Shown: positions 1 to 64,000 of the stretch, piece by piece
Position numbering within the stretch: the stretch's first letter is position 1
Layout of the letters: every line of letters begins with the position of its first letter
Assembly (NCBI GenBank): GCA_903822435.1
Contig: CAIJPE010000074.1
Span: forward strand, 2,510-66,509
Source: an uncultured beta proteobacterium
GTDB lineage: Bacteria > Pseudomonadota > Gammaproteobacteria > Burkholderiales > Burkholderiaceae_C
Length of the DNA: 64,000 bases
Direction of reading: 5' to 3'
The notes under the pieces: generated by a model
Database searches by the model: none
Told to the model about the DNA's origin: nothing
The model's input: only the letters and a program-made list of their open reading frames with translations
Program-made: the position numbers and the translations under genes

Positions 1-2194
1 ACTCGACGACGCGGACCGAGCCGTCCCTGCACCGCAGCCGCAGGCGTCGCGCGGCACGGCGCCTGCGCACGAATTCGCGGAACAAGGCCATCGGCTCGAT
101 CCGTCGTGCGCGCGCTGCATCGGGCTCCAGCACGGCGGCCACGCCACGCTGCAGCAGATCGTCGCGGTCGTATCCCAGCAGTTCGCAAGCCGCCGGATTG
201 ACATCGACGAAGCGGGCTTCGTCGTCGATCAGGAAGATGCCATTCTGGGCGCTGTCGAACAGGGCCTGCAGGCGAACACGGGCCTGCTCGGCTTCGGTCC
301 GCATGGCCACGATGTCCGAGATGTCCTGCAAACAGCCGCGGTGGGCCACCACGCGGCCTTCGGCATCGCGCTCGAATTCGGCCCAATGGCGCATGTGGGC
401 CCGGGTGCCGTCGTCGCGGACGACCTCGAGCTCCAGCTCGTAGCCCTGTCCGGTGATGCTCACCTGTTCCACGGCGGCTTGCAGGCGCGCCCAGCTCTCG
501 GGTGTGAAGGCCCGCTGGCGTTCGGCATGGCGGCGCGGGCCCTGCGCCGGGTCTCTGCGCAGCAGGCGGTAGAGCTCGGCCGACCAGTGCGCGTCGTCGC
601 TGCCGATCTCGCGCCGCCAGGCCCCCACGCGGGCCAGCCGCTGGGTGTCTGCCAGCAACCCGCGCTCCAGTTGCAACTGGGCTTCCAGCCGCTGGCGTCC
701 GGTCACGTCGAGCATGGTGCCCCGCAGGCCGCCGAGCGTGCCGTCGTCCTGCTGGATGCTGGCGAAGTTGGCGTTCAGCCAGCGCACCTCGCCATCCGGG
801 CGAACGATGCGGAAGTCGGCACTGCCGCGCAGGCGTTCGCCCTGGCTGGCCCGCTGCAACCAGGCACCCATGCGCTCCCTGTCCCCCGGATGCACCGCCT
901 CCAACCAGCGCTGCGCCGGCACCCGCGCCGAATCGCCCGCCCAGCCGTAAGCCTGGAGCATGCGGCCGTCGATGTTGAAGTGGCCCCCGCCGGCACTCAG
1001 CTCCCACAGCGACAGGCCGGTCAGCTCCAATGCCAGCGCGCGAGATTCGCTGAGTTGCTGCTCCCGCTCACGGGCCAGCGTGGCTTCGGTGATGTCCACC
1101 GCCGCGGCGATGTACTCCAGCGGCTTGCCGCCCGCGCCGCCGAACGCGCTGCGGCGCACCAGGATGTACACCAGGCGGCCATCGGGGTGCAGGATGCGGC
1201 TGCGGCTCTCGTTGTGGCGCACCGCACCCGAACGCAAGGCCAGCCAATCGTCACGGACCTTGGCGCGGTCGTCGGGGTGCACGCGCTCGAGCATCTGCTC
1301 GAAGGTGGGGGACGGGCCCGGCGGGAAGCCGTACAGCCGCAGGCAGGCGGTGTTGAACTGACGCTGGCCGGTGGCGGCCACTTCGGTCATCAGGCCGATC
1401 TGCCCGAGCTCGGCGGCCAGCAGGAGCTGCGAATGCTCGCGCTCGGCCACGTGCTGGCGTTCCACCTGCGCCGTGATGTCGCGGATGGTGCCGCTGGCCA
1501 CGCGCGTGCCGTTGGGGCCCGCCAGCAGCGTCCAGTCCGACTGAAGCCAGCGTATGCCGCCATCGCGCAGCCGGATGCGGTAGGCGGTGTGGCTGTAGCC
1601 CCGCGGATACCCGGCCATCCACTGATCCAGGATGCGGCCGGAATCCTCGGGCAGGATGGCCCGCAGCAGGCCCTCGCGGCCGAGCGGCCCCATGGACACA
1701 GGGCGGTCGTACAGGGCGAACATGCGCTCGTCCCAGTGGACCTCGTCGGTGTCGATGTTGCGTTCGAAGAAACCCACGTTCGGGTCGCCCACGCTGGCGT
1801 CGTGCCAGCGCTGCAGGATGCGCTGCCTTTGGCTGAGCGGCAGCACGGAACCCATGTCCAGCTGCGTGAAGACGAACCCGACCAGTTCGCCGAGGTGGCC
1901 GAACTGGGGCTCGATGTCCAGGCATACCGAGCACGCCGAGCCGTCCTTGCGGTAGTTGATCAGCTCCACGGCCCGACAGGCCTGCCGTTCGCGGATGGAT
2001 TGGGCCATGCACGCGACGGCCCCGGGGTCGCTGTCGGGGCCCTGCAGCACCTCGCCCGGCGCGCGGCCGAACATGTCGGCAAGGGTGTAGCCCATGCGAC
2101 TGGTAAAGGCCGCGTTGACCCAGGTGACGAGCCCTTCGGGGTCGGTGTGCACCAGCATCAATTCGCTGGCCAGTGAAAGCCGGGTGTGGGGCAT
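1..2194 (-). CDS. Multi-PAS-domain sensory protein. This is the N-terminal part (at least 731 aa); the C-terminal output domain lies beyond the left edge.
   Basis: My own translation of the minus strand from the ATG at 2192-2194 reads MPHTRLSLASELMLVHTDPEGLVTWVNAAFTSRMGYTLADMFGRAPGEVLQGPDSDP. Further PAS-like units follow (FRIVRPDGEVRWLNANFASI; YELELEVVRDDGTRAHMRHWAEF; NGIFLIDDEARFVDVNPAACELLGY). The segments I translated are open in one frame down to position 1. It is absent from the ORF track because no stop lies inside the window. Confidence 0.8.
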   Translation of the reverse strand, partial: MPHTRLSLASELMLVHTDPEGLVTWVNAAFTSRMGYTLADMFGRAPGEVLQGPDSDPGAVACMAQSIRERQACRAVELINYRKDGSACSVCLDIEPQFGHLGELVGFVFTQLDMGSVLPLSQRQRILQRWHDASVGDPNVGFFERNIDTDEVHWDERMFALYDRPVSMGPLGREGLLRAILPEDSGRILDQWMAGYPRGYSHTAYRIRLRDGGIRWLQSDWTLLAGPNGTRVASGTIRDITAQVERQHVAEREHSQLLLAAELGQIGLMTEVAATGQRQFNTACLRLYGFPPGPSPTFEQMLERVHPDDRAKVRDDWLALRSGAVRHNESRSRILHPDGRLVYILVRRSAFGGAGGKPLEYIAAAVDITEATLAREREQQLSESRALALELTGLSLWELSAGGGHFNIDGRMLQAYGWAGDSARVPAQRWLEAVHPGDRERMGAWLQRASQGERLRGSADFRIVRPDGEVRWLNANFASIQQDDGTLGGLRGTMLDVTGRQRLEAQLQLERGLLADTQRLARVGAWRREIGSDDAHWSAELYRLLRRDPAQGPRRHAERQRAFTPESWARLQAAVEQVSITGQGYELELEVVRDDGTRAHMRHWAEFERDAEGRVVAHRGCLQDISDIVAMRTEAEQARVRLQALFDSAQNGIFLIDDEARFVDVNPAACELLGYDRDDLLQRGVAAVLEPDAARARRIEPMALFREFVRRRRAARRLRLRCRDGSVRVVE

Positions 2195-2304
2195 CGGTCG
2201 CTCAGGGCAAGCCTGCATTTTGCATGCTGCAATGGGCCCGGCAATCGATTTCGGCGCCATCGGTCGAGCCGCGGCCCGAGCGCTTGCGCGGCCTCGGCCG
2301 GGCC

Positions 2305-3066
2305 TCAGAGCGACCAGGACAACGAGCCGACCCAGCGCCCGCCGGCACGGGGCGCGGCAACGGTGCCGCGCGCCTCCGCCGAGCTGTCGATGCGCACCAG
2401 GCTGGCCTGGGCCGCACCGATGCCCCAGCTCAGCCCGGCGCTGCCATAGGCATAGCTGCGGCCCTGGATAGCCTGCAGGTTGCTGTAGCCAGCGCCCAGG
2501 TCCAGCACCAGCCGCCCGGCCAGCCGCTGGTGGGCCCCGAGTTCGAAGGTCACTGCCCGGCCGTTGGTGATCGCGCCGCCTGCGGCGTAGCCGGTGGTGT
2601 CGGGCGCCACGCTGAGCGTGGCCTGCAGGCGGCCCTGCCAACCCAGCGCGGCAGAGAACTCGCGGTAGGACCGCAGTCGGACGCCGGGGTCGCCGGTGTA
2701 GCGATACACGCCCGCGCCGGCCTGCAGCACCCAATCGGGATCGAGCTGCCAGACCTGGCTCAGGCCGAAGGTCCATTCGTCCTTGCCGCCCTGCAGCCGA
2801 TAGACCGGGCTTGCCCAGCCGACCGCCACAGCCCAGCCCGTGTCGGCACGGCGGTAGGCATCCAGCATCAGCACCGCTTCGCCATCGGTCTGGCTGATGC
2901 CACGCAGCACCTTGTCGCTGGCGGCGGCCATCGAGCCGTGCCAGGTCTCGGCCCGCGCCGGTTGTCCCACGGCCGACCAGCCGGCCAGGACGACCGCCAC
3001 GGCGGCGGCCCGCCGGCCTCGGCACTGCCTCCCTGCCCAGGGCGCTTCGCTTGACATCGCTTCCAT
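2305..3066 (-). CDS. Putative outer-membrane beta-barrel protein of a proteobacterial conserved hypothetical family
   Basis: Part of ORF 2305..3150. An internal Met (MEAMSS) is followed by a signal peptide (RRAAAVAVVLAGWSAVGQPARA). The rest shows an alternating aromatic/Gly beta-strand pattern (YRYTGDPGVRLRSYREFSAALGWQG, GAGYSNLQ, YAYGSAGLSWG). The start could instead be at 3057. Confidence 0.6.
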   Translation of the reverse strand: MEAMSSEAPWAGRQCRGRRAAAVAVVLAGWSAVGQPARAETWHGSMAAASDKVLRGISQTDGEAVLMLDAYRRADTGWAVAVGWASPVYRLQGGKDEWTFGLSQVWQLDPDWVLQAGAGVYRYTGDPGVRLRSYREFSAALGWQGRLQATLSVAPDTTGYAAGGAITNGRAVTFELGAHQRLAGRLVLDLGAGYSNLQAIQGRSYAYGSAGLSWGIGAAQASLVRIDSSAEARGTVAAPRAGGRWVGSLSWSL

Positions 3067-3100
3067 GCAACCATGATGGACGAATCCGGCACACACGGCG

Positions 3101-3718
3101 ATGACTTCCGCAACCGACACCCCCCGGGACAGCATTGGCGACCCCGCCAACGGGGCGGACCTCGCCTGCCTGGGCCGGGTCGCGGGGGGCGACCGATCCG
3201 CCTTCGAGCAGTTGTACCGCCGCTACCACCCCCGGCTGTCGCGGTTCCTGCGGCGCTTCACGGCGCGCAGCGACCTGGCCGACGAGGTCATCAACGACAC
3301 GATGTGGATCGTCTGGCGCAAGTCGGCCGAGTTCCGCGGCGAATCCAAGGTCAGCACCTGGATCACCGGCATTGCCTACCGTTGCATGCTCAAGGCGCTG
3401 CGCGGCACGGCACCGGCGGAAGAGCTGGGCGAGTCGCTGCTCGACGCCCCGCAACTCGAGCAATGGGCCGGCGCCCAGCACGATGCGGCGCCCGACCGCG
3501 AACTGCGCAACTGGGTAGCCTGCGGCCTGCGCACGCTGCCCGAGGACCAGCGCGTGACGCTGGAGCTGGCGTACCTGCTGGGGTATTCCTGCGAGGAGAT
3601 CGCCAGCGTGATGGACTGTGCGGTGGGCACCGTGAAGGCGCGGATGTTCCACGCCCGCGTGCGCCTGCGCAGCGTGATGCCGGCGCTGGGCGAAAGCCAG
3701 CGGTCGGCCGAAGGATGA
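3101..3718 (+). CDS. ECF-type RNA polymerase sigma-70 factor
   Basis: 205 aa. Region 2 (FEQLYRRYHPRLSRFLRRF, DEVINDTMWIVWRK) and region 4 HTH (LPEDQRVTLELAYLLGYSCEEIASVMDCAVGTVKARMFHAR) are present. Confidence 0.92.
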   Translation: MTSATDTPRDSIGDPANGADLACLGRVAGGDRSAFEQLYRRYHPRLSRFLRRFTARSDLADEVINDTMWIVWRKSAEFRGESKVSTWITGIAYRCMLKALRGTAPAEELGESLLDAPQLEQWAGAQHDAAPDRELRNWVACGLRTLPEDQRVTLELAYLLGYSCEEIASVMDCAVGTVKARMFHARVRLRSVMPALGESQRSAEG

Positions 3719-4398
3719 TGGCCATGAACGACAACCCCCAAGCGCCGCACCGTCAGGCCTGGGACCTGATCCCCTGGGTGGTGGGCGGCAGCGCCAGCCC
3801 TGCCGAACAGCAACTGGTGGCCGAACACGCCGCCGGCTGTCCGGATTGCCGGGAAGAACTCGCCTTCCACACCGACCTGCGGGCCGGGCTGTCTGCCGGC
3901 ACGCCGGCCCCTCATGACCTGGAGCCCGCCTGGCAGCGCATGCAGGCGCGCATCGAGCCGGGGGCCCTGGCCGCATCGGCTCGGCCGCCCGTCGGCCCGG
4001 CCGACATCCGCACCCAGGCACCCTGGAACGCTCGCCTGATGCGCATGCTGGTGGCCGCCGTGGTGGTGCAGGCCGTGGGGCTGACCGTGCTGGGCGGGGC
4101 CCTGTGGCAACGCACGCGCAGCGCCGACTACCAGACCCTGAGCCAGGTCAGCGCCATGCCTGCGGTGGCCACCATCCGGCTGGTGCCGGCCGGCTCGCTG
4201 CCGCATGCGCAACTGCAGGCCTTGCTGGTGCGCACGGGGACCCGCGTGGCCGAGATCAGCGCCGACGGGGGGATCCTCGGCCTGGTCCTCGACCCCACGT
4301 CGGGCCGCACGGCCGAGCAGGCCCTGCAGCAGCTGCGCGCCGATCCGGGTGTGCGGCTGGCCGAGCCGATGCCCGATACGCCCGCGGCGCGGCCGTGA
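3715..4398 (+). CDS. zf-HC2 anti-sigma factor. It has a single TM helix and a periplasmic domain resembling a subtilase propeptide (I9-like).
   Basis: The ATG at 3715 overlaps the sigma-factor stop (ATGA). The H-x3-C-x2-C motif is HAAGCPDC. The TM helix is MRMLVAAVVVQAVGLTVLGGALW. The C-terminal region reads IRLVPAGSLPHAQLQALLVRTGTRVAEISADGGILGLVLD...QALQQLRADPGVRLAEP. Confidence 0.85.
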   Translation: MMAMNDNPQAPHRQAWDLIPWVVGGSASPAEQQLVAEHAAGCPDCREELAFHTDLRAGLSAGTPAPHDLEPAWQRMQARIEPGALAASARPPVGPADIRTQAPWNARLMRMLVAAVVVQAVGLTVLGGALWQRTRSADYQTLSQVSAMPAVATIRLVPAGSLPHAQLQALLVRTGTRVAEISADGGILGLVLDPTSGRTAEQALQQLRADPGVRLAEPMPDTPAARP

Positions 4399-5786
4399 TG
4401 GCACTCGCTGCACGTGTGCGCCGGGCCAGCGGGCTGGCCCTGGCCGCGGGCCTGGTTGCAGGCTTGGCCGCCTGCGCGGCGCTGCCCGCCGCCCGACAGG
4501 TTCGCGACACGCTGCCGGCCCCGGGTGCCTACACGCCCGACCGGATGATCGTGGTGGCCGTGGACGATCCGCCCGAGGCACTGCCCCGCCCCGGCAGCAC
4601 CCCCAGGGCCCGCTACACGGGGTTGGCCGGCTACGCAGGCGGCAGCATGGGCGCCGCCGCTTCGGCCGAGCTGGCCGGCGAGAACGCCTTGCAGGAGCAG
4701 GCCTCGTGGAGCATTGCGTCCTTGCAGTGGCGCTGCATGCTCTTCCGCCTCGCGCCGGGTGCCGACAAGGCGGCCGTCATGGGCCGCCTGGCGCACGATC
4801 CGCGCGTGCGGCTGGTGCAGAACCTCAACGAATTCGAAACCCTGGCCTTGCCCGCCGAGCCCGCCACGCGTCCGCCGCGGACGGAGACCCCGCCCGACCG
4901 CCTGGCCGGCCGTGCTGAAGACCGCTACGACGACCCCTACCTCGACCTGCAGCGCGGCTTCACCGCCATCCAGGCACGCCAGGCGCAGCGCTGGTCGCGC
5001 GGCGACGGGGTGCGCGTGGCCCTCGTGGATACCGGCGTGGACGCCCGCCACCCCGACCTGGAGGGGCGGTTGGCCGAGCAGCGCGACTTCGTGGGTTCCG
5101 ACAACCCGGCCGCCGCGGGCGGCGAGCGCCACGGTACCGAGATGGCGGGCGTGATCGCCGCCACGGCCAACAATCGCATCGGCATCGTCGGCGTGGCGCC
5201 CCGTGCAAGACTGCTGGCCTACCGGGCATGCTGGCCCGTGGCCGGCGGCGCGTCGCGCTGCAACTCGTACACGCTGGCGCAAGCCCTGGCAGCGGCCATC
5301 GAGGCCGGCGCCGCCATCATCAACCTGAGCCTGGGCGGACCGGCCGACGCGTTGCTGCAGAAACTGGTCGAGCAGGCCATGCGCAACGGCGCCATCGTGG
5401 TGGGCGCCGTCCCCCCGGGCGGGGCCATGACGGGATTTCCGGTGGGCGTGCAAGGCGTGCTGGCGGTGTCGTCTTCCGACGAGCCGCAGGCCAGCGCCAC
5501 CGCCTTGGCTGCGCCGGGACGGGACATCCTCACCCTGACCCCCGGCGGGCACTACGGCTACGCCAGCGGGAGCTCGCTGGCGGCGGCCCATGTCACCGGC
5601 GCCGTGGCCTTGCTGAAGTCGCTGGACCCCGGCCTGCGGTCCGGCCCGGCCCAGGCCTGGCTCAGGCCCGCGGCCGGCCGCAACGGCGGCGCCATCGACC
5701 TGTGCGGCGCCGTCCAGCGCCTGAGGCCGCTGGCCGACTGTTCGTCTTCGGGCCTCGGCGCCCGGGCCGCCGCTGCACCTCCGTGA
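4398..5786 (+). CDS. S8 family (subtilisin-like) serine peptidase, predicted lipoprotein
   Basis: The ATG at 4398 overlaps the anti-sigma stop (ATGA). Lipobox is LAACA. The catalytic triad contexts are VALVDTGVD, HGTEMAGVIAA and GSSLAAAHVTGAVALL. The N-terminal pro-region ends in LAHDPRVRLVQNLNEFETLA. Confidence 0.9.
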   Translation: MALAARVRRASGLALAAGLVAGLAACAALPAARQVRDTLPAPGAYTPDRMIVVAVDDPPEALPRPGSTPRARYTGLAGYAGGSMGAAASAELAGENALQEQASWSIASLQWRCMLFRLAPGADKAAVMGRLAHDPRVRLVQNLNEFETLALPAEPATRPPRTETPPDRLAGRAEDRYDDPYLDLQRGFTAIQARQAQRWSRGDGVRVALVDTGVDARHPDLEGRLAEQRDFVGSDNPAAAGGERHGTEMAGVIAATANNRIGIVGVAPRARLLAYRACWPVAGGASRCNSYTLAQALAAAIEAGAAIINLSLGGPADALLQKLVEQAMRNGAIVVGAVPPGGAMTGFPVGVQGVLAVSSSDEPQASATALAAPGRDILTLTPGGHYGYASGSSLAAAHVTGAVALLKSLDPGLRSGPAQAWLRPAAGRNGGAIDLCGAVQRLRPLADCSSSGLGARAAAAPP

Positions 5787-5848
5787 TGCGGGACCGGGCC
5801 TGGGCCCGCCGAGCAACGAAAAGAGCCCGCGGCGGCACTCACCACGAG

Positions 5849-5867
5849 CCCGTGCACGCCGCACGGG
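5849..5867 (+). other. Intercistronic stem-loop between the protease gene and the PEP-CTERM gene
   Basis: CCCGTGC-acgcc-GCACGGG: a perfect 7-bp stem with a 5-nt loop and no U-tract. Possibly an attenuator or processing site. Confidence 0.25.
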
Positions 5868-5890
5868 ACACCCACCCCAGGAGTGAACCC

Positions 5891-6550
5891 ATGACCCGCC
5901 AACTCACCACCCGGCTGCTCTGCACCGCCGCGCTGGCTGCCAGCCCACTGGCCAGCCACGCCCTCAGCAGCATCACCGACCCCATCGGAGACCTGCTGCC
6001 CACCTTCGGCGGCACGGCCGCGCAGACCGACCTGGACGTGGTCAGCGCCACGGTGCTCTACGACGCCACCGCCGACCTGTTCAAGCTGACCGGCACCATG
6101 GCCGGATCGCTGGGGTACACGACCAACGCGCTGTACGTCTGGGGCGTGAACCGCGGCGCCGGCACCGCCGGGTTTGCGGCCAACGGCATCGACGGCGTCC
6201 GCTTCGACCGGGTCATCCTGCTGCGTCCTGACGGCACGGGCGCCATCGGCGCCACCGCCCTGCCCGCCGGTGCCGTGACCATCAGCGGCAACACGATTTC
6301 AGCGGTGATCAGCGGGGCCCTGCTGCCCAGCACCGGCTTCGGCAAGCTCGACTACACCTGGAACCTGTGGCCGCGCGACACGACCTTTGCAGGCTTTGCG
6401 GCGATTGCCGATTTCGCGCCCGACAACAGCAACTTCACCGGCACGCCCGGTGTGGTGCCCGAGCCGGCATCGCTCGCGCTGCTGGGCGCCGGGTTGGGTG
6501 TGGTGGCATGGCGGGCCGCGCGCCGCACGGCCCAGGCACGCCAGTCCTGA
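5891..6550 (+). CDS. PEP-CTERM sorting-domain secreted protein
   Basis: AGGAG lies upstream of the ATG at 5891. Signal peptide is LLCTAALAASPLASHA. The C-terminus VPEPASLALLGAGLGVVAWRAARR is a canonical PEP-CTERM anchor (PEP, TM helix, Arg cluster). Confidence 0.9.
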   Translation: MTRQLTTRLLCTAALAASPLASHALSSITDPIGDLLPTFGGTAAQTDLDVVSATVLYDATADLFKLTGTMAGSLGYTTNALYVWGVNRGAGTAGFAANGIDGVRFDRVILLRPDGTGAIGATALPAGAVTISGNTISAVISGALLPSTGFGKLDYTWNLWPRDTTFAGFAAIADFAPDNSNFTGTPGVVPEPASLALLGAGLGVVAWRAARRTAQARQS

Positions 6551-6563
6551 ACCGCGCCACGGC

Positions 6564-7469
6564 TCAGGCCGCGGCCGGACCCAGCACCTCGGCCGCGGGG
6601 CGCCGGAGCAGGTCCTTCACCAGCGGCGGCTCGAAGTGCCGCGGGACCGTGATGGCATAGAAGTTCTCGTGCAGGCGCGGCACCACGGCGTATTCCGCCA
6701 GGGTGCCGTTGCGCAGTTCATCCTGAACCACCACGGTGGGCAGCAAGGCCACGCTGTCGGAATCGCGGGCCAGCAGGCGCAGCAGCGCCATGTCGTCCAC
6801 CTCGGCCCGCAGGCGGTAGCGGATGCCCAGCTGCTGGCAGAGCTGGTCGAAGCCGGTGCGGATGTCGCTGTCGCGGCCAGGCAGCAGCAGCGCCACCTCG
6901 GCCAGGTCATCCGGATAGCGAAAGGGCTTGCGTCGGCCCCGCGGACGGCCCACCAGGCTCACCGGCTGGCGGGCGATGAGCCTGCAGCGCCAGGGCTCGT
7001 CGGCCGAGCGCTGCACCAGGCGGTTGGACAGGATCAGGTCGAGCGCATGCACGCGCAGCCGGGCCAGCAGCTCTTGCAGGTTGCCGGCGTGCAGGGCCAG
7101 TTCCACGTCCGAGCGCGTCAGCAGCGGGCGCAGGAAGTTCTCCTGGAAGTTGCGCGACAGGGTGGCCACCGCGCCAATGCGCAGCACCGAGCGCGCCTGC
7201 TGCCGCCCCTCGCGCATCAGTGTCTGCAGTTCTTCACCCGAGGCGAAGATGGATTCGGCATAGCTCAAGGCGAGATGACCGGCCTCGGTCAGCTGCAGGC
7301 CGCGCCCCGCCCGGGCGAACAAGGCCTGACCCAGCTCTTCTTCCAGCTGCCTGATCTGCGTGGACAAGGCCGATTGCGACACGTGCAGGCTGCCGGCGGC
7401 CCGCGTGAGGTTGCCCTCCTTGGCCACGGCCCAGAAGTAGTGCAGGTGGTGGAAGTTCAATCGGCGCAT
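6564..7469 (-). CDS. LysR-family transcriptional regulator (NhaR-like), divergent from dabBA
   Basis: From the internal Met, MRRLNFHHLHYFWAVAKEGNLTRAAGSLHVSQSALSTQIRQLEEELG is a LysR wHTH. A substrate-binding domain follows. Confidence 0.9.
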   Translation of the reverse strand: MRRLNFHHLHYFWAVAKEGNLTRAAGSLHVSQSALSTQIRQLEEELGQALFARAGRGLQLTEAGHLALSYAESIFASGEELQTLMREGRQQARSVLRIGAVATLSRNFQENFLRPLLTRSDVELALHAGNLQELLARLRVHALDLILSNRLVQRSADEPWRCRLIARQPVSLVGRPRGRRKPFRYPDDLAEVALLLPGRDSDIRTGFDQLCQQLGIRYRLRAEVDDMALLRLLARDSDSVALLPTVVVQDELRNGTLAEYAVVPRLHENFYAITVPRHFEPPLVKDLLRRPAAEVLGPAAA

Positions 7470-7498
7470 GGTGGGTCGGGCTTGGGCACGGTGGCCAT

Positions 7499-7533
7499 TT
7501 GTTCTGTTTTTGAGCATTAAAAGAGCTGAACAA
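7499..7533. promoter_or_regulatory. Candidate LysR operator in the AT-rich divergent promoter region
   Basis: TTGTTC (7499-7504) and GAACAA (7528-7533) form an inverted repeat. A nested GCATT-N13-AATGC lies inside the only AT-rich stretch between the regulator and dabB. Confidence 0.35.
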
Positions 7534-7594
7534 TGCATTTTACGTGGGCCACGGTCGTCGGCATAGTGCGGGCACTCCAGCCGATCGCCCGCCC

Positions 7595-9211
7595 ATGCAC
7601 ACTGCCCCGCTGCCTGAACTCGCCCTGCTGCACGCCCTGTGCCTGTGGGCGGCGCCCATCCTGGCCGGCGTGGCCGCCTGGGCCTGCGGCCTTGCCGCCA
7701 CGCCGGAGCGGGCCTGGCGCCTGGCGCAGGGCGCTGCGGCGGCCTGGCTGGGCCTTGCAGCGGCCGGCGCGCTGGCCCTGGCGAAGGATGGCGGGGGTGC
7801 GGGCTGGGGCGTGCGGGCCGACGTGGCCGGCGCGGCGGTGCTCCTGCTGGTGGGGTTCGTCGGCTGGGTCATCCTGCGCTTTGCCCAGACCTACCTGGCC
7901 GGCGAGGCGCGGCAGGTGCACGGCGCGCGCTGGCTCCTGGCCACACTGTGCGGCGTGGGCATGGTCATCGTCGGCAACCACCTGCTGGTGATGGCCCTGG
8001 CCTGGCTGGCCACCAGCGCCGCGCTGCAGCGGCTGCTGATGTTCTACGACCACAGGCCCGCGGCGCGTCTGGCCGCGCACAAGAAGCGCGTGGCCAGCCG
8101 GATGGCCGACCTGTTCGTCTTCACGGCGGTGACCATCATCGGGTCCTCCACGGGCACCTTTGCCATCGATGGCGCCATGCAGGCCGCAGCCACGGCGCCC
8201 GGCCTGGGCTGGCCGCTGCAGGCGGCGGCCCTGCTCATGGCCGCCGCGGCCATCCTCAAGTGCGCGCAATTGCCCTTCCACGGCTGGCTGATCCAGGTGA
8301 TGGAGGCACCCACGCCGGTGTCTGCCCTGCTGCATGCCGGGGTGGTGAACCTGGGCGCGCTGGTGCTCATCCGCCTGTCTCCGCTGGTGGGCGCGGTGCC
8401 CGCCGCACAGGCCCTTCTGCTGGTGGTGGGCAGCACGACCGCCGTGGTGGCAGCACTGGTGATGTCCACCCGGATCAGCGTGAAGGTGATGCTGGCGTGG
8501 TCCACCTGCGCGCAGCTCGGCTTCATGCTCATGCAGTGCGGGCTGGGCGCCTATGGCCTGGCGCTGGTCCACCTGCTGGCCCATTCGCTCTACAAGGCCC
8601 ATGCCTTCCTGGACACGGGCGCCACGGTGCAGCGCTGCAACACCCGGCGGCTGGGGCCCCAGGGCGGCGCCGGCACCGCACGCGGGGCGCTGGCCCGGGC
8701 AGTCCTGGGGATGGTCGCCCTGGGCGCGTTGGCGTGGGCCCTGGGCTCGGGCGCCGACGCACCGGCGGCGTCATGGGTGCTGCTGGCCATTGGCGGAGCC
8801 TCGATGGCGCCCCTGCTGATGGCCGGCACGGTCGCACCCCGCGGGCCCTGGCGGGTGGCCGTGGTCTGCAGCGTGGCTGCAACGGCCATGGCCACCCTGG
8901 CCTGGCACGCTTTGGCCGATGCGGGCAGCCGGCCGGCCCAGGCTCTGAGCCCCGTCTGGCTGGCCTGGGTGGGGATGGCCTTTGCCAGCCTCTTTGCCCT
9001 TCAGGCCGTGCTGGCACGCTGGCCCCACGGCCGCTGGTCTCGCATCCTGTACCCCTGGTTCTACGGAGGCCTGTTCCTGGATGAACAGGTCAGCCGCCTG
9101 GTGTTCAAGCTCTGGCCGCCCGCCGACCCGGTCAGCCCGGTGCAGCCGCCGGCAGCCCCGCACACGGCCCCCTGGATGCCACCCCTGACCACGCCCGAAA
9201 GGCCCCTGTGA
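7595..9211 (+). CDS. dabB: DabB, the NuoL/Mrp-antiporter-like proton-conducting membrane subunit of the DAB inorganic-carbon pump
   Basis: Polytopic membrane protein with NuoL-type motifs (KCAQLPFHGWLIQVMEAPTPVSALLHAGVVNLG, AWSTCAQLGFMLMQCG, LLAHSLYKAHAFL). It lies immediately upstream of, and overlaps, a DUF2309 gene. The start is taken at MHTAPLPEL. Confidence 0.88.
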   Translation: MHTAPLPELALLHALCLWAAPILAGVAAWACGLAATPERAWRLAQGAAAAWLGLAAAGALALAKDGGGAGWGVRADVAGAAVLLLVGFVGWVILRFAQTYLAGEARQVHGARWLLATLCGVGMVIVGNHLLVMALAWLATSAALQRLLMFYDHRPAARLAAHKKRVASRMADLFVFTAVTIIGSSTGTFAIDGAMQAAATAPGLGWPLQAAALLMAAAAILKCAQLPFHGWLIQVMEAPTPVSALLHAGVVNLGALVLIRLSPLVGAVPAAQALLLVVGSTTAVVAALVMSTRISVKVMLAWSTCAQLGFMLMQCGLGAYGLALVHLLAHSLYKAHAFLDTGATVQRCNTRRLGPQGGAGTARGALARAVLGMVALGALAWALGSGADAPAASWVLLAIGGASMAPLLMAGTVAPRGPWRVAVVCSVAATAMATLAWHALADAGSRPAQALSPVWLAWVGMAFASLFALQAVLARWPHGRWSRILYPWFYGGLFLDEQVSRLVFKLWPPADPVSPVQPPAAPHTAPWMPPLTTPERPL

Positions 9212-11700
9212 TGAGTCCGCCCCTGCCACCCCTGGCGCAAGACGCCCACCGCCTGGCCGAGGACGTGGCCGCAGCCTGCGCGCGGATCATGCCGACCTGG
9301 CCGCTGGACCGCCTGATCGCGGTCAACCCCTATGCCGGGTGGAGCGATCACCCGATGGCGCAAGCCGCCTCCGAGCTGGGCGTGCTGTCGGGCGCCCGGC
9401 TGCTGATGCCGAGGGCCTGGTACCAGGCGCATTGGCAGTCCGGGCTCCTGCAGCCGCAGCATCTGCATGCGGCTTGTGCGGAATCGGGCGCCGGGCTGTC
9501 GCCGGCGGACGCGGTGGGCGTCCTTCATCGGCCCGAGCCGGCAGTGGCCGCCTTGCCACTGGCCACCGACGTGTGCGAAGGCATCGCCGCCAGCGGCCGC
9601 GTACAGGCCTGGCGCACCATCGTCACGCATCAGATCAGCCAGCACTGCGCCGCCCACTTCGACCAGGGCCAGGCCACCTGGCAGGCGGCCCGCAGCCAGG
9701 GCCTGCTCGCCGGGTGGCGGCAGCAACTGGCCGCCGACCGCGGCCTGCCCTGGCGCACGGGACGCCGACACATCGAGCGCCGGCTGAAGAGCCTGCCCGC
9801 CGGGCCACTGCCGTTGATCGCCGAGGCGCTGCGGGCGCTGGGCGTGCCGGCCGGCGGGCGGCAGCGCTACCTCACGGCCCTGCTGCTGAGCGTGAACGGC
9901 TGGGCCGCCTGGTGCGCCTACCAGGCCTGGCAGGCCCGACTGGACGCAACACCGGGCGACGCCGCGTCGGCCGACCCCGACGGCCTGACCGTCGAACTGC
10001 TGGCCATCCGCCTGAGCTGGGAGCTGCTGTTGCTGGAAGACGCCCCGGCCGGCGCCGTGGATCCGTCGTGGACCCAGGCCTGGGGCGGGGCCGACGGGCA
10101 GGTCAAGGCGTTGATGGACGCACAGGGCTTGGACTGGGTGTGGCAGCGCGCCCTGGAAATCGCGCAGACGGAGCCCGTGCTGAACGCCCTGGCCGGCCGT
10201 GTGCCAGGAAACGGCAGGCCTGCCGAGGCCGCAGGCCGCGCGGTGCAGGCCGTCTTCTGCATCGACGTGCGTTCGGAGGTGATGCGGCGCGCGCTGGAAT
10301 CCGTCAGCCCCCAGGTCAGCACGCACGGCTTCGCCGGCTTCTTCGGCGTGGCCATGGACCACACACCGCTGGGCGGCAGGCTGACCCAGCCGCAGTTGCC
10401 GGGCCTGCTGGCGCCGCGCCTGCACGCCACCGAAGCGGCACCCGATGTCGGCCTGGGCCAACGCCTGGCCGAGCGGCGGCGGCAGGCGCTGGCCCTGGGC
10501 CAGCGGTGGGACGCGTTCAAGGGATCGGCGTCGTCGACCTTCGGGTTCGTGGAAGCCTGCGGCCTGGCCTATGCCGGGGCGCTTCTGCGCGCCAGCCTGC
10601 CCTCGGGCCGCGCCGCCAGCCGCTGGGAAGGCGCCGGCCTGGATGCCCGGTCACAGAACGTGTTGCGACCGGTGCTGGCCGATGTGGGGCCGGCCGAGAA
10701 GGTGCGGATGGCCCACGACATCCTCACGGCCATGGGCCTGCGCAGCAGCTTCGCCCCTTTGTTGCTGCTCGCCGGCCACGGCAGCCAGAGCGCCAACAAC
10801 CCCCAGGCCGCCGGCTTGAACTGCGGCGCCTGCGGCGGCCAGACGGGCGAGATGAATGCCCGCGTGCTGGCCGGGCTGCTGAACGACCCGGCCGTGCGCC
10901 AGGGCCTGCGCACGGTCGGCATCGACATCCCGGCCCAGACGCACGTGATCGCCGGCCTGCACAACACCACCACCGACGAGATCGGGTTGTGCGACACCGC
11001 CGATGCGCCGGCCACGCACCACGGAGCCATCGAGGTGCTCAAGGGCTGGCTGCATGCTGCGGGCGACCGGGCGCGGGCCGAGCGGGCGGGCTCGCTCGGC
11101 CTGGGCGCCTTGGCCCGGTCGCCCGCCCGGCTGCACCGCGCCCTGCGCGAGCGGGCCAACGACTGGGCACAGTTGCGCCCGGAGTGGGGCCTGGCGGGCA
11201 ACGCCTTCTTCGTGGCCGCGCCCCGGACGCGCACCCAGGGCACCGACCTGGCGGGCCGGGCCTTCCTGCACGACTACGACCACCGGCAGGATCCCGAGGG
11301 CGCGGTGCTGGCGCAGATCATGACCGCACCGATGGTCGTGGCGCACTGGATCAACATGCAATACCACGCCTCGACGGTGGACAACGGCCGCTACGGCAGC
11401 GGCAACAAGACGCTGCACAACGTGGTCGGCGGGCACATCGGGGTCTTCGAGGGCAATGGCGGCGACCTGCGCATCGGCCTGCCGTGGCAATCGCTGCACG
11501 ACGGCCAGGCGCTGCGTCACATGCCGGTGCGGCTGTCGGCGTTCATCGAAGCGCCCACCGGCGCCATCGACGCCGTGCTGGCGCAGCACCAAGGGCTGCG
11601 CCAGTTGCTCGACCACGGCTGGCTGCAGCTGTTCCAGATCGACCCGGAGGGGTCGACCATTCACCGTTACGCGGCCGCGAACTGGTCGACGGTGCTGTAG
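9208..11700 (+). CDS. dabA: DabA (DUF2309/YbcC family), the beta-carbonic-anhydrase-like subunit of the DAB pump
   Basis: About 830 aa. Its start overlaps the dabB stop (GTG 9208 or ATG 9211). Family-typical segments are LDRLIAVNPY, FCIDVRSEV, LNCGACGGQTG and HNVVGGHIGVFEGNGGDLRIGLPWQS. Confidence 0.9.
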   Translation: MMSPPLPPLAQDAHRLAEDVAAACARIMPTWPLDRLIAVNPYAGWSDHPMAQAASELGVLSGARLLMPRAWYQAHWQSGLLQPQHLHAACAESGAGLSPADAVGVLHRPEPAVAALPLATDVCEGIAASGRVQAWRTIVTHQISQHCAAHFDQGQATWQAARSQGLLAGWRQQLAADRGLPWRTGRRHIERRLKSLPAGPLPLIAEALRALGVPAGGRQRYLTALLLSVNGWAAWCAYQAWQARLDATPGDAASADPDGLTVELLAIRLSWELLLLEDAPAGAVDPSWTQAWGGADGQVKALMDAQGLDWVWQRALEIAQTEPVLNALAGRVPGNGRPAEAAGRAVQAVFCIDVRSEVMRRALESVSPQVSTHGFAGFFGVAMDHTPLGGRLTQPQLPGLLAPRLHATEAAPDVGLGQRLAERRRQALALGQRWDAFKGSASSTFGFVEACGLAYAGALLRASLPSGRAASRWEGAGLDARSQNVLRPVLADVGPAEKVRMAHDILTAMGLRSSFAPLLLLAGHGSQSANNPQAAGLNCGACGGQTGEMNARVLAGLLNDPAVRQGLRTVGIDIPAQTHVIAGLHNTTTDEIGLCDTADAPATHHGAIEVLKGWLHAAGDRARAERAGSLGLGALARSPARLHRALRERANDWAQLRPEWGLAGNAFFVAAPRTRTQGTDLAGRAFLHDYDHRQDPEGAVLAQIMTAPMVVAHWINMQYHASTVDNGRYGSGNKTLHNVVGGHIGVFEGNGGDLRIGLPWQSLHDGQALRHMPVRLSAFIEAPTGAIDAVLAQHQGLRQLLDHGWLQLFQIDPEGSTIHRYAAANWSTVL

Positions 11701-12251
11701 GCCTGCACAGCCGACCGGGCTGCAGCGGCGTCGGTCGCGGCCGCCGAGGACGCGGTGGGCTTCGGGGTGCGCGGGGCCTGCTGGGTGTCGTAGGCGTACT
11801 GTTCGGGCACGGTGACGGTGCCGTCCCGGTTTGCGTCGGCGGGCGCGTAGATGGGGCTGGATCCTGCCGTGGCTGCGACGGGGCCCGCCGCAACCGCAGG
11901 CTTGGCTGCCTTGGCCGGGCCGCCATCCTGGCCCCCGGCCGCAGCCGGCGAGCCAGCGCCGAGGCCGGCGGTGCCGTCACCGCGCTGGGCTGCGGCCTGC
12001 GTGAACTCGGCCTGCGTGACCTGGCCATCGCCGTTGGCATCGAGCCGGCGGAAGATCGCCTGGGCTTTGGCCGTCGCCGCATCCTGCGACAGCTCGGCGC
12101 CCTTCGCGGAGATCTTCACGATCGCCGAGGCGAGGTCGTTCGGCGTGAGGTATCCCTTGCCCTGGGTGTCCAGGCGCTTGAACACATCCTGTGGATCCGG
12201 GCGGGTGGCCACGCCCGTCACCGGGCCTGCGGCCGAAACAGAAGTCACCAT
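11667..12251 (-). CDS. EF-hand calcium-binding domain protein
   Basis: GGGAG RBS 8 nt upstream of the ATG at 12251. EF-hand loops are DTQGKGYLTPNDL, DANGDGQVTQAEF and DANRDGTVTVPE. The 3' end overlaps the dabA 3' end by 34 nt (convergent). Confidence 0.7.
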   Translation of the reverse strand: MVTSVSAAGPVTGVATRPDPQDVFKRLDTQGKGYLTPNDLASAIVKISAKGAELSQDAATAKAQAIFRRLDANGDGQVTQAEFTQAAAQRGDGTAGLGAGSPAAAGGQDGGPAKAAKPAVAAGPVAATAGSSPIYAPADANRDGTVTVPEQYAYDTQQAPRTPKPTASSAAATDAAAARSAVQAYSTVDQFAAA

Positions 12252-12403
12252 GGAAAGAGCTCCCTGTCCGGGCGGTAACCCCCGGAGAAGTCGGGGGGAT
12301 CGCTCGCACTCAAACGTGGTTTCGGCAACCCCTTCCGGAACTTTAGCGAACTTTTTCACAACCCCGGCAGGCCGGCCTGCGGCTCGGTGCGGTGGCCTTG
12401 CCT

Positions 12404-12799
12404 TCAGCGTGAAGGGCCGGGGCTGCCGGCCATGGCGTCGAGCTTGAGGAAATGCCGCCGTGCCAGCGCCACCAGTTCGTTGTCGCTGGGATGGTCCACC
12501 ACTTCATAGCCGACGATGCGCGCGGCCACCTGCGGTCGATGCTTGTCGACATAGTGCCGCAGATCCGCCAGCAGGGTGTGCGAGCCGCAGACGAGCACCT
12601 GCGCAATGCCATCCAGCGCGTCGCAGACCTCACCCATGAACTCGTGCTCGGTGCGCACGTCGCTCTCGTGCTGGCGGGTCGGGTGCTCGTGGGCGTGCAC
12701 GGCCAGCGAGTGGACGCGGTGGGCGTCGAAAGGCAAGATGCGGGCGTTGTGGTGATCGGCCCAGACAACGGCATGATGGAAGGCTTCGGGCTGGATCAT
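12404..12799 (-). CDS. Uncharacterised eRF1-domain-like protein of the family often annotated as translational machinery protein
   Basis: From the internal Met, MIQPEAFHHAVVWADHHNARILPFD...VLVCGSHTLLADLRHYVDKH...IVGYEVVDHPSDNELVALARRHF matches my recollection of that roughly 130-aa family. Function unknown. Confidence 0.6.
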   Translation of the reverse strand: MIQPEAFHHAVVWADHHNARILPFDAHRVHSLAVHAHEHPTRQHESDVRTEHEFMGEVCDALDGIAQVLVCGSHTLLADLRHYVDKHRPQVAARIVGYEVVDHPSDNELVALARRHFLKLDAMAGSPGPSR

Positions 12800-12967
12800 G
12801 GACGGTTTGCGGATCGGTGGTTTGGAGGCACCCAACTTGCCTTCCGGCGCGGCCGGCGTCTGTGCGTTGACACACAAAATCAGCGCCGGGGCTGGCTGCG
12901 GCATCTTGAAGTGCGGGTGTCCGCCACCAGATGTCCCCACTCAGGCACAAGCGTGCTGGAGGTACCC

Positions 12968-13900
12968 ATGAAGCGATTGCTGGTTGCAATGTCCCTGGCC
13001 CTGGCGGCAGCCGCGTCCTTTGCCCTGCCCACCGTCGAGGACGTGCAGGCCGAAGTGGCCAAGGGCCGCTACGTGCAGGCCGAAGAAATGATGCGCGAGG
13101 TGGTGGCTGCCCGCCCCACCAGCGCGCGGGCGCATTACGTCTACGCCGAGATCCTGGCCCATGACCGCCGTTTCGAGCAGGCTGCGGCCGAGCTTGCCCG
13201 TGCGCGGCAGATCGACCCGGCCGACAAATATACCGACCGCGCCCGGCTGGACGCCTTCTCGGCCCTGCTCGAACGTGAACAGGCCGCGGCGCATCGACGG
13301 CGGGATGCGACCACGCCCTCGACGGGCACCGGCATGACGGCCGCACCCGTGGTGCGTGAGCCCGCCCCGGCCAGCGGCGGTGTACCCGGCTGGGTGTGGG
13401 GCGTGGGCGGGGGCCTGCTGGCCCTGGCGGCATGGCGCATGTTCAGCGCCCGCCCGCAAAGCCCGGCCGGCGCCATGGGCTCTTCCTATGCCGGCACCGG
13501 GGGCGCCCTGGCACCCACGATGCCAGGCGGCGGCACGGTCGCTGGCGGCCCAGGCTACGGCGGCCCCGGTTACGGGCCGGGCTGGCCGCAACCCGCCGCC
13601 GGCGGCGGCAGCGGGCTCCTGGGCACGGGCTTGGCGGTGGCCGGCGGCGTGGCTGCGGGCATGTTGGCCGAGCGGCTCTTCGAAGGCCACCGCGAATCCG
13701 CCGGGCTGGGCGGGGGCGCCGGCAACCTGGGGTCCGGCCTGGGCGCTGGCAGCATCGGCACGGGCCTGCTGGAAGGCGAACTGGAAGACCCGTCGGCACG
13801 TGAGCTGCAAGACAGGCCCATCGACTTCGGCTCGGGCAACGGTTGGGGCGACGACGCGGCCGACGCCTCGGGTGGCGCTTCCGACGACGGCGGCTGGTAA
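12968..13900 (+). CDS. TPR-like secreted/membrane protein with a Gly-rich C-terminal region
   Basis: GGAGG RBS. Signal peptide is MKRLLVAMSLALAAAASFA. It has a TPR-like helix pair (ARAHYVYAEILAHDRRFEQAAAELARARQIDP), a TM helix (WVWGVGGGLLALAAW) and a Gly-rich tail. Confidence 0.7.
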   Translation: MKRLLVAMSLALAAAASFALPTVEDVQAEVAKGRYVQAEEMMREVVAARPTSARAHYVYAEILAHDRRFEQAAAELARARQIDPADKYTDRARLDAFSALLEREQAAAHRRRDATTPSTGTGMTAAPVVREPAPASGGVPGWVWGVGGGLLALAAWRMFSARPQSPAGAMGSSYAGTGGALAPTMPGGGTVAGGPGYGGPGYGPGWPQPAAGGGSGLLGTGLAVAGGVAAGMLAERLFEGHRESAGLGGGAGNLGSGLGAGSIGTGLLEGELEDPSARELQDRPIDFGSGNGWGDDAADASGGASDDGGW

Positions 13901-13904
13901 GGCC

Positions 13905-13937
13905 GCGCAGGCCGGGCCCCTGCGGCCCGGCCTGCGC
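13905..13937 (+). terminator. Strong GC stem-loop, probably an intrinsic terminator
   Basis: GCGCAGGCCGGGCC-cctgc-GGCCCGGCCTGCGC: a perfect 14-bp stem with a 5-nt loop, starting 5 nt after the stop codon and followed by TCTGT. Confidence 0.55.
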
Positions 13938-14017
13938 TCTGTGCGCAAGCCCACCGAACGCAGGCGGCCCAGGGCCCACACTGGCGGGATCCCCTGAATC
14001 CTGAAAGTGCCACTGCC

Positions 14018-14767
14018 ATGACCTACCAAGGCGCACGCGCAGCCTCCCCCGGATCCGAAGACGGGCGTGTCTTCGTGATTTCCAGGCTGCGCCTGGACGA
14101 GTCCGGCCACGTCACCGATGTGCTCTGGACCTCCGTCAATCCGAAATCCAATCTGGATGAAGGCCCGGCCGTGGCGGCCCGGGTGGGCGAGGTCGTGGAC
14201 GCCATCCACGACGGCGCCCGGGTCGAGGCCCTGTTCGCCACCCAGGCGCAGCCCTCGCCCGACCGCTGCTTCGAGGTGCTGGAACACGACGACGGGCTGG
14301 AAACCGTGACGCTGCCCGACCCCGCAGCCCTGCGCCTGGTCGCCACGCTGGACATGCCCTCGCGGCCGGTGCGTGTGGCGCCGCCCACGCCCACCCACTG
14401 GCCCGACAACGGCGCGTCCCGGCTGGCCCGCGCAGCCGGCCCGTCGTCGCGTCGCCCGGTGCAGACCTATGCCGTGTCTCGCGTGGCCCTGGACAACGCC
14501 GGCCGCGTGACCGCCGCCCAGTGGAGCCACGTCGACCTCAAGGCGAATGCGCGCGACAGCATCGAGCGGGTGGTGCCCGTGGCCGACGTGGTGGCAGCCC
14601 TGGAGCGCGGAGACATCGTCCACGCGCTGTTCCCCGAGGTGCATGGGCACCTGCCCGACCGCCTCTTCGTGGTGGTGAACTATGAAGACGGCCGCCAGAC
14701 CATCGCGCTGGAAGGCCCCACCGCCTACGAACGGGACATCCACGACATGGACCGTATCGTGGCCTGA
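14018..14767 (+). CDS. Hypothetical protein made of two tandem DUF3892-like modules
   Basis: The two halves align with each other: VFVISRLRLDESGHVTDVLWTSV...VGEVVDAIHDGARVEALF...EVLEHDDGLETVTL versus TYAVSRVALDNAGRVTAAQWSHV...VADVVAALERGDIVHALF...VVVNYEDGRQTIAL. Confidence 0.65.
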   Translation: MTYQGARAASPGSEDGRVFVISRLRLDESGHVTDVLWTSVNPKSNLDEGPAVAARVGEVVDAIHDGARVEALFATQAQPSPDRCFEVLEHDDGLETVTLPDPAALRLVATLDMPSRPVRVAPPTPTHWPDNGASRLARAAGPSSRRPVQTYAVSRVALDNAGRVTAAQWSHVDLKANARDSIERVVPVADVVAALERGDIVHALFPEVHGHLPDRLFVVVNYEDGRQTIALEGPTAYERDIHDMDRIVA

Positions 14768-14842
14768 TCCGACGGCGCACCGGGGGCCCGGCCGGGGCCC
14801 TGCCTACACTTCAGCCTGTACCGAATAACGACGGAGACAGAC

Positions 14843-16822
14843 ATGAAGACGTGGATGCGGTGTGCGCCGGGCCTGGTCGGCGCGTGGATGGCGGGAGCCG
14901 CGATGGCCCAGGCGCCGGCCCCCCACCCGGCGGAGCCAGCCACCCGTGCCGCCAATCAGGCCCTGCTGGCCGAACTGCCGATGGCCGACAAGCAGTCCTT
15001 CGACGACGCCCGCCGCGGCCTGATCGAAGCCCTGGGCGACCGCGCCATCGCTGGCCCTGGCCCACGGCCGGCCTGGAGCCTGAAGGGCTACGAATTCCTG
15101 GCCACCGAGACGGCCCCCGATTCGGTCAACCCGGCGCTGTGGCGACACGCCCGCGCCAACCTCGGCAGCGGCCTGTTCAAGGTGACCGACCGGATCTACC
15201 AGCTGCGCGGTTTCGACCTGTCCAACATGACGGTGATCGAAGGCGACACCGGCCTGATCGTGATCGATCCGCTGGTGACCACCGAAGTGGCCAAGGCGGC
15301 GCTGGACCTGTACTTCAAGCACCGCCCGGCCCGGCCGGTGGTGGCCGTGATCTACACCCACAGCCACGTGGACCACTGGGGGGGCGTGCGCGGGGTGGTC
15401 AGCGGCGAAGACGTGGCGGCCGGCAAGGCGCAGATCGTGGCGCCGGCCGGCTTCATGGAAGAGGCCGTGGGCGAAAACGTGATCGCCGGCCCGGCCATGT
15501 CGCGCCGGGCGCTGTACCAGTTCGGCCAGTTGCTGCCGCGCGGCGAACGCGGGCAGGTCGACAGCGGGCTGGGCAAATCGGTGTCCTCGGGCACGCTGAC
15601 GCTGATTCCGCCCACGCGGCTGATCACCCAGCCGGTTCAGAAGGAGCGCATCGACGGCGTGGACATCGTGTTCGAGCCCACGCCCGGGGCCGAGGCCCCG
15701 GCGGAAATGATCATGTACTACCCGCAGTTCCGGGTGCTGAACATGGCCGAGATCACCACCCAGAACATGCACAACCTGCTGCCCATGCGCGGGGCCCTGG
15801 TGCGCGACCCGCTGGCCTGGAGCAAGTACATTGCGGGCGCCCTGCAGCGCTACGGCACCCGCAGCGACGTGCTCATCGCCCAGCACAACTGGCCTGTGTG
15901 GGGCGCGGCACGGGTGGAGGGCTTCCTGAAGAAGCAGCGCGACACCTACAAGTACCTGCACGACCAGACCGTGCGGCTGATGAACCAGGGCTACGTGGGC
16001 GCCGAGATCGCCGAGAACTTCAAGCTGCCGCCGAGCCTGGCACAAGAGTGGTCCACCCACCCTTTCTACGGCCACCTCAAGCACAACGTGAAGGCAATCT
16101 ACCAGCGCTACCTGGGCTACTACGATGCCAACCCGGCCAGCCTGGAAGCACTGCCGCCGGTCGCCGCCGCGCGCAAGAGCATCGAGTACATGGGCGGCGC
16201 AGCAGCCGTGCTGGAACGGGCGCGTGCCGACTACGCCAAGGGAGAATACCGCTGGGTAGCACAAGTGGCCTCGCAGCTGGTCTTTGCCGATGCGGCCGAC
16301 ACGCCCGCGCGACAGCTGGCCGCCGATGCCTATGAGCAGCTGGGCTACCAGGCCGAATCGGCCACCGCGCGCAACGCCTTCCTGCAGGGCGCTTCCGAGC
16401 TGCGCAACGGCGTGCCCAAGCTGCCCACGTTGAGCACCGTCTCGCCCGACGTCATCCGCTCGTTGAGCCTGGAGATGTTCTTCGACTACCTGGGCGTGCG
16501 GCTCAATGCCGAGAAGGCGCAGGGCAAGGCGATGGTGATCAACTGGCGATTCACCGACACCGGGCAGAACCATGTGCTCTCGCTGGAGAACAGCGCCCTG
16601 ACCGACACGCCCGACAGCCAGGCGCCCGAAGCCGACGCCACGGTGTCGCTGACCCGGGCCACGCTGGACGCCATCTCGCTGCAGCAGACCAGCTTCCCGG
16701 CCGCGCTGCAGGCCGGCCAGATCACGGTGGCGGGCAAGCGAGAGAAGCTGGTGGAACTGCTCGGCATGCTGGACGGACCGCCAGGAATGTTCCCCGTGGT
16801 GGAACCGCGGCCGGCGCGCTGA
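14843..16822 (+). CDS. Alkyl/aryl-sulfatase, MBL-fold, SdsA1/YjcS-like
   Basis: Has a signal peptide. The MBL motif is VIYTHSHVDHWGG. The dimerisation and SCP2-like C-terminal regions typical of this roughly 650-aa family are present. Confidence 0.88.
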   Translation: MKTWMRCAPGLVGAWMAGAAMAQAPAPHPAEPATRAANQALLAELPMADKQSFDDARRGLIEALGDRAIAGPGPRPAWSLKGYEFLATETAPDSVNPALWRHARANLGSGLFKVTDRIYQLRGFDLSNMTVIEGDTGLIVIDPLVTTEVAKAALDLYFKHRPARPVVAVIYTHSHVDHWGGVRGVVSGEDVAAGKAQIVAPAGFMEEAVGENVIAGPAMSRRALYQFGQLLPRGERGQVDSGLGKSVSSGTLTLIPPTRLITQPVQKERIDGVDIVFEPTPGAEAPAEMIMYYPQFRVLNMAEITTQNMHNLLPMRGALVRDPLAWSKYIAGALQRYGTRSDVLIAQHNWPVWGAARVEGFLKKQRDTYKYLHDQTVRLMNQGYVGAEIAENFKLPPSLAQEWSTHPFYGHLKHNVKAIYQRYLGYYDANPASLEALPPVAAARKSIEYMGGAAAVLERARADYAKGEYRWVAQVASQLVFADAADTPARQLAADAYEQLGYQAESATARNAFLQGASELRNGVPKLPTLSTVSPDVIRSLSLEMFFDYLGVRLNAEKAQGKAMVINWRFTDTGQNHVLSLENSALTDTPDSQAPEADATVSLTRATLDAISLQQTSFPAALQAGQITVAGKREKLVELLGMLDGPPGMFPVVEPRPAR

Positions 16823-16841
16823 GCAGGGGGCTGCCGGGGCC

Positions 16842-17603
16842 ATGTGGGAACAGACGCTGGCCATCGCGCAGCGCATCCTCACCGAGCAGTGGCGGCAGCG
16901 CCGCGGGCTGGTGTTCTGGGCCGTGTTTCCGGCGTCCATGCTGCTGCTGTTCGGCCTGATCTACGGCCACAGCAGCACCATGCGCGCCAGCCTGGACGCC
17001 ACGGCCGGCGGCGTGCTGATCGGGGCGGCGCTGTTCTTCAGTTGCCTGGGCGGCACGCTGACCATCCTCGCCACCGAGCGCGAGCGCGGCACGCTGCGCC
17101 GGCTGCTGGTCTCGCCGCTGCGGCCCGCGGCCTATTTCATGGGCATCGCGCTGGCGTTGGCGGTGGTGGCCTTCGGGCAGACGGTGCTCGTGTTCGGGCT
17201 TTCCTGGCTGATCGGCGGCAGCTTTCGCGGCAGCCTCTGGCTGGGCGGGCTGATCATCGGGATGTCGGTGCTGTCGTACGTGGGCCTGGGCTTTCTGTTC
17301 GGCTGCCGCTATGCCCGGCGGGTGGAGGACATCAACGGGCCGCTGTCGGCCTTCGGCGTACCCCTGCTGGTGCTGGCCGGCAGCTTCTTCCCGCTGCAGC
17401 TGATGCCCGACTTCCTGCTGCGGCTGGCCCAGCTCGACCCCATCCTGCACATGAACGAAGCGCTCAAGGGCGTGGCCGCCCAGGGCCTGGGCGTGCAGGC
17501 GCTGTGGCCGCGGCTGGCCTTTCTCGCGGTGTTCTGCGCCGCCTCGCTGGGCCTGGGCATCTGGGCCTACGGCCGGCTGCTGCAGGCGGAGCGCCGCGGG
17601 TGA
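16842..17603 (+). CDS. ABC-2 type transporter permease
   Basis: Six predicted TM helices. The ABC-2 signature region is ERERGTLRRLLVSPLRPAAYFMG. Confidence 0.85.
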   Translation: MWEQTLAIAQRILTEQWRQRRGLVFWAVFPASMLLLFGLIYGHSSTMRASLDATAGGVLIGAALFFSCLGGTLTILATERERGTLRRLLVSPLRPAAYFMGIALALAVVAFGQTVLVFGLSWLIGGSFRGSLWLGGLIIGMSVLSYVGLGFLFGCRYARRVEDINGPLSAFGVPLLVLAGSFFPLQLMPDFLLRLAQLDPILHMNEALKGVAAQGLGVQALWPRLAFLAVFCAASLGLGIWAYGRLLQAERRG

Positions 17604-18499
17604 CCCTGCTTCGACTGGACGGGGTCTGCAAGCGCCTGGGCACGGCCGCCGTGCTCGACGGCCTGAGCCTGGCGGTCGAACGCGGCGAGATCTACGGGCT
17701 GCTCGGGCCCAATGGCAGCGGCAAGTCCACCGCGCTGAACGTGGTCTGCGGCCTGCTGGCACCCGACGCCGGCACCGCCCAGATGCCGGGTCCCGCCGCT
17801 GCGCCGGGGTCGCCTTCGCGCATCGGCCTGTGCGCCCAGCAGCCGGCCCTGTACCGCGACCTGCGGCCGGCCGAGCACCTGGACTTCCACGCCCGCATCC
17901 AGGGCCTGCGCGCACCGCAGCGGGCCCGGCGCGTGGCCGAGGTCATGGCCCTCTTCGGCTTGCCGCCGTACGCCCACCGCACGGCGGCCCAGCTCTCGGG
18001 TGGCTGGCAGCAGCGCCTGCACATGGCCTGCGCGGTGGTGCACGGGCCCGAACTGCTGATCCTGGACGAACCCACCTCGGCGGTGGACCTCGAAGCCCGA
18101 CATGCGCTGTGGGCGCTGATCGAGACCCTGCGCGCCGGCGGGATGACCATCCTGCTGACGACGCACCACCTGGACGAGGCCGAGCGCCTGTGCGACCGCG
18201 TCGGCATCCTGCAGCGCGGCCGGCTGGTGGCCGAGGGCACACTGGCGGCGCTGCGCGCACGCGTGCCGGCGAAGGCCATCGCCCTGGTGCGCGGCGACGA
18301 CGAAGCCGCCCTGCGGCAGCGCGCCGAGAGCCTGGGCTGGCCCACGCGCACCTATGCCGGCGAACTGGCCTGCCTGATGCCTGAGGAGACGACCCTGCGC
18401 GACGTGGTGCAGGCCTTCGAAGGCCTGGCCGTGCGCTCGGCCACGCTGCAGCCCGTCGGCCTGGAGCACGCCTATCTCGAAGTGCTGCAGGCGGCGTAA
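17600..18499 (+). CDS. ABC transporter ATP-binding protein
   Basis: The GTG start overlaps the permease stop (GTGA). Walker A is GPNGSGKST, the signature is LSGGWQQRL, and Walker B is LLILDEPTSAVD. Confidence 0.88.
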   Translation: MTLLRLDGVCKRLGTAAVLDGLSLAVERGEIYGLLGPNGSGKSTALNVVCGLLAPDAGTAQMPGPAAAPGSPSRIGLCAQQPALYRDLRPAEHLDFHARIQGLRAPQRARRVAEVMALFGLPPYAHRTAAQLSGGWQQRLHMACAVVHGPELLILDEPTSAVDLEARHALWALIETLRAGGMTILLTTHHLDEAERLCDRVGILQRGRLVAEGTLAALRARVPAKAIALVRGDDEAALRQRAESLGWPTRTYAGELACLMPEETTLRDVVQAFEGLAVRSATLQPVGLEHAYLEVLQAA

Positions 18500-18559
18500 G
18501 AAGCCATGCAGCCGGGGCGACCCTGCGGCATCATCTGACTCTCTGCACAGGAACCGACC

Positions 18560-19297
18560 ATGACCGCGCACCGCCCTGCCACTGCTCCCGCACCCCGTCG
18601 CGCCGGCCTGTTGCCGCTGGCGCTGCTGGTGCTGGCCGGGGCTTGTACCTACGTCTACACGGCCCGCGCCGCCTCGGCCGTGCCGGTGCCGCCGCCGGCG
18701 GCCGACATCACCGAACCCGCGGCAGCCACCACCGAGACCGCGGTGTTCGCCGGCGGCTGCTTCTGGGGCGTGCAGGGTGTGTTCCAGCACGTCCAGGGCG
18801 TGACCAATGCGGTCTCGGGCTACGCGGGCGGCGCAGCCGACACGGCCACCTACAGCCAGAGCAGCACGGGCAGCAGCGGCCACGCCGAATCGGTGAAAGT
18901 CAGCTACGACCCGCGCAAGATCAGCTACGGCCGGCTGCTGCAGATCTACTTCTCGGTCGCGCACGACCCCACCGAACTCAATCGCCAGGGGCCTGACCAC
19001 GGCACCCAATACCGCTCTACCATCTTCCCGGCCAACGAAGCGCAGGCCAAGGTGGCGGCCAGCTACATCGCCCAGCTCAACCGCAGCAACACCTTCGGCA
19101 AGCCGCTGGCCACCACCATCGAGCCGGGCAAGACCTTCTATACGGCCGAGGCCTACCATCAGGACTTCCTGACCCGCAACCCGCGGCACCCCTACATCAT
19201 GATCAACGATCTGCCCAAGATCGATGAACTCAAGCGGCTCTTTCCGGCCGAGTACCGGGCCGCGCCGGCGCTGGTGGGGGCCACGGCTGCCCGCTGA
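18560..19297 (+). CDS. msrA: Peptide-methionine (S)-S-oxide reductase MsrA, exported form
   Basis: N-terminal TM/signal segment, then AVFAGGCFWGVQGVFQHVQGV...GHAESVKVSYDP...HDPTELNRQGPDHGTQYRS. Confidence 0.92.
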   Translation: MTAHRPATAPAPRRAGLLPLALLVLAGACTYVYTARAASAVPVPPPAADITEPAAATTETAVFAGGCFWGVQGVFQHVQGVTNAVSGYAGGAADTATYSQSSTGSSGHAESVKVSYDPRKISYGRLLQIYFSVAHDPTELNRQGPDHGTQYRSTIFPANEAQAKVAASYIAQLNRSNTFGKPLATTIEPGKTFYTAEAYHQDFLTRNPRHPYIMINDLPKIDELKRLFPAEYRAAPALVGATAAR

Positions 19298-19327
19298 CCG
19301 CCCAGCCCTGCGGGCGCACCGCCGCCG

Positions 19328-20269
19328 ATGAACCTCTTCGTCTCGCTCAGGTACCTGATCGCCCTGGACGACCACCGCCATTTCGGCAGGGCGGCCCTGG
19401 CCTGCCACGTCACGCAGCCGGCCTTGTCCAACGCCTTGCGGGCGCTGGAAGCCAACTTCGGCACGTCCATCGTCAAGCGGGGGCGCAACTTCGCCGGCTT
19501 CACGCCCGAGGGCGAACGCGTGCTGGTCAGCGCCCGCCGCATCGTGCGCGAGCAGGAACTGTTGCGCCAGGACCTGGAGAGCCGGGCCGGCAAGCCCCAG
19601 GGGCAACTGCTGATCGGCGCGGTGCCCACGGCGATGCCCATCGCCGCACGTTTCGCGGCAATGCTTCAGGAGGCCCACCCCGGCATCGAGGTGACGCTGC
19701 GCTCGCTCAGTTCGATCGAGCTCGAGACCGGCCTGGAAAGCCTCGCGCTGGACATGGGCCTGGGCTACGTCGAGCGGGGCGACACCGGCAGCGCCCACCT
19801 GCGCGTGGTTCCGCAATACACCGAGCACTACTACCTGCTGCGACGGCGGCCCGAGGCCCAGCCGCTCGGGCACGCCCGCACCGACATGACCTGGGCCGAA
19901 GCCGCGTCGCTGCGGCTGTGCCTGCTGAGCGCCGAGATGCACAACCGCACCATCGTCGACCGGGCCTTCCGCTCCGTCGGGTGCCAGGTGAACCCGGCCA
20001 TCGAGACCAACTCGCCGATGACCCTGGTGCTGGGCGTGGTGGCAGGGCGGGTGTGCAGCGTGCTGCCCGGCGCCTTGCTGGAGATCACCCGAGGCTACCC
20101 CGACCTGGAGGCCCTGGCGCTGACCGAGCCATTGGTCGAAGTGCCCATCGCATTCCTGGTGCACGAAACGAACCGGCCGTCCCGCACGCTGGAGGCCGCC
20201 CTGGCCTTCGCGCAGGACCCGGTCTGGTTGGGTCAGGCGGCCCGGCACGCCGGACGCCTTCTGGCGTAA
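19328..20269 (+). CDS. LysR-family regulator upstream of the formate dehydrogenase locus (FdsR-like by position)
   Basis: The wHTH is LRYLIALDDHRHFGRAALACHVTQPALSNALRALEANFG. A LysR substrate-binding domain follows. Confidence 0.88.
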   Translation: MNLFVSLRYLIALDDHRHFGRAALACHVTQPALSNALRALEANFGTSIVKRGRNFAGFTPEGERVLVSARRIVREQELLRQDLESRAGKPQGQLLIGAVPTAMPIAARFAAMLQEAHPGIEVTLRSLSSIELETGLESLALDMGLGYVERGDTGSAHLRVVPQYTEHYYLLRRRPEAQPLGHARTDMTWAEAASLRLCLLSAEMHNRTIVDRAFRSVGCQVNPAIETNSPMTLVLGVVAGRVCSVLPGALLEITRGYPDLEALALTEPLVEVPIAFLVHETNRPSRTLEAALAFAQDPVWLGQAARHAGRLLA

Positions 20270-20310
20270 ACCCCCATTCCGCCCTGAGGGCCACCTACGG
20301 GCAATCCCTG

Positions 20311-20342
20311 ATTTGGGGAACGTATCAATACATTCCCCGAAT
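20311..20342. promoter_or_regulatory. Candidate operator upstream of the OFA/fds genes
   Basis: ATTTGGGGAA-N12-TTCCCCGAAT is an inverted repeat matching at 9 of 10 positions. It lies in the AT-rich intergenic region, about 78 nt upstream of the ATG at 20420. Confidence 0.4.
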
Positions 20343-20419
20343 AAATTGGACTGCAATCGGCTCCTTGGCAAAACTCTCGGAGCAGGTCCGGGCGTGCCAG
20401 AACAACATAAGGAGACGCG

Positions 20420-22093
20420 ATGTCCACCGTCATGTCGACAGCGAGCCAGCCGCTGGCCGGGGAAGTGCCCGGTTTCATGTCCAAGGAACGGATCATTGCC
20501 GGAGCAGGCTTCAACCGTTGGCTCGTGCCGCCGGCTGCCCTGGCTATCCACCTGTGCATCGGCATGGCTTACGGCTTCTCGGTGTTCTGGCTGCCGCTGT
20601 CCAAGGCGCTGGGTATCAAGGAGGCCATCAAGTGCGGGCCCGAAGTCGGCTTCTTCCAGGAACTGTTCGTCGCCAATTGCGACTGGAAGATCTCCACGCT
20701 GGGCTGGATGTACACCCTCTTCTTCGTGCTGCTGGGCAGTTCGGCCGCCATCTGGGGCGGCTGGCTGGAGCGGGCCGGCCCGCGCAAGGCCGGCGTGGTC
20801 AGTGCCGTGTGCTGGTGCGGCGGCATGCTGATCTCGGCCTTCGGCGTGTACATCCACCAGATCTGGCTGATGCTGCTGGGCTCGGGCGTGATCGGCGGCA
20901 TCGGGCTGGGCCTGGGCTACATATCGCCGGTCAGCACGCTGATCAAGTGGTTCCCCGACCGCCGTGGCATGGCCACGGGCATGGCCATCATGGGCTTCGG
21001 CGGCGGCGCGATGATCGGCTCGCCGCTGGCCGCCGAGCTGATGAAGACCTTCGCCAGCCCCACCGACGTGGGGGTGATGCAGACCTTCGTCGTCATGGCC
21101 CTGGTGTACTTCGTCTTCATGATGGGCGGCGCGCTGGCCTACCGCGTGCCCGCCACCGGCTGGGCGCCTGCGGGCTACAGCGTGCCACAGGGCGTGTCGT
21201 CCAACGCCATGATCACCCGGCAACACGTGCACGTCAGCAAGGTCTGGGGCATTCCGCAGTTCTGGCTGGTGTGGATGGTGCTGTGCATGAACGTGTCAGC
21301 CGGCATCGGCGTGATCGGCATGGCCAGCCCCATGCTGCAAGAGGTCTTCGGCGGCGGCCTGATCGGCGTGGCCAAGAAGTTCGGCGAGCTCGACAAGGCG
21401 CAGCTCACCGCCATTGCCGGCGTCGCGGCAGGCTTCACGGCGCTGCTCAGCCTGTTCAACATCGGTGGCCGCTTCTTCTGGGCCAGCTTGTCCGACAAGC
21501 TCGGCCGCAAGATGACCTACGTGGTCTTCTTCGTGCTGGGCGGCCTGCTGTACGCCAGCATCCCCTCGTCGGCGGGGGCCGGCAACAAGCTGCTCTTCGT
21601 GGCGGCCTTCTGCATCATCCTCAGCATGTACGGCGGCGGTTTCGCCACGGTGCCTGCCTACCTTGCCGACCTGTTCGGCACGCAGATGGTGGGCGCCATC
21701 CACGGCCGCCTGCTCACGGCCTGGGCCACGGCCGGCATCCTGGGCCCGGTGGTGGTGAACTACATGCGCGACTACCAGATCAGCCTGGGCATCCCGCGGG
21801 AGCAGGTCTACAACCAGACCATGTACATCCTGGTGGGCATGCTGGCCCTCGGCCTGCTGTGCAACCTGATGATCCGCCCGCTGGACAAGAAGTACTTCAT
21901 GAGCGAGGCCGAACTCGCCGAGGAAAAGCGCTTGGCGCACGACCGCGCCGTGGCCTCCGAGGTGGGCAGCGGCAGCGGTGGCAGCGGTGCCACCAGCGGC
22001 ATCTGGGTGTACCTCGCCTGGGCAGCCGTGGGCATCCCCCTGGCCTGGGGCGTGTACCGCACCGCGCTGAGCGTGGCCAAGTTCTTCGGCTGA
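20420..22093 (+). CDS. MFS transporter, oxalate/formate antiporter (OFA) family
   Basis: Strong AAGGAG RBS. Twelve TM helices. OFA-type segments are GFNRWLVPPAALAIHLCIGMAYGFSVFWLPL and ISPVSTLIKWFPDRRGMATGMAIMGFGGGAMIG. Confidence 0.88.
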   Translation: MSTVMSTASQPLAGEVPGFMSKERIIAGAGFNRWLVPPAALAIHLCIGMAYGFSVFWLPLSKALGIKEAIKCGPEVGFFQELFVANCDWKISTLGWMYTLFFVLLGSSAAIWGGWLERAGPRKAGVVSAVCWCGGMLISAFGVYIHQIWLMLLGSGVIGGIGLGLGYISPVSTLIKWFPDRRGMATGMAIMGFGGGAMIGSPLAAELMKTFASPTDVGVMQTFVVMALVYFVFMMGGALAYRVPATGWAPAGYSVPQGVSSNAMITRQHVHVSKVWGIPQFWLVWMVLCMNVSAGIGVIGMASPMLQEVFGGGLIGVAKKFGELDKAQLTAIAGVAAGFTALLSLFNIGGRFFWASLSDKLGRKMTYVVFFVLGGLLYASIPSSAGAGNKLLFVAAFCIILSMYGGGFATVPAYLADLFGTQMVGAIHGRLLTAWATAGILGPVVVNYMRDYQISLGIPREQVYNQTMYILVGMLALGLLCNLMIRPLDKKYFMSEAELAEEKRLAHDRAVASEVGSGSGGSGATSGIWVYLAWAAVGIPLAWGVYRTALSVAKFFG

Positions 22094-22134
22094 CTGGCCG
22101 CACCGCAGTCGCCCCATCCCGAGCAGCAGGTTCC

Positions 22135-22623
22135 ATGACCGAAACCGTTACTGAACTTTCCGACGACGTCCGGGCCCTGGTGGATGGGATCGTGGGCCGG
22201 CTGGCCGCCGAGCCGGGGGCGCTGCTGCCGATCCTGCATGCCGTCCAGGACACCCTGGGCTACGTGCCCAAGGCGGCGGTGCCGCAGATTGCGCAGGCCC
22301 TGAACCTGTCGCGGGCCGAGGTGCACGGGGTGGTGACGTACTACCACCACTTCCGCGGCGAGCCGCCGGGCCGCCACGTGGTGCAGATCTGCCGGGCCGA
22401 AGCCTGCCAGGCGCTGGGGGCCGAGGCACTGCTGGCGCAGGCGCAGACCGTGCTGGGCTGCACGGCCCACGGCACGCGGGCCGACGGGGCCGTCAGCCTG
22501 GAGCCGGTGTATTGCCTGGGGCTGTGCGCCCTGTCGCCGGCCGTGATGGTGGACGACAAGCTGCACGGCCGCATGACGGCCCAGCGCCTGGAAGCTATCG
22601 CCGCGACGTGGAGCACGGCATGA
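22135..22623 (+). CDS. fdsG: NAD-dependent formate dehydrogenase gamma subunit (NuoE-like 2Fe-2S)
   Basis: ILHAVQDTLGYVPKAAVPQIAQALNLSRAEVHGVVTYYHHF...ICRAEACQALGA...CLGLCALSPAVMVD. Confidence 0.9.
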   Translation: MTETVTELSDDVRALVDGIVGRLAAEPGALLPILHAVQDTLGYVPKAAVPQIAQALNLSRAEVHGVVTYYHHFRGEPPGRHVVQICRAEACQALGAEALLAQAQTVLGCTAHGTRADGAVSLEPVYCLGLCALSPAVMVDDKLHGRMTAQRLEAIAATWSTA

Positions 22624-24185
22624 TCGAATCCCCCCTCACCCTGTACGTGCCGCGCGACTCGGCCGCGCTGGCCATGGGTGCCGACGAGGTGGCCGCGGCG
22701 CTGGCCGATGCCTGCGCGGGCGGCCCGAGCCCTGTGCGCATCGTGCGCAACGGCTCGCGCGGCCTTTTCTGGCTGGAGCCGCTGGTGGAAGTGGCCACAC
22801 CCCGGGGCCGCATCGCTTACGGACCCGTCAGGCCCGAGGACGTGCCCGGGCTGCTGCAGGCCGGCCTGCTCACAGGGGGCAGCCACCCGCTGTGCCTGGG
22901 CCCGGTCGAACAGATCCCTTACCTGGCCCGGCAGGAGCGCCTGACTTTCACCCGCATGGGCGTGACCGATCCGCTCTCGCTGGCCGACTACGAAGCGCAT
23001 GGCGGCTGGACCGGCCTGCGCCGCGCGGTGGCCCTGGACGGCGCCGCCATCGTCAAGGAGGTCACCGACTCCGGCCTGCGTGGGCGTGGCGGTGCCGCGT
23101 TTCCGGCCGGCATCAAGTGGAAGACGGTGCTGAATACTCCATCGGCCCGGAAGTACGTGGTTTGCAACGCCGACGAAGGCGACTCGGGCACCTATTCCGA
23201 CCGCATGACGATGGAGGGCGACCCCTTCATGCTCATCGAGGGCATGGCCATCGCGGCACTGGCGGTGGGGGCGGACCGGGGCTATGTCTACATCCGCTCG
23301 GAGTATCCGCACGCCGTGGCCACGATGCGGCAAGCCGTGGCCTCGGCCACCGAAGCGGGCTTCCTGGGCGATGACTCCTGCGGCTCGGGCCGTGCCTTCC
23401 GCATCGACATCCGCATGGCCGCAGGCTCCTATGTCTGCGGCGAAGAAACCGCCATGCTGGAGAGCCTGGAAGGCAAGCGCGGCATCGTGCGGGCCAAGCC
23501 GCCGCTGCCCGCGGTGCAGGGCCTGTTCGGACAGCCCACGGTGATCAACAACGTCATCACCTTCGCCTCGGTGCCGCTGGTGATGGCCCGCGGCGCGTCT
23601 TTCTACCGCGACTACGGCGTGGGCCGCTCGCACGGCACCCTGCCCTTCCAGCTGGCGGGCAACATTCGCCACGGCGGCCTGGTGGAGAAGGCCTTCGGCG
23701 TCACGCTGCGCGAGTTGCTTTACGACTTCGGCGGCGGCACCGCCACCGGCCGCCCCATCAAGGCCGTGCAGGTGGGCGGCCCGCTGGGTGCGTACGTCCC
23801 CGAATCGAAATGGGACGTTCCTCTCGACTACGAAGCGTATGCCGCCATGGGCGCCGTGGTGGGCCACGGCGGCATCGTGGTGCACGACGACACCGCCGAC
23901 ATGGCCCAGCTGGCGCGCTACGCCATGGAATTCTGCGCCATCGAAAGCTGCGGCAAGTGCACGCCCTGCCGCATCGGTTCCACCCGCGGCGTGGAGGTCA
24001 TCGACAAGATCACAGCCAACCGCAACCGGGCCCAGCAGGTGGTGTTGCTGCGCGACCTGTGCGACACGATGCTGCACGGCTCGCTGTGCGCCATGGGGGG
24101 CATGACGCCCTACCCCGTGCTGTCGGCACTGGACCACTATCCCCAGGACTTTGGCCTGTCGGCGCCAGATCGCGCTGCCGCTTGA
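22620..24185 (+). CDS. fdsB: NAD-dependent formate dehydrogenase beta subunit (NuoF-like, FMN/NAD/4Fe-4S)
   Basis: The ATG overlaps the fdsG stop (ATGA). Motifs: GLRGRGGAAFPAGIKW, NADEGDSGTYSDR, ESCGKCTPCRIG. Confidence 0.93.
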   Translation: MIESPLTLYVPRDSAALAMGADEVAAALADACAGGPSPVRIVRNGSRGLFWLEPLVEVATPRGRIAYGPVRPEDVPGLLQAGLLTGGSHPLCLGPVEQIPYLARQERLTFTRMGVTDPLSLADYEAHGGWTGLRRAVALDGAAIVKEVTDSGLRGRGGAAFPAGIKWKTVLNTPSARKYVVCNADEGDSGTYSDRMTMEGDPFMLIEGMAIAALAVGADRGYVYIRSEYPHAVATMRQAVASATEAGFLGDDSCGSGRAFRIDIRMAAGSYVCGEETAMLESLEGKRGIVRAKPPLPAVQGLFGQPTVINNVITFASVPLVMARGASFYRDYGVGRSHGTLPFQLAGNIRHGGLVEKAFGVTLRELLYDFGGGTATGRPIKAVQVGGPLGAYVPESKWDVPLDYEAYAAMGAVVGHGGIVVHDDTADMAQLARYAMEFCAIESCGKCTPCRIGSTRGVEVIDKITANRNRAQQVVLLRDLCDTMLHGSLCAMGGMTPYPVLSALDHYPQDFGLSAPDRAAA

Positions 24186-24196
24186 GAGGCAACCCC

Positions 24197-27085
24197 ATGC
24201 TGAACCATCTGAAGGACATCGACCACGGCACGCCCGAGCGCCATTCGGAGCAGGTCGTGCACCTGGAAATCGACGGCAACCCGGTCAGCGTGCCGGCAGG
24301 CACCTCGCTCATGCGCGCGGCCGTGGACGCCGGCATCCACGTGCCCAAGCTGTGTGCCACCGACAGCCTGGAGCCCTTCGGTTCGTGCCGGCTTTGCCTG
24401 GTGGAGGTGGAAGGCCGCAAGGGCTTCCCGGCCTCGTGCACCACGCCGGCCGAGAACGGCATGAAGGTGCGCACCCAGACGCCGAAGCTGCAGGATCTGC
24501 GCAAGGGCGTGATGGAGCTCTACATCAGCGACCACCCGCTGGACTGCCTGACCTGCTCGGCCAACGGCAACTGCGAGCTGCAGGACATGGCCGGCGTGAC
24601 CGGCCTGCGCAACGTGCGCTACGGCATGGAGGGCGCAAACCACCTGAAGAGCGAGAAGGACGAGTCCAACCCCTACTTCAGCTACGACCCCAGCAAGTGC
24701 ATCGTCTGCAACCGCTGCGTGCGGGCCTGTGAAGAGACGCAAGGCACCTACGCGCTGACGATCAGCGGCCGGGGATTCGAGTCGCGCGTGTCGCCCGGCC
24801 AGGACGAGCCCTTCATGGAGTCCGAGTGCGTGAGCTGCGGCGCCTGCGTCGAGGCCTGCCCCACGGCCACCTTGCAAGAGAAGTCGGTCATCTGGCTGGG
24901 CCAGCCCGAGCACAGCGTGATCACCACCTGCGCGTACTGCGGCGTGGGCTGCGGCTTCAAGGCCGAGATGAAGGGCAGCGAAGTCGTGCGCATGGTGCCC
25001 TGGAAGGATGGCAAGGCCAACGAAGGGCATTCCTGCGTGAAGGGCCGATTCGCCTGGGGCTATGCCACCCACACAGACCGCATGCTCAAGCCGATGATCC
25101 GCGCGAAGATCACCGACCCCTGGCAGGAGGTGAGCTGGGAAGTGGCCCTCGACCACGCCGCCGGCGAGTTCAAGCGCCTGCAGGCGAAGTACGGCCGCGA
25201 CTCCATCGGCGGCATCACCTCCTCGCGGTGTACCAACGAAGAGACCTACCTCGTGCAGAAGCTGGTGCGCACGGCCTTCGGCAACAACAACGTCGACACC
25301 TGCGCGCGCGTGTGCCATTCGCCCACGGGCTACGGCCTGAAGCAGACGCTGGGCGAATCGGCCGGCACGCAGACCTTCAGGTCGGTTGAAGAGGCGGATG
25401 TCATCGTGGTCATCGGTGCCAACCCGACCGATGGCCACCCGGTGTTTGCTTCCCGCATGAAGAAGCGTCTGCGCGAAGGCGCGCAGCTGATCGTTGTGGA
25501 CCCTCGGCGCATCGACCTCGTGCGCTCGCCGCACGTGCAGGCGGCGCACCACCTGCAGCTCAAGCCGGGCACCAACGTGGCCGTCATCACCGCCTTGGCC
25601 CACGTGGTGGTCACCGAGGGCCTGGTGGACGACGCCTATGTGGCCGAGCGCTGCGAGACCAAGTCCTTCCGCGAATGGGCCGCCTTCGTGGCCAAGCCCG
25701 AGAACTCACCCGAGGCGATGGAGGCCGCCACCGGCGTGCCGGCCAGCGAAGTGCGCGCCGCCGCACGGCTGTACGCCAACGCCCGCAACGGCGCCATCTA
25801 CTACGGCCTGGGTGTCACCGAGCACAGCCAGGGCTCGACCATGGTCATGGGCATCGCCAACCTGGCCATGGCCACCGGCAACGTGGGGCGTGAGGGCGTG
25901 GGCGTGAACCCGCTGCGCGGCCAGAACAACGTGCAGGGCGCCTGCGACATGGGCTCGTTCCCGCACGAGCTGCCGGGCTACCGGCACGTGTCCGACACCA
26001 CCGTGCGCACGCAGTTCGAGGCTGCCTGGGGCGTCTCCATCGACCCCGAGCCCGGCCTGCGCATCCCCAACATGTTCGACGCCGCGCTGACCGGCAGCTT
26101 CAAGGGCCTGTACTGCGAGGGCGAGGACATCGTGCAGTCCGACCCCAACACGCAGCACGTGGCCGCGGCCATGATGCAGATGGAGTGCGTGGTGGTGCAG
26201 GACCTGTTCCTGAACGAGACCGCCAAATACGCGCACGTCTTCCTGCCTGGCTCCTCGTTCCTGGAGAAGGACGGCACCTTCACCAACGCCGAGCGGCGCA
26301 TTTCGCGGGTGCGCAAGGTGATGCCGCCCAAGGCCGGCCTGGCCGACTGGCAGGTGACGGTGAAGCTGGCGCAGGCGCTGGGCTACCCCATGCACTACGA
26401 CAGCCCCGAGCAGATCATGGCCGAGATCGCCGCGCTGACGCCCACCTTCGCCGGCGTCAGCTACCGCAAGCTCGACGAGCTGGGCAGCATCCAGTGGCCG
26501 TGCAATGCCGAGGCGCCCGACGGCACGCCCACCATGCACATCGACCACTTCGTGCGCGGCAAGGGCCAGTTCATCATCACCCAGTACCTGGCCACCGACG
26601 AGAAGGTCACGCGCAAGTTCCCGCTCCTGCTGACCACCGGCCGCATCCTCTCGCAGTACAACGTGGGCGCGCAGACCCGACGCACCGAGAACAACCGCTG
26701 GCACAGCGAGGACCGGCTGGAGATCCACCCGCACGATGCCGAAGAGCGTGGCATCAAGACCGACGACTGGGTGGGCATCGCCAGCCGCGCCGGCGATACG
26801 GTGCTGCGTGCCACGGTGACCGAGCGCATGCAGCCTGGGGTGGTCTACACCACCTTCCACTTCCCCGAGTCGGGCGCCAACGTCATCACCACCGACAATT
26901 CCGACTGGGCCACCAACTGCCCCGAGTACAAGGTGACGGCGGTGCAGGTGATGCCAGTGATGCAGCCCTCGGCCTGGCAGCGCGAGTACAGTCGCTTCAA
27001 CCGCGTGCAGCAGGCCCTGTTGCACGGGCAGGATCCGGCACCCGGGCCCGATGCCACGACCATCAGCGCGGTGACGGGCCAGTGA
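24197..27085 (+). CDS. fdsA: NAD-dependent formate dehydrogenase alpha subunit (molybdopterin, NuoG-like N-terminus)
   Basis: 962 aa. Fe-S cluster motifs are CRLCLVEV, CLTCSANGNCELQ, CIVCNRCVRAC, CVSCGACVEACP and CAYCGVGC. The active-site context is EGHSCVKGRF, with Cys rather than Sec. Confidence 0.95.
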   Translation: MLNHLKDIDHGTPERHSEQVVHLEIDGNPVSVPAGTSLMRAAVDAGIHVPKLCATDSLEPFGSCRLCLVEVEGRKGFPASCTTPAENGMKVRTQTPKLQDLRKGVMELYISDHPLDCLTCSANGNCELQDMAGVTGLRNVRYGMEGANHLKSEKDESNPYFSYDPSKCIVCNRCVRACEETQGTYALTISGRGFESRVSPGQDEPFMESECVSCGACVEACPTATLQEKSVIWLGQPEHSVITTCAYCGVGCGFKAEMKGSEVVRMVPWKDGKANEGHSCVKGRFAWGYATHTDRMLKPMIRAKITDPWQEVSWEVALDHAAGEFKRLQAKYGRDSIGGITSSRCTNEETYLVQKLVRTAFGNNNVDTCARVCHSPTGYGLKQTLGESAGTQTFRSVEEADVIVVIGANPTDGHPVFASRMKKRLREGAQLIVVDPRRIDLVRSPHVQAAHHLQLKPGTNVAVITALAHVVVTEGLVDDAYVAERCETKSFREWAAFVAKPENSPEAMEAATGVPASEVRAAARLYANARNGAIYYGLGVTEHSQGSTMVMGIANLAMATGNVGREGVGVNPLRGQNNVQGACDMGSFPHELPGYRHVSDTTVRTQFEAAWGVSIDPEPGLRIPNMFDAALTGSFKGLYCEGEDIVQSDPNTQHVAAAMMQMECVVVQDLFLNETAKYAHVFLPGSSFLEKDGTFTNAERRISRVRKVMPPKAGLADWQVTVKLAQALGYPMHYDSPEQIMAEIAALTPTFAGVSYRKLDELGSIQWPCNAEAPDGTPTMHIDHFVRGKGQFIITQYLATDEKVTRKFPLLLTTGRILSQYNVGAQTRRTENNRWHSEDRLEIHPHDAEERGIKTDDWVGIASRAGDTVLRATVTERMQPGVVYTTFHFPESGANVITTDNSDWATNCPEYKVTAVQVMPVMQPSAWQREYSRFNRVQQALLHGQDPAPGPDATTISAVTGQ

Positions 27086-27089
27086 CGCC

Positions 27090-27977
27090 ATGGCTGCACC
27101 GGATGTGTTGAAGCGCCCCGCCCGCGGGCCCGCCATGACCGTGCCTGGCGCCCAAGCCGTGCCCGTCAGCGGCGTGCGGGGCGGCAAGCCCTATGCCCTT
27201 CAGGACTGGCTGGCCGACGAAGTGCCGGTCGCGCTCGAGTTCAACGGCATCTCGCACGCCGTGATGCTGGCCACGCCGCTCGACCTGGAAGACTTCGCGT
27301 TGGGCTTTGCCCTGAGCGAAGGCATCCTGAGGACTGCCGCCGAACTGTTCTCGGTGGACGAAGAAGCCAGCGAACTGGGCATCACGCTGAAGATGCAGGT
27401 CTCGGGTGCGGCCTTCGACCGTCTCAAGCTCCACCGCCGCTCGATGACCGGCCGCACCGGCTGTGGCCTTTGCGGCACCGAGAGCCTGTCCCAGGTGGCC
27501 CGCGAACTGCCGCCGATCCCTGCACGACCCGCCATTCGCCGCGAGGCCGTGTCCCGCGCGATGGCCCAGCTGAGCAGCCGCCAGACCCTGCAGCAGGCCA
27601 CCGGCGCCGTGCACGCCGCCGCGTGGTGCCACGCCGAGGGCGACCTGGGCTTCGTGCGCGAAGACGTGGGCCGCCACAATGCCCTGGACAAGGTCATCGG
27701 TGCCCTGGCACGCAAGCCGGCCGATGCCTCGGCTGGCTTCATGGTGGTGACCAGCCGCGCCAGCTTCGAGATGGTGCACAAGGCCGTTTCAGCGGGCGTG
27801 CCCTTGCTGGCGGCGGTGTCGGCCGCCACCACCTACGCCGTCAGCACCGCCGAGCGCAGCGGGCTGACCTTGCTGGGCTTCGCAAGAGGCGCCGATTTCG
27901 TGGTCTACACCCATCCGGAACGGCTCGTGCCGTTGCCGCCTTCGATGCCTCCTGCGCAAGCCCACCATGCACACTGA
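27090..27977 (+). CDS. fdhD: Formate dehydrogenase accessory sulfurtransferase FdhD (FdsC)
   Basis: Motifs: GRTGCGLCG, REDVGRHNALDKVIGAL, VVTSRASFEMVHKAVSAGVPLLAAVSA. Confidence 0.9.
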   Translation: MAAPDVLKRPARGPAMTVPGAQAVPVSGVRGGKPYALQDWLADEVPVALEFNGISHAVMLATPLDLEDFALGFALSEGILRTAAELFSVDEEASELGITLKMQVSGAAFDRLKLHRRSMTGRTGCGLCGTESLSQVARELPPIPARPAIRREAVSRAMAQLSSRQTLQQATGAVHAAAWCHAEGDLGFVREDVGRHNALDKVIGALARKPADASAGFMVVTSRASFEMVHKAVSAGVPLLAAVSAATTYAVSTAERSGLTLLGFARGADFVVYTHPERLVPLPPSMPPAQAHHAH

Positions 27978-28209
27978 TGCCCTCGTCCGCATGGCCAACC
28001 AGATCGGCGCCTTCTTCGACGCCATGCCCGACCGGCCCGAAGCCCTGGAAGGCATCGCGCAGCACATCAAGCGGTTCTGGGAGCCGCGCATGCGGCGTGA
28101 ACTGCTGGCCCACATCGACGCCACCGCCGGCGAAGGCCTCAGCCCCACCGTGATCGAGGCCCTGGCCGGCCACCGCGCCTTGCTGGCTGAACACACGGCG
28201 CCGCACTGA
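27967..28209 (+). CDS. fdsD: Formate dehydrogenase delta subunit
   Basis: 80 aa, overlapping the fdhD end by 11 nt. LVRMANQIGAFFDAMPDRPEALEGIAQHIKRFWEPRMR is typical of FdsD. Confidence 0.85.
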   Translation: MHTDALVRMANQIGAFFDAMPDRPEALEGIAQHIKRFWEPRMRRELLAHIDATAGEGLSPTVIEALAGHRALLAEHTAPH

Positions 28210-28274
28210 TTCCGCCGGCGCTCCGTGCGCGCACCCCCCTCACTCGCGGGGCTCGACTTCGTTGGCGCCAGCCG

Positions 28275-28636
28275 ATGAAATCAGCATGCCGGATACTCCC
28301 TCGAACGGTCTCGACCATGCCTGCCCTTGGTCGTCCACGCCGAACTGCTCACCAACGGCGGATTCGAGAGCGAAGCCAATATCGGCAGCGGCATCCGCGG
28401 TGACTCCGGCTGTTCCGCGCTCAGCGGCTCGCAGATTCCCGGCTGGACCATCGCCTCGAGCCACGCGGGTACCGTGCACAACACCGACTTGTATCCCACG
28501 ATCAGCGGCATTTGCGGCATCAACATGGACGGCGAAGGCCAAGGGGGCGGCAACGCCATCCTCCACCAGGACTTCGCCAGCAGCCGCGGCGATGTGGCTG
28601 GCGGGCCTGGTGTTGATCGGCGCACGTACGGCTTGA
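28275..28636 (+). pseudogene. Degenerate, frameshifted remnant of a DUF642-type / PEP-CTERM-type secreted protein
   Basis: Three frames each carry one piece. A start (MKSACRILPRTVSTMPAL) begins at 28275. A DUF642-like core (LVVHAELLTNGGFES...IPGWTI...GINMDGEGQGGGNAILHQDF) begins at 28327. A TM-plus-Arg tail (AAAAMWLAGLVLIGAR) ends at 28636. No single intact ORF has a signal peptide. Confidence 0.35.
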
Positions 28637-28736
28637 CGCAGGTCAGAACCCCTGTCCGGAACCCCGCTATGCTGAATGGCGCCGGCCGAGCCCTGGCGCG
28701 GCGCCCGCCATCCTGCGGCAGAACCTGAGAGAAGCC

Positions 28737-29132
28737 ATGACCATCATCGTCGCCTACGCACCTCGCCCCGAGGGTCGGGCCGCCCTGGACAAGGGGATCG
28801 AGCTTGCGGGCCTGAACAAGGAGCGCCTGCTGGTCGTCAACGCCATATCGGGCGACAAGCCGGACGACCCTTCCAGGGCCGACACGGTCGAGGCGGAGGC
28901 CGTCGAGAAGCGGCTCGCTGCAACGGGCCTCGATGCCATGTTCAAGGTTTTCGTTCGCGGCCGGAGTGCCGTCGAGGAGATCGTGGAGTTGGCCGAGTCC
29001 CCAGACGTGACGCTCGTCATCGTCGGGCTGCGCCGCCGCAGCCCGGTGGGAAAGATGCTTCTGGGCAGCGTGTCGCGCGACATCCTCCTGTCCGTGCGCT
29101 GCCCCGTGCTGGCCGTCAAGTCCGCGGATTGA
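28737..29132 (+). CDS. Universal stress protein (UspA family)
   Basis: 131 aa: MTIIVAYAPRPEGRAAL...VTLVIVGLRRRSPVGKMLLGSVSRDILLSVRCPVLAVK. Confidence 0.85.
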   Translation: MTIIVAYAPRPEGRAALDKGIELAGLNKERLLVVNAISGDKPDDPSRADTVEAEAVEKRLAATGLDAMFKVFVRGRSAVEEIVELAESPDVTLVIVGLRRRSPVGKMLLGSVSRDILLSVRCPVLAVKSAD

Positions 29133-29195
29133 ACCCACCGGGCACCGATTCGCCTGGATATACTGAGAATCATCGTGTCCGCAGGAGACCGCGCC

Positions 29196-29486
29196 ATGGA
29201 ACTGCATCTTGGCAAAAGGCCCAGCGCCTTGATCCCGGTGGTGATGTCGCTGGCCGCCTTGGCACTGGTCAGCCTGCAAGTGGTGATGCACGGCACGGCA
29301 CCCGAGCGTGACGAAGGGGCGTTGGCGCATCTCTACCAACTGTTGGTACTCGGGCAGCTCCCGGTCATCGCATTCTTCGCCTATCGGTGCTTGCGTCGGG
29401 CACCGTCGCAGGGATTGCGGGTGGTTGCAGCCCAGGCGTTTGCCTTGGGGGCAGCCTTGGTACCGGTACACGTGATGGGTTGGTGA
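29196..29486 (+). CDS. Small integral membrane protein, function unknown
   Basis: AGGAG lies 8 nt upstream of the ATG at 29196. Three hydrophobic helices are predicted (ALIPVVMSLAALALVSLQVV, LLVLGQLPVIAFFAY, VVAAQAFALGAALVPV). The longest ORF starts at the GTG at 29175. Confidence 0.5.
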   Translation: MELHLGKRPSALIPVVMSLAALALVSLQVVMHGTAPERDEGALAHLYQLLVLGQLPVIAFFAYRCLRRAPSQGLRVVAAQAFALGAALVPVHVMGW

Positions 29487-29726
29487 GGCATGCGCGTGAC
29501 GCTGCAGGCGACAAGGACCTGAAGCTCGGCGGCGGTGCGCGCGCAGTCCCACACCAACTGCCGGCCGGGTGAATCCACGACATGCACCGGGCCCTTGCAC
29601 CGGTTGTGCTCGGCCAGGGGGAAGCACGCTTCAACGGCCCTGCGAGGGCGTGCTTTCGCATCTACGAGCGTGCAGCGCCATGCATGGAGCGGGCGGCCAT
29701 CGCCACGAGCACGCGTAGCAGCCGGA

Positions 29727-30329
29727 TCATCCGGCGTGCAGGCGCCGGGCGAAAAAGTCGAGCCGGTCCTGGCCCCAGAAGATCTCGCCATCGACGACAT
29801 AACTGGGAGCACCGAAGACGCCAGCCTCCAGCGCCTGCTGCGTGAAGAAGCCGTAGCGGGCGGCGATCTCCGGCGCCGCGGCTCGCGCGTGCAGGTCATC
29901 CGGGAGGCCGGCCTCGGCGACGATCGCAAGCCGCGTCGCCTCGTCGCTGATATCGCGTTGCTCAACCCAGACCGCGGTACCGAAGCGCCCGGCGAGTTCC
30001 AGTGCGGCATCCTGCCCTTCGCGCTCGCCGGCGGCGACGATCAGGAGCGCAGCCGGGTCCGCAGGCACCGGGAAGAATGTCGGTTGGGGGTTCAAAGGAA
30101 CCTGCAGCGCGTCGGCAAAGCGCTGCAGCTCGACCAGCCGGTAGGCCCGTCGCTGCGGAGCGCGCTTGGCCAGCGGCAGGCCCCCGCTGGCCGGGAAAAT
30201 GGCCCCGAAGTCGACCGGCCTAACCGAAACCGAGGCGCCAGCGTTGCGCAGCAGTTGCACGAAGCGCGCATGCCCAAGGAAGGCCCAGGGCGAGACCGGG
30301 GTGAAGTAGTAATCGACGTGGTGAGCCAT
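29727..30329 (-). CDS. 2-hydroxychromene-2-carboxylate isomerase / DsbA-like thioredoxin-fold protein
   Basis: From the internal Met, MAHHVDYYFTPVSPWAFLGHARF...FGAPSYVVDGEIFWGQDRLDFFARRL is typical of the HCCA isomerase family. Confidence 0.8.
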   Translation of the reverse strand: MAHHVDYYFTPVSPWAFLGHARFVQLLRNAGASVSVRPVDFGAIFPASGGLPLAKRAPQRRAYRLVELQRFADALQVPLNPQPTFFPVPADPAALLIVAAGEREGQDAALELAGRFGTAVWVEQRDISDEATRLAIVAEAGLPDDLHARAAAPEIAARYGFFTQQALEAGVFGAPSYVVDGEIFWGQDRLDFFARRLHAG

Positions 30330-30593
30330 CGGTGACCTCGTGTGGAATCTCCCGCATTTTCCCCCCAACGCGAAGCTTCGCACCGGCTGGCGGCGACGGT
30401 CGCCACCCCCTGGATGTGCCTCGACAGGCATTCCGGTGCGATGACTCGAATGCGCTCGGTCGCGGTCAGCCAGACCTGAGACGGCATCGGCCCGGTAAGG
30501 GGTGCCGTGATCCTCGCGCCTTTGGCGTTCAGGATAGGGTCGGGGCACGGCATCCGGGTTACCGGGGAACCAGCAGCATGGTCGGCTTCGACT

Positions 30594-31445
30594 CTACATT
30601 CCCGTTGAAGTCGAAAGGCTCGGAAGGGTCAGAAGTGCCGCTACGGACCGGGCACGACGCCGCACCGCCTGGCCGATACCCCCAAGACCCGCCAGCATCA
30701 GCACCCACGGACTCGGCTCGGCCACCGGCAGCGCATTGGCCACTCCGCTGCTCACCGCAATCGAGTAGTCGCCGACATGGGCGAATTGCGGGTCGACAAA
30801 GATGTACGGGTCGATCCAGGCCGAAGCGACTGCCGCTGCGTTGGAACTGGCACCAACGATCAAGTGCAGGTAGACCCGCTCTGACGAACCGGAAGGCAGG
30901 GTGAGATTGAGATCGCCGTCGAAGCTGCTGGGGCAATCCGCAGGACCGGGCGACATGCTGCACGCGTGAGCCACCGGCCCACTGCTGATGATGCTGCCTG
31001 TGGGCGAGAGGCCGTAAAGCCTGAGGGCTGCCTCTGCGGCGTTTGCGTTGTTGCTGTCCAATGATGGAGAAACTTGGGTGGACATGCCGGTATGGACCAG
31101 GACCGGCACAAGGTCGCCGAGGCTTCCTCCCGTCACCGTGAAGTCGTACTGCAAGTCCACGGTCACTGAGGTGGCCCATCGATTGGCTGCGGGAATCTGG
31201 CTGGCATCGGCACGGGCCGACAGCAGGACCCAGGGTTGAATGCCGATGGAACCCTGGGCCGCCAACCCCAGACTGCACGACGCCGGGCCGACCGGGAACA
31301 CGCCACCGTCGGTGGTGGTGGTGGATACCTCGTACACCTGGCAGAAGGCTTCGCCGCCACCACCGGGCACCTGGGCGTGGGCGGATGGATCCAGCCCTGT
31401 CACCGCCAGCACGAAAAGGACAATCCAATGAAGAGGCCTGACCAT
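30594..31445 (-). CDS. Secreted protein with a variant PEP-CTERM-type anchor
   Basis: Signal peptide is MVRPLHWIVLFVLAVTGLDPSAHA. The C-terminal VAEPSPWVLMLAGLGGIGQAVRRRAR has AEP in place of PEP, then a TM helix and an Arg cluster. An extra 16-aa tail follows. Confidence 0.7.
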   Translation of the reverse strand: MVRPLHWIVLFVLAVTGLDPSAHAQVPGGGGEAFCQVYEVSTTTTDGGVFPVGPASCSLGLAAQGSIGIQPWVLLSARADASQIPAANRWATSVTVDLQYDFTVTGGSLGDLVPVLVHTGMSTQVSPSLDSNNANAAEAALRLYGLSPTGSIISSGPVAHACSMSPGPADCPSSFDGDLNLTLPSGSSERVYLHLIVGASSNAAAVASAWIDPYIFVDPQFAHVGDYSIAVSSGVANALPVAEPSPWVLMLAGLGGIGQAVRRRARSVAALLTLPSLSTSTGM

Positions 31446-31472
31446 GGCTTCACCCCCTGCGTATGAAATGAA

Positions 31473-31748
31473 TCAGGCCGCGTAGAAGTACGGATCCAAA
31501 ACCTGCACCTCGGTGATCTGACCCACCGGCAGTCCATTTCGATCCGCGACCTTGCGGATGGCTTCCGGGGTCGGTGCGTCGTAGATGCAGAAGGTCTGCG
31601 TACGCTCAGGGTTGACGTAGGAATGCACCCAAGTCACACCGCTTTCTGCATGGGTGGCCACGACCCCGGCGACCTCCTTACGCCCTTCATCGTTCATCGG
31701 GATGGACAGACCTTGAGGGAAGTGGCGTTCGATCAGGTAGCGGGGCAT
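31473..31748 (-). CDS. DUF4242 family protein (small nickel-binding-like protein)
   Basis: GAAGGAG RBS. The sequence is MPRYLIERHFPQGLSIP...VTWVHSYVNPERTQTFCIYDAPTPEAIRKVADRNGLPV. Confidence 0.75.
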   Translation of the reverse strand: MPRYLIERHFPQGLSIPMNDEGRKEVAGVVATHAESGVTWVHSYVNPERTQTFCIYDAPTPEAIRKVADRNGLPVGQITEVQVLDPYFYAA

Positions 31749-31858
31749 GTCGGCTCCTTCGGTTCGGGCAGCAGCAGAATCGCTGCTGGGATCGAACTCT
31801 GCCGAACTGCGCACCTTCATGCACCGGCCACGCTCCGCATCTTGCGGCGACGAACACC

Positions 31859-32380
31859 TCAGATTGCCGCGGCCGACAGGTCCAGCGCCATGAAGACCAG
31901 CCAGTCCCGCAAGGGCCTGGGCAAGCTCATGTCGGGGTCGCTCGGCTTGAACCCCAGGCTTCGATATAGCGCCTGCGCTTCCAATTGCCGGATGCTCGTA
32001 TCGAGGAGCATCCTCCGGTAGCCGGCTGATCGCGCTTGGTCAACGATGGCCGTGGCCAGTGCACGGCCGACACCCTGACCCTGGGCGTCGACACACACGA
32101 ACATGCGCTTCATCTCGCAGCGCCTGCCGCCCAAGTCCTTCAGGGCCACGCAACCGACGGCGCGACCCTTCAGCCGAGCCAGCAGCAGACGACCGTTCGG
32201 CGGCGCATAGGGCCCGGGCAGCGTCGCGAGCTCGGCATCGAAGGCAGCGGCATCGAAGTAGCTGTCAACCAGATGGATGTCCTGGAGATGACGCTCGCGA
32301 TGCCAGGCAAGGAAGGCCCGCATCAAAGCTCGGACCTGGCCCCACTCGGCGGCGGACTCAGGGGTCTTCACATCCAGCAT
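31859..32380 (-). CDS. GNAT family N-acetyltransferase
   Basis: The acetyl-CoA binding motif is RMFVCVDAQGQGVGRALATAIVDQARSAGYRRMLLDT...ALYRSLGF. Confidence 0.85.
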   Translation of the reverse strand: MLDVKTPESAAEWGQVRALMRAFLAWHRERHLQDIHLVDSYFDAAAFDAELATLPGPYAPPNGRLLLARLKGRAVGCVALKDLGGRRCEMKRMFVCVDAQGQGVGRALATAIVDQARSAGYRRMLLDTSIRQLEAQALYRSLGFKPSDPDMSLPRPLRDWLVFMALDLSAAAI

Positions 32381-32957
32381 GACTGCTCCCGCAAGGCTCA
32401 GGGTCGTTGGGCCTCGACAGGCTACTGCGCGTCCAGGGCCCGCGCATCGGTAAGCCTACCCAGATTGCGCTGCGATTCCTCGCGAACAGCCTGATTGGGC
32501 GAGCTCTGGCTACGGTGAAAATGCGCCATGAGCGCCCTGGGGCCTGCGATGGAACTGGTAGAGAGGGACGACGCCCTGCAGCGCCTGCGAAACGCGGTCG
32601 CGCAGGCTGCGAATGGGCTCGGCCCCGCGAGACTTGGGCTGCTCGATTTGACCGCGGGCCCACCCCGACGGCCTCAAGCAGAGAAGTCAGGCAAGGACTG
32701 ATCCGGTTTCCCGTGAACACGGGCGATTCGGGCCGCCCTTGGCCGCAGCCCCGGGGGCGAAGCCACCGCGTGCGCTGCCTGTCAAGCACGCCCGGCACAC
32801 TGGCCGCAAGCTCCGAATCGGGCCGTAGGCGTTGGGCGCTCCGAAGCCCTGCGCGACACCAGTTCCACCGCCCTTTCCTCGCTGTGCGTGAGCAGCCAGT
32901 CGTGGCCCGAGGACGTGCTCGTGGCCGTGCCGGCGCTCGGGTTCGACTGAAGGGTCC

Positions 32958-34010
32958 TCAGGCCTTCGGCGCCAGTTGCACGCTGGGCGTCGAGCGCATG
33001 ATCGCCAGCTCTTCGTCGTTCATGTCGGCCCCCACGTCAGCGAAAAGCGGCGTGCTGAGGTAGCGCTCGCCGGTATCGGCCAGCATGCACAGCACGGTCG
33101 AGCCGGCCGGGGCCCGGGCGCACACCTTCAGCGCCCCGGCGAAGGAGCCGCCACCGGACGTGCCGGTGAAGATGCCTTCCTTCTGGGCCAGCTCCTTGCT
33201 CCAGTGCATGGCCTCGGCGCCGGTGATCTTGATGACCTCGTGGATCACGCCCGAGCTCACGGCCTCGCCAGCCAGCTTGGGGATGAAGTCGGGGCTCCAG
33301 CCCTGCAGCGGGTGCGGCTTCCACGAGGCGTTGGGCTTGACGGGCGTGCCGTCGGGGTGGCGTTCTTGCACGGCGCCGTCGCTGAGCATGGGCGCGTCGG
33401 CCGGCTCGCAGACCATGATCTTGGTGTCGGGCCTTTCCTTGGCCAGCACGCGCGACACCCCCAGCAAGGTGCCGCCGGTTCCGAAGGCCGTGACCCAGTA
33501 ATCGAGCCGCTTGCCGGCGAAATCGGCCACGATCTCGCGGGCCGTGGTGCGCGAATGCATGTCGGCGTTGGCCGCGTTCTCGAACTGCCGCGTCATGAAC
33601 CAGCCGTGCGCTTCGGCGAGTTCGGTGGCCTTCTTCACCATGCCCAGCGCGCGGTCGGCGGCCGGCGTGAGCACCACCTTGGCCCCCAGGAAGCGCATGA
33701 GCTTGCGGCGCTCGACGCTGAAGCTTTCGGCCATGGTGATGACCAGCGGGTAACCCTTCTGGGCGCAGACCATGGCCAGTCCGATGCCGGTGTTGCCGCT
33801 GGTGGCCTCCACCACGGTCTGGCCGGGCTTGAGCGCCCCGGTGCGTTCGGCGTCTTCGATCACGCCCAGGGCCAGCCGGTCTTTCACCGAACCCAGCGGA
33901 TTGGCGGCCTCGACCTTCACGTACAGGTTGATGCCCGCGGGCCCGAGCCGGTTGATCTTGACGACCGGGGTATTGCCGACGGTCTGCAGGATGCTGTCGT
34001 AGACGGCCAT
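32958..34010 (-). CDS. Cysteine synthase family PLP enzyme, CysK-like long form (350 aa)
   Basis: From the internal Met, MAVYDSILQTVGNTPVVKINRL...NPLGSVKDRLALGVIEDAE (PLP Lys)...ATSGNTGIGLAMV...GTGGTL...GTSGGG. Confidence 0.9.
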   Translation of the reverse strand: MAVYDSILQTVGNTPVVKINRLGPAGINLYVKVEAANPLGSVKDRLALGVIEDAERTGALKPGQTVVEATSGNTGIGLAMVCAQKGYPLVITMAESFSVERRKLMRFLGAKVVLTPAADRALGMVKKATELAEAHGWFMTRQFENAANADMHSRTTAREIVADFAGKRLDYWVTAFGTGGTLLGVSRVLAKERPDTKIMVCEPADAPMLSDGAVQERHPDGTPVKPNASWKPHPLQGWSPDFIPKLAGEAVSSGVIHEVIKITGAEAMHWSKELAQKEGIFTGTSGGGSFAGALKVCARAPAGSTVLCMLADTGERYLSTPLFADVGADMNDEELAIMRSTPSVQLAPKA

Positions 34011-34102
34011 GGTGGGGTGCTCCAGGGTGGGTGGGTCGGGTGGGCGGCCTATTCTCGTCCGTGCCCGCCAGGAAGCAAGCGGGCAACCCCCGGCCCGGGC
34101 CT

Positions 34103-34540
34103 TCAGCCGCCGCGGCGCAGGCGCAGCCGCAGGGTGTTCCAGCCCTCTTCGTGGGCGTAGTCCAGGCTCTGGCTCAACTGGCCCACCAGCACCAGGCCCA
34201 GGCGGCCGACCGGCCGCTGCAGCACATCGCCGGATTCGGTGTCGTCCGGGTGCAACGGGGCCAGCGCCTTCGGACGCGGATCGAAGGCAGGTGCGCGGTC
34301 GGCGTAGCGCAGCACCAGGTGCTGCGGCTCGGCGTGCCAGCCCATGCATACCGGCTCGTCGCAGTCGCCGCCATGGCCGTGCTGCACGGTGTTGGTGAAC
34401 AGTTCTTCCACCACCAGGCTCAGGCGCAGCACGTCCTCCGTTGCCACGCCCTGGGCTTCGCATTCGCGGGCCAGCATCGCCAGGGCTTCGGACAGGTTCG
34501 CCATGCGCGCAGCAAAGCGGTGCGGCAGGTCCTGGCTCAT
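34103..34540 (-). CDS. RsbW/SpoIIAB-type anti-sigma-like serine kinase (HATPase_c_2)
   Basis: 145 aa. The N-box is LVVEELFTNTVQHG and the G-box-like segment is GRLGLVLVGQLSQSL. It lies divergent from the FecR/OmpA pair. Confidence 0.75.
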   Translation of the reverse strand: MSQDLPHRFAARMANLSEALAMLARECEAQGVATEDVLRLSLVVEELFTNTVQHGHGGDCDEPVCMGWHAEPQHLVLRYADRAPAFDPRPKALAPLHPDDTESGDVLQRPVGRLGLVLVGQLSQSLDYAHEEGWNTLRLRLRRGG

Positions 34541-34618
34541 GGGCGGGGGCCCGGCGCAGGACGAACGTTTAAGCTCCGCCCCGAACGCGCCAACCCGGGC
34601 GCGGCTGGAGCGACCCGC

Positions 34619-35104
34619 ATGTGGCCACACCCTCTCGCACGGCAGCATGCCTTCAGGTGGCTCTGGCGCCGGCGCGCGGCTGCCATGGCCCTGGCCATCG
34701 CAGCCCTGGGCAGCACGGCCGCGCTGGCCGACATCGGCCAGATCAAGACGGTCAAGGGGCAGGTCACGATCGAGCGCAAGGGCGCCTCCCTGCCTGGCCA
34801 GATCGGCCTGCTGCTGGAGCCGATGGACGTCGTGAAGACCGGCGCCGACGGCTCGGTGGGCATCACCATGCGCGACAACTCGCTGCTCTCGGCCGGGCCC
34901 AACAGCATCCTCAGCCTGGATCGCTTCGACTTCGACGCCACCGGCAGCCAGCCCGGGCGCTTCGAAACCGTGCTGCAGCGGGGTACGTTGATGGTGGTGT
35001 CGGGCCGCATCGCCAAGCAGGGGCCGCAGTCGATGACAGTGCGCACCCCCACAGCCGTGCTGGGCGTGCGCGGCACCGAGTTCGCCGTGGAGGTGGCCGA
35101 ATGA
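34619..35104 (+). CDS. FecR-domain periplasmic protein
   Basis: GGAG RBS. Signal peptide is AMALAIAALGSTAALA. The FecR beta-sandwich pattern is IKTVKGQVTIERKG...VVKTGADGSVGITMRDNSLLSAGPNS...TPTAVLGVRGTEFAV. Confidence 0.85.
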   Translation: MWPHPLARQHAFRWLWRRRAAAMALAIAALGSTAALADIGQIKTVKGQVTIERKGASLPGQIGLLLEPMDVVKTGADGSVGITMRDNSLLSAGPNSILSLDRFDFDATGSQPGRFETVLQRGTLMVVSGRIAKQGPQSMTVRTPTAVLGVRGTEFAVEVAE

Positions 35105-35706
35105 GCGGCCGGCGGGCTGCGGTGCGGCGCGTGGCGCTGGCTCTGGTGGCGGCCGAGCTGGCCGCCTGCGCCGCACCGCAGGGCCAGGTGGTGCTGCTGC
35201 CCGAGCGTGACGGGAAGGCCACTTCGGTGGTGGTGACGCAGCCGGGTGGCGAGCTGGTGCTGAGCCAGCCCTACGCTGCGGCCAGCCTCACCCGCAACGG
35301 CCCGCAGCCTGCGACGCGCACGCCGGCCGAGGTGCAGGCGCGCTTCGGCGCTGCCATGGCGGCGCTGCCGCTGCCGCCGACGCGCTTCACGCTGTACTTC
35401 GTGGAGGGCAAGGACGAGTTCACCGATGAGTCGCGGCGCCAGATCGACGCAGTGTTTGCCGAAATCGCCCGTCGGCCGCTGCCCGACGTGGTGGTCATCG
35501 GCCACACCGACCGGGTGGGCAGCGACGAGTACAACGACACGCTGTCCCGCCAGCGGGCGGAAGTGGCCCGCCAGGCGCTGGTGCTGCGCGGCCTGGCGCC
35601 CGAACAGGTGGTGGCCGTGGGGCGCGGAAAGCGCGAACTGGCCGTGCCCACCGCCGATGGCGTGGCCGAGGCACGCAACCGCCGGGTTGAGATCCAGGTT
35701 CGCTGA
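35101..35706 (+). CDS. OmpA-family peptidoglycan-binding lipoprotein
   Basis: The ATG overlaps the FecR stop (ATGA). Lipobox is LAACA. The OmpA_C motif is VVIGHTDRVGSDEYNDTLSRQRAEVARQALVLRG...NRRVEIQV. Confidence 0.88.
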   Translation: MSGRRAAVRRVALALVAAELAACAAPQGQVVLLPERDGKATSVVVTQPGGELVLSQPYAAASLTRNGPQPATRTPAEVQARFGAAMAALPLPPTRFTLYFVEGKDEFTDESRRQIDAVFAEIARRPLPDVVVIGHTDRVGSDEYNDTLSRQRAEVARQALVLRGLAPEQVVAVGRGKRELAVPTADGVAEARNRRVEIQVR

Positions 35707-35730
35707 ACGGGGTGTGGTCACGCTGGGGCC

Positions 35731-37860
35731 TCAAGGGTCGGGTGCGGCAGCCGCCGCGCCCTGCCAGCGCACGGCCAGGATGGTCAGGTCGTCGGCCGGT
35801 TCGGCCCCGGCGGCGAAGGCCATGACGCTGCCATGCAGGGCCTGCACCAGGTCCGAGGCGCCGCACTGCCGCTGGCTGGCCTGGCCGATGACCTGCGCGG
35901 CGCGCTCGAGACCGTAGCGCTGGCCCTCGGCGTCCTGCGCGTCGATCACGCCGTCGGTCAGCAGGCACAGCAACTCGCCCGGCTGCATCTGCCGCTGCGC
36001 GCCCTTGTAGGCATAGCCGCCCAGGGTGCACAAGGGCGGGCCGTCGCCGTCCTCGATGCGGCCGAGCCCCGGCGACGGCGGCTTCAGCACGAAAGGGTTG
36101 TCATGCCCGGCGTTGCAGTAGTGCAGGATGCCGCTGCGCAAGTCCAGCACCGCGGCGAACAGGCTGACGAAGAGCATTTCGGGATTGTCCCGCGAGATCT
36201 CGACGTTGGCCGTCACGAGCAACTGACCCAGGTCAACGTGCGGCGCCCTCAGCATGGCGCTCTTGACCAGCGCCTTGCTCACGGCCATGAAGATCGAGGC
36301 TGACAGGCCCTTGCCCGCCACGTCGCCGATCATCAGGAACAGGCGGTCGGCGTCCAGCAGGAAGTAGTCGTACAGGTCGCCGCCCACTTCGCGGGCGGGC
36401 GTCATGGCGGCCTTGAGCTGCACGCGGGGCTCGCCCTGCAGCAGGTCGCCGCGCGGCAGGCTGCCCGTCTGGATGCGCTGGGCGGCCTGCAGTTCGCCGC
36501 CCATGCGGGCGCTGTCTTCGCGCTGGGCCTGCATCTGCGTCTGCAAGAGCTGGCGGTGGTGGATGGACTCGGCCAGCGACAGCGACAGCAGGCCGCCCCC
36601 GAGCAAGACCAGGTAGAGCCCCGGCGTGGCGGTGTCGATCAGGAGATGGCCGTAGCGGAAGGCCAGCAGCCCGGCGCCCACGGGCAGCAGCACGCCCGCG
36701 GCCAGGCCCAGCACGCCCAGGACGGGCGTGGTGCGCGGCGCACCCCAGACCATCAATCCCCCCAGCACCAGCAGCAGCAGCGTTTCGGCGGCCGGTGCCC
36801 AGGGCGGGCGGCGCAACAGCGTGCCATCCAGCAGGTTCTCCAGCAACTGGGCGTGGATCTCGGTGGCCGAGAGGCGCTCGCCGGCCGGCGTGTCGTGCCC
36901 GTCCTGCAACCCGAGCGCCGTCGGTCCCACCAGCACCATCTGCCCGCGGAACTGCGCCGGGTCGAAGCGGCCTTCCAGCACGTCGATGGCCGAGACAAAG
37001 CGGTCGGCCCGGTGCGCCGAGAAGTACGGGCGAACGTCCCCGTCGGATTCGGCGGGGACGACCAGGCGCCCCACCTGCAGGCCCGTCATCTGGCGTCCCC
37101 AGGCGGAGATCTGCACGACGCCCGCGCCCAGCGCCACGCGCACCATCTCCAGGGCCAGGCCGGGTACCAGCGTGCCGTGGATACTGGCTACCAGGGGCAT
37201 GCGGCGTACCACGCCGCGCGTGGTCTGCACCGAGATCAGGCCGCGCCCGGCGGCCTGGCGGTCCAGCACGTCGATGCTGCGCAGCACGCCCGGGTATTCG
37301 GCCACGGCCAGCGGCAGGGGGGCTGCCTGCGGACCCCGGGTGTCGCGCACGGTCATCGGCGTGGCGCGCAGCGGGATGGACGTCGTGTCCGGGCTGCCGG
37401 CCATCACCAGCACCACGGGCGCCGTCACCATCGCAGCCGCCAGCACCTCGTCGTTGGATCGCTGGCCCCGCAGGGCAGCCGCCACCTCCGGGTCGTGGCC
37501 GGCGGCCTGCGCCAGCAGCCGCTCGGGCGACAGGGCGTCGGCCTCGGGCATGAGGATGTTCAAGCCGATGGCGGCCGGGCGCGCGGTCTGCAGCGTGCGC
37601 ACCAGGCGGGCCAGCTCGGTGCGGGGCCATGGCCACTGGCCCAGGGCGAGCAGGCTCTTCTGGTCGATCTCGACCACCGTGACGGGCAGGTCCACCAACT
37701 GGCGGGGCAGCAGCAACTGATGGGCATCGAACCAGGCCGCTTGCAGCCGCTCGGTCCAGGGTGCCTGCATCAGCAGGAGCAGCAAGAGCAGGATTGCAGT
37801 GCCGCCGGCACGTATGCGTGCCGCCGGACCGGGCAGCCACCGCGCAAGCAGCGCCTTCAC
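35731..37860 (-). CDS. CHASE2 sensor-domain membrane protein fused to a PP2C/SpoIIE-type serine phosphatase (RsbU-like)
   Basis: 709 aa. The N-terminal TM helix and periplasmic CHASE2 pattern read VVEIDQKSLLALGQWPWPR...AAIGLNILMPEAD. A TM cluster follows. The PP2C motifs are EVGGDLYDY, MIGDVAGKGLSASIFM, YCNAGHDNP and LLTDGVIDAQD. Confidence 0.85.
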   Translation of the reverse strand: MKALLARWLPGPAARIRAGGTAILLLLLLLMQAPWTERLQAAWFDAHQLLLPRQLVDLPVTVVEIDQKSLLALGQWPWPRTELARLVRTLQTARPAAIGLNILMPEADALSPERLLAQAAGHDPEVAAALRGQRSNDEVLAAAMVTAPVVLVMAGSPDTTSIPLRATPMTVRDTRGPQAAPLPLAVAEYPGVLRSIDVLDRQAAGRGLISVQTTRGVVRRMPLVASIHGTLVPGLALEMVRVALGAGVVQISAWGRQMTGLQVGRLVVPAESDGDVRPYFSAHRADRFVSAIDVLEGRFDPAQFRGQMVLVGPTALGLQDGHDTPAGERLSATEIHAQLLENLLDGTLLRRPPWAPAAETLLLLVLGGLMVWGAPRTTPVLGVLGLAAGVLLPVGAGLLAFRYGHLLIDTATPGLYLVLLGGGLLSLSLAESIHHRQLLQTQMQAQREDSARMGGELQAAQRIQTGSLPRGDLLQGEPRVQLKAAMTPAREVGGDLYDYFLLDADRLFLMIGDVAGKGLSASIFMAVSKALVKSAMLRAPHVDLGQLLVTANVEISRDNPEMLFVSLFAAVLDLRSGILHYCNAGHDNPFVLKPPSPGLGRIEDGDGPPLCTLGGYAYKGAQRQMQPGELLCLLTDGVIDAQDAEGQRYGLERAAQVIGQASQRQCGASDLVQALHGSVMAFAAGAEPADDLTILAVRWQGAAAAAPDP

Positions 37861-38828
37861 GGGCCGCTGTCCAGCCCGATCTCCAGCCCGTCGTAGGCCG
37901 CGCTGATGCGCAGCGCCTGGTCGCCGCGGGTGATTTCTTCCAGGCGTCGTGTTTCCTCGAGCACGGCTTCAATGGCGGCGTCGTCGAAAACCGGCTCGTG
38001 GTGGAACAGGCACAGGTGCTTGACGGCGGCCATCTGGCACAGCTCGACACCCACCACGTTGCTCGAGTGGCCCCAGTCGGCCTTGATCGAGATGGCATCG
38101 GCCAGTGAGTACATGCCATCGAAGACCACGAGGTCGGCGCCCTGGAAGAAGCGCACGAATCGCTCGGTGTGCTCGGGCTGCTCCAGCGGGTGTTCGGAAT
38201 CGGTGGAATAGACCACCGATCGCCCCGCGCCCTCGAATCGGTAGCCGTACGAATCGCCCCCATGGCGCTGCAGCATCGAGCGCACGCCGAGGCCTGCCAC
38301 CGTGTAGCGCTCTTCGGGCTGCAGGGTGACGAATTCGATCTGCGCATTGAAGATCGAGAAGTCCACCGGAAACGAGGGCTGGTCCTGCTGGCGGCGCAGC
38401 GCCGCCTCCAGGCCCGGGTGGCTGCCGTAGAACACCACGCGATTGCCTGGAATCAGGGCCGGCACGAAGAACGGCAGGCCCATGATGTGGTCCCAGTGCA
38501 GATGGGACACGAAGATATGGAAGGTCTGCGGGGGGCCGCCCCGCCGCTGCGCCAGCGCCGCCAGGCCGAAGGGCCGCAGGCCGCTGCCCATGTCGCAGAC
38601 CACGAATTCGGGGCCACCGGTATCGATCTGCACACAAGAGCTGTGGCCGCCATAAGTGCCCGAGATCTCGAAAGGCAGGCTCTGGAGGTGGGCGTCGATG
38701 TCGGCCTCGGTGGCCAGGGCGCGGCCCGCGGTGGCCTGCAGCGCGGCGCGGATCTTGGCGCGCACGCCAGTGGCCGTCAGCGCGACCGGCAGCGAGCCGC
38801 GCGTGCCCCAGAAGCGCACCGCCTTCAT
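37857..38828 (-). CDS. MBL-fold metallo-hydrolase embedded in the partner-switching operon
   Basis: 323 aa: MKAVRFWGTRGSLPV...HIFVSHLHWDHIMGLPFF (HxHxDH)...HSSN. Both junctions with neighbouring genes are 4-nt ATGA overlaps. Confidence 0.85.
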   Translation of the reverse strand: MKAVRFWGTRGSLPVALTATGVRAKIRAALQATAGRALATEADIDAHLQSLPFEISGTYGGHSSCVQIDTGGPEFVVCDMGSGLRPFGLAALAQRRGGPPQTFHIFVSHLHWDHIMGLPFFVPALIPGNRVVFYGSHPGLEAALRRQQDQPSFPVDFSIFNAQIEFVTLQPEERYTVAGLGVRSMLQRHGGDSYGYRFEGAGRSVVYSTDSEHPLEQPEHTERFVRFFQGADLVVFDGMYSLADAISIKADWGHSSNVVGVELCQMAAVKHLCLFHHEPVFDDAAIEAVLEETRRLEEITRGDQALRISAAYDGLEIGLDSGP

Positions 38829-39268
38829 GGACCGGGCCGTCGGGACTGGTACGAGGCCTGTGCCGCGGCCGAACAGCGCCCCAGCGCGTCGTCCACGGTA
38901 GGGCTGACGGCCAGCACGCGGTCGAAGCGGCTGATCTTGATGATCTCGCCCACCACATCCTGCAGCGCAGCCAACGCCAGCGTGGCCTGCGCTTCGCGCA
39001 TCTGCTTGGCGGCGATCATCAGCACGCGCAGGCCGACGCTGCTGATGTAGTCGACCCCCGAGAAGTCCAGCACCAGCGCGCCCTGGCGGGCGCCGGTCTG
39101 CTGCAGCAGCGGGGTGAGCGCGGCTTCGAAGGCGGCGGCACTGAGGTGATCGATGCGGCCTGCGGCGGCTGCCACGGTGGCGTCGGCAAACTGGCGCGTG
39201 GCGAGCAGCAAAGGACCTCCGTGGCGTTGACGCAGTACCCCGTCGGCGGATCGGCGCCGGGCGTGCAA
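38825..39268 (-). CDS. STAS-domain anti-sigma-factor antagonist (RsbV/SpoIIAA-like)
   Basis: LVLDFSGVDYISSVGLRVLMIAAKQM retains the phosphorylatable Ser context. The longest ORF starts at the TTG at 39268. An alternative TTG at 39211 is preceded by GGAGG. Confidence 0.8.
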   Translation of the reverse strand: MHARRRSADGVLRQRHGGPLLLATRQFADATVAAAAGRIDHLSAAAFEAALTPLLQQTGARQGALVLDFSGVDYISSVGLRVLMIAAKQMREAQATLALAALQDVVGEIIKISRFDRVLAVSPTVDDALGRCSAAAQASYQSRRPGP

Positions 39269-39312
39269 TTCAGTATAGGGCGATCGGGCGCCGCAGCAAT
39301 CCCGAGGAACGG

Positions 39313-39483
39313 TCAGTCTTCGCCGCCCGCGATGGCGCGGTACAACCCCGCGCCAGCCAGCGCGCCGGGAATGGGCGCCACCCAGAAGCGCCGCGACGGC
39401 ACCACCGCCCAGCCGCCCAGGAACACCACCACGCCCGGGAAGACCGCGGCCAGCACGGCGCTGCCGAAACCCTGGCCGACCAT
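39313..39483 (-). CDS. Possible 56-aa two-TM micro-protein downstream of the SPFH operon
   Basis: MVGQGFGSAVLAAVFPGVVVFLGGWAVVPSRRFWVAPIPGALAGAGLYRAIAGGED forms two hydrophobic helices. It starts 44 nt after the upstream gene's stop. The RBS is weak and distant. Confidence 0.3.
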   Translation of the reverse strand: MVGQGFGSAVLAAVFPGVVVFLGGWAVVPSRRFWVAPIPGALAGAGLYRAIAGGED

Positions 39484-39527
39484 CCCGAAGTCGGGGGTTC
39501 CCTCCCGCTCGGCGCAGGCTGCCTCCT

Positions 39528-41087
39528 TCAACGCAAGGCCAGCGAGTCGCGCCGCCAAGCCGGGTCCTGCCAGCGGTTGAAGGCCCCGAGCACGCCCGGC
39601 TCGAAGGCCGTGCGCTCGGCGGTCAGGGTGTCGAGCTGCATCACCTCGAAGCGGCGGAGGGCGCGCGCAGGCTGGGCGGACCCGGCGGAGCCCCACGCTT
39701 CACGGGCCACCAGCACCTGCTGGCCGCCAGGCACCCAACCGGCGAACTCGGCGTAGCCCAGCCCCGGGGCCGTGGCTTGCGGCGGCAGCACCTGCACGCC
39801 CCAGCCGTCCGGGCCCCGGCGGAAGATCCACAGCTCGCGCCAGCCGTCGGCCGGCTGCACGGCCAGTGCCAGGGCCGTGCCTTCGCGGTTGGCACTGGCG
39901 CTGGCGGGCCAGGGCAGGCCCCAGGTGCATCGCTCGATCGCCGGGGCCGAGGCGGCCGAGCGGCGGTCGGACACCGCCACGCAGGTCTGTCCGTCCTCGG
40001 TGGTGCGCGTGCTCAGGGCCAGCCCGCCCGTGGCAACCACCGGACCCGCCGCAGTGGCCCAGCGAACGGCGCCCACCCGCAAGGCCGCTTCGTCATACCG
40101 CGCGGTATCCCCATCGGCAAGCTCCCCGCGGGCCACACTGGCCAGGGCCTGCAAGGCGCGCGCGGCACGGGCCGCGGCGCCGGCGGAGTCACCGCGGCGC
40201 GCCTGGGCATAGGCCAGGCTGGCCAGCACGCCGGCGCGGCGCATGGCCAGGCGGTTTTTCCAGAGTGGGGGAAGGTCGGCATCGGGCACACGGTCCAGCA
40301 GGTCGGCACGGGCCGCGTCGGCCTGCTCCCGGGCGGACGGCGTGGCCGCAGGGTCCTGGCAATCGGGCCGGGTCAGGGCCAGGACGGCATGCGCACGCTG
40401 TTCGGCACTGGCGGCCTGGAGCGCCAGCAGGCGGCGCCAGGCATCGCCCTGGTAGCACAACAGGGTCCTGCCGCCCAGGTCCAGGCTGGTGAAGGCCACG
40501 CCGTGCCGGGCGGCCACGTCCAGGTGCGCGCTGAGCGCGGCCTGGTCGGCCGTGCGCAGCGGCGCCGGGCCCGAGGCGCGGTCGGCCAGGCGCTCGGCCT
40601 GCTGGCCGATGGCGTCGAGCAGTTCGGCGCCGTCCGGCCCGGCCAGGCGTTGTGCTGGCGCGGCCTGGATCGCCGCGGCGGCCAGGCCCAGGCCCAGGGA
40701 CTCGGCACCGGGCTGCTCGCGCACATAGCCCAGCACGGCCATCAGTTCACCGGCCACCGCCGCGTCGGTACCGGCGGCGCGGACGGGGAGCACCTGGCTG
40801 CGGCGCACCCAGCCCCCGCGCTCGCGCTGGTGGTCCCACACCTGCAGGTATTCGCCACGCAGGCTGCGGATCTCCAGCGCGTCGCCGCGGTACAGCAAGC
40901 TCAGCTGGGGTGCGGCTTCGCTGGCGCTGCCGCGCAGGGCCGTCTGGTCCTGGGTGACCAGGCCGGCAGGCGCTGGAGCCGTGGCGGCCCGCGCGCTCAC
41001 CATGAAGCACGCGGCGGCCAGTGCCAGGGCCATGGTGGCCGCCACGGTCCAGCGGCGGGTGGTCAGGCGGAGGCAGCCCATGCTCAT
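39528..41087 (-). CDS. Secreted hypothetical protein with an N-terminal bacterial SH3-like domain
   Basis: Signal peptide is WTVAATMALALAAACFMVSARA. The SH3b-like segment is LRGSASEAAPQLSLLYRGDALEIRSLRGEYLQVWDHQRERGGWVRRSQV. The start overlaps the SPFH gene stop (ATGA). Confidence 0.65.
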   Translation of the reverse strand: MSMGCLRLTTRRWTVAATMALALAAACFMVSARAATAPAPAGLVTQDQTALRGSASEAAPQLSLLYRGDALEIRSLRGEYLQVWDHQRERGGWVRRSQVLPVRAAGTDAAVAGELMAVLGYVREQPGAESLGLGLAAAAIQAAPAQRLAGPDGAELLDAIGQQAERLADRASGPAPLRTADQAALSAHLDVAARHGVAFTSLDLGGRTLLCYQGDAWRRLLALQAASAEQRAHAVLALTRPDCQDPAATPSAREQADAARADLLDRVPDADLPPLWKNRLAMRRAGVLASLAYAQARRGDSAGAAARAARALQALASVARGELADGDTARYDEAALRVGAVRWATAAGPVVATGGLALSTRTTEDGQTCVAVSDRRSAASAPAIERCTWGLPWPASASANREGTALALAVQPADGWRELWIFRRGPDGWGVQVLPPQATAPGLGYAEFAGWVPGGQQVLVAREAWGSAGSAQPARALRRFEVMQLDTLTAERTAFEPGVLGAFNRWQDPAWRRDSLALR

Positions 41088-42394
41088 TGCTCCTTGCGGC
41101 CTTCGCCGGACTCGCCGGTGCCGCCGTCACGGGCGGGCTCGGCCACAGCCTCCTTCATGCCGCCCACCAGGGCGCTGGCGATGAATCCACCCGATTCCGG
41201 CGGCGGCGCGATGATGACCTGGATCTTGTCGCTCAACCGGTCGGCCAGGGTCTTCTGGATCAGCAGCGGGTGGCGCGTGATGAGCGCCCCCTCCACCGCC
41301 ATCTGCTCCGCATTGACCTTGCCCAGGCGTGCCAGCCGGTAGGCCTCGGCATCGGCGAGCTTCTCGCGCGCCTCGGCCTCGCCCTGGGCTTCGATGCGGC
41401 GGGCCTGCGCCGCGCCTTCGGCCTGCTTCACGCGGGCCTGGCGTTCGGCCTCGGCCTCGAGTTGGCGCTGCTCCACCTGCTTCTGCTTGAAGGGCAATAC
41501 GTGCTTCATGGCTTCTTCCTGCGCCTTGGCGGCGATGATCTGCTCGCGGCCCGCGGCCTCGGCGGCGGTCTCGCGGCGCACCTTGTCGGCGGCTGCGTCC
41601 AGCTCGGTTTCCTTCACCCGCTTGTCCTTGAGCTCCAGCGTGTAGCGCATCTTTTCGGTGGCCAGCCCTTCGGCCAGCAGACTGTCCAGGCCGCGCCGGT
41701 AGTCCGCCGGCAGGTCCACGTTGCCGATCTGCACCGTGCGCAGGAGCAGGCCCTCGGCCGCGAGCTTGGCGCGCAGCTCGGTTTCGATCTGGCGGGCGAT
41801 CTCGGCGCGCTGGGTGGAGAAGATCTCACGCACCGTGTGGGTGGCCAGGATGCGGTAGACCACGCCCTGCACTGCCGGCTCGATGATGTCGGCAGCCGGG
41901 TCATCGGGCAGCCCCAGGCTTGCGCCCTGAGCGAGCCTGTCGCTGTCGATGGCCCAGCGCACGCTCAGCTCCAGGCCGATGGACAGGCCCTCGACGCTCT
42001 GCGCCGGGGCCGGCCCACTGGCCTTGGCCATCGATTCGGCATGCCAGGTCTGGTCGCGCAAGGGGTAGCTGCGGATCTCGTGCACGCCGGGCAGCACCAG
42101 CAGGCTGCCGTCGTGAAAGCGGCTGACCTGCCCGCTGAAGAGGTTGGTGCGCAACACCACCTCGCCGCGCGGCACGCTGTGCACGGGTGGGTGCCGGGCC
42201 AGCGCCCACAGGCCGGCGCCCGCCGCAACCACCAGGCCAGCGGCAAGGAGCGGCTTCTTCAGCTGCGCGATGCCAGGGGTGGTCCGCAAGCCAGCGTCGG
42301 CGGCCGGCAACGGGCCTGCGCCGCGCCGCCGCGTCCACAGCGTGCGCAGGCCTTGGCGGATGGAATGGACCAGGGGTGTGAGGATCGGCTTCAT
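41084..42394 (-). CDS. SPFH/Band-7 (prohibitin/flotillin-like) domain membrane protein with a long coiled-coil tail
   Basis: From the internal Met MKPILTP there is a TM helix (LLAAGLVVAAGAGLWAL). The SPFH core is EVVLRTNLFSGQVSRFHDGSLLVLPGVHEI...GLSIGLELSVRW...IFSTQRAEIARQIE. An E/A/R/K-rich coiled coil follows. Confidence 0.85.
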   Translation of the reverse strand: MKPILTPLVHSIRQGLRTLWTRRRGAGPLPAADAGLRTTPGIAQLKKPLLAAGLVVAAGAGLWALARHPPVHSVPRGEVVLRTNLFSGQVSRFHDGSLLVLPGVHEIRSYPLRDQTWHAESMAKASGPAPAQSVEGLSIGLELSVRWAIDSDRLAQGASLGLPDDPAADIIEPAVQGVVYRILATHTVREIFSTQRAEIARQIETELRAKLAAEGLLLRTVQIGNVDLPADYRRGLDSLLAEGLATEKMRYTLELKDKRVKETELDAAADKVRRETAAEAAGREQIIAAKAQEEAMKHVLPFKQKQVEQRQLEAEAERQARVKQAEGAAQARRIEAQGEAEAREKLADAEAYRLARLGKVNAEQMAVEGALITRHPLLIQKTLADRLSDKIQVIIAPPPESGGFIASALVGGMKEAVAEPARDGGTGESGEGRKEQ

Positions 42395-42564
42395 GGGGCA
42401 CCTTCGTTGCGGGGTTGCGGCCGAGCCGCCATCGGGCCCTGCCATGGATGCCGATGATTCGCAGCCGTCCCGGAAGGCACAACGCAGCCGGCGGGGCAAT
42501 GCACCCCCGGCCGCGGAAGAAACGCTCACACCGCGCGGGCCGGGCGGCTTCGATAATCCGCCGC

Positions 42565-43269
42565 ATGGCCCCCAGCACGCACAAAGTCGCCGTCATCGAA
42601 GACGACCGCCCGACCAGCAACCAGCTGGCAGGATGGATCCGCGCGGCACGGCCCGAATTGCAGATTGACCAGTGGTTCGACCGCGACAGCGCCGAGGCCG
42701 CCATCCAGCGCGAGCGCTACGCCCTGGTGGTGCTGGACATCGAGCTCGGCCGCGAACGCCACGCCGGCGTGGCCATCATCAATGCCATCAACAAGCTGCA
42801 GCAGGGCACGCCGGTGCTGGTGGTCTCGGCCATGCCCGCGGCGATCTACCGCGGCATCATGAAGGCGCTGGACGCCTGGGACTACCTGCAGAAAACGGGC
42901 TTCGAGGAAGCCGAGTTCGTCGAGACCTTCCTGGACATCCTGCGCACGGCCAAGTCGGCCCAGCCCGCCGCACCCGCGCCGGCCAGCGACGCCCTGCGCC
43001 TGGACCCGCTATGGCAGCGCAGCCCCACCTGGCGCGGCGAACGCATCAACCTGCCCCTGACGGCCCAGCGCATCCTGGCCACGCTCGTGCAGCACAAGGG
43101 GCAGGTGGTGGGCTACGACGACCTTTTCGAGGTGGTCAAGAGCGGCCGCAACCGCGACAACGTGCGCAAGCACGTCAGCACCATCCGCGAGGCTTTCCGC
43201 GAAGTCGACCCCACCTTCGACGGCATCGAGAACGTGCCCATGCGCGGCTTCCGCTGGGTCGGGCCTTGA
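42565..43269 (+). CDS. OmpR/PhoB-type response regulator
   Basis: The receiver is KVAVIEDDRPT...ALVVLDIEL...PVLVVSAM. The winged-helix output is LTAQRILATLVQHKGQVVGYDDLFEVV...VRKHVSTIREAF...VPMRGFRW. Confidence 0.88.
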   Translation: MAPSTHKVAVIEDDRPTSNQLAGWIRAARPELQIDQWFDRDSAEAAIQRERYALVVLDIELGRERHAGVAIINAINKLQQGTPVLVVSAMPAAIYRGIMKALDAWDYLQKTGFEEAEFVETFLDILRTAKSAQPAAPAPASDALRLDPLWQRSPTWRGERINLPLTAQRILATLVQHKGQVVGYDDLFEVVKSGRNRDNVRKHVSTIREAFREVDPTFDGIENVPMRGFRWVGP

Positions 43270-45428
43270 AGTTCGGCGGCCTGGACCTGCCCGACCTGCC
43301 GGCGCTGGTCTTGCCACGGCTGCCGCTGGCGGCCTTCCGGCGGCGCATCGTCTTCCACGGTGTCTTCGCGCTGCTGGCCCTGGCCACCCTGGTGCTGGCA
43401 GTGACGCTGCTGGCCGAGGAAAAGCAGCGCAGCCGCCAGCGCTACGAGGCAGGCTTCCGCGAGACCCTGGCCGCCCTGGCCGCCCAGCTGCGCCACCCCA
43501 CCGGGCAGCTGGCCCTGCTGAACGCAGGGCCTGCGCGCAGCAGCGAGCCCCAGGCGACCGCGCCCACCGCACAGGGTGTGCGGCCCTGGGTGCTGCCTTT
43601 CTCGGCGCTGGATTTCGACGACCCCTTCAAGGCCCGGCAGGCCGTCGAGATGAGCGGCTGTGCGCTGCTATGGCCCAGCGGCGACCAGCTGTGCACGGCC
43701 GTGGGCGCCAGCGCTTACGCAGGCGGCTTCGTGTACCTGGTAGCCAGCCTGAACCTGCCGCCGGCCCGGCCCCGCGAGCGCGGCACGCTGGATTTGGCCC
43801 GCGTGCACCGGGCGCGGGTCAGCCTGCAACTGCGCGGCCACGAAGAGACCTGGACCGCACCCTTCGAGGCCGCGGGCGACGGGCCCGTTCGCAGCCCGGC
43901 GGGGGCGCTGCGCGGCCGACTCACGGGCTTTGCCGGCGCCGCAGACACGCTGGACCTGCGGGCCCGGCCCGACCGCGACTTCCGCGGCTGGCTGTGGCAG
44001 GACGCCGGGTGTGCCCAAGGCAGCGCCAGCGAGCCCGAGTGCCCGCGCCGCAGCCTGCTGTCGTTGCGCCTGCCCGTGGCAGCCTGGCGCGAGGCGCTGT
44101 TCCAGCACCCCGGCCCGGCCTGGCCGCCACCGGACCTGGGCCAGACAGTGTTGCGGCTGCAATGGCTGGCGCCCGACGGTGCCGTGGCCTTCGACAGCGC
44201 CACGCCCGGGGCGGCCGCGCCCTTCACGCTGGCCGACCTGGCGCGGCGGCTGGCGCCTGGCGAGACCCTGCGCATCCAGCGGCAGGGCAGCCCCGGCGCA
44301 CCCGTGCTGGCCGAACTGCACGGCCGCGAGGCCGACCCCGAGGCCGCGTCGCCCTGGCTGACCCGGCTCATCCTCAGCCTGCCTTACGACGGCATGCACA
44401 GCCGGGTGGCCGAGACCATCCAGGCGGAAGACACGGTTCCCGTCTTCGGGCAGCGCTATCGCCTGCAATTGAGCGGCGACCTGCGCAGCGTGGACCGCGG
44501 CCTGGGCGCCACGGCCACGCGGCTGAGCGGCTACGTGGGCGCGATGCTGGCCGCCATCGCCCTGGCGTGGCTGCTGATCGAGCGCGGCCTGATCCACCGC
44601 GTGGCGGTGCTCACCAAGCGGGCGGCCGCACTGTCCTACAACATGCAGGATCCCCAGGTGGACCGGCGCCTGGGCGACCTGGACGTGGCCGATCTGCGCG
44701 GGCGCGACGAACTCGGCATCCTGGCCGGCACCCTGGCCAGCCTGCTGCAGCGCGTGAAGGACGGCGTGCGGCGCGAACACATCCGCGTGGAGCAGGAGCG
44801 GGACATGTGGCACGCCGTGGGGCACGAGATCATGTCGCCGCTGCAATCGTTGATGGTCCTTCACGGCAGCCCCGCCGATCCCAGCCACCGCTACGTGCAG
44901 CGCATGCAACAGGCCGTGCGGGTGCTGTATGGCAGCGCCTCGCCCAGTGAGGCCATCGAGTCGGCCGCGTTGCGGCTGGACGCGCTGGACCTGGGCGAGT
45001 TCATGCGCCACGTGGCCACCAACGCGCCCTTCGCCGGCATTGCCGATGTGCAGGTCTTCGATGCCGGCACGGCCTTGCCGGTGCTGGCCGACGAGCATTC
45101 GCTGGAAGACGTGGTGACCCACGTGCTGCGCAATGCCGACCGACATCGAACGCCGGGCACGCCCATCGATCTCCACCTGCGGGCCGAGGACGCCCTGGCC
45201 GTCTGCGAGATCCGCAACCAGGGCCCGGCCATCGAGCCGGCGCTGCTGGAGCGCATCTTCGAATACGGCGTGTCCGATGCCGCGCCCGACGCGGCGGATG
45301 CCGGGCAGCGGCGCGGCCAGGGCCTGTTCGTGGCGCGCACCTACATGGCCAAGATGGGGGGCACGATCACGGCCCGCAACCACGCCGGCAGCGTGAGCTT
45401 CGTCCTTCAGTGGCCCCGGGTGGCATGA
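43266..45428 (+). CDS. Sensor histidine kinase with a large uncharacterised periplasmic domain
   Basis: There is no ATG, so the start is the TTG at 43266 (overlapping the RR stop) or the TTG at 43311. It has a TM helix, a roughly 400-aa extracytoplasmic region, a second TM helix and a HAMP-like linker. The H-box is WHAVGHEIMSPLQSL, the N-box is VLRNADRH, and the G-box is GQGLFVARTYMAKMGG. Confidence 0.85.
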   Translation: MKFGGLDLPDLPALVLPRLPLAAFRRRIVFHGVFALLALATLVLAVTLLAEEKQRSRQRYEAGFRETLAALAAQLRHPTGQLALLNAGPARSSEPQATAPTAQGVRPWVLPFSALDFDDPFKARQAVEMSGCALLWPSGDQLCTAVGASAYAGGFVYLVASLNLPPARPRERGTLDLARVHRARVSLQLRGHEETWTAPFEAAGDGPVRSPAGALRGRLTGFAGAADTLDLRARPDRDFRGWLWQDAGCAQGSASEPECPRRSLLSLRLPVAAWREALFQHPGPAWPPPDLGQTVLRLQWLAPDGAVAFDSATPGAAAPFTLADLARRLAPGETLRIQRQGSPGAPVLAELHGREADPEAASPWLTRLILSLPYDGMHSRVAETIQAEDTVPVFGQRYRLQLSGDLRSVDRGLGATATRLSGYVGAMLAAIALAWLLIERGLIHRVAVLTKRAAALSYNMQDPQVDRRLGDLDVADLRGRDELGILAGTLASLLQRVKDGVRREHIRVEQERDMWHAVGHEIMSPLQSLMVLHGSPADPSHRYVQRMQQAVRVLYGSASPSEAIESAALRLDALDLGEFMRHVATNAPFAGIADVQVFDAGTALPVLADEHSLEDVVTHVLRNADRHRTPGTPIDLHLRAEDALAVCEIRNQGPAIEPALLERIFEYGVSDAAPDAADAGQRRGQGLFVARTYMAKMGGTITARNHAGSVSFVLQWPRVA

Positions 45429-45480
45429 TCGCGGCCGACAGCGCAAGGGCCCGGCGGGCCGCAGCCGACCTGGAGACACC

Positions 45481-46221
45481 GTGATCGAACACCACCTGGA
45501 CATCCACACCGCGCATGGCGCGATGAACACCTTCGTCGTGCACCCCGAGGAAGGCCCACCGGCGCCGGTGGTGCTGTTCTACATGGACGCGCCGGGCAAG
45601 CGCGAAGAGCTGCACGACATGGCCCGGCGCCTGGCCGCCGTGGGCTACTGCGTGGTGCTGCCCAACCTGTACTACCGGACCACCCGCGACTTCTGGCTGA
45701 AGGAGCGCACGCCCGAGAACATGGCCCACATGTTCAGCCTGATGGCCACGCTGGACGCGGCCACCACGCACTGCGACACGCAAGCCATGCTGCAGTGGGT
45801 GGATGGCCATGCCCATGCCGACGCCAGCCGCATCGGTGCGGTGGGCTACTGCATGAGCGGGCCCTTCGTGATGTGGGCGGCCGCGGCCTTCCCGGACCGG
45901 CTGAACTGCATCGCGTCGATCCATGGTGCCAACATGGCCACCGACAAGCCGGACTCGCCCCACCGCATGGCTGCGAAGATCCGCTGCGAGAGCTACTTTG
46001 CGTGCGCCGAGATCGACAAGTGGGCACCGCCGGCCGACATCCAGGTGCTGCAGCAATCGCTCGAGGCCGCGGGCACGCCGCACCGCATCGAGTGGTACCG
46101 CGGCGCAGAGCACGGCTTCGTGTTTCCGCAGCGCGCAGGCATCTACGACCGGGCCCCGGCCGAGCGGCATTGGGAACGGCTGTTCAGCCTCTTCGCCCGG
46201 ACCTTGAGGGGTGGCGCCTGA
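45481..46221 (+). CDS. Dienelactone hydrolase family protein
   Basis: GTG start. The nucleophile elbow is IGAVGYCMSGPF. The C-terminal region reads RGAEHGFVFP. Confidence 0.85.
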   Translation: MIEHHLDIHTAHGAMNTFVVHPEEGPPAPVVLFYMDAPGKREELHDMARRLAAVGYCVVLPNLYYRTTRDFWLKERTPENMAHMFSLMATLDAATTHCDTQAMLQWVDGHAHADASRIGAVGYCMSGPFVMWAAAAFPDRLNCIASIHGANMATDKPDSPHRMAAKIRCESYFACAEIDKWAPPADIQVLQQSLEAAGTPHRIEWYRGAEHGFVFPQRAGIYDRAPAERHWERLFSLFARTLRGGA

Positions 46222-46274
46222 ACGGGGCCAGCCGCAGCGTCCCCTCCAGACCGCCGCAAGCACGCCCCCTGGCC

Positions 46275-47471
46275 GTGGCCCTGGCGGGCTGCCTGGCCCT
46301 TGCCGTGGCCATGGGCATCGGCCGCTTTGCCTTCACGCCGCTGCTGCCGATGATGCTGCACGACGGCGTGGTGGACCTGCCCACGGCCAGCTGGCTGGCC
46401 ACCGCCAACTACCTCGGTTACTGGATTGGCGCCATCGCCTGCACGCTGCAGCCCATGCTGTGGGCCCGCCGGCCGGGCCTGCCACCATGGGCCCACACCA
46501 CCGCCGTGCGGGCCGGCCTGGTGGCCACCGTGCTGCTCACGGCGGCCATGGCCCTGCCCTGGGCGGCATCGTGGCCGCTGATGCGCTTCCTGGCCGGACT
46601 GGCCAGCGCGCTGGTGCTGGTCTACACATCGGGCTGGTGCCTGGCCCGGCTGACCGCGCTGGGCGCCCCGGCGCTGGCAGGGGTGATCTTCATGGGTCCC
46701 GGCCTGGGCATCGCGGCCAGCGGCCTGGCAGCCACGGCCATGGTGGCGGTGGGCTGGCCGGCTGCAGCCGGCTGGGGCCTGTTCGCCGGCCTGGCGCTGG
46801 TGCTGACCGCCCTGGCCTGGCCGCAGTTCAGGGGTGCGGTGCCGGCAGCCGGTCACCGGGCGGACGCCGGCCGCCCATCGCCGCCGGGTGCGCTGGCCTG
46901 GGTGACCCTGGCCTACGGCCTGGCAGGCTTCGGCTACATCGTCACGGCGACGTTCCTGCCCGTCATCGCCCGTGCGGCCTTGCCAGGTTCGGTGTGGCTG
47001 GATCTGTTCTGGCCGCTCTTCGGCGTGGGGGTGGCGATGGGCGCGGCGCTCACCGTGCGGCTACCCCCGCAGTGGGACCGTCGCCCTTTGCTGGCGGCCT
47101 GTTACGCGATGCAGGCCGCCGGCGTGCTGGTGACGGTCTGGCTGCCGAGCCTGGCGGGCTTTGCACTGGGCAGCGCGCTGCTGGGCCTGCCCTTCACCGC
47201 CATCACGCTGTTCACCATGCAGGAGGTGCGGCGGCTGCACCCGCACAACGCATCGGCCGTCATCGGCCTGGTCACCGCGGCCTATGGGCTCGGGCAGATC
47301 GCGGGGCCGCCGATGGTGGCGGCACTGCTGGCAAGCACCGGCGGCGCGGCGCGTGGTTTCGCGGTGTCGCTGCAGACGGCCGCCACCGCGCTGGTGGCCG
47401 GCGGGCTGGTCTTCGCAGCACTTGCCCGAAGGCATCCCATGGCTCAGGCCGGCCACGGCGCGGGACCGTAG
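46275..47471 (+). CDS. YbfB/YjiJ-family MFS transporter
   Basis: LALAVAMGIGRFAFTPLLPMMLHDG...SWLATANYLGYWIGA is typical of the family. Twelve TM helices are predicted. The start is uncertain (GTG 46275, CTG 46218 or ATG 46308). Confidence 0.8.
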   Translation: MALAGCLALAVAMGIGRFAFTPLLPMMLHDGVVDLPTASWLATANYLGYWIGAIACTLQPMLWARRPGLPPWAHTTAVRAGLVATVLLTAAMALPWAASWPLMRFLAGLASALVLVYTSGWCLARLTALGAPALAGVIFMGPGLGIAASGLAATAMVAVGWPAAAGWGLFAGLALVLTALAWPQFRGAVPAAGHRADAGRPSPPGALAWVTLAYGLAGFGYIVTATFLPVIARAALPGSVWLDLFWPLFGVGVAMGAALTVRLPPQWDRRPLLAACYAMQAAGVLVTVWLPSLAGFALGSALLGLPFTAITLFTMQEVRRLHPHNASAVIGLVTAAYGLGQIAGPPMVAALLASTGGAARGFAVSLQTAATALVAGGLVFAALARRHPMAQAGHGAGP

Positions 47472-48268
47472 ATGGCCAGGTGCCGCGAGCCCGCAAAGAT
47501 GTCCTTCGGCTTCAGGCCATACACCTGGCGGATGGAGTGGCTGAAGTGGGTGGAATCCGGATAGCCGGTGTCTTGCGCCACATGCGCCAGGTTGGCCGGG
47601 CGGTTGACGTGGTGCAGCAGGCTGCGTGCGCGCTTCCAGGTGCGGAAGCTGCGAAACGGCATGCCGGCCTCCTGCTTGAACAGGTGCAGAAAGCGCGAGA
47701 ACGAGAGGTGCACCGAGCGTGCGCAGTCCTCGGCCGAGCGTGCCGCGGCGGGGTCGCGCTTGATGGCATCGACGATCCGGCCGATGCGGGCATCCATCGG
47801 GCGGCGGGCCAGCGGGGCGTCGAAGAACAGGGTGTCGAAGTCCATCGCAGCCAGGTCCAGCTCCGGGCCGCGGCGGGCGATGTCGCGCTGCTGGTGCCGC
47901 ACGCGTTCGGCAAAGCGCGGCGCCTCCACCGGGCCGGCCGCCCGCAGCCATACCGGAAGGGCTGCGGTGTCCACGGTCTCGGGCTCCAGCTGCAGCACGT
48001 TGATCTGCCGCACCTCGGCCTCCACCTCGTGCGGCATGTGGGGCGGCACCACGGCCACCGTGGCGTCGGCCCACGCGCCGCCCGGCAGCCGGATGCGGAT
48101 GCCGCCCTGCTGCGCCACGTACACGCTCAGGCTGCCCAGGCTGCGCGTGGCCGGGGCGCCGAGCAGTCCGGCGTAGAGCACGCGGTCGGGCGTGATCCAC
48201 ATGAAGCGATCCCCCATGGCGCCGGCGGTGGGCCGGGAAGGCGGGCAGGCAGCCAGTGCGATCGACAT
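47444..48268 (-). CDS. AraC-family transcriptional regulator
   Basis: AAGGAG RBS 7 nt upstream of the ATG at 48268. The C-terminal HTH pair is VHLSFSRFLHLFKQEAGMPFRSFRTWKRARSLL...LAHVAQDTGYPDSTHFSHSIRQVYGLKPKDI. The 3' end overlaps the MFS gene 3' end by 28 nt. Confidence 0.88.
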   Translation of the reverse strand: MSIALAACPPSRPTAGAMGDRFMWITPDRVLYAGLLGAPATRSLGSLSVYVAQQGGIRIRLPGGAWADATVAVVPPHMPHEVEAEVRQINVLQLEPETVDTAALPVWLRAAGPVEAPRFAERVRHQQRDIARRGPELDLAAMDFDTLFFDAPLARRPMDARIGRIVDAIKRDPAAARSAEDCARSVHLSFSRFLHLFKQEAGMPFRSFRTWKRARSLLHHVNRPANLAHVAQDTGYPDSTHFSHSIRQVYGLKPKDIFAGSRHLAIYGPAPWPA

Positions 48269-48436
48269 GACGGGTCTCCTTCGGGTGGTCGGCCAGACTA
48301 ATCCGCCGCGCGCCGGCAGCCAATCGGCACAAGACCGGGGGCATCCGCCGCAGCTAAGCTGCTGTCTACCCAGCAGCACGACCGGAGGCGCCGCCATGAT
48401 CGTCCACTTCCCCGCAGCCGGTTCGTCCGCAACGCG

Positions 48437-50242
48437 ATGACCTCCGGCCCGCGCCGCGTGCGCATCGGCGGAGCCAGCGGCTTCTGGGGCGACAGCAGGG
48501 TCGGCGCGCCACAGCTGGTGCGTTCGGGCCTGATCGACTACCTGGTGTTCGACTACCTGGCCGAGACGACCATGGCCATCCTGGCCGCGGCCAGGGCGCG
48601 CAAGCCGGAGCTCGGCTATGCCACCGACTTCGTCGACACGGCGATGCAGCAGGTGCTGCCCGAGGCCCTGGTGCGCGGCATCAGGATCATCGCCAACGCC
48701 GGCGGCATCAACCCCCAAGGCTGTGCCGACGCCCTGCGGCGCCTGGCCGAATCCCAAGGTCTGGCGCCCCGCATCGCCGTGGTGGAAGGCGATGACGTGT
48801 CGGCGCTCATGCCCCGGCTGCGCGAAGCCGGCCTGCGCGACACGCACACCGGCCAGCCGCTGCCCGAGGCGGTACTCAGCGCCAACGCGTACCTGGGCGC
48901 CCTGCCCGTGGCCCGCGCGCTGCAGGCCGGTGCCGACATCGTCATCACCGGCCGGGGGGTGGACAGCGCCGTGACGCTGGGCCCGCTGATCCACGCCTTC
49001 GGCTGGGCGATGAGCGACCACGACCGGCTGGCCGGCGGCAGCCTGGCCGGGCACATCATCGAATGCGGCTGCCAGGCCACGGGCGGCCTGCACACCGACT
49101 GGCAGTCCGTGCCCGACTGGGCGCACATCGGCTACCCCATCGTCGAGTGCGCGGAAGACGGCAGCTTCGAGCTGTTCAAGCCGCCCGGCACCGGCGGCCT
49201 CGTCAGCCGGGCCTGCGTGGCCGAACAGCTGCTCTACGAGATCGGCGACCCGGGCGCCTACCTGCTGGCCGACGTGAGCTGCGACTTCCGCAGCGTCGTC
49301 ATCGAGCAGGCCGGGCCCGATCGCGTCCGGGTGCACGGCGCCCGCGGGCGGGCACCGACACCCACCTACAAGGTCTCGGCCACGCAGCTCGACGGCCACC
49401 GCTGCGCCGGCTCGCTGGTGATCGTCGGCATCGACGCCGCGGCCAAGGCCCGGCGCACGGCACAGGCCATCCTGGAGCGCACGCGGGGGATCCTTGGGCA
49501 GTTGGGGCTGCCCGACTACACGGCCACCCACGTCGAGCTGCTGGGCTGCGAATCGCTCTACGGCGCCCAGGCCCGCACCGCCCAGAGCCGCGAGGTGATG
49601 CTGCGCCTGGTGGTCGATCACCCGAGCAAGGCGGCCCTGGAGATCTTTGCGCGCGAAGTGGCGCCATCGGGCACCTCGTGGTCGCCAGGCACCACCATGC
49701 CGGCCGGCGGGCGGCCTTCGCCTTCACCCTTGGTCAAGCCCTTCTCCTTCCTGCTGGACAAGGCCTTGGTGGACATGCGGGTGCGCATCGACGGCCAGAC
49801 GATCGAGGTGCGGGCCCCGGCCGGGCAGCCCGAAGTGCCGCCTCCGGCCCTGCCCGACCCGCCCGCCTGGCAGGACGCGCCGGGCGCCCCGCAGATCGAC
49901 GTGCCGCTGATCCGCCTGGCCTGGGCACGCAGCGGCGACAAGGGCGACATGTCCAACATCGGCCTGGTGGCGCGACGGCCCGAGTGGCTGCCGCTGCTGT
50001 GGAGCCGCGTCACCGCCGAGGCGGTGCGCCACCACTTCGTGCACCTGCTGCAGGCCGGTGATGCGGCGCGGGTGGAGCGCTTCCACCTGCCCGGCATCGC
50101 AGGCATGAACCTGCTGCTGCACGGCGCCCTGGCGGGCGGCGGGCCGGCATCGCCGCGCTTCGACCCACTGGGCAAGGGCTTCGGCCAGATCCTGCTGGAC
50201 ATGCCGGTCCGGGTGCCCGTGAGCCTGGGCCTGCAGCCTTGA
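48437..50242 (+). CDS. Acyclic terpene utilisation AtuA-family protein (DUF1446)
   Basis: 601 aa: VRIGGASGFWGDS...YLVFDYLAETTMAIL...ANAGGINP...IIECGCQATGG...LLYEIGDP. Confidence 0.85.
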   Translation: MTSGPRRVRIGGASGFWGDSRVGAPQLVRSGLIDYLVFDYLAETTMAILAAARARKPELGYATDFVDTAMQQVLPEALVRGIRIIANAGGINPQGCADALRRLAESQGLAPRIAVVEGDDVSALMPRLREAGLRDTHTGQPLPEAVLSANAYLGALPVARALQAGADIVITGRGVDSAVTLGPLIHAFGWAMSDHDRLAGGSLAGHIIECGCQATGGLHTDWQSVPDWAHIGYPIVECAEDGSFELFKPPGTGGLVSRACVAEQLLYEIGDPGAYLLADVSCDFRSVVIEQAGPDRVRVHGARGRAPTPTYKVSATQLDGHRCAGSLVIVGIDAAAKARRTAQAILERTRGILGQLGLPDYTATHVELLGCESLYGAQARTAQSREVMLRLVVDHPSKAALEIFAREVAPSGTSWSPGTTMPAGGRPSPSPLVKPFSFLLDKALVDMRVRIDGQTIEVRAPAGQPEVPPPALPDPPAWQDAPGAPQIDVPLIRLAWARSGDKGDMSNIGLVARRPEWLPLLWSRVTAEAVRHHFVHLLQAGDAARVERFHLPGIAGMNLLLHGALAGGGPASPRFDPLGKGFGQILLDMPVRVPVSLGLQP

Positions 50243-50280
50243 TCGGAATCCGGCCACAACCGGCACACTCCAGGCCCACC

Positions 50281-51363
50281 ATGACGCCCAGACCCACCCT
50301 GCAAGCCGCCACCGAATTCGCCCAGTCGTGCGAAGTGCCCTGGCCGCGCGATCCCGCCGCAGAGCCCGCGCCGGGCCAGTCGGCCTGGGGTATCCACCAG
50401 GCCGACCCACCGCCCTTCAACCGGCTGCGCGGCCCGGTCCATGCCCGAGGGCCGCAATCGGGCGTGGTCTGGCAGCACGGCCGGGAAGTCGCGGCCTGGG
50501 GCGAGCCGGACCGGCCGGACCTGACCTTCAGCGTGGCCAAGACCTACCTGGCCTTGCTGGCCGGTGTCGCCGTCGACCAGGGTCTGCTGCCCGACGTGCA
50601 CGCGCCCGTGCACCGGCAACTGCCCGGCATCGGATTCGACACCCCGCACAACAGGGCCATCACCTGGGACCACCTGCTGACGCAGACCAGCGAGTGGGAG
50701 GGCACCTGCCTGGGCCTGCCCGATACCGTGGACCGCTGGCGCAAGGTGGCGCAGGACCCGCGGCCGGCCGGAGGCCCGAAGGGCGGCGCCCGACCGCTGC
50801 AGCCGCCCGGGACGTACTGGGAATACAACGACGTGCGGATCAATCAGCTCGCGCTGGCGCTGCTGCACCTGTTCCGCCGGCCGCTGCCGCAGGTCTTCGA
50901 AGAGCACCTCCTGCGGCCGGTGGGTGGCGGCGCGGGCTTCCACTGGGCAGCCTATGACGACGCGTGGGTGGACCTGCCCGGCGTGGGCCGCGTGGCCTCG
51001 GTGCCCGGCGGCACGCACTGGGGCGCGGGGGTGTCGATCTCGGCGCGCGACCAGGCCCGGCTCGCGCAGCTGTTCCTGGACGGCGGCCGTGCCCAGGGCC
51101 GCCCGGTCATCTCGGCGGCCTGGCTGGCCGAGATGGCCGCGCCCTGCCCGATCGCCCCCTTCTACGGCCGGCTGGTGTGGTTGAACGGTGCTGGCGAGTT
51201 CCTGCAGGACGCATCATGCCGGTCGCTCTTCATGCTGGGCGCGGGGGGGCACTGGGTGTGGATCGACCCCGAGCGGGACAGCGTGGCGGTGCTGCGCTGG
51301 CTGGACCCGGCACAGGGAGTGGCGACATTGGGTGTCTTTGCGCAGGCGTTGTGCGGTACGTGA
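50281..51363 (+). CDS. Beta-lactamase-family serine hydrolase
   Basis: The S-x-x-K motif is SVAKTY. There is a WEYNDVRINQL segment and C-terminal GAGGHWVWIDPERD. An alternative TTG start at 50239 overlaps the AtuA stop. Confidence 0.75.
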   Translation: MTPRPTLQAATEFAQSCEVPWPRDPAAEPAPGQSAWGIHQADPPPFNRLRGPVHARGPQSGVVWQHGREVAAWGEPDRPDLTFSVAKTYLALLAGVAVDQGLLPDVHAPVHRQLPGIGFDTPHNRAITWDHLLTQTSEWEGTCLGLPDTVDRWRKVAQDPRPAGGPKGGARPLQPPGTYWEYNDVRINQLALALLHLFRRPLPQVFEEHLLRPVGGGAGFHWAAYDDAWVDLPGVGRVASVPGGTHWGAGVSISARDQARLAQLFLDGGRAQGRPVISAAWLAEMAAPCPIAPFYGRLVWLNGAGEFLQDASCRSLFMLGAGGHWVWIDPERDSVAVLRWLDPAQGVATLGVFAQALCGT

Positions 51364-51374
51364 GTGGCACGCCT

Positions 51375-51395
51375 GGCGCAGGCGCGTGCTGCGCC
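51375..51395 (+). terminator. Weak stem-loop after the hydrolase gene
   Basis: GGCGCAG-gcgcgtg-CTGCGCC: a 7-bp stem with a 7-nt loop, 12 nt after the stop, with no clear U-tract. Confidence 0.3.
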
Positions 51396-51542
51396 GAGGC
51401 CATTTGGTTGAAGACCGCGACATCATTTCTGCCCTAGGCTTTCCCCATCGACAGTGAGTCCCCTCGACGGAACAATGCATCTGCGGTTGCGCGGGTGCGC
51501 CAGGGGGGCGCCACCTCGGTGATGGCCGTCAGGAGCCTTGCG

Positions 51543-52322
51543 ATGATCGATCTGAGTCTCACCGCGCCATGGCGCGCCACCGCGCTGACGCTGGCCATCA
51601 CGGCGGCTTCGGTGGCCCACGCCGCTGAAGCCGCCCCGCTCACCGTGCAATTCGGCCAGTGCACCGAATTCGTCGGCCTGGCACCGGTAGATGCCGTGGG
51701 TGCGACGGCCCTGTTGCCGGCGCAATATCAACTGGTGATCAGCGGCGGTGCCGCGACCCTGGTGGTCCGCGTCACCGATTGCCAGGCGATCCGCGTGGCC
51801 GACGCAGCGCCCAAGCCCGGTCGGCTGGCGCAGGTCGGGCTGCTCATCGTCTCGCCCGACGGCACCGCCACCGATCCCAACACCTCGATCAACAACTACA
51901 CGCTCAGCTACACCAGCAACCTGCCGCTGCTGGTTCAGCGCGTGAAGTCCAGTGGCGTGCCGGCAAGCCTGGATGAAGGTCTGGCTTACGAGTTCGCGCC
52001 GGCCACCGGCCGCAGCGAGCTCTACGCGGCGGTGGCTCCCGACGAAGGCGGCCAGCCACGCTTCACGCTGCACGGCAGCGTCAGCACGCCCACGATCCCC
52101 ATTCCCTTCCTGGCCAACTGGTGGCGCGGCAGCGGTGCCAAGGCCGTGAAGATGTCGTCCACGTTCCCGGACATCCTCTTCGACTTCACCTCGGAGATGT
52201 CGTTCACCACCTCGCACCTCAACGTGGTGGGCAGGCTGCTGCCGGGCAACCAGGTGGCGTCGTTTCCGGTGAGCTTCCGTGGGGCCTATCACGTCGCCAC
52301 GATGGTTGTGACCACGCCCTGA
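51543..52322 (+). CDS. Secreted hypothetical protein
   Basis: AGGAG lies 7 nt upstream of the ATG at 51543. Signal peptide is MIDLSLTAPWRATALTLAITAASVAHA. I recognise no family. The longest ORF starts at 51495. Confidence 0.6.
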   Translation: MIDLSLTAPWRATALTLAITAASVAHAAEAAPLTVQFGQCTEFVGLAPVDAVGATALLPAQYQLVISGGAATLVVRVTDCQAIRVADAAPKPGRLAQVGLLIVSPDGTATDPNTSINNYTLSYTSNLPLLVQRVKSSGVPASLDEGLAYEFAPATGRSELYAAVAPDEGGQPRFTLHGSVSTPTIPIPFLANWWRGSGAKAVKMSSTFPDILFDFTSEMSFTTSHLNVVGRLLPGNQVASFPVSFRGAYHVATMVVTTP

Positions 52323-52379
52323 GGCCGTGTCCATGGGGTGGGTTTCGATCTGTCAGGACCGAAACGCCGCTTGCGCCAT

Positions 52380-52411
52380 TAACGCATCGATAACGCACCA
52401 CTGCCTATAAA
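52380..52411 (+). promoter_or_regulatory. Two perfect heptad direct repeats on an 11-bp period plus a -10 hexamer: a candidate SARP-dependent promoter
   Basis: TAACGCA (52380-52386), spacer tcga, TAACGCA (52391-52397), 8 nt (ccactgcc), then TATAAA (52406-52411). The ATG lies 35 nt further on and is preceded by GGGAG. Confidence 0.45.
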
Positions 52412-52446
52412 CCGCCTCAGCCCGATGTTGGGCCTGGGAGCGGAAG

Positions 52447-55400
52447 ATGTTCAAGGTGGTCCAAGGCGCGTGGCGCCGGTGGTTGGGTCGGCAGGAGCGA
52501 CGGCGGACTGTTTGGGCGCTGGCCCTGTGCGCCGCGGTCTTGGGCGGCTGCGGCGGCAGTGGAGGCGGGGGTTCGGCGGCGGACAGCGCCGTGACCCAAC
52601 CGCCGTCGAGTGCGTCAGCCACGCTGACAGCCGCGGGGGGCAGCGTCGTGGCTGCAGACGGAGCCAGCGTCACGATACCGGCTGACGCGTTGGACACGAC
52701 AGCGACCATCCGCATCGCCAAGGACTCCACCGGCGCACCGGCCATCCCGTCCGGACTCATGCCGGCAGGGGACATCTACGCCATCACGCCGCACGGCAGC
52801 ACCTTTGCCAAGGCGGTGGAGGTCAAGATCCCGGTGCCCGCGGTGACGCTCCAGCCGGGTGAGCAGATCAAGCTGGCGCAGGCGGAGTTGGGCGGGACGT
52901 GGTTTGTTCACGACCAGAGCAGCGTCAGCGATGGGATGTTGACAGCCAATGTCTATGGATTCTCGGTCTTCATGGCGGTGATCGTTCAGCCGCCCCCGAC
53001 GAATGTTCAATTGCAGCCATTGAATCTTTCGTTTGCGTTTGATTGCCTCAATGGGTTCTATGGCACTGATTCATGCCCACCCATCGGACCCATCAACTGG
53101 CGGATTGCGGTGACCAGCAACGGCGGTCAGCTTGCACCGGGATGTACTGCAAATTCATACTCGGTCAACAATTACTTGACGTTAGCCACCATTGCCACCC
53201 TGCCGATAGGCGGAGGGATCGTCACAGGAACGCTCCCGCAAACTGCAGGTGTGTACGGGGACGTCCTTGTGGTGATAAGGAGATGTGCGACCGATCGCTT
53301 GCCGGTCGCTCTTGGATCCTTTCCAGTGTATTGGAGCGTGCCTCCAAATTATCCGTATTTGAGCGTAGTCTCAACCCCTCCCACGATGGATGTAGTGAGT
53401 GGCCAGACGGCGGCATTGCAGGTCATTCTGGGGGGAGGCCCGTATGCCCGAACTCCATTATCCTTTGCGAGCAGCGCTGATCGCGTGATCGTGGATTGGG
53501 AACGCAGCGATGATCAAGGAAAATCCTGGGTTGGCATTGCGCGTTCTTACCAGAGCGAGGCTGTACTCAATCCAGTACCCGGGGGGCTCCCCCGCATGTA
53601 TTGGGCTGTTTCTCACGGATGGACCGCAAGCACGACCGATCAAGGCGCATTGATCCGCATCCGTGCCTGCTACACGCCGCCGGAGCCGAACGTGGCACCG
53701 CCTCCTTGCGTTCAGAGCGGCCCAACGGCTGTCAACGTCCTGCAGCAGTCGGCGCTGCCCACCTTCACCGCAATTCCCCGCCCGGTCCTGATCCAGACCA
53801 GCCAGACCGCCAGCCTCACCGCCGCCGCCGCCGGCGCGCCGGCCCCCGCGCTGCAATGGCAGACCCGCGATGCCAACAGCAACGGCGCCTGGACGGACGT
53901 GAGCACCGGAACCGGTGCGACCACCGGCAACTTCACCACGCCATCGCTGACCCTGGCCGACAACGGCCGGCAGTACCGCGTGGTGGCCACCAACGCGGTC
54001 GGCACCGCCGAAAGCCAACCCGTCACCGTCTCGGTGAGCGACCAGGCCGTGGCGCCCCGCATCACCACGCAGCCGGCCAGCCTCAGCGTGACGACCGGCA
54101 ACGATGCCGCGTTCGCCATCAGCGCCACCGGCACCGAGCCGCTCAGCTACCATTGGCGCTTCAACGGCACGCCGATCAGCGGCACCAACAGCCCCGTGCT
54201 GCGGCTTGCTCGCGTGGACGCCAGCAAGGCCGGCGCCTACAGCGTGGTGGTCAGCAATGGCGTGGGCTCGCAGGCCAGCCAGATGCCCGACGCCACCCTC
54301 ACCGTCAGCGCCGCGGCACCGGCAGCCACAGCCCCCACCATCGTGTCGCCACCGGCGAGCGTGACGGTCAACACCGGCAGCACGGCCAACTTTGCGGTGG
54401 GCGTCAGCGGCACCGGGCCCTTCAGCTACCAGTGGCTGAAGAACGGGCAGCCCGTCAGCGGCGCGACGGGAGCGGCCTACAGCGTCGCCGCCGTCACGTC
54501 CACCGACGCGGGCAGCTCCACCGTGCAGGTGAACAACAGCGTGGGTCCGCTGACCGCCAGCGCCGCGGCCACGCTCACCGTCAACCCAAGCCCCGCGCCC
54601 ACCCCCTTGACTTTGACGGCGCAGCCCACACCGCAGGTGCAGGCTCCGGGCGGCAGCGCGACCTTCGCGGTCGCAGCCAGCGGCACCGGCCCCATCACCT
54701 ACCAGTGGTTGAAGGACAACGTGGCCCTGCCGGGTGCCACGCTGCCGGTGCTGACGGTCAGCAGCATCAACAGTGGGGACGCCGGCACGTACAGCGTCAC
54801 GGTCAGCAACGGCGTGGGGGCACCTCAGACCGTGAGCGCCAGCCTGCTGGTGCTGGGCGTGCCGGTCATCGGCACGCAGCCCGCGGCGGCCTCTGCGACC
54901 ACCGGCAGCACCGCCACCTTCAGCGTGACCGCCAGCGGCACGCAGCTGCGGTACCTGTGGCTGCGCAACGGCGTGGTGGTGCCCGGCGCCGCCAGTGCCA
55001 GCTACACAACGCCGGCCCTGGCCTTGACGGATTCGGGCGCGGTCTACAGCGTGGTGGTCTACAACGGGGCGGGCGCCGCCGTGAGCCAGACGGCCGTGTT
55101 GACGGTGACCACGCCCCCGGTCACGGTGACGACCGCCAGTGTGCTGGTCGGTTCCATCGGCAATCCGGGCCGGACCGATGCACCCAGTGGCCCCGGCACG
55201 GCGGCCCGGCTGTCCGGTCCTGCCTTCATGACCAAGGACGCGGCCGGCAACGTCTACGTGACGGAAAACCGCAACGGCGATGTGCGCAAGATCACGCCCG
55301 CCGGTGCGGTCACCACCGTGGCCACCCTGCTGACGGACCCGCAGGGCGTGGCCGTGGACGGCAATGGCAATGTGTACGTGGCCGACGGCCTGGACAACAC

Positions 55401-56112
55401 CATCAAGCGCATCACGCCGGCGGGCGTCGTCACCGTGTTTGCGGGCTCCTCGGGCGTGGCCGGGTACGTCAACGCAGTCAACCCGCTGCAAGCGCGCTTC
55501 GATGACCCCGGGGGCCTGGCCACAGACGGAACCTGGCTCTACGTGGCCGACCTCAACAACCACGCCATCCGGCGGGTGTCCCTGGCCACGGGGGCCGTCG
55601 ACACGCCGGTAGCCAGCGCCACGGTCGCACCCTTGAGCATCGTGGACGGCGCGCTGGGCACGGCCACCCTGGGCCGCCCGCTCGACGTGACCGTGACCCG
55701 CGGTGGCGTGCTGTACTGGACCGAAGAAGCCAACGTCGTGCGCACGCTCAGTGGCGGGCAGGTCGTCACGGTGGCGGGTTCACTCGTGCCCGGCACACTG
55801 CCCGGCTACTCGGATGGCGTGGGCAGCGCGGCCCGCTTCAATTCGCTGCAATGCATCACAGCCGACGACCAGGGCAACCTGTACGTGACCGACTACTACA
55901 ACTTCGTGGTCCAGAAACTCACCTTCCCGGGCGGCGCGGCCGCCGCGGCGACGGTGACGACCGTGTTCGGCGTGGCCCTGGATGGCCGCACCGTGACCGG
56001 AACCAGCGGACGGGTGGCCTATCCGATCGGCATCGTGTGGACGGGCACGGGGCAGCTGGCGGTGGCGTCCAACGACAGTCACGTGGTCCTGAACATCGTG
56101 CTGGGCCAGTAG
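52447..56112 (+). CDS. Giant surface lipoprotein with a ZU5-like domain, five tandem Ig (I-set-like) domains and a C-terminal NHL-repeat beta-propeller
   Basis: Lipobox is AAVLGGC. The ZU5-like segment (about 52618-52971) is GGSVVAADGASVTIPADALDTTATIRIAKD...YAITPHGSTFAKAVEVKIPVP. The Ig units fit the pattern TQPAS..V..G..A.F.V.A.G..P..YQW.KNG..., SD.G.Y.V.V.N. The NHL units include NVYVTENRNGDVRKITPAGAV, NVYVADGLDNTIKRITPAGVV and LYVADLNNHAIRRV. Confidence 0.85.
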   Translation: MFKVVQGAWRRWLGRQERRRTVWALALCAAVLGGCGGSGGGGSAADSAVTQPPSSASATLTAAGGSVVAADGASVTIPADALDTTATIRIAKDSTGAPAIPSGLMPAGDIYAITPHGSTFAKAVEVKIPVPAVTLQPGEQIKLAQAELGGTWFVHDQSSVSDGMLTANVYGFSVFMAVIVQPPPTNVQLQPLNLSFAFDCLNGFYGTDSCPPIGPINWRIAVTSNGGQLAPGCTANSYSVNNYLTLATIATLPIGGGIVTGTLPQTAGVYGDVLVVIRRCATDRLPVALGSFPVYWSVPPNYPYLSVVSTPPTMDVVSGQTAALQVILGGGPYARTPLSFASSADRVIVDWERSDDQGKSWVGIARSYQSEAVLNPVPGGLPRMYWAVSHGWTASTTDQGALIRIRACYTPPEPNVAPPPCVQSGPTAVNVLQQSALPTFTAIPRPVLIQTSQTASLTAAAAGAPAPALQWQTRDANSNGAWTDVSTGTGATTGNFTTPSLTLADNGRQYRVVATNAVGTAESQPVTVSVSDQAVAPRITTQPASLSVTTGNDAAFAISATGTEPLSYHWRFNGTPISGTNSPVLRLARVDASKAGAYSVVVSNGVGSQASQMPDATLTVSAAAPAATAPTIVSPPASVTVNTGSTANFAVGVSGTGPFSYQWLKNGQPVSGATGAAYSVAAVTSTDAGSSTVQVNNSVGPLTASAAATLTVNPSPAPTPLTLTAQPTPQVQAPGGSATFAVAASGTGPITYQWLKDNVALPGATLPVLTVSSINSGDAGTYSVTVSNGVGAPQTVSASLLVLGVPVIGTQPAAASATTGSTATFSVTASGTQLRYLWLRNGVVVPGAASASYTTPALALTDSGAVYSVVVYNGAGAAVSQTAVLTVTTPPVTVTTASVLVGSIGNPGRTDAPSGPGTAARLSGPAFMTKDAAGNVYVTENRNGDVRKITPAGAVTTVATLLTDPQGVAVDGNGNVYVADGLDNTIKRITPAGVVTVFAGSSGVAGYVNAVNPLQARFDDPGGLATDGTWLYVADLNNHAIRRVSLATGAVDTPVASATVAPLSIVDGALGTATLGRPLDVTVTRGGVLYWTEEANVVRTLSGGQVVTVAGSLVPGTLPGYSDGVGSAARFNSLQCITADDQGNLYVTDYYNFVVQKLTFPGGAAAAATVTTVFGVALDGRTVTGTSGRVAYPIGIVWTGTGQLAVASNDSHVVLNIVLGQ
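53755..55110 (+). repeat. Five tandem Ig-like repeat units of about 90 aa each, repeated at protein level and diverged at DNA level
   Basis: The units begin near LPTFTAIPRPV, APRITTQPASLSV, APTIVSPPASVTV, LTLTAQPTPQVQA and VPVIGTQPAAASA. Each ends in a ...L(T/L)V(S/N/L/T) strand. Confidence 0.75.
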
Positions 56113-56157
56113 GAAGCTCACGCAAGCTCTGCCTGACCTCCTGGGATACTGGCGCCC

Positions 56158-59100
56158 ATGCACCTGCGACTGACCCGGTTCCCCGAAATCCGGCGTCCGG
56201 AGGGAGGCCAGGTGGCCCTGGCCTCCCGCGACGCCGCGCTGCTGGCCTGGCTGGCCCTGGAAGGCCCCACGGCGCGCAGCCGTCTGGCCTTGCTGCTGTG
56301 GCCCGACAGCGAGCCCAAGGCGGCGCGCAACAACCTTCGGCAGCGGGTGTTCCAGCTCAAGCGCTGGAGCGGCGCGGACGTGGCTGTGGGCACGGACATC
56401 CTGGCGCTGGGCGCGGGCGTGGTGCACGACCTGGACTCATCACACGCCCTGCTGGGTGACGATGCCCACGACCACAGTCCGGATTTCGCAGCCTGGCTGC
56501 GCGACCAGCGCGAACGCCGCCGCGCGCAGTGGCGCCAGGCGCTCGTGGCCCGCGCCGACAGGGCCGAGCAGGCCCATGCCCACGCAGAGGCCCTGCAGGC
56601 GGCCCTGGACATCCTGGCGCTGGAGCCCCTGTCGGAAGAGGCCCACCGGCGTTTGATCCGCCTGCACTACCTGGCGGGCGACCGCGCGGCCGCACTGCTG
56701 GCCTTCGACCGCTGCGAGCAGGTGCTGAAGAACGAGGTCGGCACGCGGCCTTCGGCGCAGACGATGGCCCTGCTGGCGACGATCGAGGGCTCGGCGCCTC
56801 AACCGGCCGCCCCCCTGCCGGTTGCGCGCGGAGGGGGACCGGTGCCGGCCAGCGTCATGCGCCCGCCCCGCCTGATCGGCCGCGAACGCGAACTCGCCGC
56901 CCTGAACGAGGGCTGGCGTGCCGGGCAGGTGGTGGCGCTCATCGGAGAAGCGGGCATGGGCAAGACCCGCCTGCTGCAGGCACTGGGCGAGAGCCATGCC
57001 GGCGTGGTGCGCGCGGCCGGCCGGCCGGGCGACGCCGGGGTGCCCTTTTCCACCCTGGCCCGCCTGCTCCGCGCGGTGCTGGCGCTGCGCCAGGGCCCGC
57101 CGGGTGCCGAGTTGGCGCCGCCCATGCGCAGCGAGATCGGCCGCGTGCTGCCCGAATTCGGCGGCGGACCGGCCCTGGCCAGCGAAGGGCAGCGCCTGGT
57201 GCTGCAGCGGGCCCTGCGCGCCTTGCTGGCGCAGCATCCGGAACTGACGGGCGTGGCCCTGGACGACCTGCACTTCGCCGACGAGGCGAGCCTGGACATG
57301 CTGGCCTCGCTCCTGGAAGCCGAGCAGGCCGAGAACCCCATGCAGGGTGACGCGGCAGCGCCCGCCTTGCGTTGGGTGCTGGCCTACCGGCCCGCCGAAG
57401 CAGGCTCGGCCGTGCGCAGCTTGCAGGACGCCCTGGTCGAAGCGGCGCGGCTGGCGCCGGTGACCGTGGCCCCGTTGAACGAAGCCGCGCTGGCCGAACT
57501 GGTGGACTCGCTGGGCCTGGCGGGCCTGGAGGGGCGCAAGCTGGCCCCGGGCCTGGCCCGCCGCACCGGCGGCAACCCCCTCTTTGCCCTGGAGACCCTC
57601 AAGCAGGCCTGGGTGGAGCGCAGCTTGCACCAGCTGGCCGATGCGAACTCCTTGCCCAGGCCGGTGTCGGTGGGCCTGCTGATCGAGCGCCGTGTGGCGC
57701 AGTTGTCGCCCGGCGCCCTGGCCCTGGCGCGCGTGGCCAGCGTGGCGGGCGTGGATTTCAGCGTGGCCCTGGCCGAGACGGTGCTGGGTGTGTCGGCCAT
57801 GCAGTTCGCCGACGCCTTGAACGAACTGGAGTCGGCGCAGGTGCTGCGCGGCAATGGCTTCGCGCATGATCTGGTCTTCGATGCGGTCCGTGCCAGCGTG
57901 CCGACGACCATCGCTGCCCACACGCACGCCGCAGTGGCGGCCTGGCTGGAGCTGCGCCAGAGCGAGCCGGCCCGGATTGCCGAGCACTGGGTCCAGGCCG
58001 GTGAGGGCCTGCGGGCCCTGCCTTGGCTCCAGAAGGCTGCCGATGCCGCCCGCCGGGCCCTGCGGTCGAAGGAATTCATAGCCTTCATGGAGCGAAAGAG
58101 CGCCATCGAGGAAGCCGCAGGCCATCGCGCAGAGGCCTTTGACTCCTTGGCCGTGGCCCTGGCAGAGCGCGTGGAGGTGGATTCGGATGCGGCCACGGTC
58201 GGGGCCTACTGCGACAGGCTCGCCGGCTTGGCCAGCACCCCGGCGCAGCAGGTGGAAGCCTTGTTGCAGCGCGCCGGCATGCACAAGCAATTGGCCGACT
58301 TCTCCAACACCCTGCACGACTCCCGACTGGCCCTGCGCGAGAGCATCCGCCTGGCCGACCCCGCGCTCACCGCCCGTTGCCACATGATGCTGGCCAATGC
58401 CCACGGCGCGAATGCGCAGGACGAGCAGGCGCTGTCTCACCTGCAAGCCAGCATGGACTGGGTGAACACCCACGGCACCGAGCGTGAACGCAGCGACCTC
58501 CACGGTTCCATGGGCGTGCTGTACGACAACCTGGCGCGCCTGGACGATGCGCTGCCGCACCACGAGCTGGGCTTTGCGCTGGCCTGCTCCAGTGGCAACA
58601 TGGCCAACGCGGCCATCGCCTGCGGCAATCTGGCCTGCAACCGCATCGATGCGGGCGACCTGCTCGCCGCAGAGCAGAACTTGCAGAAGGGCCTGCAGGT
58701 CGCCGCGCAATACGACACCTTCAGTGCGACGCTGGGGTCGCTGCAACTGCTGCGTGCGCTGAGCCTGTGCCACCTGGGCCATTACGACGTCGCGTTGCAG
58801 CAGGCCGAGCAGGGCTTGGAGTCCATGCGCCGCCACCAGCCCGGCCACGAAAACATCGCCCTCTTGCGCCTGGCCACCTGTTGGTGGCATCTGGGGCAGT
58901 GGTCGCGCATGCCGAAACTGCTGGACGCGGCACAGTTGGACCAAGGGCTGGGCTTGAGCGCGAGGGTCTTGCATGCCTTGCTGCGTTGGCGGTACCTGCG
59001 GGGTACCGGCGCCGGTGCCGCGGCGGTGGCCCTGGCCCGCAAGGCCTTGCAGAGCTTGCTGGGCGACATCGGTCCGGACAAGCGGCCCGACATGCGCTTG

Positions 59101-59532
59101 CCCTTGGTCATCGAGCTGACGGCAGACCTGGACCCGGCGGCGGCGCTGGCACAGCTGGATGCCGTGTGCGCCGAGGCCCGGCGCATCGGCTTCATGGGGG
59201 CCCTGCTGGCCGGTCACATCCGGGCGGCGGCCGCTGCGGCGGTCTGCGACCCTGCACGGGCTGGTCACGAAGCGCGCGAGGCGCTGGCCCTGGCCGAGGG
59301 GCACCAGACCACGGTGCTGCTGCCGGCCGAGCTCTGGCTGCACGCGGGCCAGGCCATCCTGGCTTCGGGCGACCGCGAGGCGGCGCAGGCCGTCATGCAA
59401 CAAGGCCGCGACTGGCTTCAGCGCACCGCCCGGGACCATGTCCCCGGGCCCTTCCGCGACAGCTTCCTGCAACGCAACCCGGTCAACCGGAGCCTGCTGG
59501 CGTCCTCGGCATCCGGCGTGGGGCTGGTTTAG
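56158..59532 (+). CDS. SARP-type (OmpR-like wHTH plus BTAD) regulator fused to an AAA/STAND ATPase and a TPR array (AfsR-like architecture)
   Basis: 1124 aa. The N-terminal region is ALLAWLALEGPTARSRLALLLWPDSEPKAARNNLRQRVFQLKR. The BTAD segment is LSEEAHRRLIRLHYLAGDRAAALLAFDRCEQVLKNEVGTRPSAQT. Walker A is LIGEAGMGKTRLL and Walker B is VALDDLHFADEAS. A long helical-repeat C-terminus follows. Confidence 0.85.
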   Translation: MHLRLTRFPEIRRPEGGQVALASRDAALLAWLALEGPTARSRLALLLWPDSEPKAARNNLRQRVFQLKRWSGADVAVGTDILALGAGVVHDLDSSHALLGDDAHDHSPDFAAWLRDQRERRRAQWRQALVARADRAEQAHAHAEALQAALDILALEPLSEEAHRRLIRLHYLAGDRAAALLAFDRCEQVLKNEVGTRPSAQTMALLATIEGSAPQPAAPLPVARGGGPVPASVMRPPRLIGRERELAALNEGWRAGQVVALIGEAGMGKTRLLQALGESHAGVVRAAGRPGDAGVPFSTLARLLRAVLALRQGPPGAELAPPMRSEIGRVLPEFGGGPALASEGQRLVLQRALRALLAQHPELTGVALDDLHFADEASLDMLASLLEAEQAENPMQGDAAAPALRWVLAYRPAEAGSAVRSLQDALVEAARLAPVTVAPLNEAALAELVDSLGLAGLEGRKLAPGLARRTGGNPLFALETLKQAWVERSLHQLADANSLPRPVSVGLLIERRVAQLSPGALALARVASVAGVDFSVALAETVLGVSAMQFADALNELESAQVLRGNGFAHDLVFDAVRASVPTTIAAHTHAAVAAWLELRQSEPARIAEHWVQAGEGLRALPWLQKAADAARRALRSKEFIAFMERKSAIEEAAGHRAEAFDSLAVALAERVEVDSDAATVGAYCDRLAGLASTPAQQVEALLQRAGMHKQLADFSNTLHDSRLALRESIRLADPALTARCHMMLANAHGANAQDEQALSHLQASMDWVNTHGTERERSDLHGSMGVLYDNLARLDDALPHHELGFALACSSGNMANAAIACGNLACNRIDAGDLLAAEQNLQKGLQVAAQYDTFSATLGSLQLLRALSLCHLGHYDVALQQAEQGLESMRRHQPGHENIALLRLATCWWHLGQWSRMPKLLDAAQLDQGLGLSARVLHALLRWRYLRGTGAGAAAVALARKALQSLLGDIGPDKRPDMRLPLVIELTADLDPAAALAQLDAVCAEARRIGFMGALLAGHIRAAAAAAVCDPARAGHEAREALALAEGHQTTVLLPAELWLHAGQAILASGDREAAQAVMQQGRDWLQRTARDHVPGPFRDSFLQRNPVNRSLLASSASGVGLV

Positions 59533-59541
59533 GGGATCGCC

Positions 59542-60327
59542 TCAACGCCCCGTCCAGCCCGGCTTGCGCTTTTCGTTGAAGGCCGCCATGCCCTCCCGGG
59601 CGTCCTCGGTGAGCGAGAGCAGCGAGATCTGCCCCTCCATGTGGCCGATCGCCTGGTCGAAGGACATGGCCTCGATGGTGCGCAGGGCGACCTTGCCGCG
59701 CCGGATGGCGGTGGGCGACTTGTCGACCAGCCGGCCCAGCAGCCACGCCACCTTGGCGTCCAGTTCGGCGGCCGGCACGACATGGTTCAGCAACCCGGCG
59801 GCCAGCGCCTCGGCCGCGCCGAAGGGCTCGCCGCACAGGGCCCATTCGCGCACCGTGCGGCGCGGCACCGTGCCTTGCAGCAGGCTCATCACCTGCATCG
59901 GGAAGACGCCGACCTTCACCTCGGGCAGGCCGAACAGGGCGTGGTCGGCGGCCACCGCCATGTCGACCATGCACAGCAGGCCCATGCCGCCGGCCATGCA
60001 GGTGCCGTTGACGCGGGCGATGGTGGGCAGCGTGGCCGCGTGGGCGTCGCGCAGCAGGTCGGCGTAGTCGCCGTTGGGCCGCGAGGGGTCGAAGGCGAAG
60101 CCCGTGCCCTTCTGCAGGTCGGCCCCGGCACAGAAAGCCTTGTCGCCCGAGGCGGTGAGCACGATGGCCCGCACCGCCGCGTCGGCATGCGCGGCACGAT
60201 AGCCGGCGCGGATGCCGGCAATGACCTCGGCGTTCAGCGCATTGCGCTTGTCGGGGCGGTCGATCGTGATCCAGTAGGCCGCGCCGCGCCGCTCGTGCAG
60301 CACCAGAGGCTTGGGGTCTTCGCTCAT
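59542..60327 (-). CDS. Enoyl-CoA hydratase/isomerase (crotonase) family protein, AtuE/LiuC-like by context
   Basis: ITIDRPDKRNALN...FCAGADL...ARVNGTCMAGGMGLLCMVDMAVAADHALFGLPEVKVGVFP. Confidence 0.88.
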   Translation of the reverse strand: MSEDPKPLVLHERRGAAYWITIDRPDKRNALNAEVIAGIRAGYRAAHADAAVRAIVLTASGDKAFCAGADLQKGTGFAFDPSRPNGDYADLLRDAHAATLPTIARVNGTCMAGGMGLLCMVDMAVAADHALFGLPEVKVGVFPMQVMSLLQGTVPRRTVREWALCGEPFGAAEALAAGLLNHVVPAAELDAKVAWLLGRLVDKSPTAIRRGKVALRTIEAMSFDQAIGHMEGQISLLSLTEDAREGMAAFNEKRKPGWTGR

Positions 60328-62321
60328 GCGGTCGCTCCGGGTGTGATCTCAGCCAGCAGGCGGCCGGCGGCCACCTGCTCGCCGGCCGCGGCATGCAGGG
60401 CCTGAACGGTGCCCGCGCACGGTGCCGTGTGGCTGTGCTCCATCTTCATCGCCTCCAGGGTCAGGATGGGCTGGCCGGCCTGCACCACGTCGCCGGGCTG
60501 CACCAGCACGGCCACGACCCGGCCGTTCATGGAAGCCCGCACGCGACCGTCCGCCGTACCGGCTGCGGCGGCCGGCGCAGTGGCGGCGCGGGTGGTGTCT
60601 CGCACCTCGAAGGGGGTACCGTCCGCCTGCAGCCAAAGCAAGGCGCCCTGGCGGAAGAAGGGCACCGTTCGCATCACGCCATCGCAGCTCATCCGGGCGC
60701 GGTCGGGCTGGAGGTGGGTGATCTCGACCTCGTGGCTGTGCCCGGACACCTCCACCCGGTAGCAGGCGGCGCCGAGATGGGTGGCCTGGGCGACTCGCGG
60801 CAGCCCCGCCAGCTCGAAGCGCAGCATGAGAGGCAGGCGCATCGTCAGCGGGCGGCCCGGCCTCTGGGGCGGCGGACCGACGTGCTCGCCGGTGCGAAGC
60901 AGCAGCACGGCGGCCAGCGCCGCGGCGCGGCCGATGCCGTCTTCATCGGGTTGCAGCAACGCATTGCCCTGCGTGACGATGAAGCCGGTGGTCGCCAGGC
61001 CCTGCACGAAGGCCGGAGCCGCCAGGCAGCGCTGCAGGAAGGCCTGGTTGGTGCGCAGGCCCAGGGCCACCAGGTCCTGAAGGCCGGCGCGCAGCTTGCG
61101 CAGGGCGGCTTCACGGGTGTCGCCGTGGGCCACCAGCTTGGCGATCATGGAGTCGTATTCGGCCGGGATGGCCGCCCCGCTGAGCAAGGCATGCTCCACG
61201 CGCAGGGTCTCGGGGGCCTGCCACAGGCCGACCACGCCGCTTTGCGGCATGAAGCCCTGCGCAGGGTCCTCGGCGCACAGGCGGAGCTCGATGGCGTGGC
61301 CTTGCAGGCGCACGTCGGCCTGCGCCAGCGGCAGGGCATCGCCGGCGGCCACGGCCAGTTGCAGGGCCACCAGGTCCAGCCCGGTCAGGGCCTCGGTCAC
61401 GGGGTGCTCGACCTGCAGGCGGGTGTTCATCTCCATGAAGTAGTAGCGGCCCTCGCGGTCGAGCAGGAACTCCAGCGTGCCCGCTCCCTCGTAGCCGATC
61501 GCCTGCACCGCGGCCACGGACGTGGCCCCCATGCGTTCGCGCAGCCCGGCGTCGACCGCTGGCGAAGGCGACTCCTCGATCAGCTTCTGGTGCCGGCGCT
61601 GCACCGAGCAGTCGCGCTCACCCAGGTGGATGGCGTTGCCGTGGCGATCGGCCAGGATCTGGATCTCGACGTGACGCGGCTCGATGAGCGCACGCTCCAG
61701 GATGACCGTGCCATCGCCAAAACCATGCCGGGCCTCGCTCTGCGCGCTGCGCAGGGCATCCGGGAAGTCGGCGGCCGCGTCGACCCGCCGCATGCCGCGC
61801 CCGCCGCCGCCGGCCACGGCCTTGATCATCACCGGGTAGCCGATGCGCGCGGCCTCCTCGGCCAGGCGGCCGGGCGCCTGGTCTTCGCCGTCGTAGCCCG
61901 GCACGCAAGGCACGCCGGCGGCCTGCATCCGGCGCTTGGCGCCGGCCTTGTGGCCCATCGCGGCGATGGCCTCGGCCGAAGGGCCGACAAACACCAGCCC
62001 GGCCTCGCGGCAGGCCCGCGCAAAGGCCGCGTTTTCGGCCAGGAATCCGTAGCCAGGGTGCACGGCGTCGGCACCGGCCTGGCGGGCGGCGGCGATCAGT
62101 GCCGGGATGTTCAGGTACGACTCCGCCGGCGGGGCGCCGCCGATGTAGACGGCTTCATCCGCTTCCAGCGCGTGGCGGGCTCGGGCGTCGGCGGCGGAGT
62201 AGACCGCTACCGTGCGGTAGCCCAGGCTGCGTGCGCTGCGCAGGATGCGCAGGGCGATCTCGCCGCGGTTGGCGATCAGCAGCTTGCTGAACGGCGTGCG
62301 CGCGGGTGTGGAGGTGCTCAT
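60324..62321 (-). CDS. Biotin-dependent acyl-CoA carboxylase alpha subunit (biotin carboxylase plus BCCP), AtuF/MccA-like
   Basis: From the internal Met, MSTSTPARTPFSKLLIANRGEIALRILRSAR...GYPVMIKAVAGGGGRGMR...EMNTRLQVEHPVTE, with the C-terminal biotinyl motif LEAMKMEH. It overlaps both neighbours by 4 nt. Confidence 0.92.
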   Translation of the reverse strand: MSTSTPARTPFSKLLIANRGEIALRILRSARSLGYRTVAVYSAADARARHALEADEAVYIGGAPPAESYLNIPALIAAARQAGADAVHPGYGFLAENAAFARACREAGLVFVGPSAEAIAAMGHKAGAKRRMQAAGVPCVPGYDGEDQAPGRLAEEAARIGYPVMIKAVAGGGGRGMRRVDAAADFPDALRSAQSEARHGFGDGTVILERALIEPRHVEIQILADRHGNAIHLGERDCSVQRRHQKLIEESPSPAVDAGLRERMGATSVAAVQAIGYEGAGTLEFLLDREGRYYFMEMNTRLQVEHPVTEALTGLDLVALQLAVAAGDALPLAQADVRLQGHAIELRLCAEDPAQGFMPQSGVVGLWQAPETLRVEHALLSGAAIPAEYDSMIAKLVAHGDTREAALRKLRAGLQDLVALGLRTNQAFLQRCLAAPAFVQGLATTGFIVTQGNALLQPDEDGIGRAAALAAVLLLRTGEHVGPPPQRPGRPLTMRLPLMLRFELAGLPRVAQATHLGAACYRVEVSGHSHEVEITHLQPDRARMSCDGVMRTVPFFRQGALLWLQADGTPFEVRDTTRAATAPAAAAGTADGRVRASMNGRVVAVLVQPGDVVQAGQPILTLEAMKMEHSHTAPCAGTVQALHAAAGEQVAAGRLLAEITPGATA

Positions 62322-63934
62322 GGCCGGGCCACCGAGAACTGCATGCGCTGGGGCTGACGGGCATCGCCTTCGCGGCAGACCGCCAGCACCAGGGCCAGGA
62401 CGCTGCGCGTGTCGCGCGGATCGATCACGCCGTCGTCCAGCACCAGGGCGCTGGTGGTGAAGACGCTCATCTGGCGCTCGAAGCGCTGCACGATCTTCGC
62501 CTGCATGTCGGCCATCTGGGCCGGGTCGACGGCCACGCCGCGGCGCTGCGCGGCGGCCTCGCTGACGATGGCCATGGTGCGCGCTGCCTGCTCGCCGCCC
62601 ATCACGGCGGTGCGGGCGTTGGGCCAGCTGAACGAGAAGCGCGGCGCGAAGCCGCGGCCGCACATGCCGTAGTTGCCGGCCCCGAACGAGGCCCCGCAAT
62701 ACAGCGTGACCTGCGGCACCGTGGCGTTGGTCACGGCCTGGATCATCTTCGAGCCGTGCTTGATCATGCCGGCTTCCTCGTGCGCCTTGCCCACCATGTA
62801 GCCGGTGGTGTTCTGCAGGTAGACGATGGGCGTGCGCGACTGACAGCAGGCCTGGATGAAGTGCGTGGCCTTGGTGGCGCCGGCGTTGTCGATGGGGCCG
62901 TTGTTGGTGACGATGCCCACGGCATGTCCCTCCAGCCGCATGTGCCCGCAGAGCGTGGCCGCGCCGTAGTCCGCACCGAACTCGAGGAACTCGGAATCGT
63001 CGTCAATGCGCGCGATGACCTCGCGCATGTCCACGGGCCGCTTCAGGTCCATCGGCATCAGGCCGAGCAGTTCCTCGGCATCGTGGCGCGGTGGCCTGGC
63101 CGCGCGCGGCGCCGCGGGCCCATGCGGCCAGTCGATCTGCGCCACGATCGCGCGGGCGATGCGGATGGCGTCACGGTCGTCTTCGGCCAGATAGTCGCCC
63201 AGGCCGGAGATGCGGCTGTGCATCTCGGCGCCGCCCAATTCTTCTTCGGTGGCGATCTCGCCGGTGGCCGCCTGCAGCAGGGGCGGGCCGGCCAGGAAGG
63301 CCCGCGAACGCCCGCGCACCATCACGATGTAGTCGGACAGGCCCGTCTGGTAGGCCCCGCCGGCCGTGGACGAGCCATGCGTGACCGTGACCACCGGCAG
63401 CCCGGCCGCCGACAGGCGCGCCAGGTTGCGGAACAGCGCGCCGCCGCGCACGAATTCTTCCACCCGGTAGGCCATGAGGTTGGCGCCCGCGCTTTCCACC
63501 AGCTGCACGTAGGGCAGCTTGTTTTCCAGCGCCAGCTCCTGCACGCGCAGTTGCTTGTCCAGGCCCATGGGCTGCAAGGCCCCGGCGTCGATGCCCGCAT
63601 CGGACGCGCTGACCATGCAGCGCGTGCCGCTCACGGTGCCGATGCCTGCGATGACGCCGCCGCCGGGCACGCTCTTGTCCAGGTCGGGCGTGTCCAGGCC
63701 CAGTCCGGCCAGGGTGGACAGCTCGAGAAAGGGGGAGCCAGGATCCAGCAGCAGCGCCACGCGGTCGCGCGGCAGCATCTGCCCGCGTTTGTCGAAGCGC
63801 TCGCGCGAGGCAGCCGACTTCTGCACGGCACGCTGTTCGCACTGGCGCACGCGCTCGAGCAGGGCCAGCATGCCCGTGCGGTTGGCCTGGAAGACCTCGC
63901 TGGCGGCGGTGAGTCGGGGTTCGATGACGGCCAT
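62318..63934 (-). CDS. Acyl-CoA carboxylase carboxyltransferase (beta) subunit, AtuC/MccB-like
   Basis: 538 aa: RGQMLPRDRVALLLDPGSPFLELS...GGVIAGIGTVSG...SAGANL...THGSSTAGGAYQ...GYMVGKAHEEAGMIKHGSKM...GAGNYGMCGR. Confidence 0.92.
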   Translation of the reverse strand: MAVIEPRLTAASEVFQANRTGMLALLERVRQCEQRAVQKSAASRERFDKRGQMLPRDRVALLLDPGSPFLELSTLAGLGLDTPDLDKSVPGGGVIAGIGTVSGTRCMVSASDAGIDAGALQPMGLDKQLRVQELALENKLPYVQLVESAGANLMAYRVEEFVRGGALFRNLARLSAAGLPVVTVTHGSSTAGGAYQTGLSDYIVMVRGRSRAFLAGPPLLQAATGEIATEEELGGAEMHSRISGLGDYLAEDDRDAIRIARAIVAQIDWPHGPAAPRAARPPRHDAEELLGLMPMDLKRPVDMREVIARIDDDSEFLEFGADYGAATLCGHMRLEGHAVGIVTNNGPIDNAGATKATHFIQACCQSRTPIVYLQNTTGYMVGKAHEEAGMIKHGSKMIQAVTNATVPQVTLYCGASFGAGNYGMCGRGFAPRFSFSWPNARTAVMGGEQAARTMAIVSEAAAQRRGVAVDPAQMADMQAKIVQRFERQMSVFTTSALVLDDGVIDPRDTRSVLALVLAVCREGDARQPQRMQFSVARP

Positions 63935-64000
63935 GGGTTGTGCAGGTTGGATGGCGGGCAGCTTAAGGTGGGCTCGCCCGCGGGTCTTGCGCCCATTGGC

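Follow-up and report, generated by a model that had tools for sequence, protein, structure and literature searches.

A six-gene CHASE2-phosphatase cassette of partner-switching type, with a candidate metallo-hydrolase output, in uncultured Burkholderiales

Introduction

Many Gram-negative bacteria have partner-switching modules that lack a sigma factor, and for most of these the output has yet to be identified. The sensor domain CHASE2 is likewise widespread, but its ligands and activation mode are still unclear. In Chlamydia trachomatis, the PP2C phosphatase of the RsbU-RsbV1/V2-RsbW system spans the membrane, carries a periplasmic sensor domain and feeds a STAS/kinase switch, to which no dedicated alternative sigma factor is linked (PMC8256260, citing Soules et al. 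2020; PMC4552016). In SiaABCD of Pseudomonas aeruginosa, the membrane PP2C SiaA and the kinase SiaB set the phosphorylation of SiaC, which in its unphosphorylated form binds and activates SiaD, an enzyme of the same operon (PMC8457831, PMC7647112). SiaC-SiaD (PMC8457831) and HsbA-HsbD (PMC5085249) are precedents for an enzyme as the output of such a switch.

In YfiBNR of P. aeruginosa, sequestration of YfiR by YfiB releases YfiN (PMC4655355, PMC4887326). The CHASE2 cyclases of Sinorhizobium meliloti do not perceive their signal without NsrA, a protein of the outer membrane (PMC13001267), and in Burkholderia a FecR gene lies beside a CHASE2 histidine kinase gene in the BiofilmReg operon, a pairing already noted in print (PMC5192318).

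Here we describe a locus within a 64 kb stretch of DNA (the window) that had been predicted to carry a sigma-less partner-switching module wired to a CHASE2 sensor and a FecR/OmpA envelope pair. Judged by sequence, it encodes a partner-switching-type set, consisting of a STAS protein with a conserved Ser, an RsbW-type GHKL protein and a SpoIIE/RsbU-type PP2C. All components of the cassette are already known domains.

Results

Layout and conservation of the cassette

The six predicted domains and their gene layout (Table 1) were confirmed, every Pfam match lying above its curated cut-off, and each of the motifs quoted in the original prediction for the STAS, kinase and phosphatase proteins was found in the translations.

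Table 1. Features of the cassette, with positions in the window and supporting matches.
Feature	Position	Strand	Evidence
RsbW/SpoIIAB-type GHKL protein, 145 aa, putative Ser kinase and switch protein	34103..34540	-	Pfam HATPase_c_2: E 1.2e-18, 67.8 bits, cut-off 27.4
Divergent intergenic region between kinase and FecR genes, 78 bp	34541..34618	.	Coordinates
Small periplasmic FecR-domain protein, 161 aa, signal peptide ends ...TAALA/D	34619..35104	+	Pfam FecR: E 1.5e-10, 41.8 bits, cut-off 24, residues 70-158
OmpA-type peptidoglycan-binding lipoprotein, 201 aa, lipobox LAAC, Cys23	35101..35706	+	Pfam OmpA: E 3.4e-18, 66.3 bits, cut-off 27.2
CHASE2 sensor fused to SpoIIE/RsbU-type PP2C Ser phosphatase, 709 aa	35731..37860	-	Pfam CHASE2: E 6.9e-48, 163.9 bits, cut-off 26.3, residues 24-368; Pfam SpoIIE: E 7.8e-39, 134 bits, cut-off 25
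MBL-fold metallo-hydrolase, RNase Z/ElaC/PhnP phosphodiesterase branch, 323 aa, candidate output enzyme	37857..38828	-	Pfam Lactamase_B_2: E 8e-19, 68.5 bits, cut-off 27
Single-domain STAS protein, 128 aa, predicted phospho-acceptor Ser58	38825..39211	-	Pfam STAS: E 2.4e-16, 59.9 bits, cut-off 22.6; NCBIfam ant_ant_sig: 70.8 bits, cut-off 53.45
-10-like box TATACT, upstream of STAS-MBL-PP2C operon	39272..39277	-	Conservation

The gene order is shared by about 80 species-level genomes, at protein identities of 43-81% and with unrelated flanks; the hosts are about 80 uncultured soil and water Burkholderiales species, and the cassette was also found on independent metagenome contigs. STAS, MBL, FecR and OmpA genes recur around CHASE2-PP2C across these species. 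Among the loci with room in 80 species-representative genomes, the CHASE2-PP2C gene was adjoined by STAS in 63 of 64, MBL in 67 of 68, OmpA in 68 of 70 and FecR in 64 of 66 (96-99%), whereas the kinase gene lay beside it in 42 of 63. The ortholog neighbourhoods covered 7-10 kb of flank, and beyond the six cassette genes no gene was common to more than 15 of 82 loci. None of the PADLOC anti-phage defence models matched the kinase, PP2C, MBL or STAS proteins.

STAS protein and CHASE2-PP2C phosphatase

The STAS motif DYISSVGLRVLM is nearly unchanged in 66 orthologs, and the Ser context expected of an antagonist is retained. Its second Ser is present in 66/66 and aligns to the Ser of the DSAGL motif of TM1442, which we take to be the position equivalent to Ser58 of SpoIIAA. 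This predicted phospho-acceptor Ser is invariant also at loci without the kinase. Translation most likely starts at the TTG at 39211 rather than at the TTG at 39268 given originally: the former has a GGAGG ribosome-binding site, with the TATACT box upstream, and yields a protein of 128 aa, a length that fits the full-length STAS genes of orthologous loci (120-134 aa). In most loci a corresponding motif, CTCCTATACTGAA (TATAAT or TACAAT in other clades), is located about 30-85 nt upstream of the STAS start.

CHASE2 and SpoIIE matches fall on the same protein, in agreement with the predicted fusion of the phosphatase to a periplasmic sensor. Hydrophobic segments are found at residues 12-34, 355-375, 377-402 and 415-433, and the CHASE2 domain (PF05226) lies between membrane segments and so is predicted to face the periplasm. 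Its GQWPWPR motif is kept in near relatives and reduced to a W-P-W-x-R core in distant ones. The metal-binding Asp residues of the PP2C domain (D495, D513, D636 and D690/D691) are invariant. In an AF2 model a single helix (411-466) runs from the last membrane segment into the PP2C domain; the AF2 models of the cassette are of moderate confidence (pLDDT 72-77; pTM 0.45 for the phosphatase). The best structural matches of the PP2C domain by Foldseek were SpoIIE, P. aeruginosa RssB, the RsbU domain of Rv1364c, SiaA and RsbX, with a TM score of 0.81 for the SiaA domain (6k4e). The phosphatase and OmpA genes are convergent, as predicted, with 24 nt separating their stop codons.

The MBL hydrolase and the output of the switch

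The MBL gene had been placed correctly within the STAS-phosphatase operon, though treated as a passenger there; no other gene of the cassette is as well conserved or as tightly coupled. Median ortholog identity is 70%, compared with 55% for the PP2C and 45% for the kinase. The MBL reading frame, which is coupled to STAS in translation, overlaps STAS by 4 nt (ATGA, 38825-38828) and PP2C by 4 nt (GTGA, 37857-37860), and the same overlaps occur in two related loci (L001 and L090). It is the sole non-signalling enzyme encoded in the cassette.

The ligands H109-x-H111-x-D113-H114, H189, D210, H254 and H276/H277 are invariant in 29 sequences, placing the protein within the MBL-fold metallo-hydrolase superfamily with its predicted metal ligands intact. 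The top PDB matches of its AF2 model (pLDDT 77) by Foldseek were 1zkp, YhfI, RNase Z, PhnP and PDE1, and the fold is closest to ElaC-like, YhfI-type, RNase Z and PhnP structures (TM 0.5-0.58, query-normalised). Alignment with RNase Z is limited to the MBL core and the GHSS/HxHxDH motifs; an RNase Z/ElaC equivalog was rejected, since the scores with the NCBIfam RNase Z models, 54.6-56 bits, fell far short of the cut-offs (252-293). Homologs more remote from the MBL protein, at 32-35% identity in Leptospira and Rhizobium plasmids, stand alone, with no annotated STAS or PP2C gene within 7 kb on each side. More distant CHASE2-PP2C loci have STAS and kinase genes and no MBL gene, which identifies the latter as a clade-specific addition to the cassette. 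In one variant locus (L093) the order is STAS-kinase-MBL-PP2C; this mirrors rsbV-rsbW-sigB-rsbX, with MBL at the operon position of the Bacillus sigB gene.

The only sigma factor in the 64 kb is an ECF at 3077-3718, as originally stated and as found by a probe that used RpoE and SigB seeds, followed by an HMM. Within 7-10 kb of related loci, sigma factor genes were found in 3/82 and 1/80 cases, none of them adjacent. Clusters of PP2C, kinase and STAS genes without CHASE2, recovered in the same scan, likewise carry no sigma factor, and a sigma-less locus is not unusual for clusters of this kind. Because the MBL gene is the most conserved and most tightly coupled member of the cassette, its product is the best candidate, and the most likely output of the switch would be this same-operon phosphodiesterase rather than a sigma factor. 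The assignment is one of association, through conservation, coupling and gene position.

A conventional anti-sigma switch, in which the GHKL protein holds a sigma factor encoded elsewhere until dephosphorylated STAS displaces it, and the MBL protein is accessory or unrelated, is possible though unlikely. It would fit the match of the GHKL protein to HATPase_c_2 and, weakly, to the RsbW and RsbA models, and the score of the STAS protein above the anti-sigma antagonist superfamily cut-off. It fits the promoters less well: both operons have conserved sigma-70-like -10 boxes, not an alternative-sigma promoter, and therefore show no sign of autoregulation. Gram-negative switch genes are often unlinked from their targets (Chlamydia, PMC8256260; HsbA-RpoS, PMC6482189), and the sigma search in relatives spanned a flank of 7-10 kb; yet an adjacent cognate sigma factor, the loss of which might account for its absence from the window, was found in none of about 160 related loci, and the kinase gene falls behind the MBL gene in both conservation and tightness of coupling.

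The GHKL protein

The description of the kinase gene as unlinked from its partners did not hold. It starts 78 bp from the start of the FecR gene, in divergent orientation, and occupies the same position in 41/63 orthologous loci. Its assignment to the RsbW/SpoIIAB type stands, given the HATPase_c_2 match and the presence of an N-box, and the protein aligns with RsbW of B. subtilis (6m36) over the N-box, G1 and G2. The N-box (VEELFTNTVxHGH) and G2 (GGLGL) are conserved in 40 orthologs, and G1 reads D-x-A-P-x-F. Among the ATP-binding residues, the N-box Glu and Asn, the G1 Asp and G2 are kept, but the canonical glycine of G1 (D-x-G) is replaced by Ala in the window protein, and by Ala or Ser across its clade. 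Since this glycine is replaced, kinase activity of the protein is uncertain. RsbW, the in-operon kinase of L093 and more distant relatives all retain it.

The kinase is ancestral to the cassette. Its homologs, down to 37% identity, all lie within the same cassette, the subfamily being found only there, and in L093 the gene is inside the STAS operon. It is also the least conserved cassette member, and is missing within 10 kb at 21/63 loci (about a third), having been lost in several separate sub-clades. These losses, the low conservation and the D-x-[A/S]-P form of G1 would suit a degenerate GHKL protein that binds without phosphorylating, with STAS controlled by a different kinase or simply through binding, and with some other substrate for the PP2C. 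We consider this improbable, as it sits poorly with the retention of the other ATP-binding residues, with a STAS Ser that is invariant in all 66 orthologs, kinase-less loci included, and with the confinement of the kinase subfamily to the cassette.

The FecR/OmpA envelope pair

The phosphatase gene is flanked by genes for a FecR-domain protein and an OmpA-type lipoprotein, and these two are coupled as predicted, the FecR stop and OmpA start overlapping as ATGA (35101-35104). The lipoprotein contains the peptidoglycan-binding motif NDTLSRQRA. A -10-like box (TAAGCT, 34570-34575) in the intergenic region between the kinase and FecR genes faces the FecR gene, and GGT(T/A)AAGCT (TAGAAT, TAAACT or TAGAGT in other clades) is conserved there in most kinase-carrying loci; a consensus promoter scan reported nothing in this region. 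A FecR-type transmembrane anti-sigma factor (FecI-FecR-FecA) was considered and rejected: the protein consists of a signal peptide and a FecR domain only, and there is no adjacent ECF sigma gene.

FecR and OmpA genes also occur alongside a CHASE2-only protein in Paraburkholderia pBN1, and FecR genes adjoin those of CHASE2 adenylate cyclases in Shinella and Paracoccus. Since FecR, with or without OmpA, is thus found beside CHASE2 receptors with other outputs, the envelope pair belongs to the CHASE2 sensor and not to the switch. The envelope genes pointed out originally are present but not special to this switch, FecR-CHASE2 being a general pairing (PMC5192318). Two groups can be told apart among the parts of the cassette: FecR, accompanied or not by OmpA, as sensor accessories, and MBL as a clade-specific addition.

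Discussion

The six genes form a real signalling cassette and are not accidental neighbours. Chance juxtaposition of unrelated signalling and envelope genes, in favour of which it can be said solely that each domain is common in Proteobacteria, is vanishingly improbable and was rejected on the synteny data: some 80 species-level genomes, along with many metagenome contigs, have the genes in identical order and orientation, the flanks are unrelated between loci, and genes overlap by 4 nt.

We put at about even the chances that these six genes make up a self-contained relay leading from the cell envelope into the cytoplasm, with the MBL phosphodiesterase encoded on the same mRNA as its output. 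Against it speak the lone distant MBL homologs, the loci that lack the kinase and the replaced G1 glycine, and a sigma factor or other target may be encoded beyond the 7-10 kb of flank. The outer-membrane OmpA-type lipoprotein and the small periplasmic FecR protein would assist the periplasmic CHASE2 domain of the inner-membrane phosphatase in sensing, perhaps by sequestration, by analogy with YfiB/YfiR/YfiN. The signal may then pass down the helix that in the model runs unbroken from the last membrane segment into the SpoIIE/RsbU-type PP2C. From the domains and residues present, the PP2C would dephosphorylate Ser58 of STAS, and the RsbW-type GHKL protein would phosphorylate STAS or merely bind it. 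The output, to go by conservation, coupling and gene position, would be the MBL-fold phosphodiesterase and not a nearby sigma factor. Unphosphorylated STAS may bind the enzyme and regulate it, as SiaC does with SiaD; alternatively, the GHKL protein may retain the enzyme, as RsbW retains sigma-B, and give it up when displaced by STAS. The substrate of the enzyme would presumably be a phosphodiester, for instance a nucleotide or an RNA.

A stronger proposal, that the MBL phosphodiesterase has replaced a sigma factor as the protein controlled by the switch and that an OmpA-FecR-CHASE2 three-part sensor drives it, is tentative and on present evidence somewhat doubtful. If true, this would be the first partner-switching system with a metallo-hydrolase as its direct output, perhaps acting on a nucleotide messenger or RNA, and the three-part sensor would explain signal reception by the long-uncharacterised CHASE2 domain. 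The host organisms are uncultured, and nothing in the cassette overturns current understanding. It does provide the testable hypotheses that an operon-embedded enzyme is the output of the switch, and that the FecR protein, with the OmpA lipoprotein, is a general periplasmic partner of CHASE2 receptors; the latter applies equally to CHASE2 histidine kinases and adenylate cyclases.

Comparison with known systems

The envelope part of the cassette is built like YfiBNR, in that an outer-membrane lipoprotein of OmpA/Pal type and a small protein in the periplasm go with an inner-membrane signalling enzyme whose sensor domain is periplasmic. The likeness is pure analogy: a FecR-domain protein stands in place of YfiR and a CHASE2-PP2C in place of a diguanylate cyclase, and with the YfiB model the OmpA protein scores 57.8 bits against a cut-off of 128 bits, so that membership was rejected. 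As in the cassette, a FecR gene lies directly upstream of the CHASE2 receptor in Burkholderia BiofilmReg (PMC5192318) and in the rhizobial CHASE2 adenylate cyclases. The output there is a histidine kinase or adenylate cyclase, the FecR proteins are larger, with LysM or other domains, and STAS, kinase and MBL genes are absent.

SiaA is among the best structural matches of the cassette PP2C. With the NCBIfam SiaA model, however, the latter scores only 24 bits (cut-off 700) and so is no SiaA ortholog, and SiaC is not known to be a Pfam STAS protein. The Sia input is not CHASE2 and its output is a diguanylate cyclase, whereas the candidate here is an MBL phosphodiesterase; a GGDEF gene is absent from the cassette and not enriched nearby (3/82 loci).

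The C. trachomatis switch resembles the cassette in its transmembrane PP2C with a periplasmic sensor, which acts on STAS and kinase proteins without a linked sigma factor. It differs in having two STAS proteins instead of one, while in the cassette the sensor is CHASE2 with FecR and OmpA companions and the operon includes an MBL enzyme.

Like the RsbU-RsbV-RsbW and SpoIIE-SpoIIAA-SpoIIAB switches of Bacillus, the cassette includes a single-domain STAS protein in which a phosphorylatable Ser is equivalently placed, together with a small GHKL protein of kinase or anti-sigma type and a SpoIIE/RsbU-type PP2C, with SpoIIE and RsbX among its nearest structures; the L093 variant also has the Rsb-like order STAS-kinase-X-PP2C. 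Unlike in Bacillus, the phosphatase of the cassette is anchored in the membrane as an integral protein and carries a CHASE2 sensor on the periplasmic side, the kinase G1 box is without its glycine, and there is no sigma factor in or near the cluster, an MBL hydrolase occupying the sigma position.

Gene content and layout of the cassette

The G+C content is about 70% across the window, and the segment 34103–39277 holds six genes, carrying the domains that had been claimed from the sequence, all of which exceed their Pfam gathering scores. The nearest relatives of the window phosphatase are proteins of Rubrivivax- and Caldimonas-like Burkholderiales metagenome-assembled genomes (MAGs). Four-nucleotide overlaps join FecR to OmpA (ATGA), STAS to MBL (ATGA) and MBL to the phosphatase gene (GTGA), and the stop codons of the convergent OmpA and phosphatase genes are 24 nt apart. 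STAS probably does not start at 39268, where it was placed originally, but at a TTG at 39211, which is preceded by a GGAGG site, gives a 128 aa protein like those of the orthologs, and has a conserved TATACT box upstream.

Features of the window, with the occurrence of cassette genes beside CHASE2-PP2C genes in other genomes (counts restricted to loci with sufficient flanking sequence)
Feature	Position (nt)	Strand	Loci with gene beside CHASE2-PP2C	Median identity to window protein
ECF sigma factor	3077–3718
283 aa protein	30594–31445	−
RsbW-type GHKL protein (kinase), 145 aa	34103–34540	−	42/63 (41 adjacent)	45%
−10-like box upstream of FecR, GGTTAAGCT	34570–34575	+
FecR-domain protein with signal peptide, 161 aa	34619–35104	+	64/66	66%
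OmpA-type lipoprotein (lipobox LAAC), 201 aa	35101–35706	+	68/70	62%
CHASE2-PP2C membrane protein, 709 aa	35731–37860	−	query of scan	55%
MBL-fold hydrolase, 323 aa	37857–38828	−	67/68	70%
STAS protein, 128 aa	38825–39211	−	63/64	58%
−10-like box upstream of STAS, CTCCTATACTGAA	39272–39277	−
519 aa secreted-looking protein	39528–41087	−
SPFH/Band 7 protein	41084–42529	−

Directly upstream of the cassette are genes for a 519 aa secreted-looking protein, without a Pfam match, and an SPFH/Band 7 protein, which share a 4-nt overlap; other loci do not keep these two genes beside the cassette. Elsewhere in the window, a 283 aa protein, also lacking a Pfam match, carries a PEP-CTERM-like C-terminal tail (PSPWVLMLAGLGGIGQAVRRRAR). 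In two comparison loci (L001, L002), a gene situated about 6.5 kb from that of the phosphatase, and about 5 kb beyond the kinase gene, weakly matches the PEP-CTERM/exosortase sorting domain.

Conservation of the cassette

A pattern scan using one genome per species gave 80 loci (L003–L082), 79 of them labelled as MAGs, the exception (L080) being 'Burkholderiales bacterium isolate BURK1'. Burkholderiales (Rubrivivax, Caldimonas, Ideonella, Rhizobacter, Casimicrobiaceae) account for most of them, and a few carry Methylomirabilota or Rokubacteria labels. The label Bordetella parapertussis (L041) is an apparent binning or labelling error. None of the 80 genome loci comes from a named cultured strain with the full cassette, which will hamper experiments.

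STAS, MBL, OmpA and FecR genes accompany CHASE2-PP2C in nearly all countable loci (Table), and the cassette of the original prediction is confirmed by its Pfam domains, its gene junctions and its recurrence. All-against-all clustering of flanking ORFs revealed no other neighbour common to more than 15 of 82 loci, and look-ups from kinase homologs (down to 37% identity) and from MBL homologs reached the same cassette every time. The six genes are a conserved unit, and chance clustering is ruled out.

STAS protein, phosphatase and kinase

The STAS protein scores above the cut-off of the anti-sigma-antagonist superfamily model. The conserved Ser of DYISSVGL (Ser58, numbering from the start at 39211) aligns with the Ser in the DSAGL motif of TM1442 and is invariant in 66 STAS orthologs, including those of loci that lack the kinase. 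The PP2C domain retains its metal-binding aspartates, and its closest structures are SpoIIE, P. aeruginosa RssB, the RsbU domain of Rv1364c, SiaA and RsbX. In an AF2 model of the phosphatase (pLDDT 72, pTM 0.45), a single helix (residues 411–466) connects the final membrane segment with the PP2C domain; a helical linker of such a kind is proposed to activate RsbU-type phosphatases (PMC12143880).

The GHKL protein retains the N-box (VEELFTNTVxHGH), the G1 Asp and the G2 motif (GGLGL). The G1 glycine is replaced by Ala in the window and by Ala or Ser throughout the clade, D-x-G being kept in RsbW, in the in-operon kinase of a metagenome contig (L093) and in more distant relatives. With its motifs kept and this glycine replaced, the protein is plausibly, rather than demonstrably, competent as a kinase. 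In the MBL tree the kinase is found in the deepest branches and is missing from several separate sub-clades, indicating that it is ancestral and was repeatedly lost or relocated. In six kinase-less loci (including L025, 13225–13947, and L077, 13223–13804), FecR is preceded on its own strand by a Ysc84 (SYLF) ORF (Pfam 2.1e-08), which may encode an alternative accessory protein.

Promoters and the sigma factor question

Conserved −10-like boxes upstream of STAS (TATACT) and FecR emerged solely from the comparison of orthologous upstream regions. Both are short, AT-rich and conspicuous in 70% G+C DNA, and by their sequence they look like sigma-70 −10 elements that lack a clear −35. A consensus promoter scan reported no promoters, missing both boxes, and a terminator scan gave a single terminator-like site, within the MBL gene, which is chance level. 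Sigma autoregulation is typical of the sigB operon. Neither box shows likeness to alternative-sigma promoters, so these sigma-70-like boxes give no hint of such regulation.

Sigma factors were sought by phmmer, seeded with hand-entered RpoE and SigB sequences, then by HMM, and the ECF gene of the window was located by this probe. Of 82 genome loci, only 3 have an ECF gene near the cassette, at differing positions (−8, +9 and +6.5 kb), the search for SigB-type factors being without a positive control; the same probe found an ECF gene in one of 80 further metagenome loci. At these frequencies a sigma factor is rejected as a conserved neighbour, and orthologous clusters do not consistently adjoin a cognate one. 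Ordinary PP2C-kinase-STAS clusters from the same scan were likewise without a sigma factor, so a sigma-less locus is the norm of the class and no peculiarity of this cassette.

GGDEF genes adjoin the cassette in L090 and L091, yet a diguanylate cyclase was rejected as the linked output since such genes occur at only 3 of 82 loci. A defence-system reading was dismissed, there being no PADLOC matches.

CHASE2 and its proposed FecR and OmpA partners

A FecR gene lies immediately upstream of a CHASE2 histidine kinase in Burkholderia (PMC5192318), of CHASE2 adenylate cyclases in Shinella and Paracoccus, and of a 492 aa CHASE2-only protein on Paraburkholderia aromaticivorans plasmid pBN1. More distant CHASE2-PP2C genes (L109, L120, L144) likewise have FecR in front of them. 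The pBN1 locus (L085, 537127–539725), from a cultured organism, encodes FecR (150 aa), OmpA (204 aa) and the CHASE2 protein, which has no recognisable output domain. It matches the window in having a small FecR gene and then an OmpA gene, and could make a tractable experimental system for the three sensor proteins. In S. meliloti, CHASE2 cyclases depend on an outer-membrane protein for the perception of a plant protein signal (PMC13001267). Given the FecR genes upstream of CHASE2 receptors with differing outputs, FecR and OmpA are read as belonging to the sensor; the OmpA lipoprotein, the FecR protein and CHASE2 would together form a three-part envelope sensor.

Residues 153–232 of the phosphatase, within CHASE2, were modelled with very low confidence (pLDDT 28–43). 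The 50 best PDB matches listed are all PP2C/PPM phosphatases, none matching the CHASE2 region, for which a solved structural relative appears to be absent. When 1.84 billion cluster representatives were scanned in full, 4084 proteins matched at E ≤ 1e-30. Of the best 150, about 100 cover nearly the entire query, down to 34% identity, indicating that CHASE2-PP2C is a large, uncharacterised family. No paper was found that treats this family or links CHASE2 with PP2C or STAS.

The MBL protein as candidate output

The metal ligands of the MBL protein are complete and are invariant in 29 sequences. Its sequence matched only RNase Z in the PDB, marginally, so a fold search was needed. The best structural matches (AF2 model with pLDDT 77, pTM 0.82) are the ElaC homolog 1zkp, YhfI, RNase Z, PhnP, yeast PDE1 and Apyc1, which are of the phosphodiesterase branch of the MBL superfamily; no equivalog cut-off was reached. 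MBL is the most conserved cassette gene within its clade and is translationally coupled to STAS. It is missing from more distant CHASE2-PP2C loci (L092, L109, L120, L124, L153), in which STAS and the kinase are present, and is a clade-specific addition. Distant homologs (32–35% identity), from Leptospira and Rhizobium plasmids, are solitary, with a PilZ gene as neighbour or adenylate cyclases at a distance of a few kb.

In the L093 contig (5075–10208) the genes run STAS-kinase-MBL-CHASE2/PP2C, and downstream of them OmpA and FecR are in convergent orientation. Its kinase is in-operon and has the canonical G1 box, whereas the kinases of the window clade are divergently transcribed and lack it. 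This order matches that of the operon rsbV-rsbW-sigB-rsbX, with the MBL gene occupying the sigma slot. For an enzyme as the output of a switch of this type, SiaC-SiaD (PMC8457831) and HsbA-HsbD (PMC5085249) are precedents; no paper was found connecting an MBL enzyme with partner switching. Conservation, coupling to STAS, the sigma-slot position in L093 and these precedents single out the MBL phosphodiesterase as the best candidate output of the switch, which may be controlled by either STAS or the GHKL protein.

Comparison with known systems

The original prediction, a sigma-less partner switch with CHASE2 and FecR/OmpA, is supported in part: its components are present, and the lack of a sigma factor does not set it apart. 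The cassette is read as a partner-switching core that has CHASE2, FecR and OmpA for its input and, as its probable output, the MBL phosphodiesterase embedded in it; the key steps of sensing, phosphorylation and MBL control are inferred. It is a combination of known parts, with no categorically new features found. Having none of the features that define YfiBNR membership, it is related to that system by analogy only, and YfiB-YfiR-YfiN is the closest mechanistic analogy to the OmpA/FecR/CHASE2 triad.

Follow-up and report, generated by a model that had tools for sequence, protein, structure and literature searches.

SARPs are the textbook activators of antibiotic biosynthesis. In their promoters, direct repeats recur at a distance of 11 or 22 bp, and 8 bp separate the 3' repeat from the -10 element (PMC10936776). 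In the afs box, which is recognized by AfsR, two 11-bp units are centred at -29.5 and overlap a poor -35 element (PMC10936776). AfsR stands in for the -35 element in the contact with sigma region 4, a mechanism referred to as sigma adaptation (PMC10936776). In vitro, the SARP domain of AfsR is able by itself to bind the box and to activate transcription (PMC10936776). SARPs have been described as exclusively or mainly actinomycete proteins, and the proteobacterial matches are perhaps not typical SARPs (PMC7040171, PMC10936776). An earlier sequence-only reading of the DNA analysed here had called SARP regulation poorly explored outside the actinomycetes, which agrees with the literature searched (PMC7040171); no study of SARP-type regulators or operators in Burkholderiales or Proteobacteria was found there.

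AfsR from Streptomyces coelicolor is a 'large' SARP in which an N-terminal OmpR-type winged helix and a BTAD are followed by a nucleotide-binding domain and TPR-like repeats, and the protein encoded beside the site described here is organized alike. The afs box of the afsS promoter is also similar to this site, in that two 11-bp units overlie a -35 that is poor or missing and 8 bp separate the 3' repeat from the -10 (PMC10936776), and its centre at -29.5 is obtained here as well if transcription starts at position 52418. In contrast, the NTPase is of the NB-ARC type in AfsR and of the AAA_16 type here, the two proteins share only about 20% identity, the host is an actinomycete there and a member of the Burkholderiales here, and the repeat here is T[AG]ACG[CG]. 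Furthermore, the target of AfsR is a small pleiotropic regulator of antibiotic synthesis, whereas the targets here are neighbouring genes for surface or secreted proteins, and no phosphorylation partner is evident.

ActII-ORF4, DnrI and RedD also employ heptamers with an 11-bp period and 8 bp to the -10, and the activator gene is located by its targets (PMC10936776; PMC7040171). These proteins, however, comprise approximately 250-400 aa, consist of the SARP domain only and belong to actinomycete antibiotic clusters, while the regulator described here has 1124 aa and includes putative sensor domains. In the SARP-LAL proteins (PimR, SanG, and PolR) the SARP domain is followed, as here, by a LAL/AAA_16 ATPase without the LuxR helix-turn-helix (PMC5930380). 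Their operators contain two or three heptamers with 4-bp spacers, and those of SanG and PolR overlap the -35 (PMC5930380). The differences are that the SARP-LAL heptamer is CGGCAAG, that the operator of PimR is placed 5' of the -35 (class I-like), and that these proteins are associated with actinomycete antifungal clusters, where the single target is another regulator gene.

OmpR and PhoB use their winged helices to bind direct repeats that have an 11-bp period and lie close to the -35. Like the system proposed here, PhoB/OmpR and the pho box bring a winged helix onto tandem repeats one helical turn apart, where it replaces the -35; unlike it, they have no BTAD, while the regulator here has no receiver domain and the motif here varies in step with the SARP-like protein and not with a response regulator. 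EmbR from Mycobacterium tuberculosis combines a winged helix with a BTAD, as does the protein described here, and its structures (PDB: 2fez and 2ff4) account for matches 4-6 in the Foldseek comparison given below. EmbR also possesses an FHA domain at its C-terminus and is under the control of a Ser/Thr kinase, and we know of no comparable defined heptad-repeat promoter architecture for it.

The repeat pair and the promoter of the lipoprotein gene

The window, i.e., the whole stretch of DNA that was analysed, comprises 64,000 nucleotides, almost all of a 67-kb contig, and has a G+C content of about 70%. Near-identical DNA was found only in lake-water metagenome runs, and no RNA run is among these. 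The features of the promoter region and of the gene that follows it are:

52380-52386, plus strand: upstream direct repeat TAACGCA (exact repeat search)
52391-52397, plus strand: downstream direct repeat TAACGCA, 11 bp after the upstream copy and 8 bp before TATAAA
52406-52411, plus strand: -10-like hexamer TATAAA (family consensus TAnAAn), a -10 predicted from sequence
52418-52419, plus strand: predicted transcription start, from the position of the -10
52436-52440, plus strand: Shine-Dalgarno-like GGGAG, 6 nt 5' of the ATG
52447-56112, plus strand: lipoprotein gene, the proposed target (1221 aa; signal peptide, lipobox LGGC)
56113-56157, plus strand: intergenic gap of 45 nt between the lipoprotein and regulator genes

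The promoter stretch with both repeats reads gcgccatTAACGCAtcgaTAACGCAccactgccTATAAAccgcc. The spacer between the two TAACGCA copies is TCGA, which gives a start-to-start distance of 11, and an independent repeat finder returned exactly the same pair (52380, 52391). Between the downstream copy and TATAAA there are exactly 8 nt, CCACTGCC. The sequence-only reading had reported two perfect copies of TAACGCA with a 4-nt spacer and an 11-bp period, the promoter-proximal one 8 nt from a TATAAA and both correctly placed in front of a giant lipoprotein gene. The coordinates of both copies and of the hexamer hold, and the gene indeed starts with an ATG at 52447 and encodes 1221 aa with an LGGC lipobox. 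Its further observation that no -35 element is obvious was borne out too: GCATCG, CGCATC, and ACGCAT, located 16-18 bp 5' of TATAAA, agree with TTGACA at no more than one of six positions, and a sigma-70 consensus scan of 51800-52900 detected no promoter. No third in-phase repeat is present 5' of 52380. With +1 at 52418, that is 7 nt past TATAAA, the upstream repeat would extend from approximately -38 to -32, thereby occupying the usual location of a -35, and the centre of the 22-bp box (52378-52399) would be at -29.5.

The box lies where RNA polymerase has to be positioned, and its overlap with the -35 position would also be compatible with repression, in which the SARP-like protein would bind the repeats as a repressor or roadblock and occlude the -35 region of a self-sufficient promoter. 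A recognisable -35, however, is missing both in the window and in the family consensus. The absence of a -35 is a hallmark of activator-dependent promoters. Negative feedback by a repressor encoded in its own operon is conceivable in principle, yet it leaves the missing -35 unexplained. Moreover, every SARP of this geometry that has been characterised is an activator (PMC10936776, PMC5930380). We consider repression quite unlikely and prefer to regard the promoter as activator-dependent.

The statistics from the window alone are suggestive, but for the repeat pair they are marginal and not decisive. TAACGCA occurs twice on both strands of the 64 kb, both times here, against 1.4 expected. The 18-nt pattern with up to two mismatches has an expectation of 0.05 in the window, and at least one match was obtained in five of 100 shuffles. 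These numbers speak for a reading in which the repeats and TATAAA are a functionless chance juxtaposition in an AT-richer intergenic stretch, which is taken up below with the comparative data. No further TAACGCA-N4-TAACGCA site beyond 52380 is present in the window, and a weight matrix run over the 64 kb gave a sole match at 52380 (score 27.8), with nothing above 8 elsewhere.

Two other elements were considered and dismissed. The pair TGACGGGCCAGTGACGC at 27072, a candidate for a second box, is without a -10. A hairpin in the 5' UTR (52412-52443; -20 kcal/mol, z -3.3), which would pair with the Shine-Dalgarno sequence, was rejected as a regulatory element because it begins 5' of the predicted start and because the leaders of 22 homologous promoters, folded from their predicted starts, have no consistent structure. 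A search of the intergenic region for known RNA families gave no match.

The lipoprotein has a ZU5-like domain (sub-threshold) at its N-terminus and an NHL beta-propeller at its C-terminus, together with four to five Ig I-set domains. On its upstream side, the open reading frame at 51495-52322 encodes 275 aa; no homologues of it were found in the related loci, and it therefore lies outside the conserved unit. Downstream of the lipoprotein gene, promoter and matrix scans of the 45-nt gap revealed neither a full box nor a consensus promoter. The gap does contain a lone half-site, TCACGCA (56118-56124), which was considered as a second box for the regulator gene and discarded. No terminator-like hairpin was found by a terminator scan in or near the gap, around the promoter and around the operon.

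The SARP-like regulator

The gene that follows the gap and its predicted domains are:

56158-59532, plus strand: SARP-like regulator gene (1124 aa; OmpR-type winged helix and BTAD, AAA_16 P-loop NTPase, TPR-like C-terminus)
56158-56802, plus strand: SARP domain, aa 1-215 (AF2 model, Foldseek, Pfam BTAD)
56869-57330, plus strand: AAA_16 P-loop NTPase, aa 238-391 (Pfam; Walker A GEAGMGKT)

That this gene encodes a protein of the SARP type, as first proposed from the sequence, is upheld by a BTAD above the cut-off, an AF2 model with a pLDDT of 91.4, and a fold of the AfsR/EmbR type. The BTAD (PF03704) scored 41.3 bits against a cut-off of 22.1 at aa 108-209, and 45.9 bits when the isolated N-terminus was used. 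Sequence similarity to AfsR (E value 0.012) and EmbR (E value 0.02) is weak and confined to the BTAD part. The OmpR-type DNA-binding domain Trans_reg_C was not detected by Pfam in the N-terminus of the regulator even at E values up to 10. Pfam also returned no match to a receiver domain (Response_reg), and the winged helix occupies the extreme N-terminus. Lacking a recognisable receiver domain, the protein would not belong among the two-component response regulators of the OmpR/PhoB class.

The AF2 model covers residues 1-250 and was computed from an alignment of 35 homologues. It displays a three-stranded sheet, helices at 23-35, 40-47, and 53-71, and a wing strand at 81-84, followed by five BTAD helices (108-211), such that in both the model and the Pfam match the BTAD is placed directly after the winged helix. 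The putative recognition helix in the model is that at 53-71, AARNNLRQRVFQLKRW. A Foldseek comparison to the PDB gave AfsR (PDB: 8k60, 8hvr) and EmbR (PDB: 2fez, 2ff4) as the six best matches, with E values between 7e-6 and 9e-5. These two proteins were the only PDB matches below an E value of 1e-3, and they align over approximately 252 columns with a TM score of about 0.56, while identity with AfsR is about 20%. The C-terminal 895 aa match only the TPR protein RapH (PDB: 3q15; E value 1e-4), and TPR_12 and TPR_1 were found in homologues of the regulator. The OmpR-type winged helix that characterizes the SARP family is thus predicted by the structural model and is not recovered from the sequence.

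The order of SARP domain, P-loop NTPase and TPR is the architecture of the large SARPs and of the SARP-LAL proteins, and since the NTPase is of the AAA_16 type, the regulator is closest to the latter. Historically, SARPs were delimited by an actinomycete host and by secondary-metabolite clusters, a taxonomic and functional definition rather than a structural one, and this protein falls outside of it; no biosynthetic cluster is present alongside the regulator. At least 2,422 of the 8,000 candidates scored are relatives at an E value of 1e-20 or below. The best 120 of them are full-length and share 49-65% identity, and the named relatives come from Rhizobacter, Rubrivivax, Rhodoferax, Piscinibacter, and Burkholderiaceae. 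As many homologues already carry the label 'SARP family transcriptional activator' in the automated JGI annotation, the assignment of the protein to the SARP family is not new.

Another winged-helix protein, e.g., a response regulator of the OmpR/PhoB type, could bind the repeats in place of the SARP-like neighbour. Tandem sites with an 11-bp period are shared by all of the OmpR/PhoB class, and by sequence Pfam finds no DNA-binding domain in the neighbour. Against this, the modelled N-terminus of the regulator folds as the DNA-binding module of AfsR and EmbR. The distribution and variation of the box among related loci, described in the next section, bear on the same question.

Conservation of the box among related loci

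Loci were retrieved with an alignment of 31 regulators; 79 came from species-representative genomes and a further 80 from metagenomes. Those from Burkholderiales in which a homologue of the regulator is clearly present, about 70 in number and 0.96 Mb in total, are designated family loci, and the remainder (1.14 Mb) served as controls. The hosts are Burkholderiales, including Rubrivivax, Rhizobacter, Ideonella, Methylibium, and Rhodoferax. In a first set of Burkholderiales loci, the pattern of the window with up to three mismatches was found many times beside the regulator gene as TAACG(C/G)-N5-TAACGC-N9-TAcAAc. A relaxed pattern had 79 matches in the family loci and nine in the controls. The strict form, TRACGS-N5-TRACGS-N9-TA, was present in 31 of 163 loci, 30 of which are family loci; the loci share ancestry, so that such site counts are non-independent events. 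Since the regulators of the compared loci are only 33-65% identical and the flanks differ, the loci are not near-identical copies of one sequence.

The spacing of the elements is fixed. The family loci contain 55 T[AG]ACG[CG] pairs at a period of 11 and between zero and four at each of the other periods of 7-13. In dinucleotide-preserving shuffles of the same loci, the corresponding numbers are 2.0 for the pairs and 0.05 for pairs that also have the TA. A TA is located exactly 9 nt past the second hexamer, i.e., 8 past the heptamer, in 35 of the 55 period-11 pairs, and no other offset occurs more than three times. With a threshold of 20, the weight matrix gave 57 matches in family loci, one in the controls and one in the window; matrix and seed pattern both derive from the window's own motif, while the period, offset and shuffle controls are independent of the -10. 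The likeness to SARP promoters that had been pointed out for the window consequently extends to its relatives, where the period of 11 (55 pairs) and the TA offset (35/55) follow the rule given for SARPs (PMC10936776).

Among the 38 sites used to build the matrix, the consensus of the -10 is T (35/38), A (37/38), any base, A (27), A (23) and any base. What is conserved throughout the family is a hexameric core, T-R-A-C-G-S, with C-R before it. The seventh base of the repeat, A in the window, is variable (C in 19/38 and 22/38 at the two repeats, respectively), and the distance of '8 bp' therefore depends on counting the heptamer as TAACGCN. The last base of the -10 is also poorly conserved, with T in only 15 of the 38 sites, and this is unusual for a strong sigma-70 -10.

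The weak last base, being atypical for sigma-70, would be accommodated if the hexamers were the -35 and -10 of an alternative sigma factor, e.g., of the ECF type, and a conserved promoter-proximal motif without a sigma-70 -35 is compatible with such a factor in principle. However, the two hexamers repeat each other exactly in direct orientation with an 11-bp spacing, and they are found 9 and 20 nt from the TA hexamer instead of the 16-17 nt of -35/-10 pairs. Furthermore, conservation among the loci extends to the SARP-like gene but to no gene for a sigma factor. Recognition by an alternative sigma factor is very improbable, and an operator for the SARP-like protein is the better explanation.

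The comparative results also decide on the chance reading. The same box, period, and distance to the TA are encountered again in dozens of related loci, whereas controls and shuffles hardly ever contain them. In addition, one of the loci (L080) encodes a 1221-aa orthologue of the lipoprotein (51% identity) directly before two tandem regulator genes, and its promoter, TAACGCTGTCATAACGCC-cgccccga-TAGAAC, keeps just the box and the -10, while its flanks are unrelated to those of the window. The conservation of box and -10 alone is a clean phylogenetic footprint. The comparisons of the period-11 pairs, the TA offset, the shuffles and the control loci exclude chance, which has next to no probability and is effectively refuted. 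Judged by its conservation, the repeat pair is a real, evolutionarily conserved promoter signal.

The sites are closely associated with the regulator gene. The matrix placed 54 of 60 sites on the strand of the regulator and none inside its coding DNA, and the density of sites decreases steadily from 8.0 per 10 kb at distances of up to 250 nt from the regulator gene to 0.18 per 10 kb at 8-12 kb. A downstream open reading frame was callable for 53 sites; in most of these, the -10 lies 1-84 nt upstream of its start, and in eight assignments the distance is 165-352 nt. Eleven of the sites are directly 5' of the regulator gene itself, which makes autoregulation a family trait. Most of the other downstream reading frames encode lipoproteins or secreted proteins. 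An LAAC or LVAC lipobox is present in many of these exported targets, as is the N-terminal motif ATxGAAGGTVxGPDG...VPAGAL, which the lipoprotein of the window also contains. Their domains are ZU5-like, Ig I-set and beta-propellers of varying type, namely NHL in the window and RCC1, BNR/sortilin and PD40 elsewhere (Pfam scans), as well as a lactonase propeller in L160 (precomputed Pfam matches). RTX repeats and a PEP-CTERM protein are also represented among the targets.

Two of the loci, L160 and L163, were fetched by protein identity and not by the pattern, and both carry the box where it would be expected. In L160 the site precedes the gene of a 1421-aa Ig/lactonase protein, which in turn precedes the regulator gene, and in L163 it is located in a divergent gap in front of a gene for an RCC1 protein. 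No site was detected in L161/L162, which represent one locus type and whose contigs begin inside the upstream operon. Loci arranged like that of the window have equally short gaps between the lipoprotein and regulator genes and no box between the two. The regulator therefore appears to be kept under its own motif throughout the family, with the box located either before the regulator gene or before an abutting lipoprotein gene.

The regulators were further grouped by the sequence of the putative recognition helix. Clade A (ARNxLRQRLF), to which the window belongs, has 32 sites, all TAACG/TAACG, and clade B (PRRNLRQQLLRF) has 10 sites, all with (C)GTGACG in both repeats, a co-variation that represents few clade-level events and not 42 independent ones. 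L002, L009, and L160 were put in clade A by overall similarity instead of by the helix. Clade C (ARGNLRQRLL) has mixed repeat types. A repeat variant that switches with the helix is the pattern expected if the regulator reads the repeat.

These results bear directly on the proposal that another winged-helix protein is the binder. Only the gene of the SARP-like regulator is present in every locus with a site, while the target genes differ, the density of sites is maximal within 250 nt of the regulator gene, and the motif variant changes together with the recognition helix of the regulator. As the regulator is the sole common gene and the motif co-varies with it, a different winged-helix binder is unlikely, and the repeats are most likely the docking site of the adjacent SARP-like regulator.

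Proposed activation and its implications

Taken with the promoter data, it is likely that the TAACGCA repeats serve as operator for the lipoprotein gene, that the promoter of this gene is activator-dependent, and that it would be bound and activated by the SARP-like regulator encoded 45 nt downstream. In the proposed mechanism, two protomers of the regulator would bind head-to-tail, in tandem on one face of the DNA, by means of their OmpR-type winged helices. The protomers would take the place of the -35 in the contact with sigma region 4, as in the sigma adaptation of AfsR, and the housekeeping RNA polymerase would be recruited to the TATAAA -10. The transcript would start near 52418 and cross the lipoprotein gene and the 45-nt gap into the regulator gene. 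The regulator would thus be encoded on its own transcript, which would result in positive feedback. The P-loop NTPase and the TPR-like C-terminus, to judge from AfsR, presumably gate the activity in response to some signal. Co-transcription and positive feedback, which we infer here, fit with the 11 sites at promoters of the regulator itself, with a gap devoid of a terminator, and with the arrangement of the lipoprotein and regulator genes.

For the family as a whole, we lean towards the view that the SARP-like P-loop/TPR proteins of the Burkholderiales employ sigma adaptation of the AfsR type on sigma-70 promoters without a -35, that they activate themselves and adjacent genes for modular surface proteins, and that the helices of the individual clades read a single A/G position. 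The conserved operator, its occurrence with the exact SARP geometry in a proteobacterium, the A/G switch between clades and the surface-protein regulon all appear to be new. The proteobacterial family retains the SARP fold, the exact promoter geometry, and the autoregulation, and differs in the sequence of the repeat and in a wholly different predicted regulon, which consists of large surface lipoproteins and other exported proteins.

The box provides a simple and highly specific pattern for predicting the regulons of abundant, unstudied regulators, and the TAACG and GTGACG clades may serve as a natural specificity swap for studying how a recognition helix reads the repeat. The system raises the question of whether the sigma adaptation of AfsR works with a Gram-negative housekeeping holoenzyme, and it opens to study both the sensing of signals by the P-loop/TPR part and the role of ZU5-Ig-propeller lipoproteins in freshwater Burkholderiales. 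If the proposed mechanism is correct, a mode of activation described almost only in antibiotic-producing actinomycetes would also work in freshwater Betaproteobacteria, and SARP-type activation would be an ancient cross-phylum mechanism and not an actinomycete speciality.

Architecture of the putative target proteins and neighbours of the regulator

The putative target proteins form a modular family: after the lipobox come a ZU5-like domain near the N-terminus and several Ig I-set domains in series, and a beta-propeller occupies the C-terminus. The members include the product of the window lipoprotein gene (52447–56112), its orthologue in the related locus L080 (6242–9904), and proteins from the related loci L015, L098, L013, L006, L030, and L160. 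In the window lipoprotein the match to ZU5 is below the threshold (E value 0.029); several homologues exceed the cut-off. The type of propeller is swapped between orthologues, as follows.

Propeller type of the putative target proteins
NHL: window lipoprotein
RCC1: L080, L015, L098
BNR/sortilin: L013
Lactonase: L160

In several related loci, two tandem paralogous SARP-like regulator genes lie 3' of the lipoprotein gene. Other regulator genes have different neighbours, one of which is a PEP-CTERM protein gene with a perfect box (two direct heptameric repeats with an 11-bp period) and a CAGAAT -10 hexamer. The box is absent from the L161 contig, which carries an operon containing CsgG.

Other arrangements in related loci
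Tandem regulator paralogues: L080 9914–16689; L083 7995–13388; L085 7422–12688; L013 6496–13276
PEP-CTERM protein: L026 8975–9886
RTX/PD40 protein: L001 12649–15825
Six-gene operon containing CsgG: L161 205–5017

Gene neighbourhood and base composition

The lipoprotein-regulator pair is flanked on both sides (48437–51363 and 59542–63934) by an acyl-CoA catabolic cluster of the acyclic-terpene/leucine type, and looks like an insertion into it.

Genes of the catabolic cluster
48437–50242, + strand, AtuA
50239–51363, + strand, beta-lactamase-family protein
59542–60327, - strand, enoyl-CoA hydratase
60327–62699, - strand, biotin carboxylase with a biotinyl domain
62318–63934, - strand, carboxyltransferase

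An upstream ORF of 275 aa (51495–52322) is coding-like in its third-position G+C (0.87); it has no match in Pfam or NCBIfam, and a homologue is absent from every related locus. A stretch of 600 nt inside the lipoprotein gene (53047–53646) has a third-position G+C of 0.56–0.59, compared with 0.79–0.95 elsewhere in the gene, and the total G+C drops to 0.61 between 53001 and 54000. Recombination or recent acquisition may account for this stretch.

Sequence elements around the promoters

The inverted repeat GTTTCGATC / GACCGAAAC (52342–52365; 9-nt arms separated by 6 nt) is located 20 nt 3' of the stop codon of the 275-aa ORF and 15 nt 5' of the first heptamer. It lacks a T-run and its folding energy is ordinary; it might act as a weak terminator or serve as a further operator. 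On the other side of the heptamers, a hairpin, CCGCCUCAGCCC...GGGCCUGGGAGCGG (52412–52443), is predicted at -20 kcal/mol (z -3.3) and would mask the Shine-Dalgarno sequence of the lipoprotein gene. Its pairing requires bases 5' of the predicted transcription start, and the leaders of homologous promoters share no consistent structure. The 45-nt gap 5' of the regulator gene contains a lone heptamer resembling a half-site, TCACGCA (56118–56124), with neither a second repeat at +11 nor a -10 at the family distance.

Among promoters of the family loci, the -10 reads TAnAAn (weight-matrix positions 26–31), the last T being present in just 15 of the 38 sites. This T is normally critical, and its scarcity is atypical of housekeeping promoters; the weak last position may reflect activator dependence.
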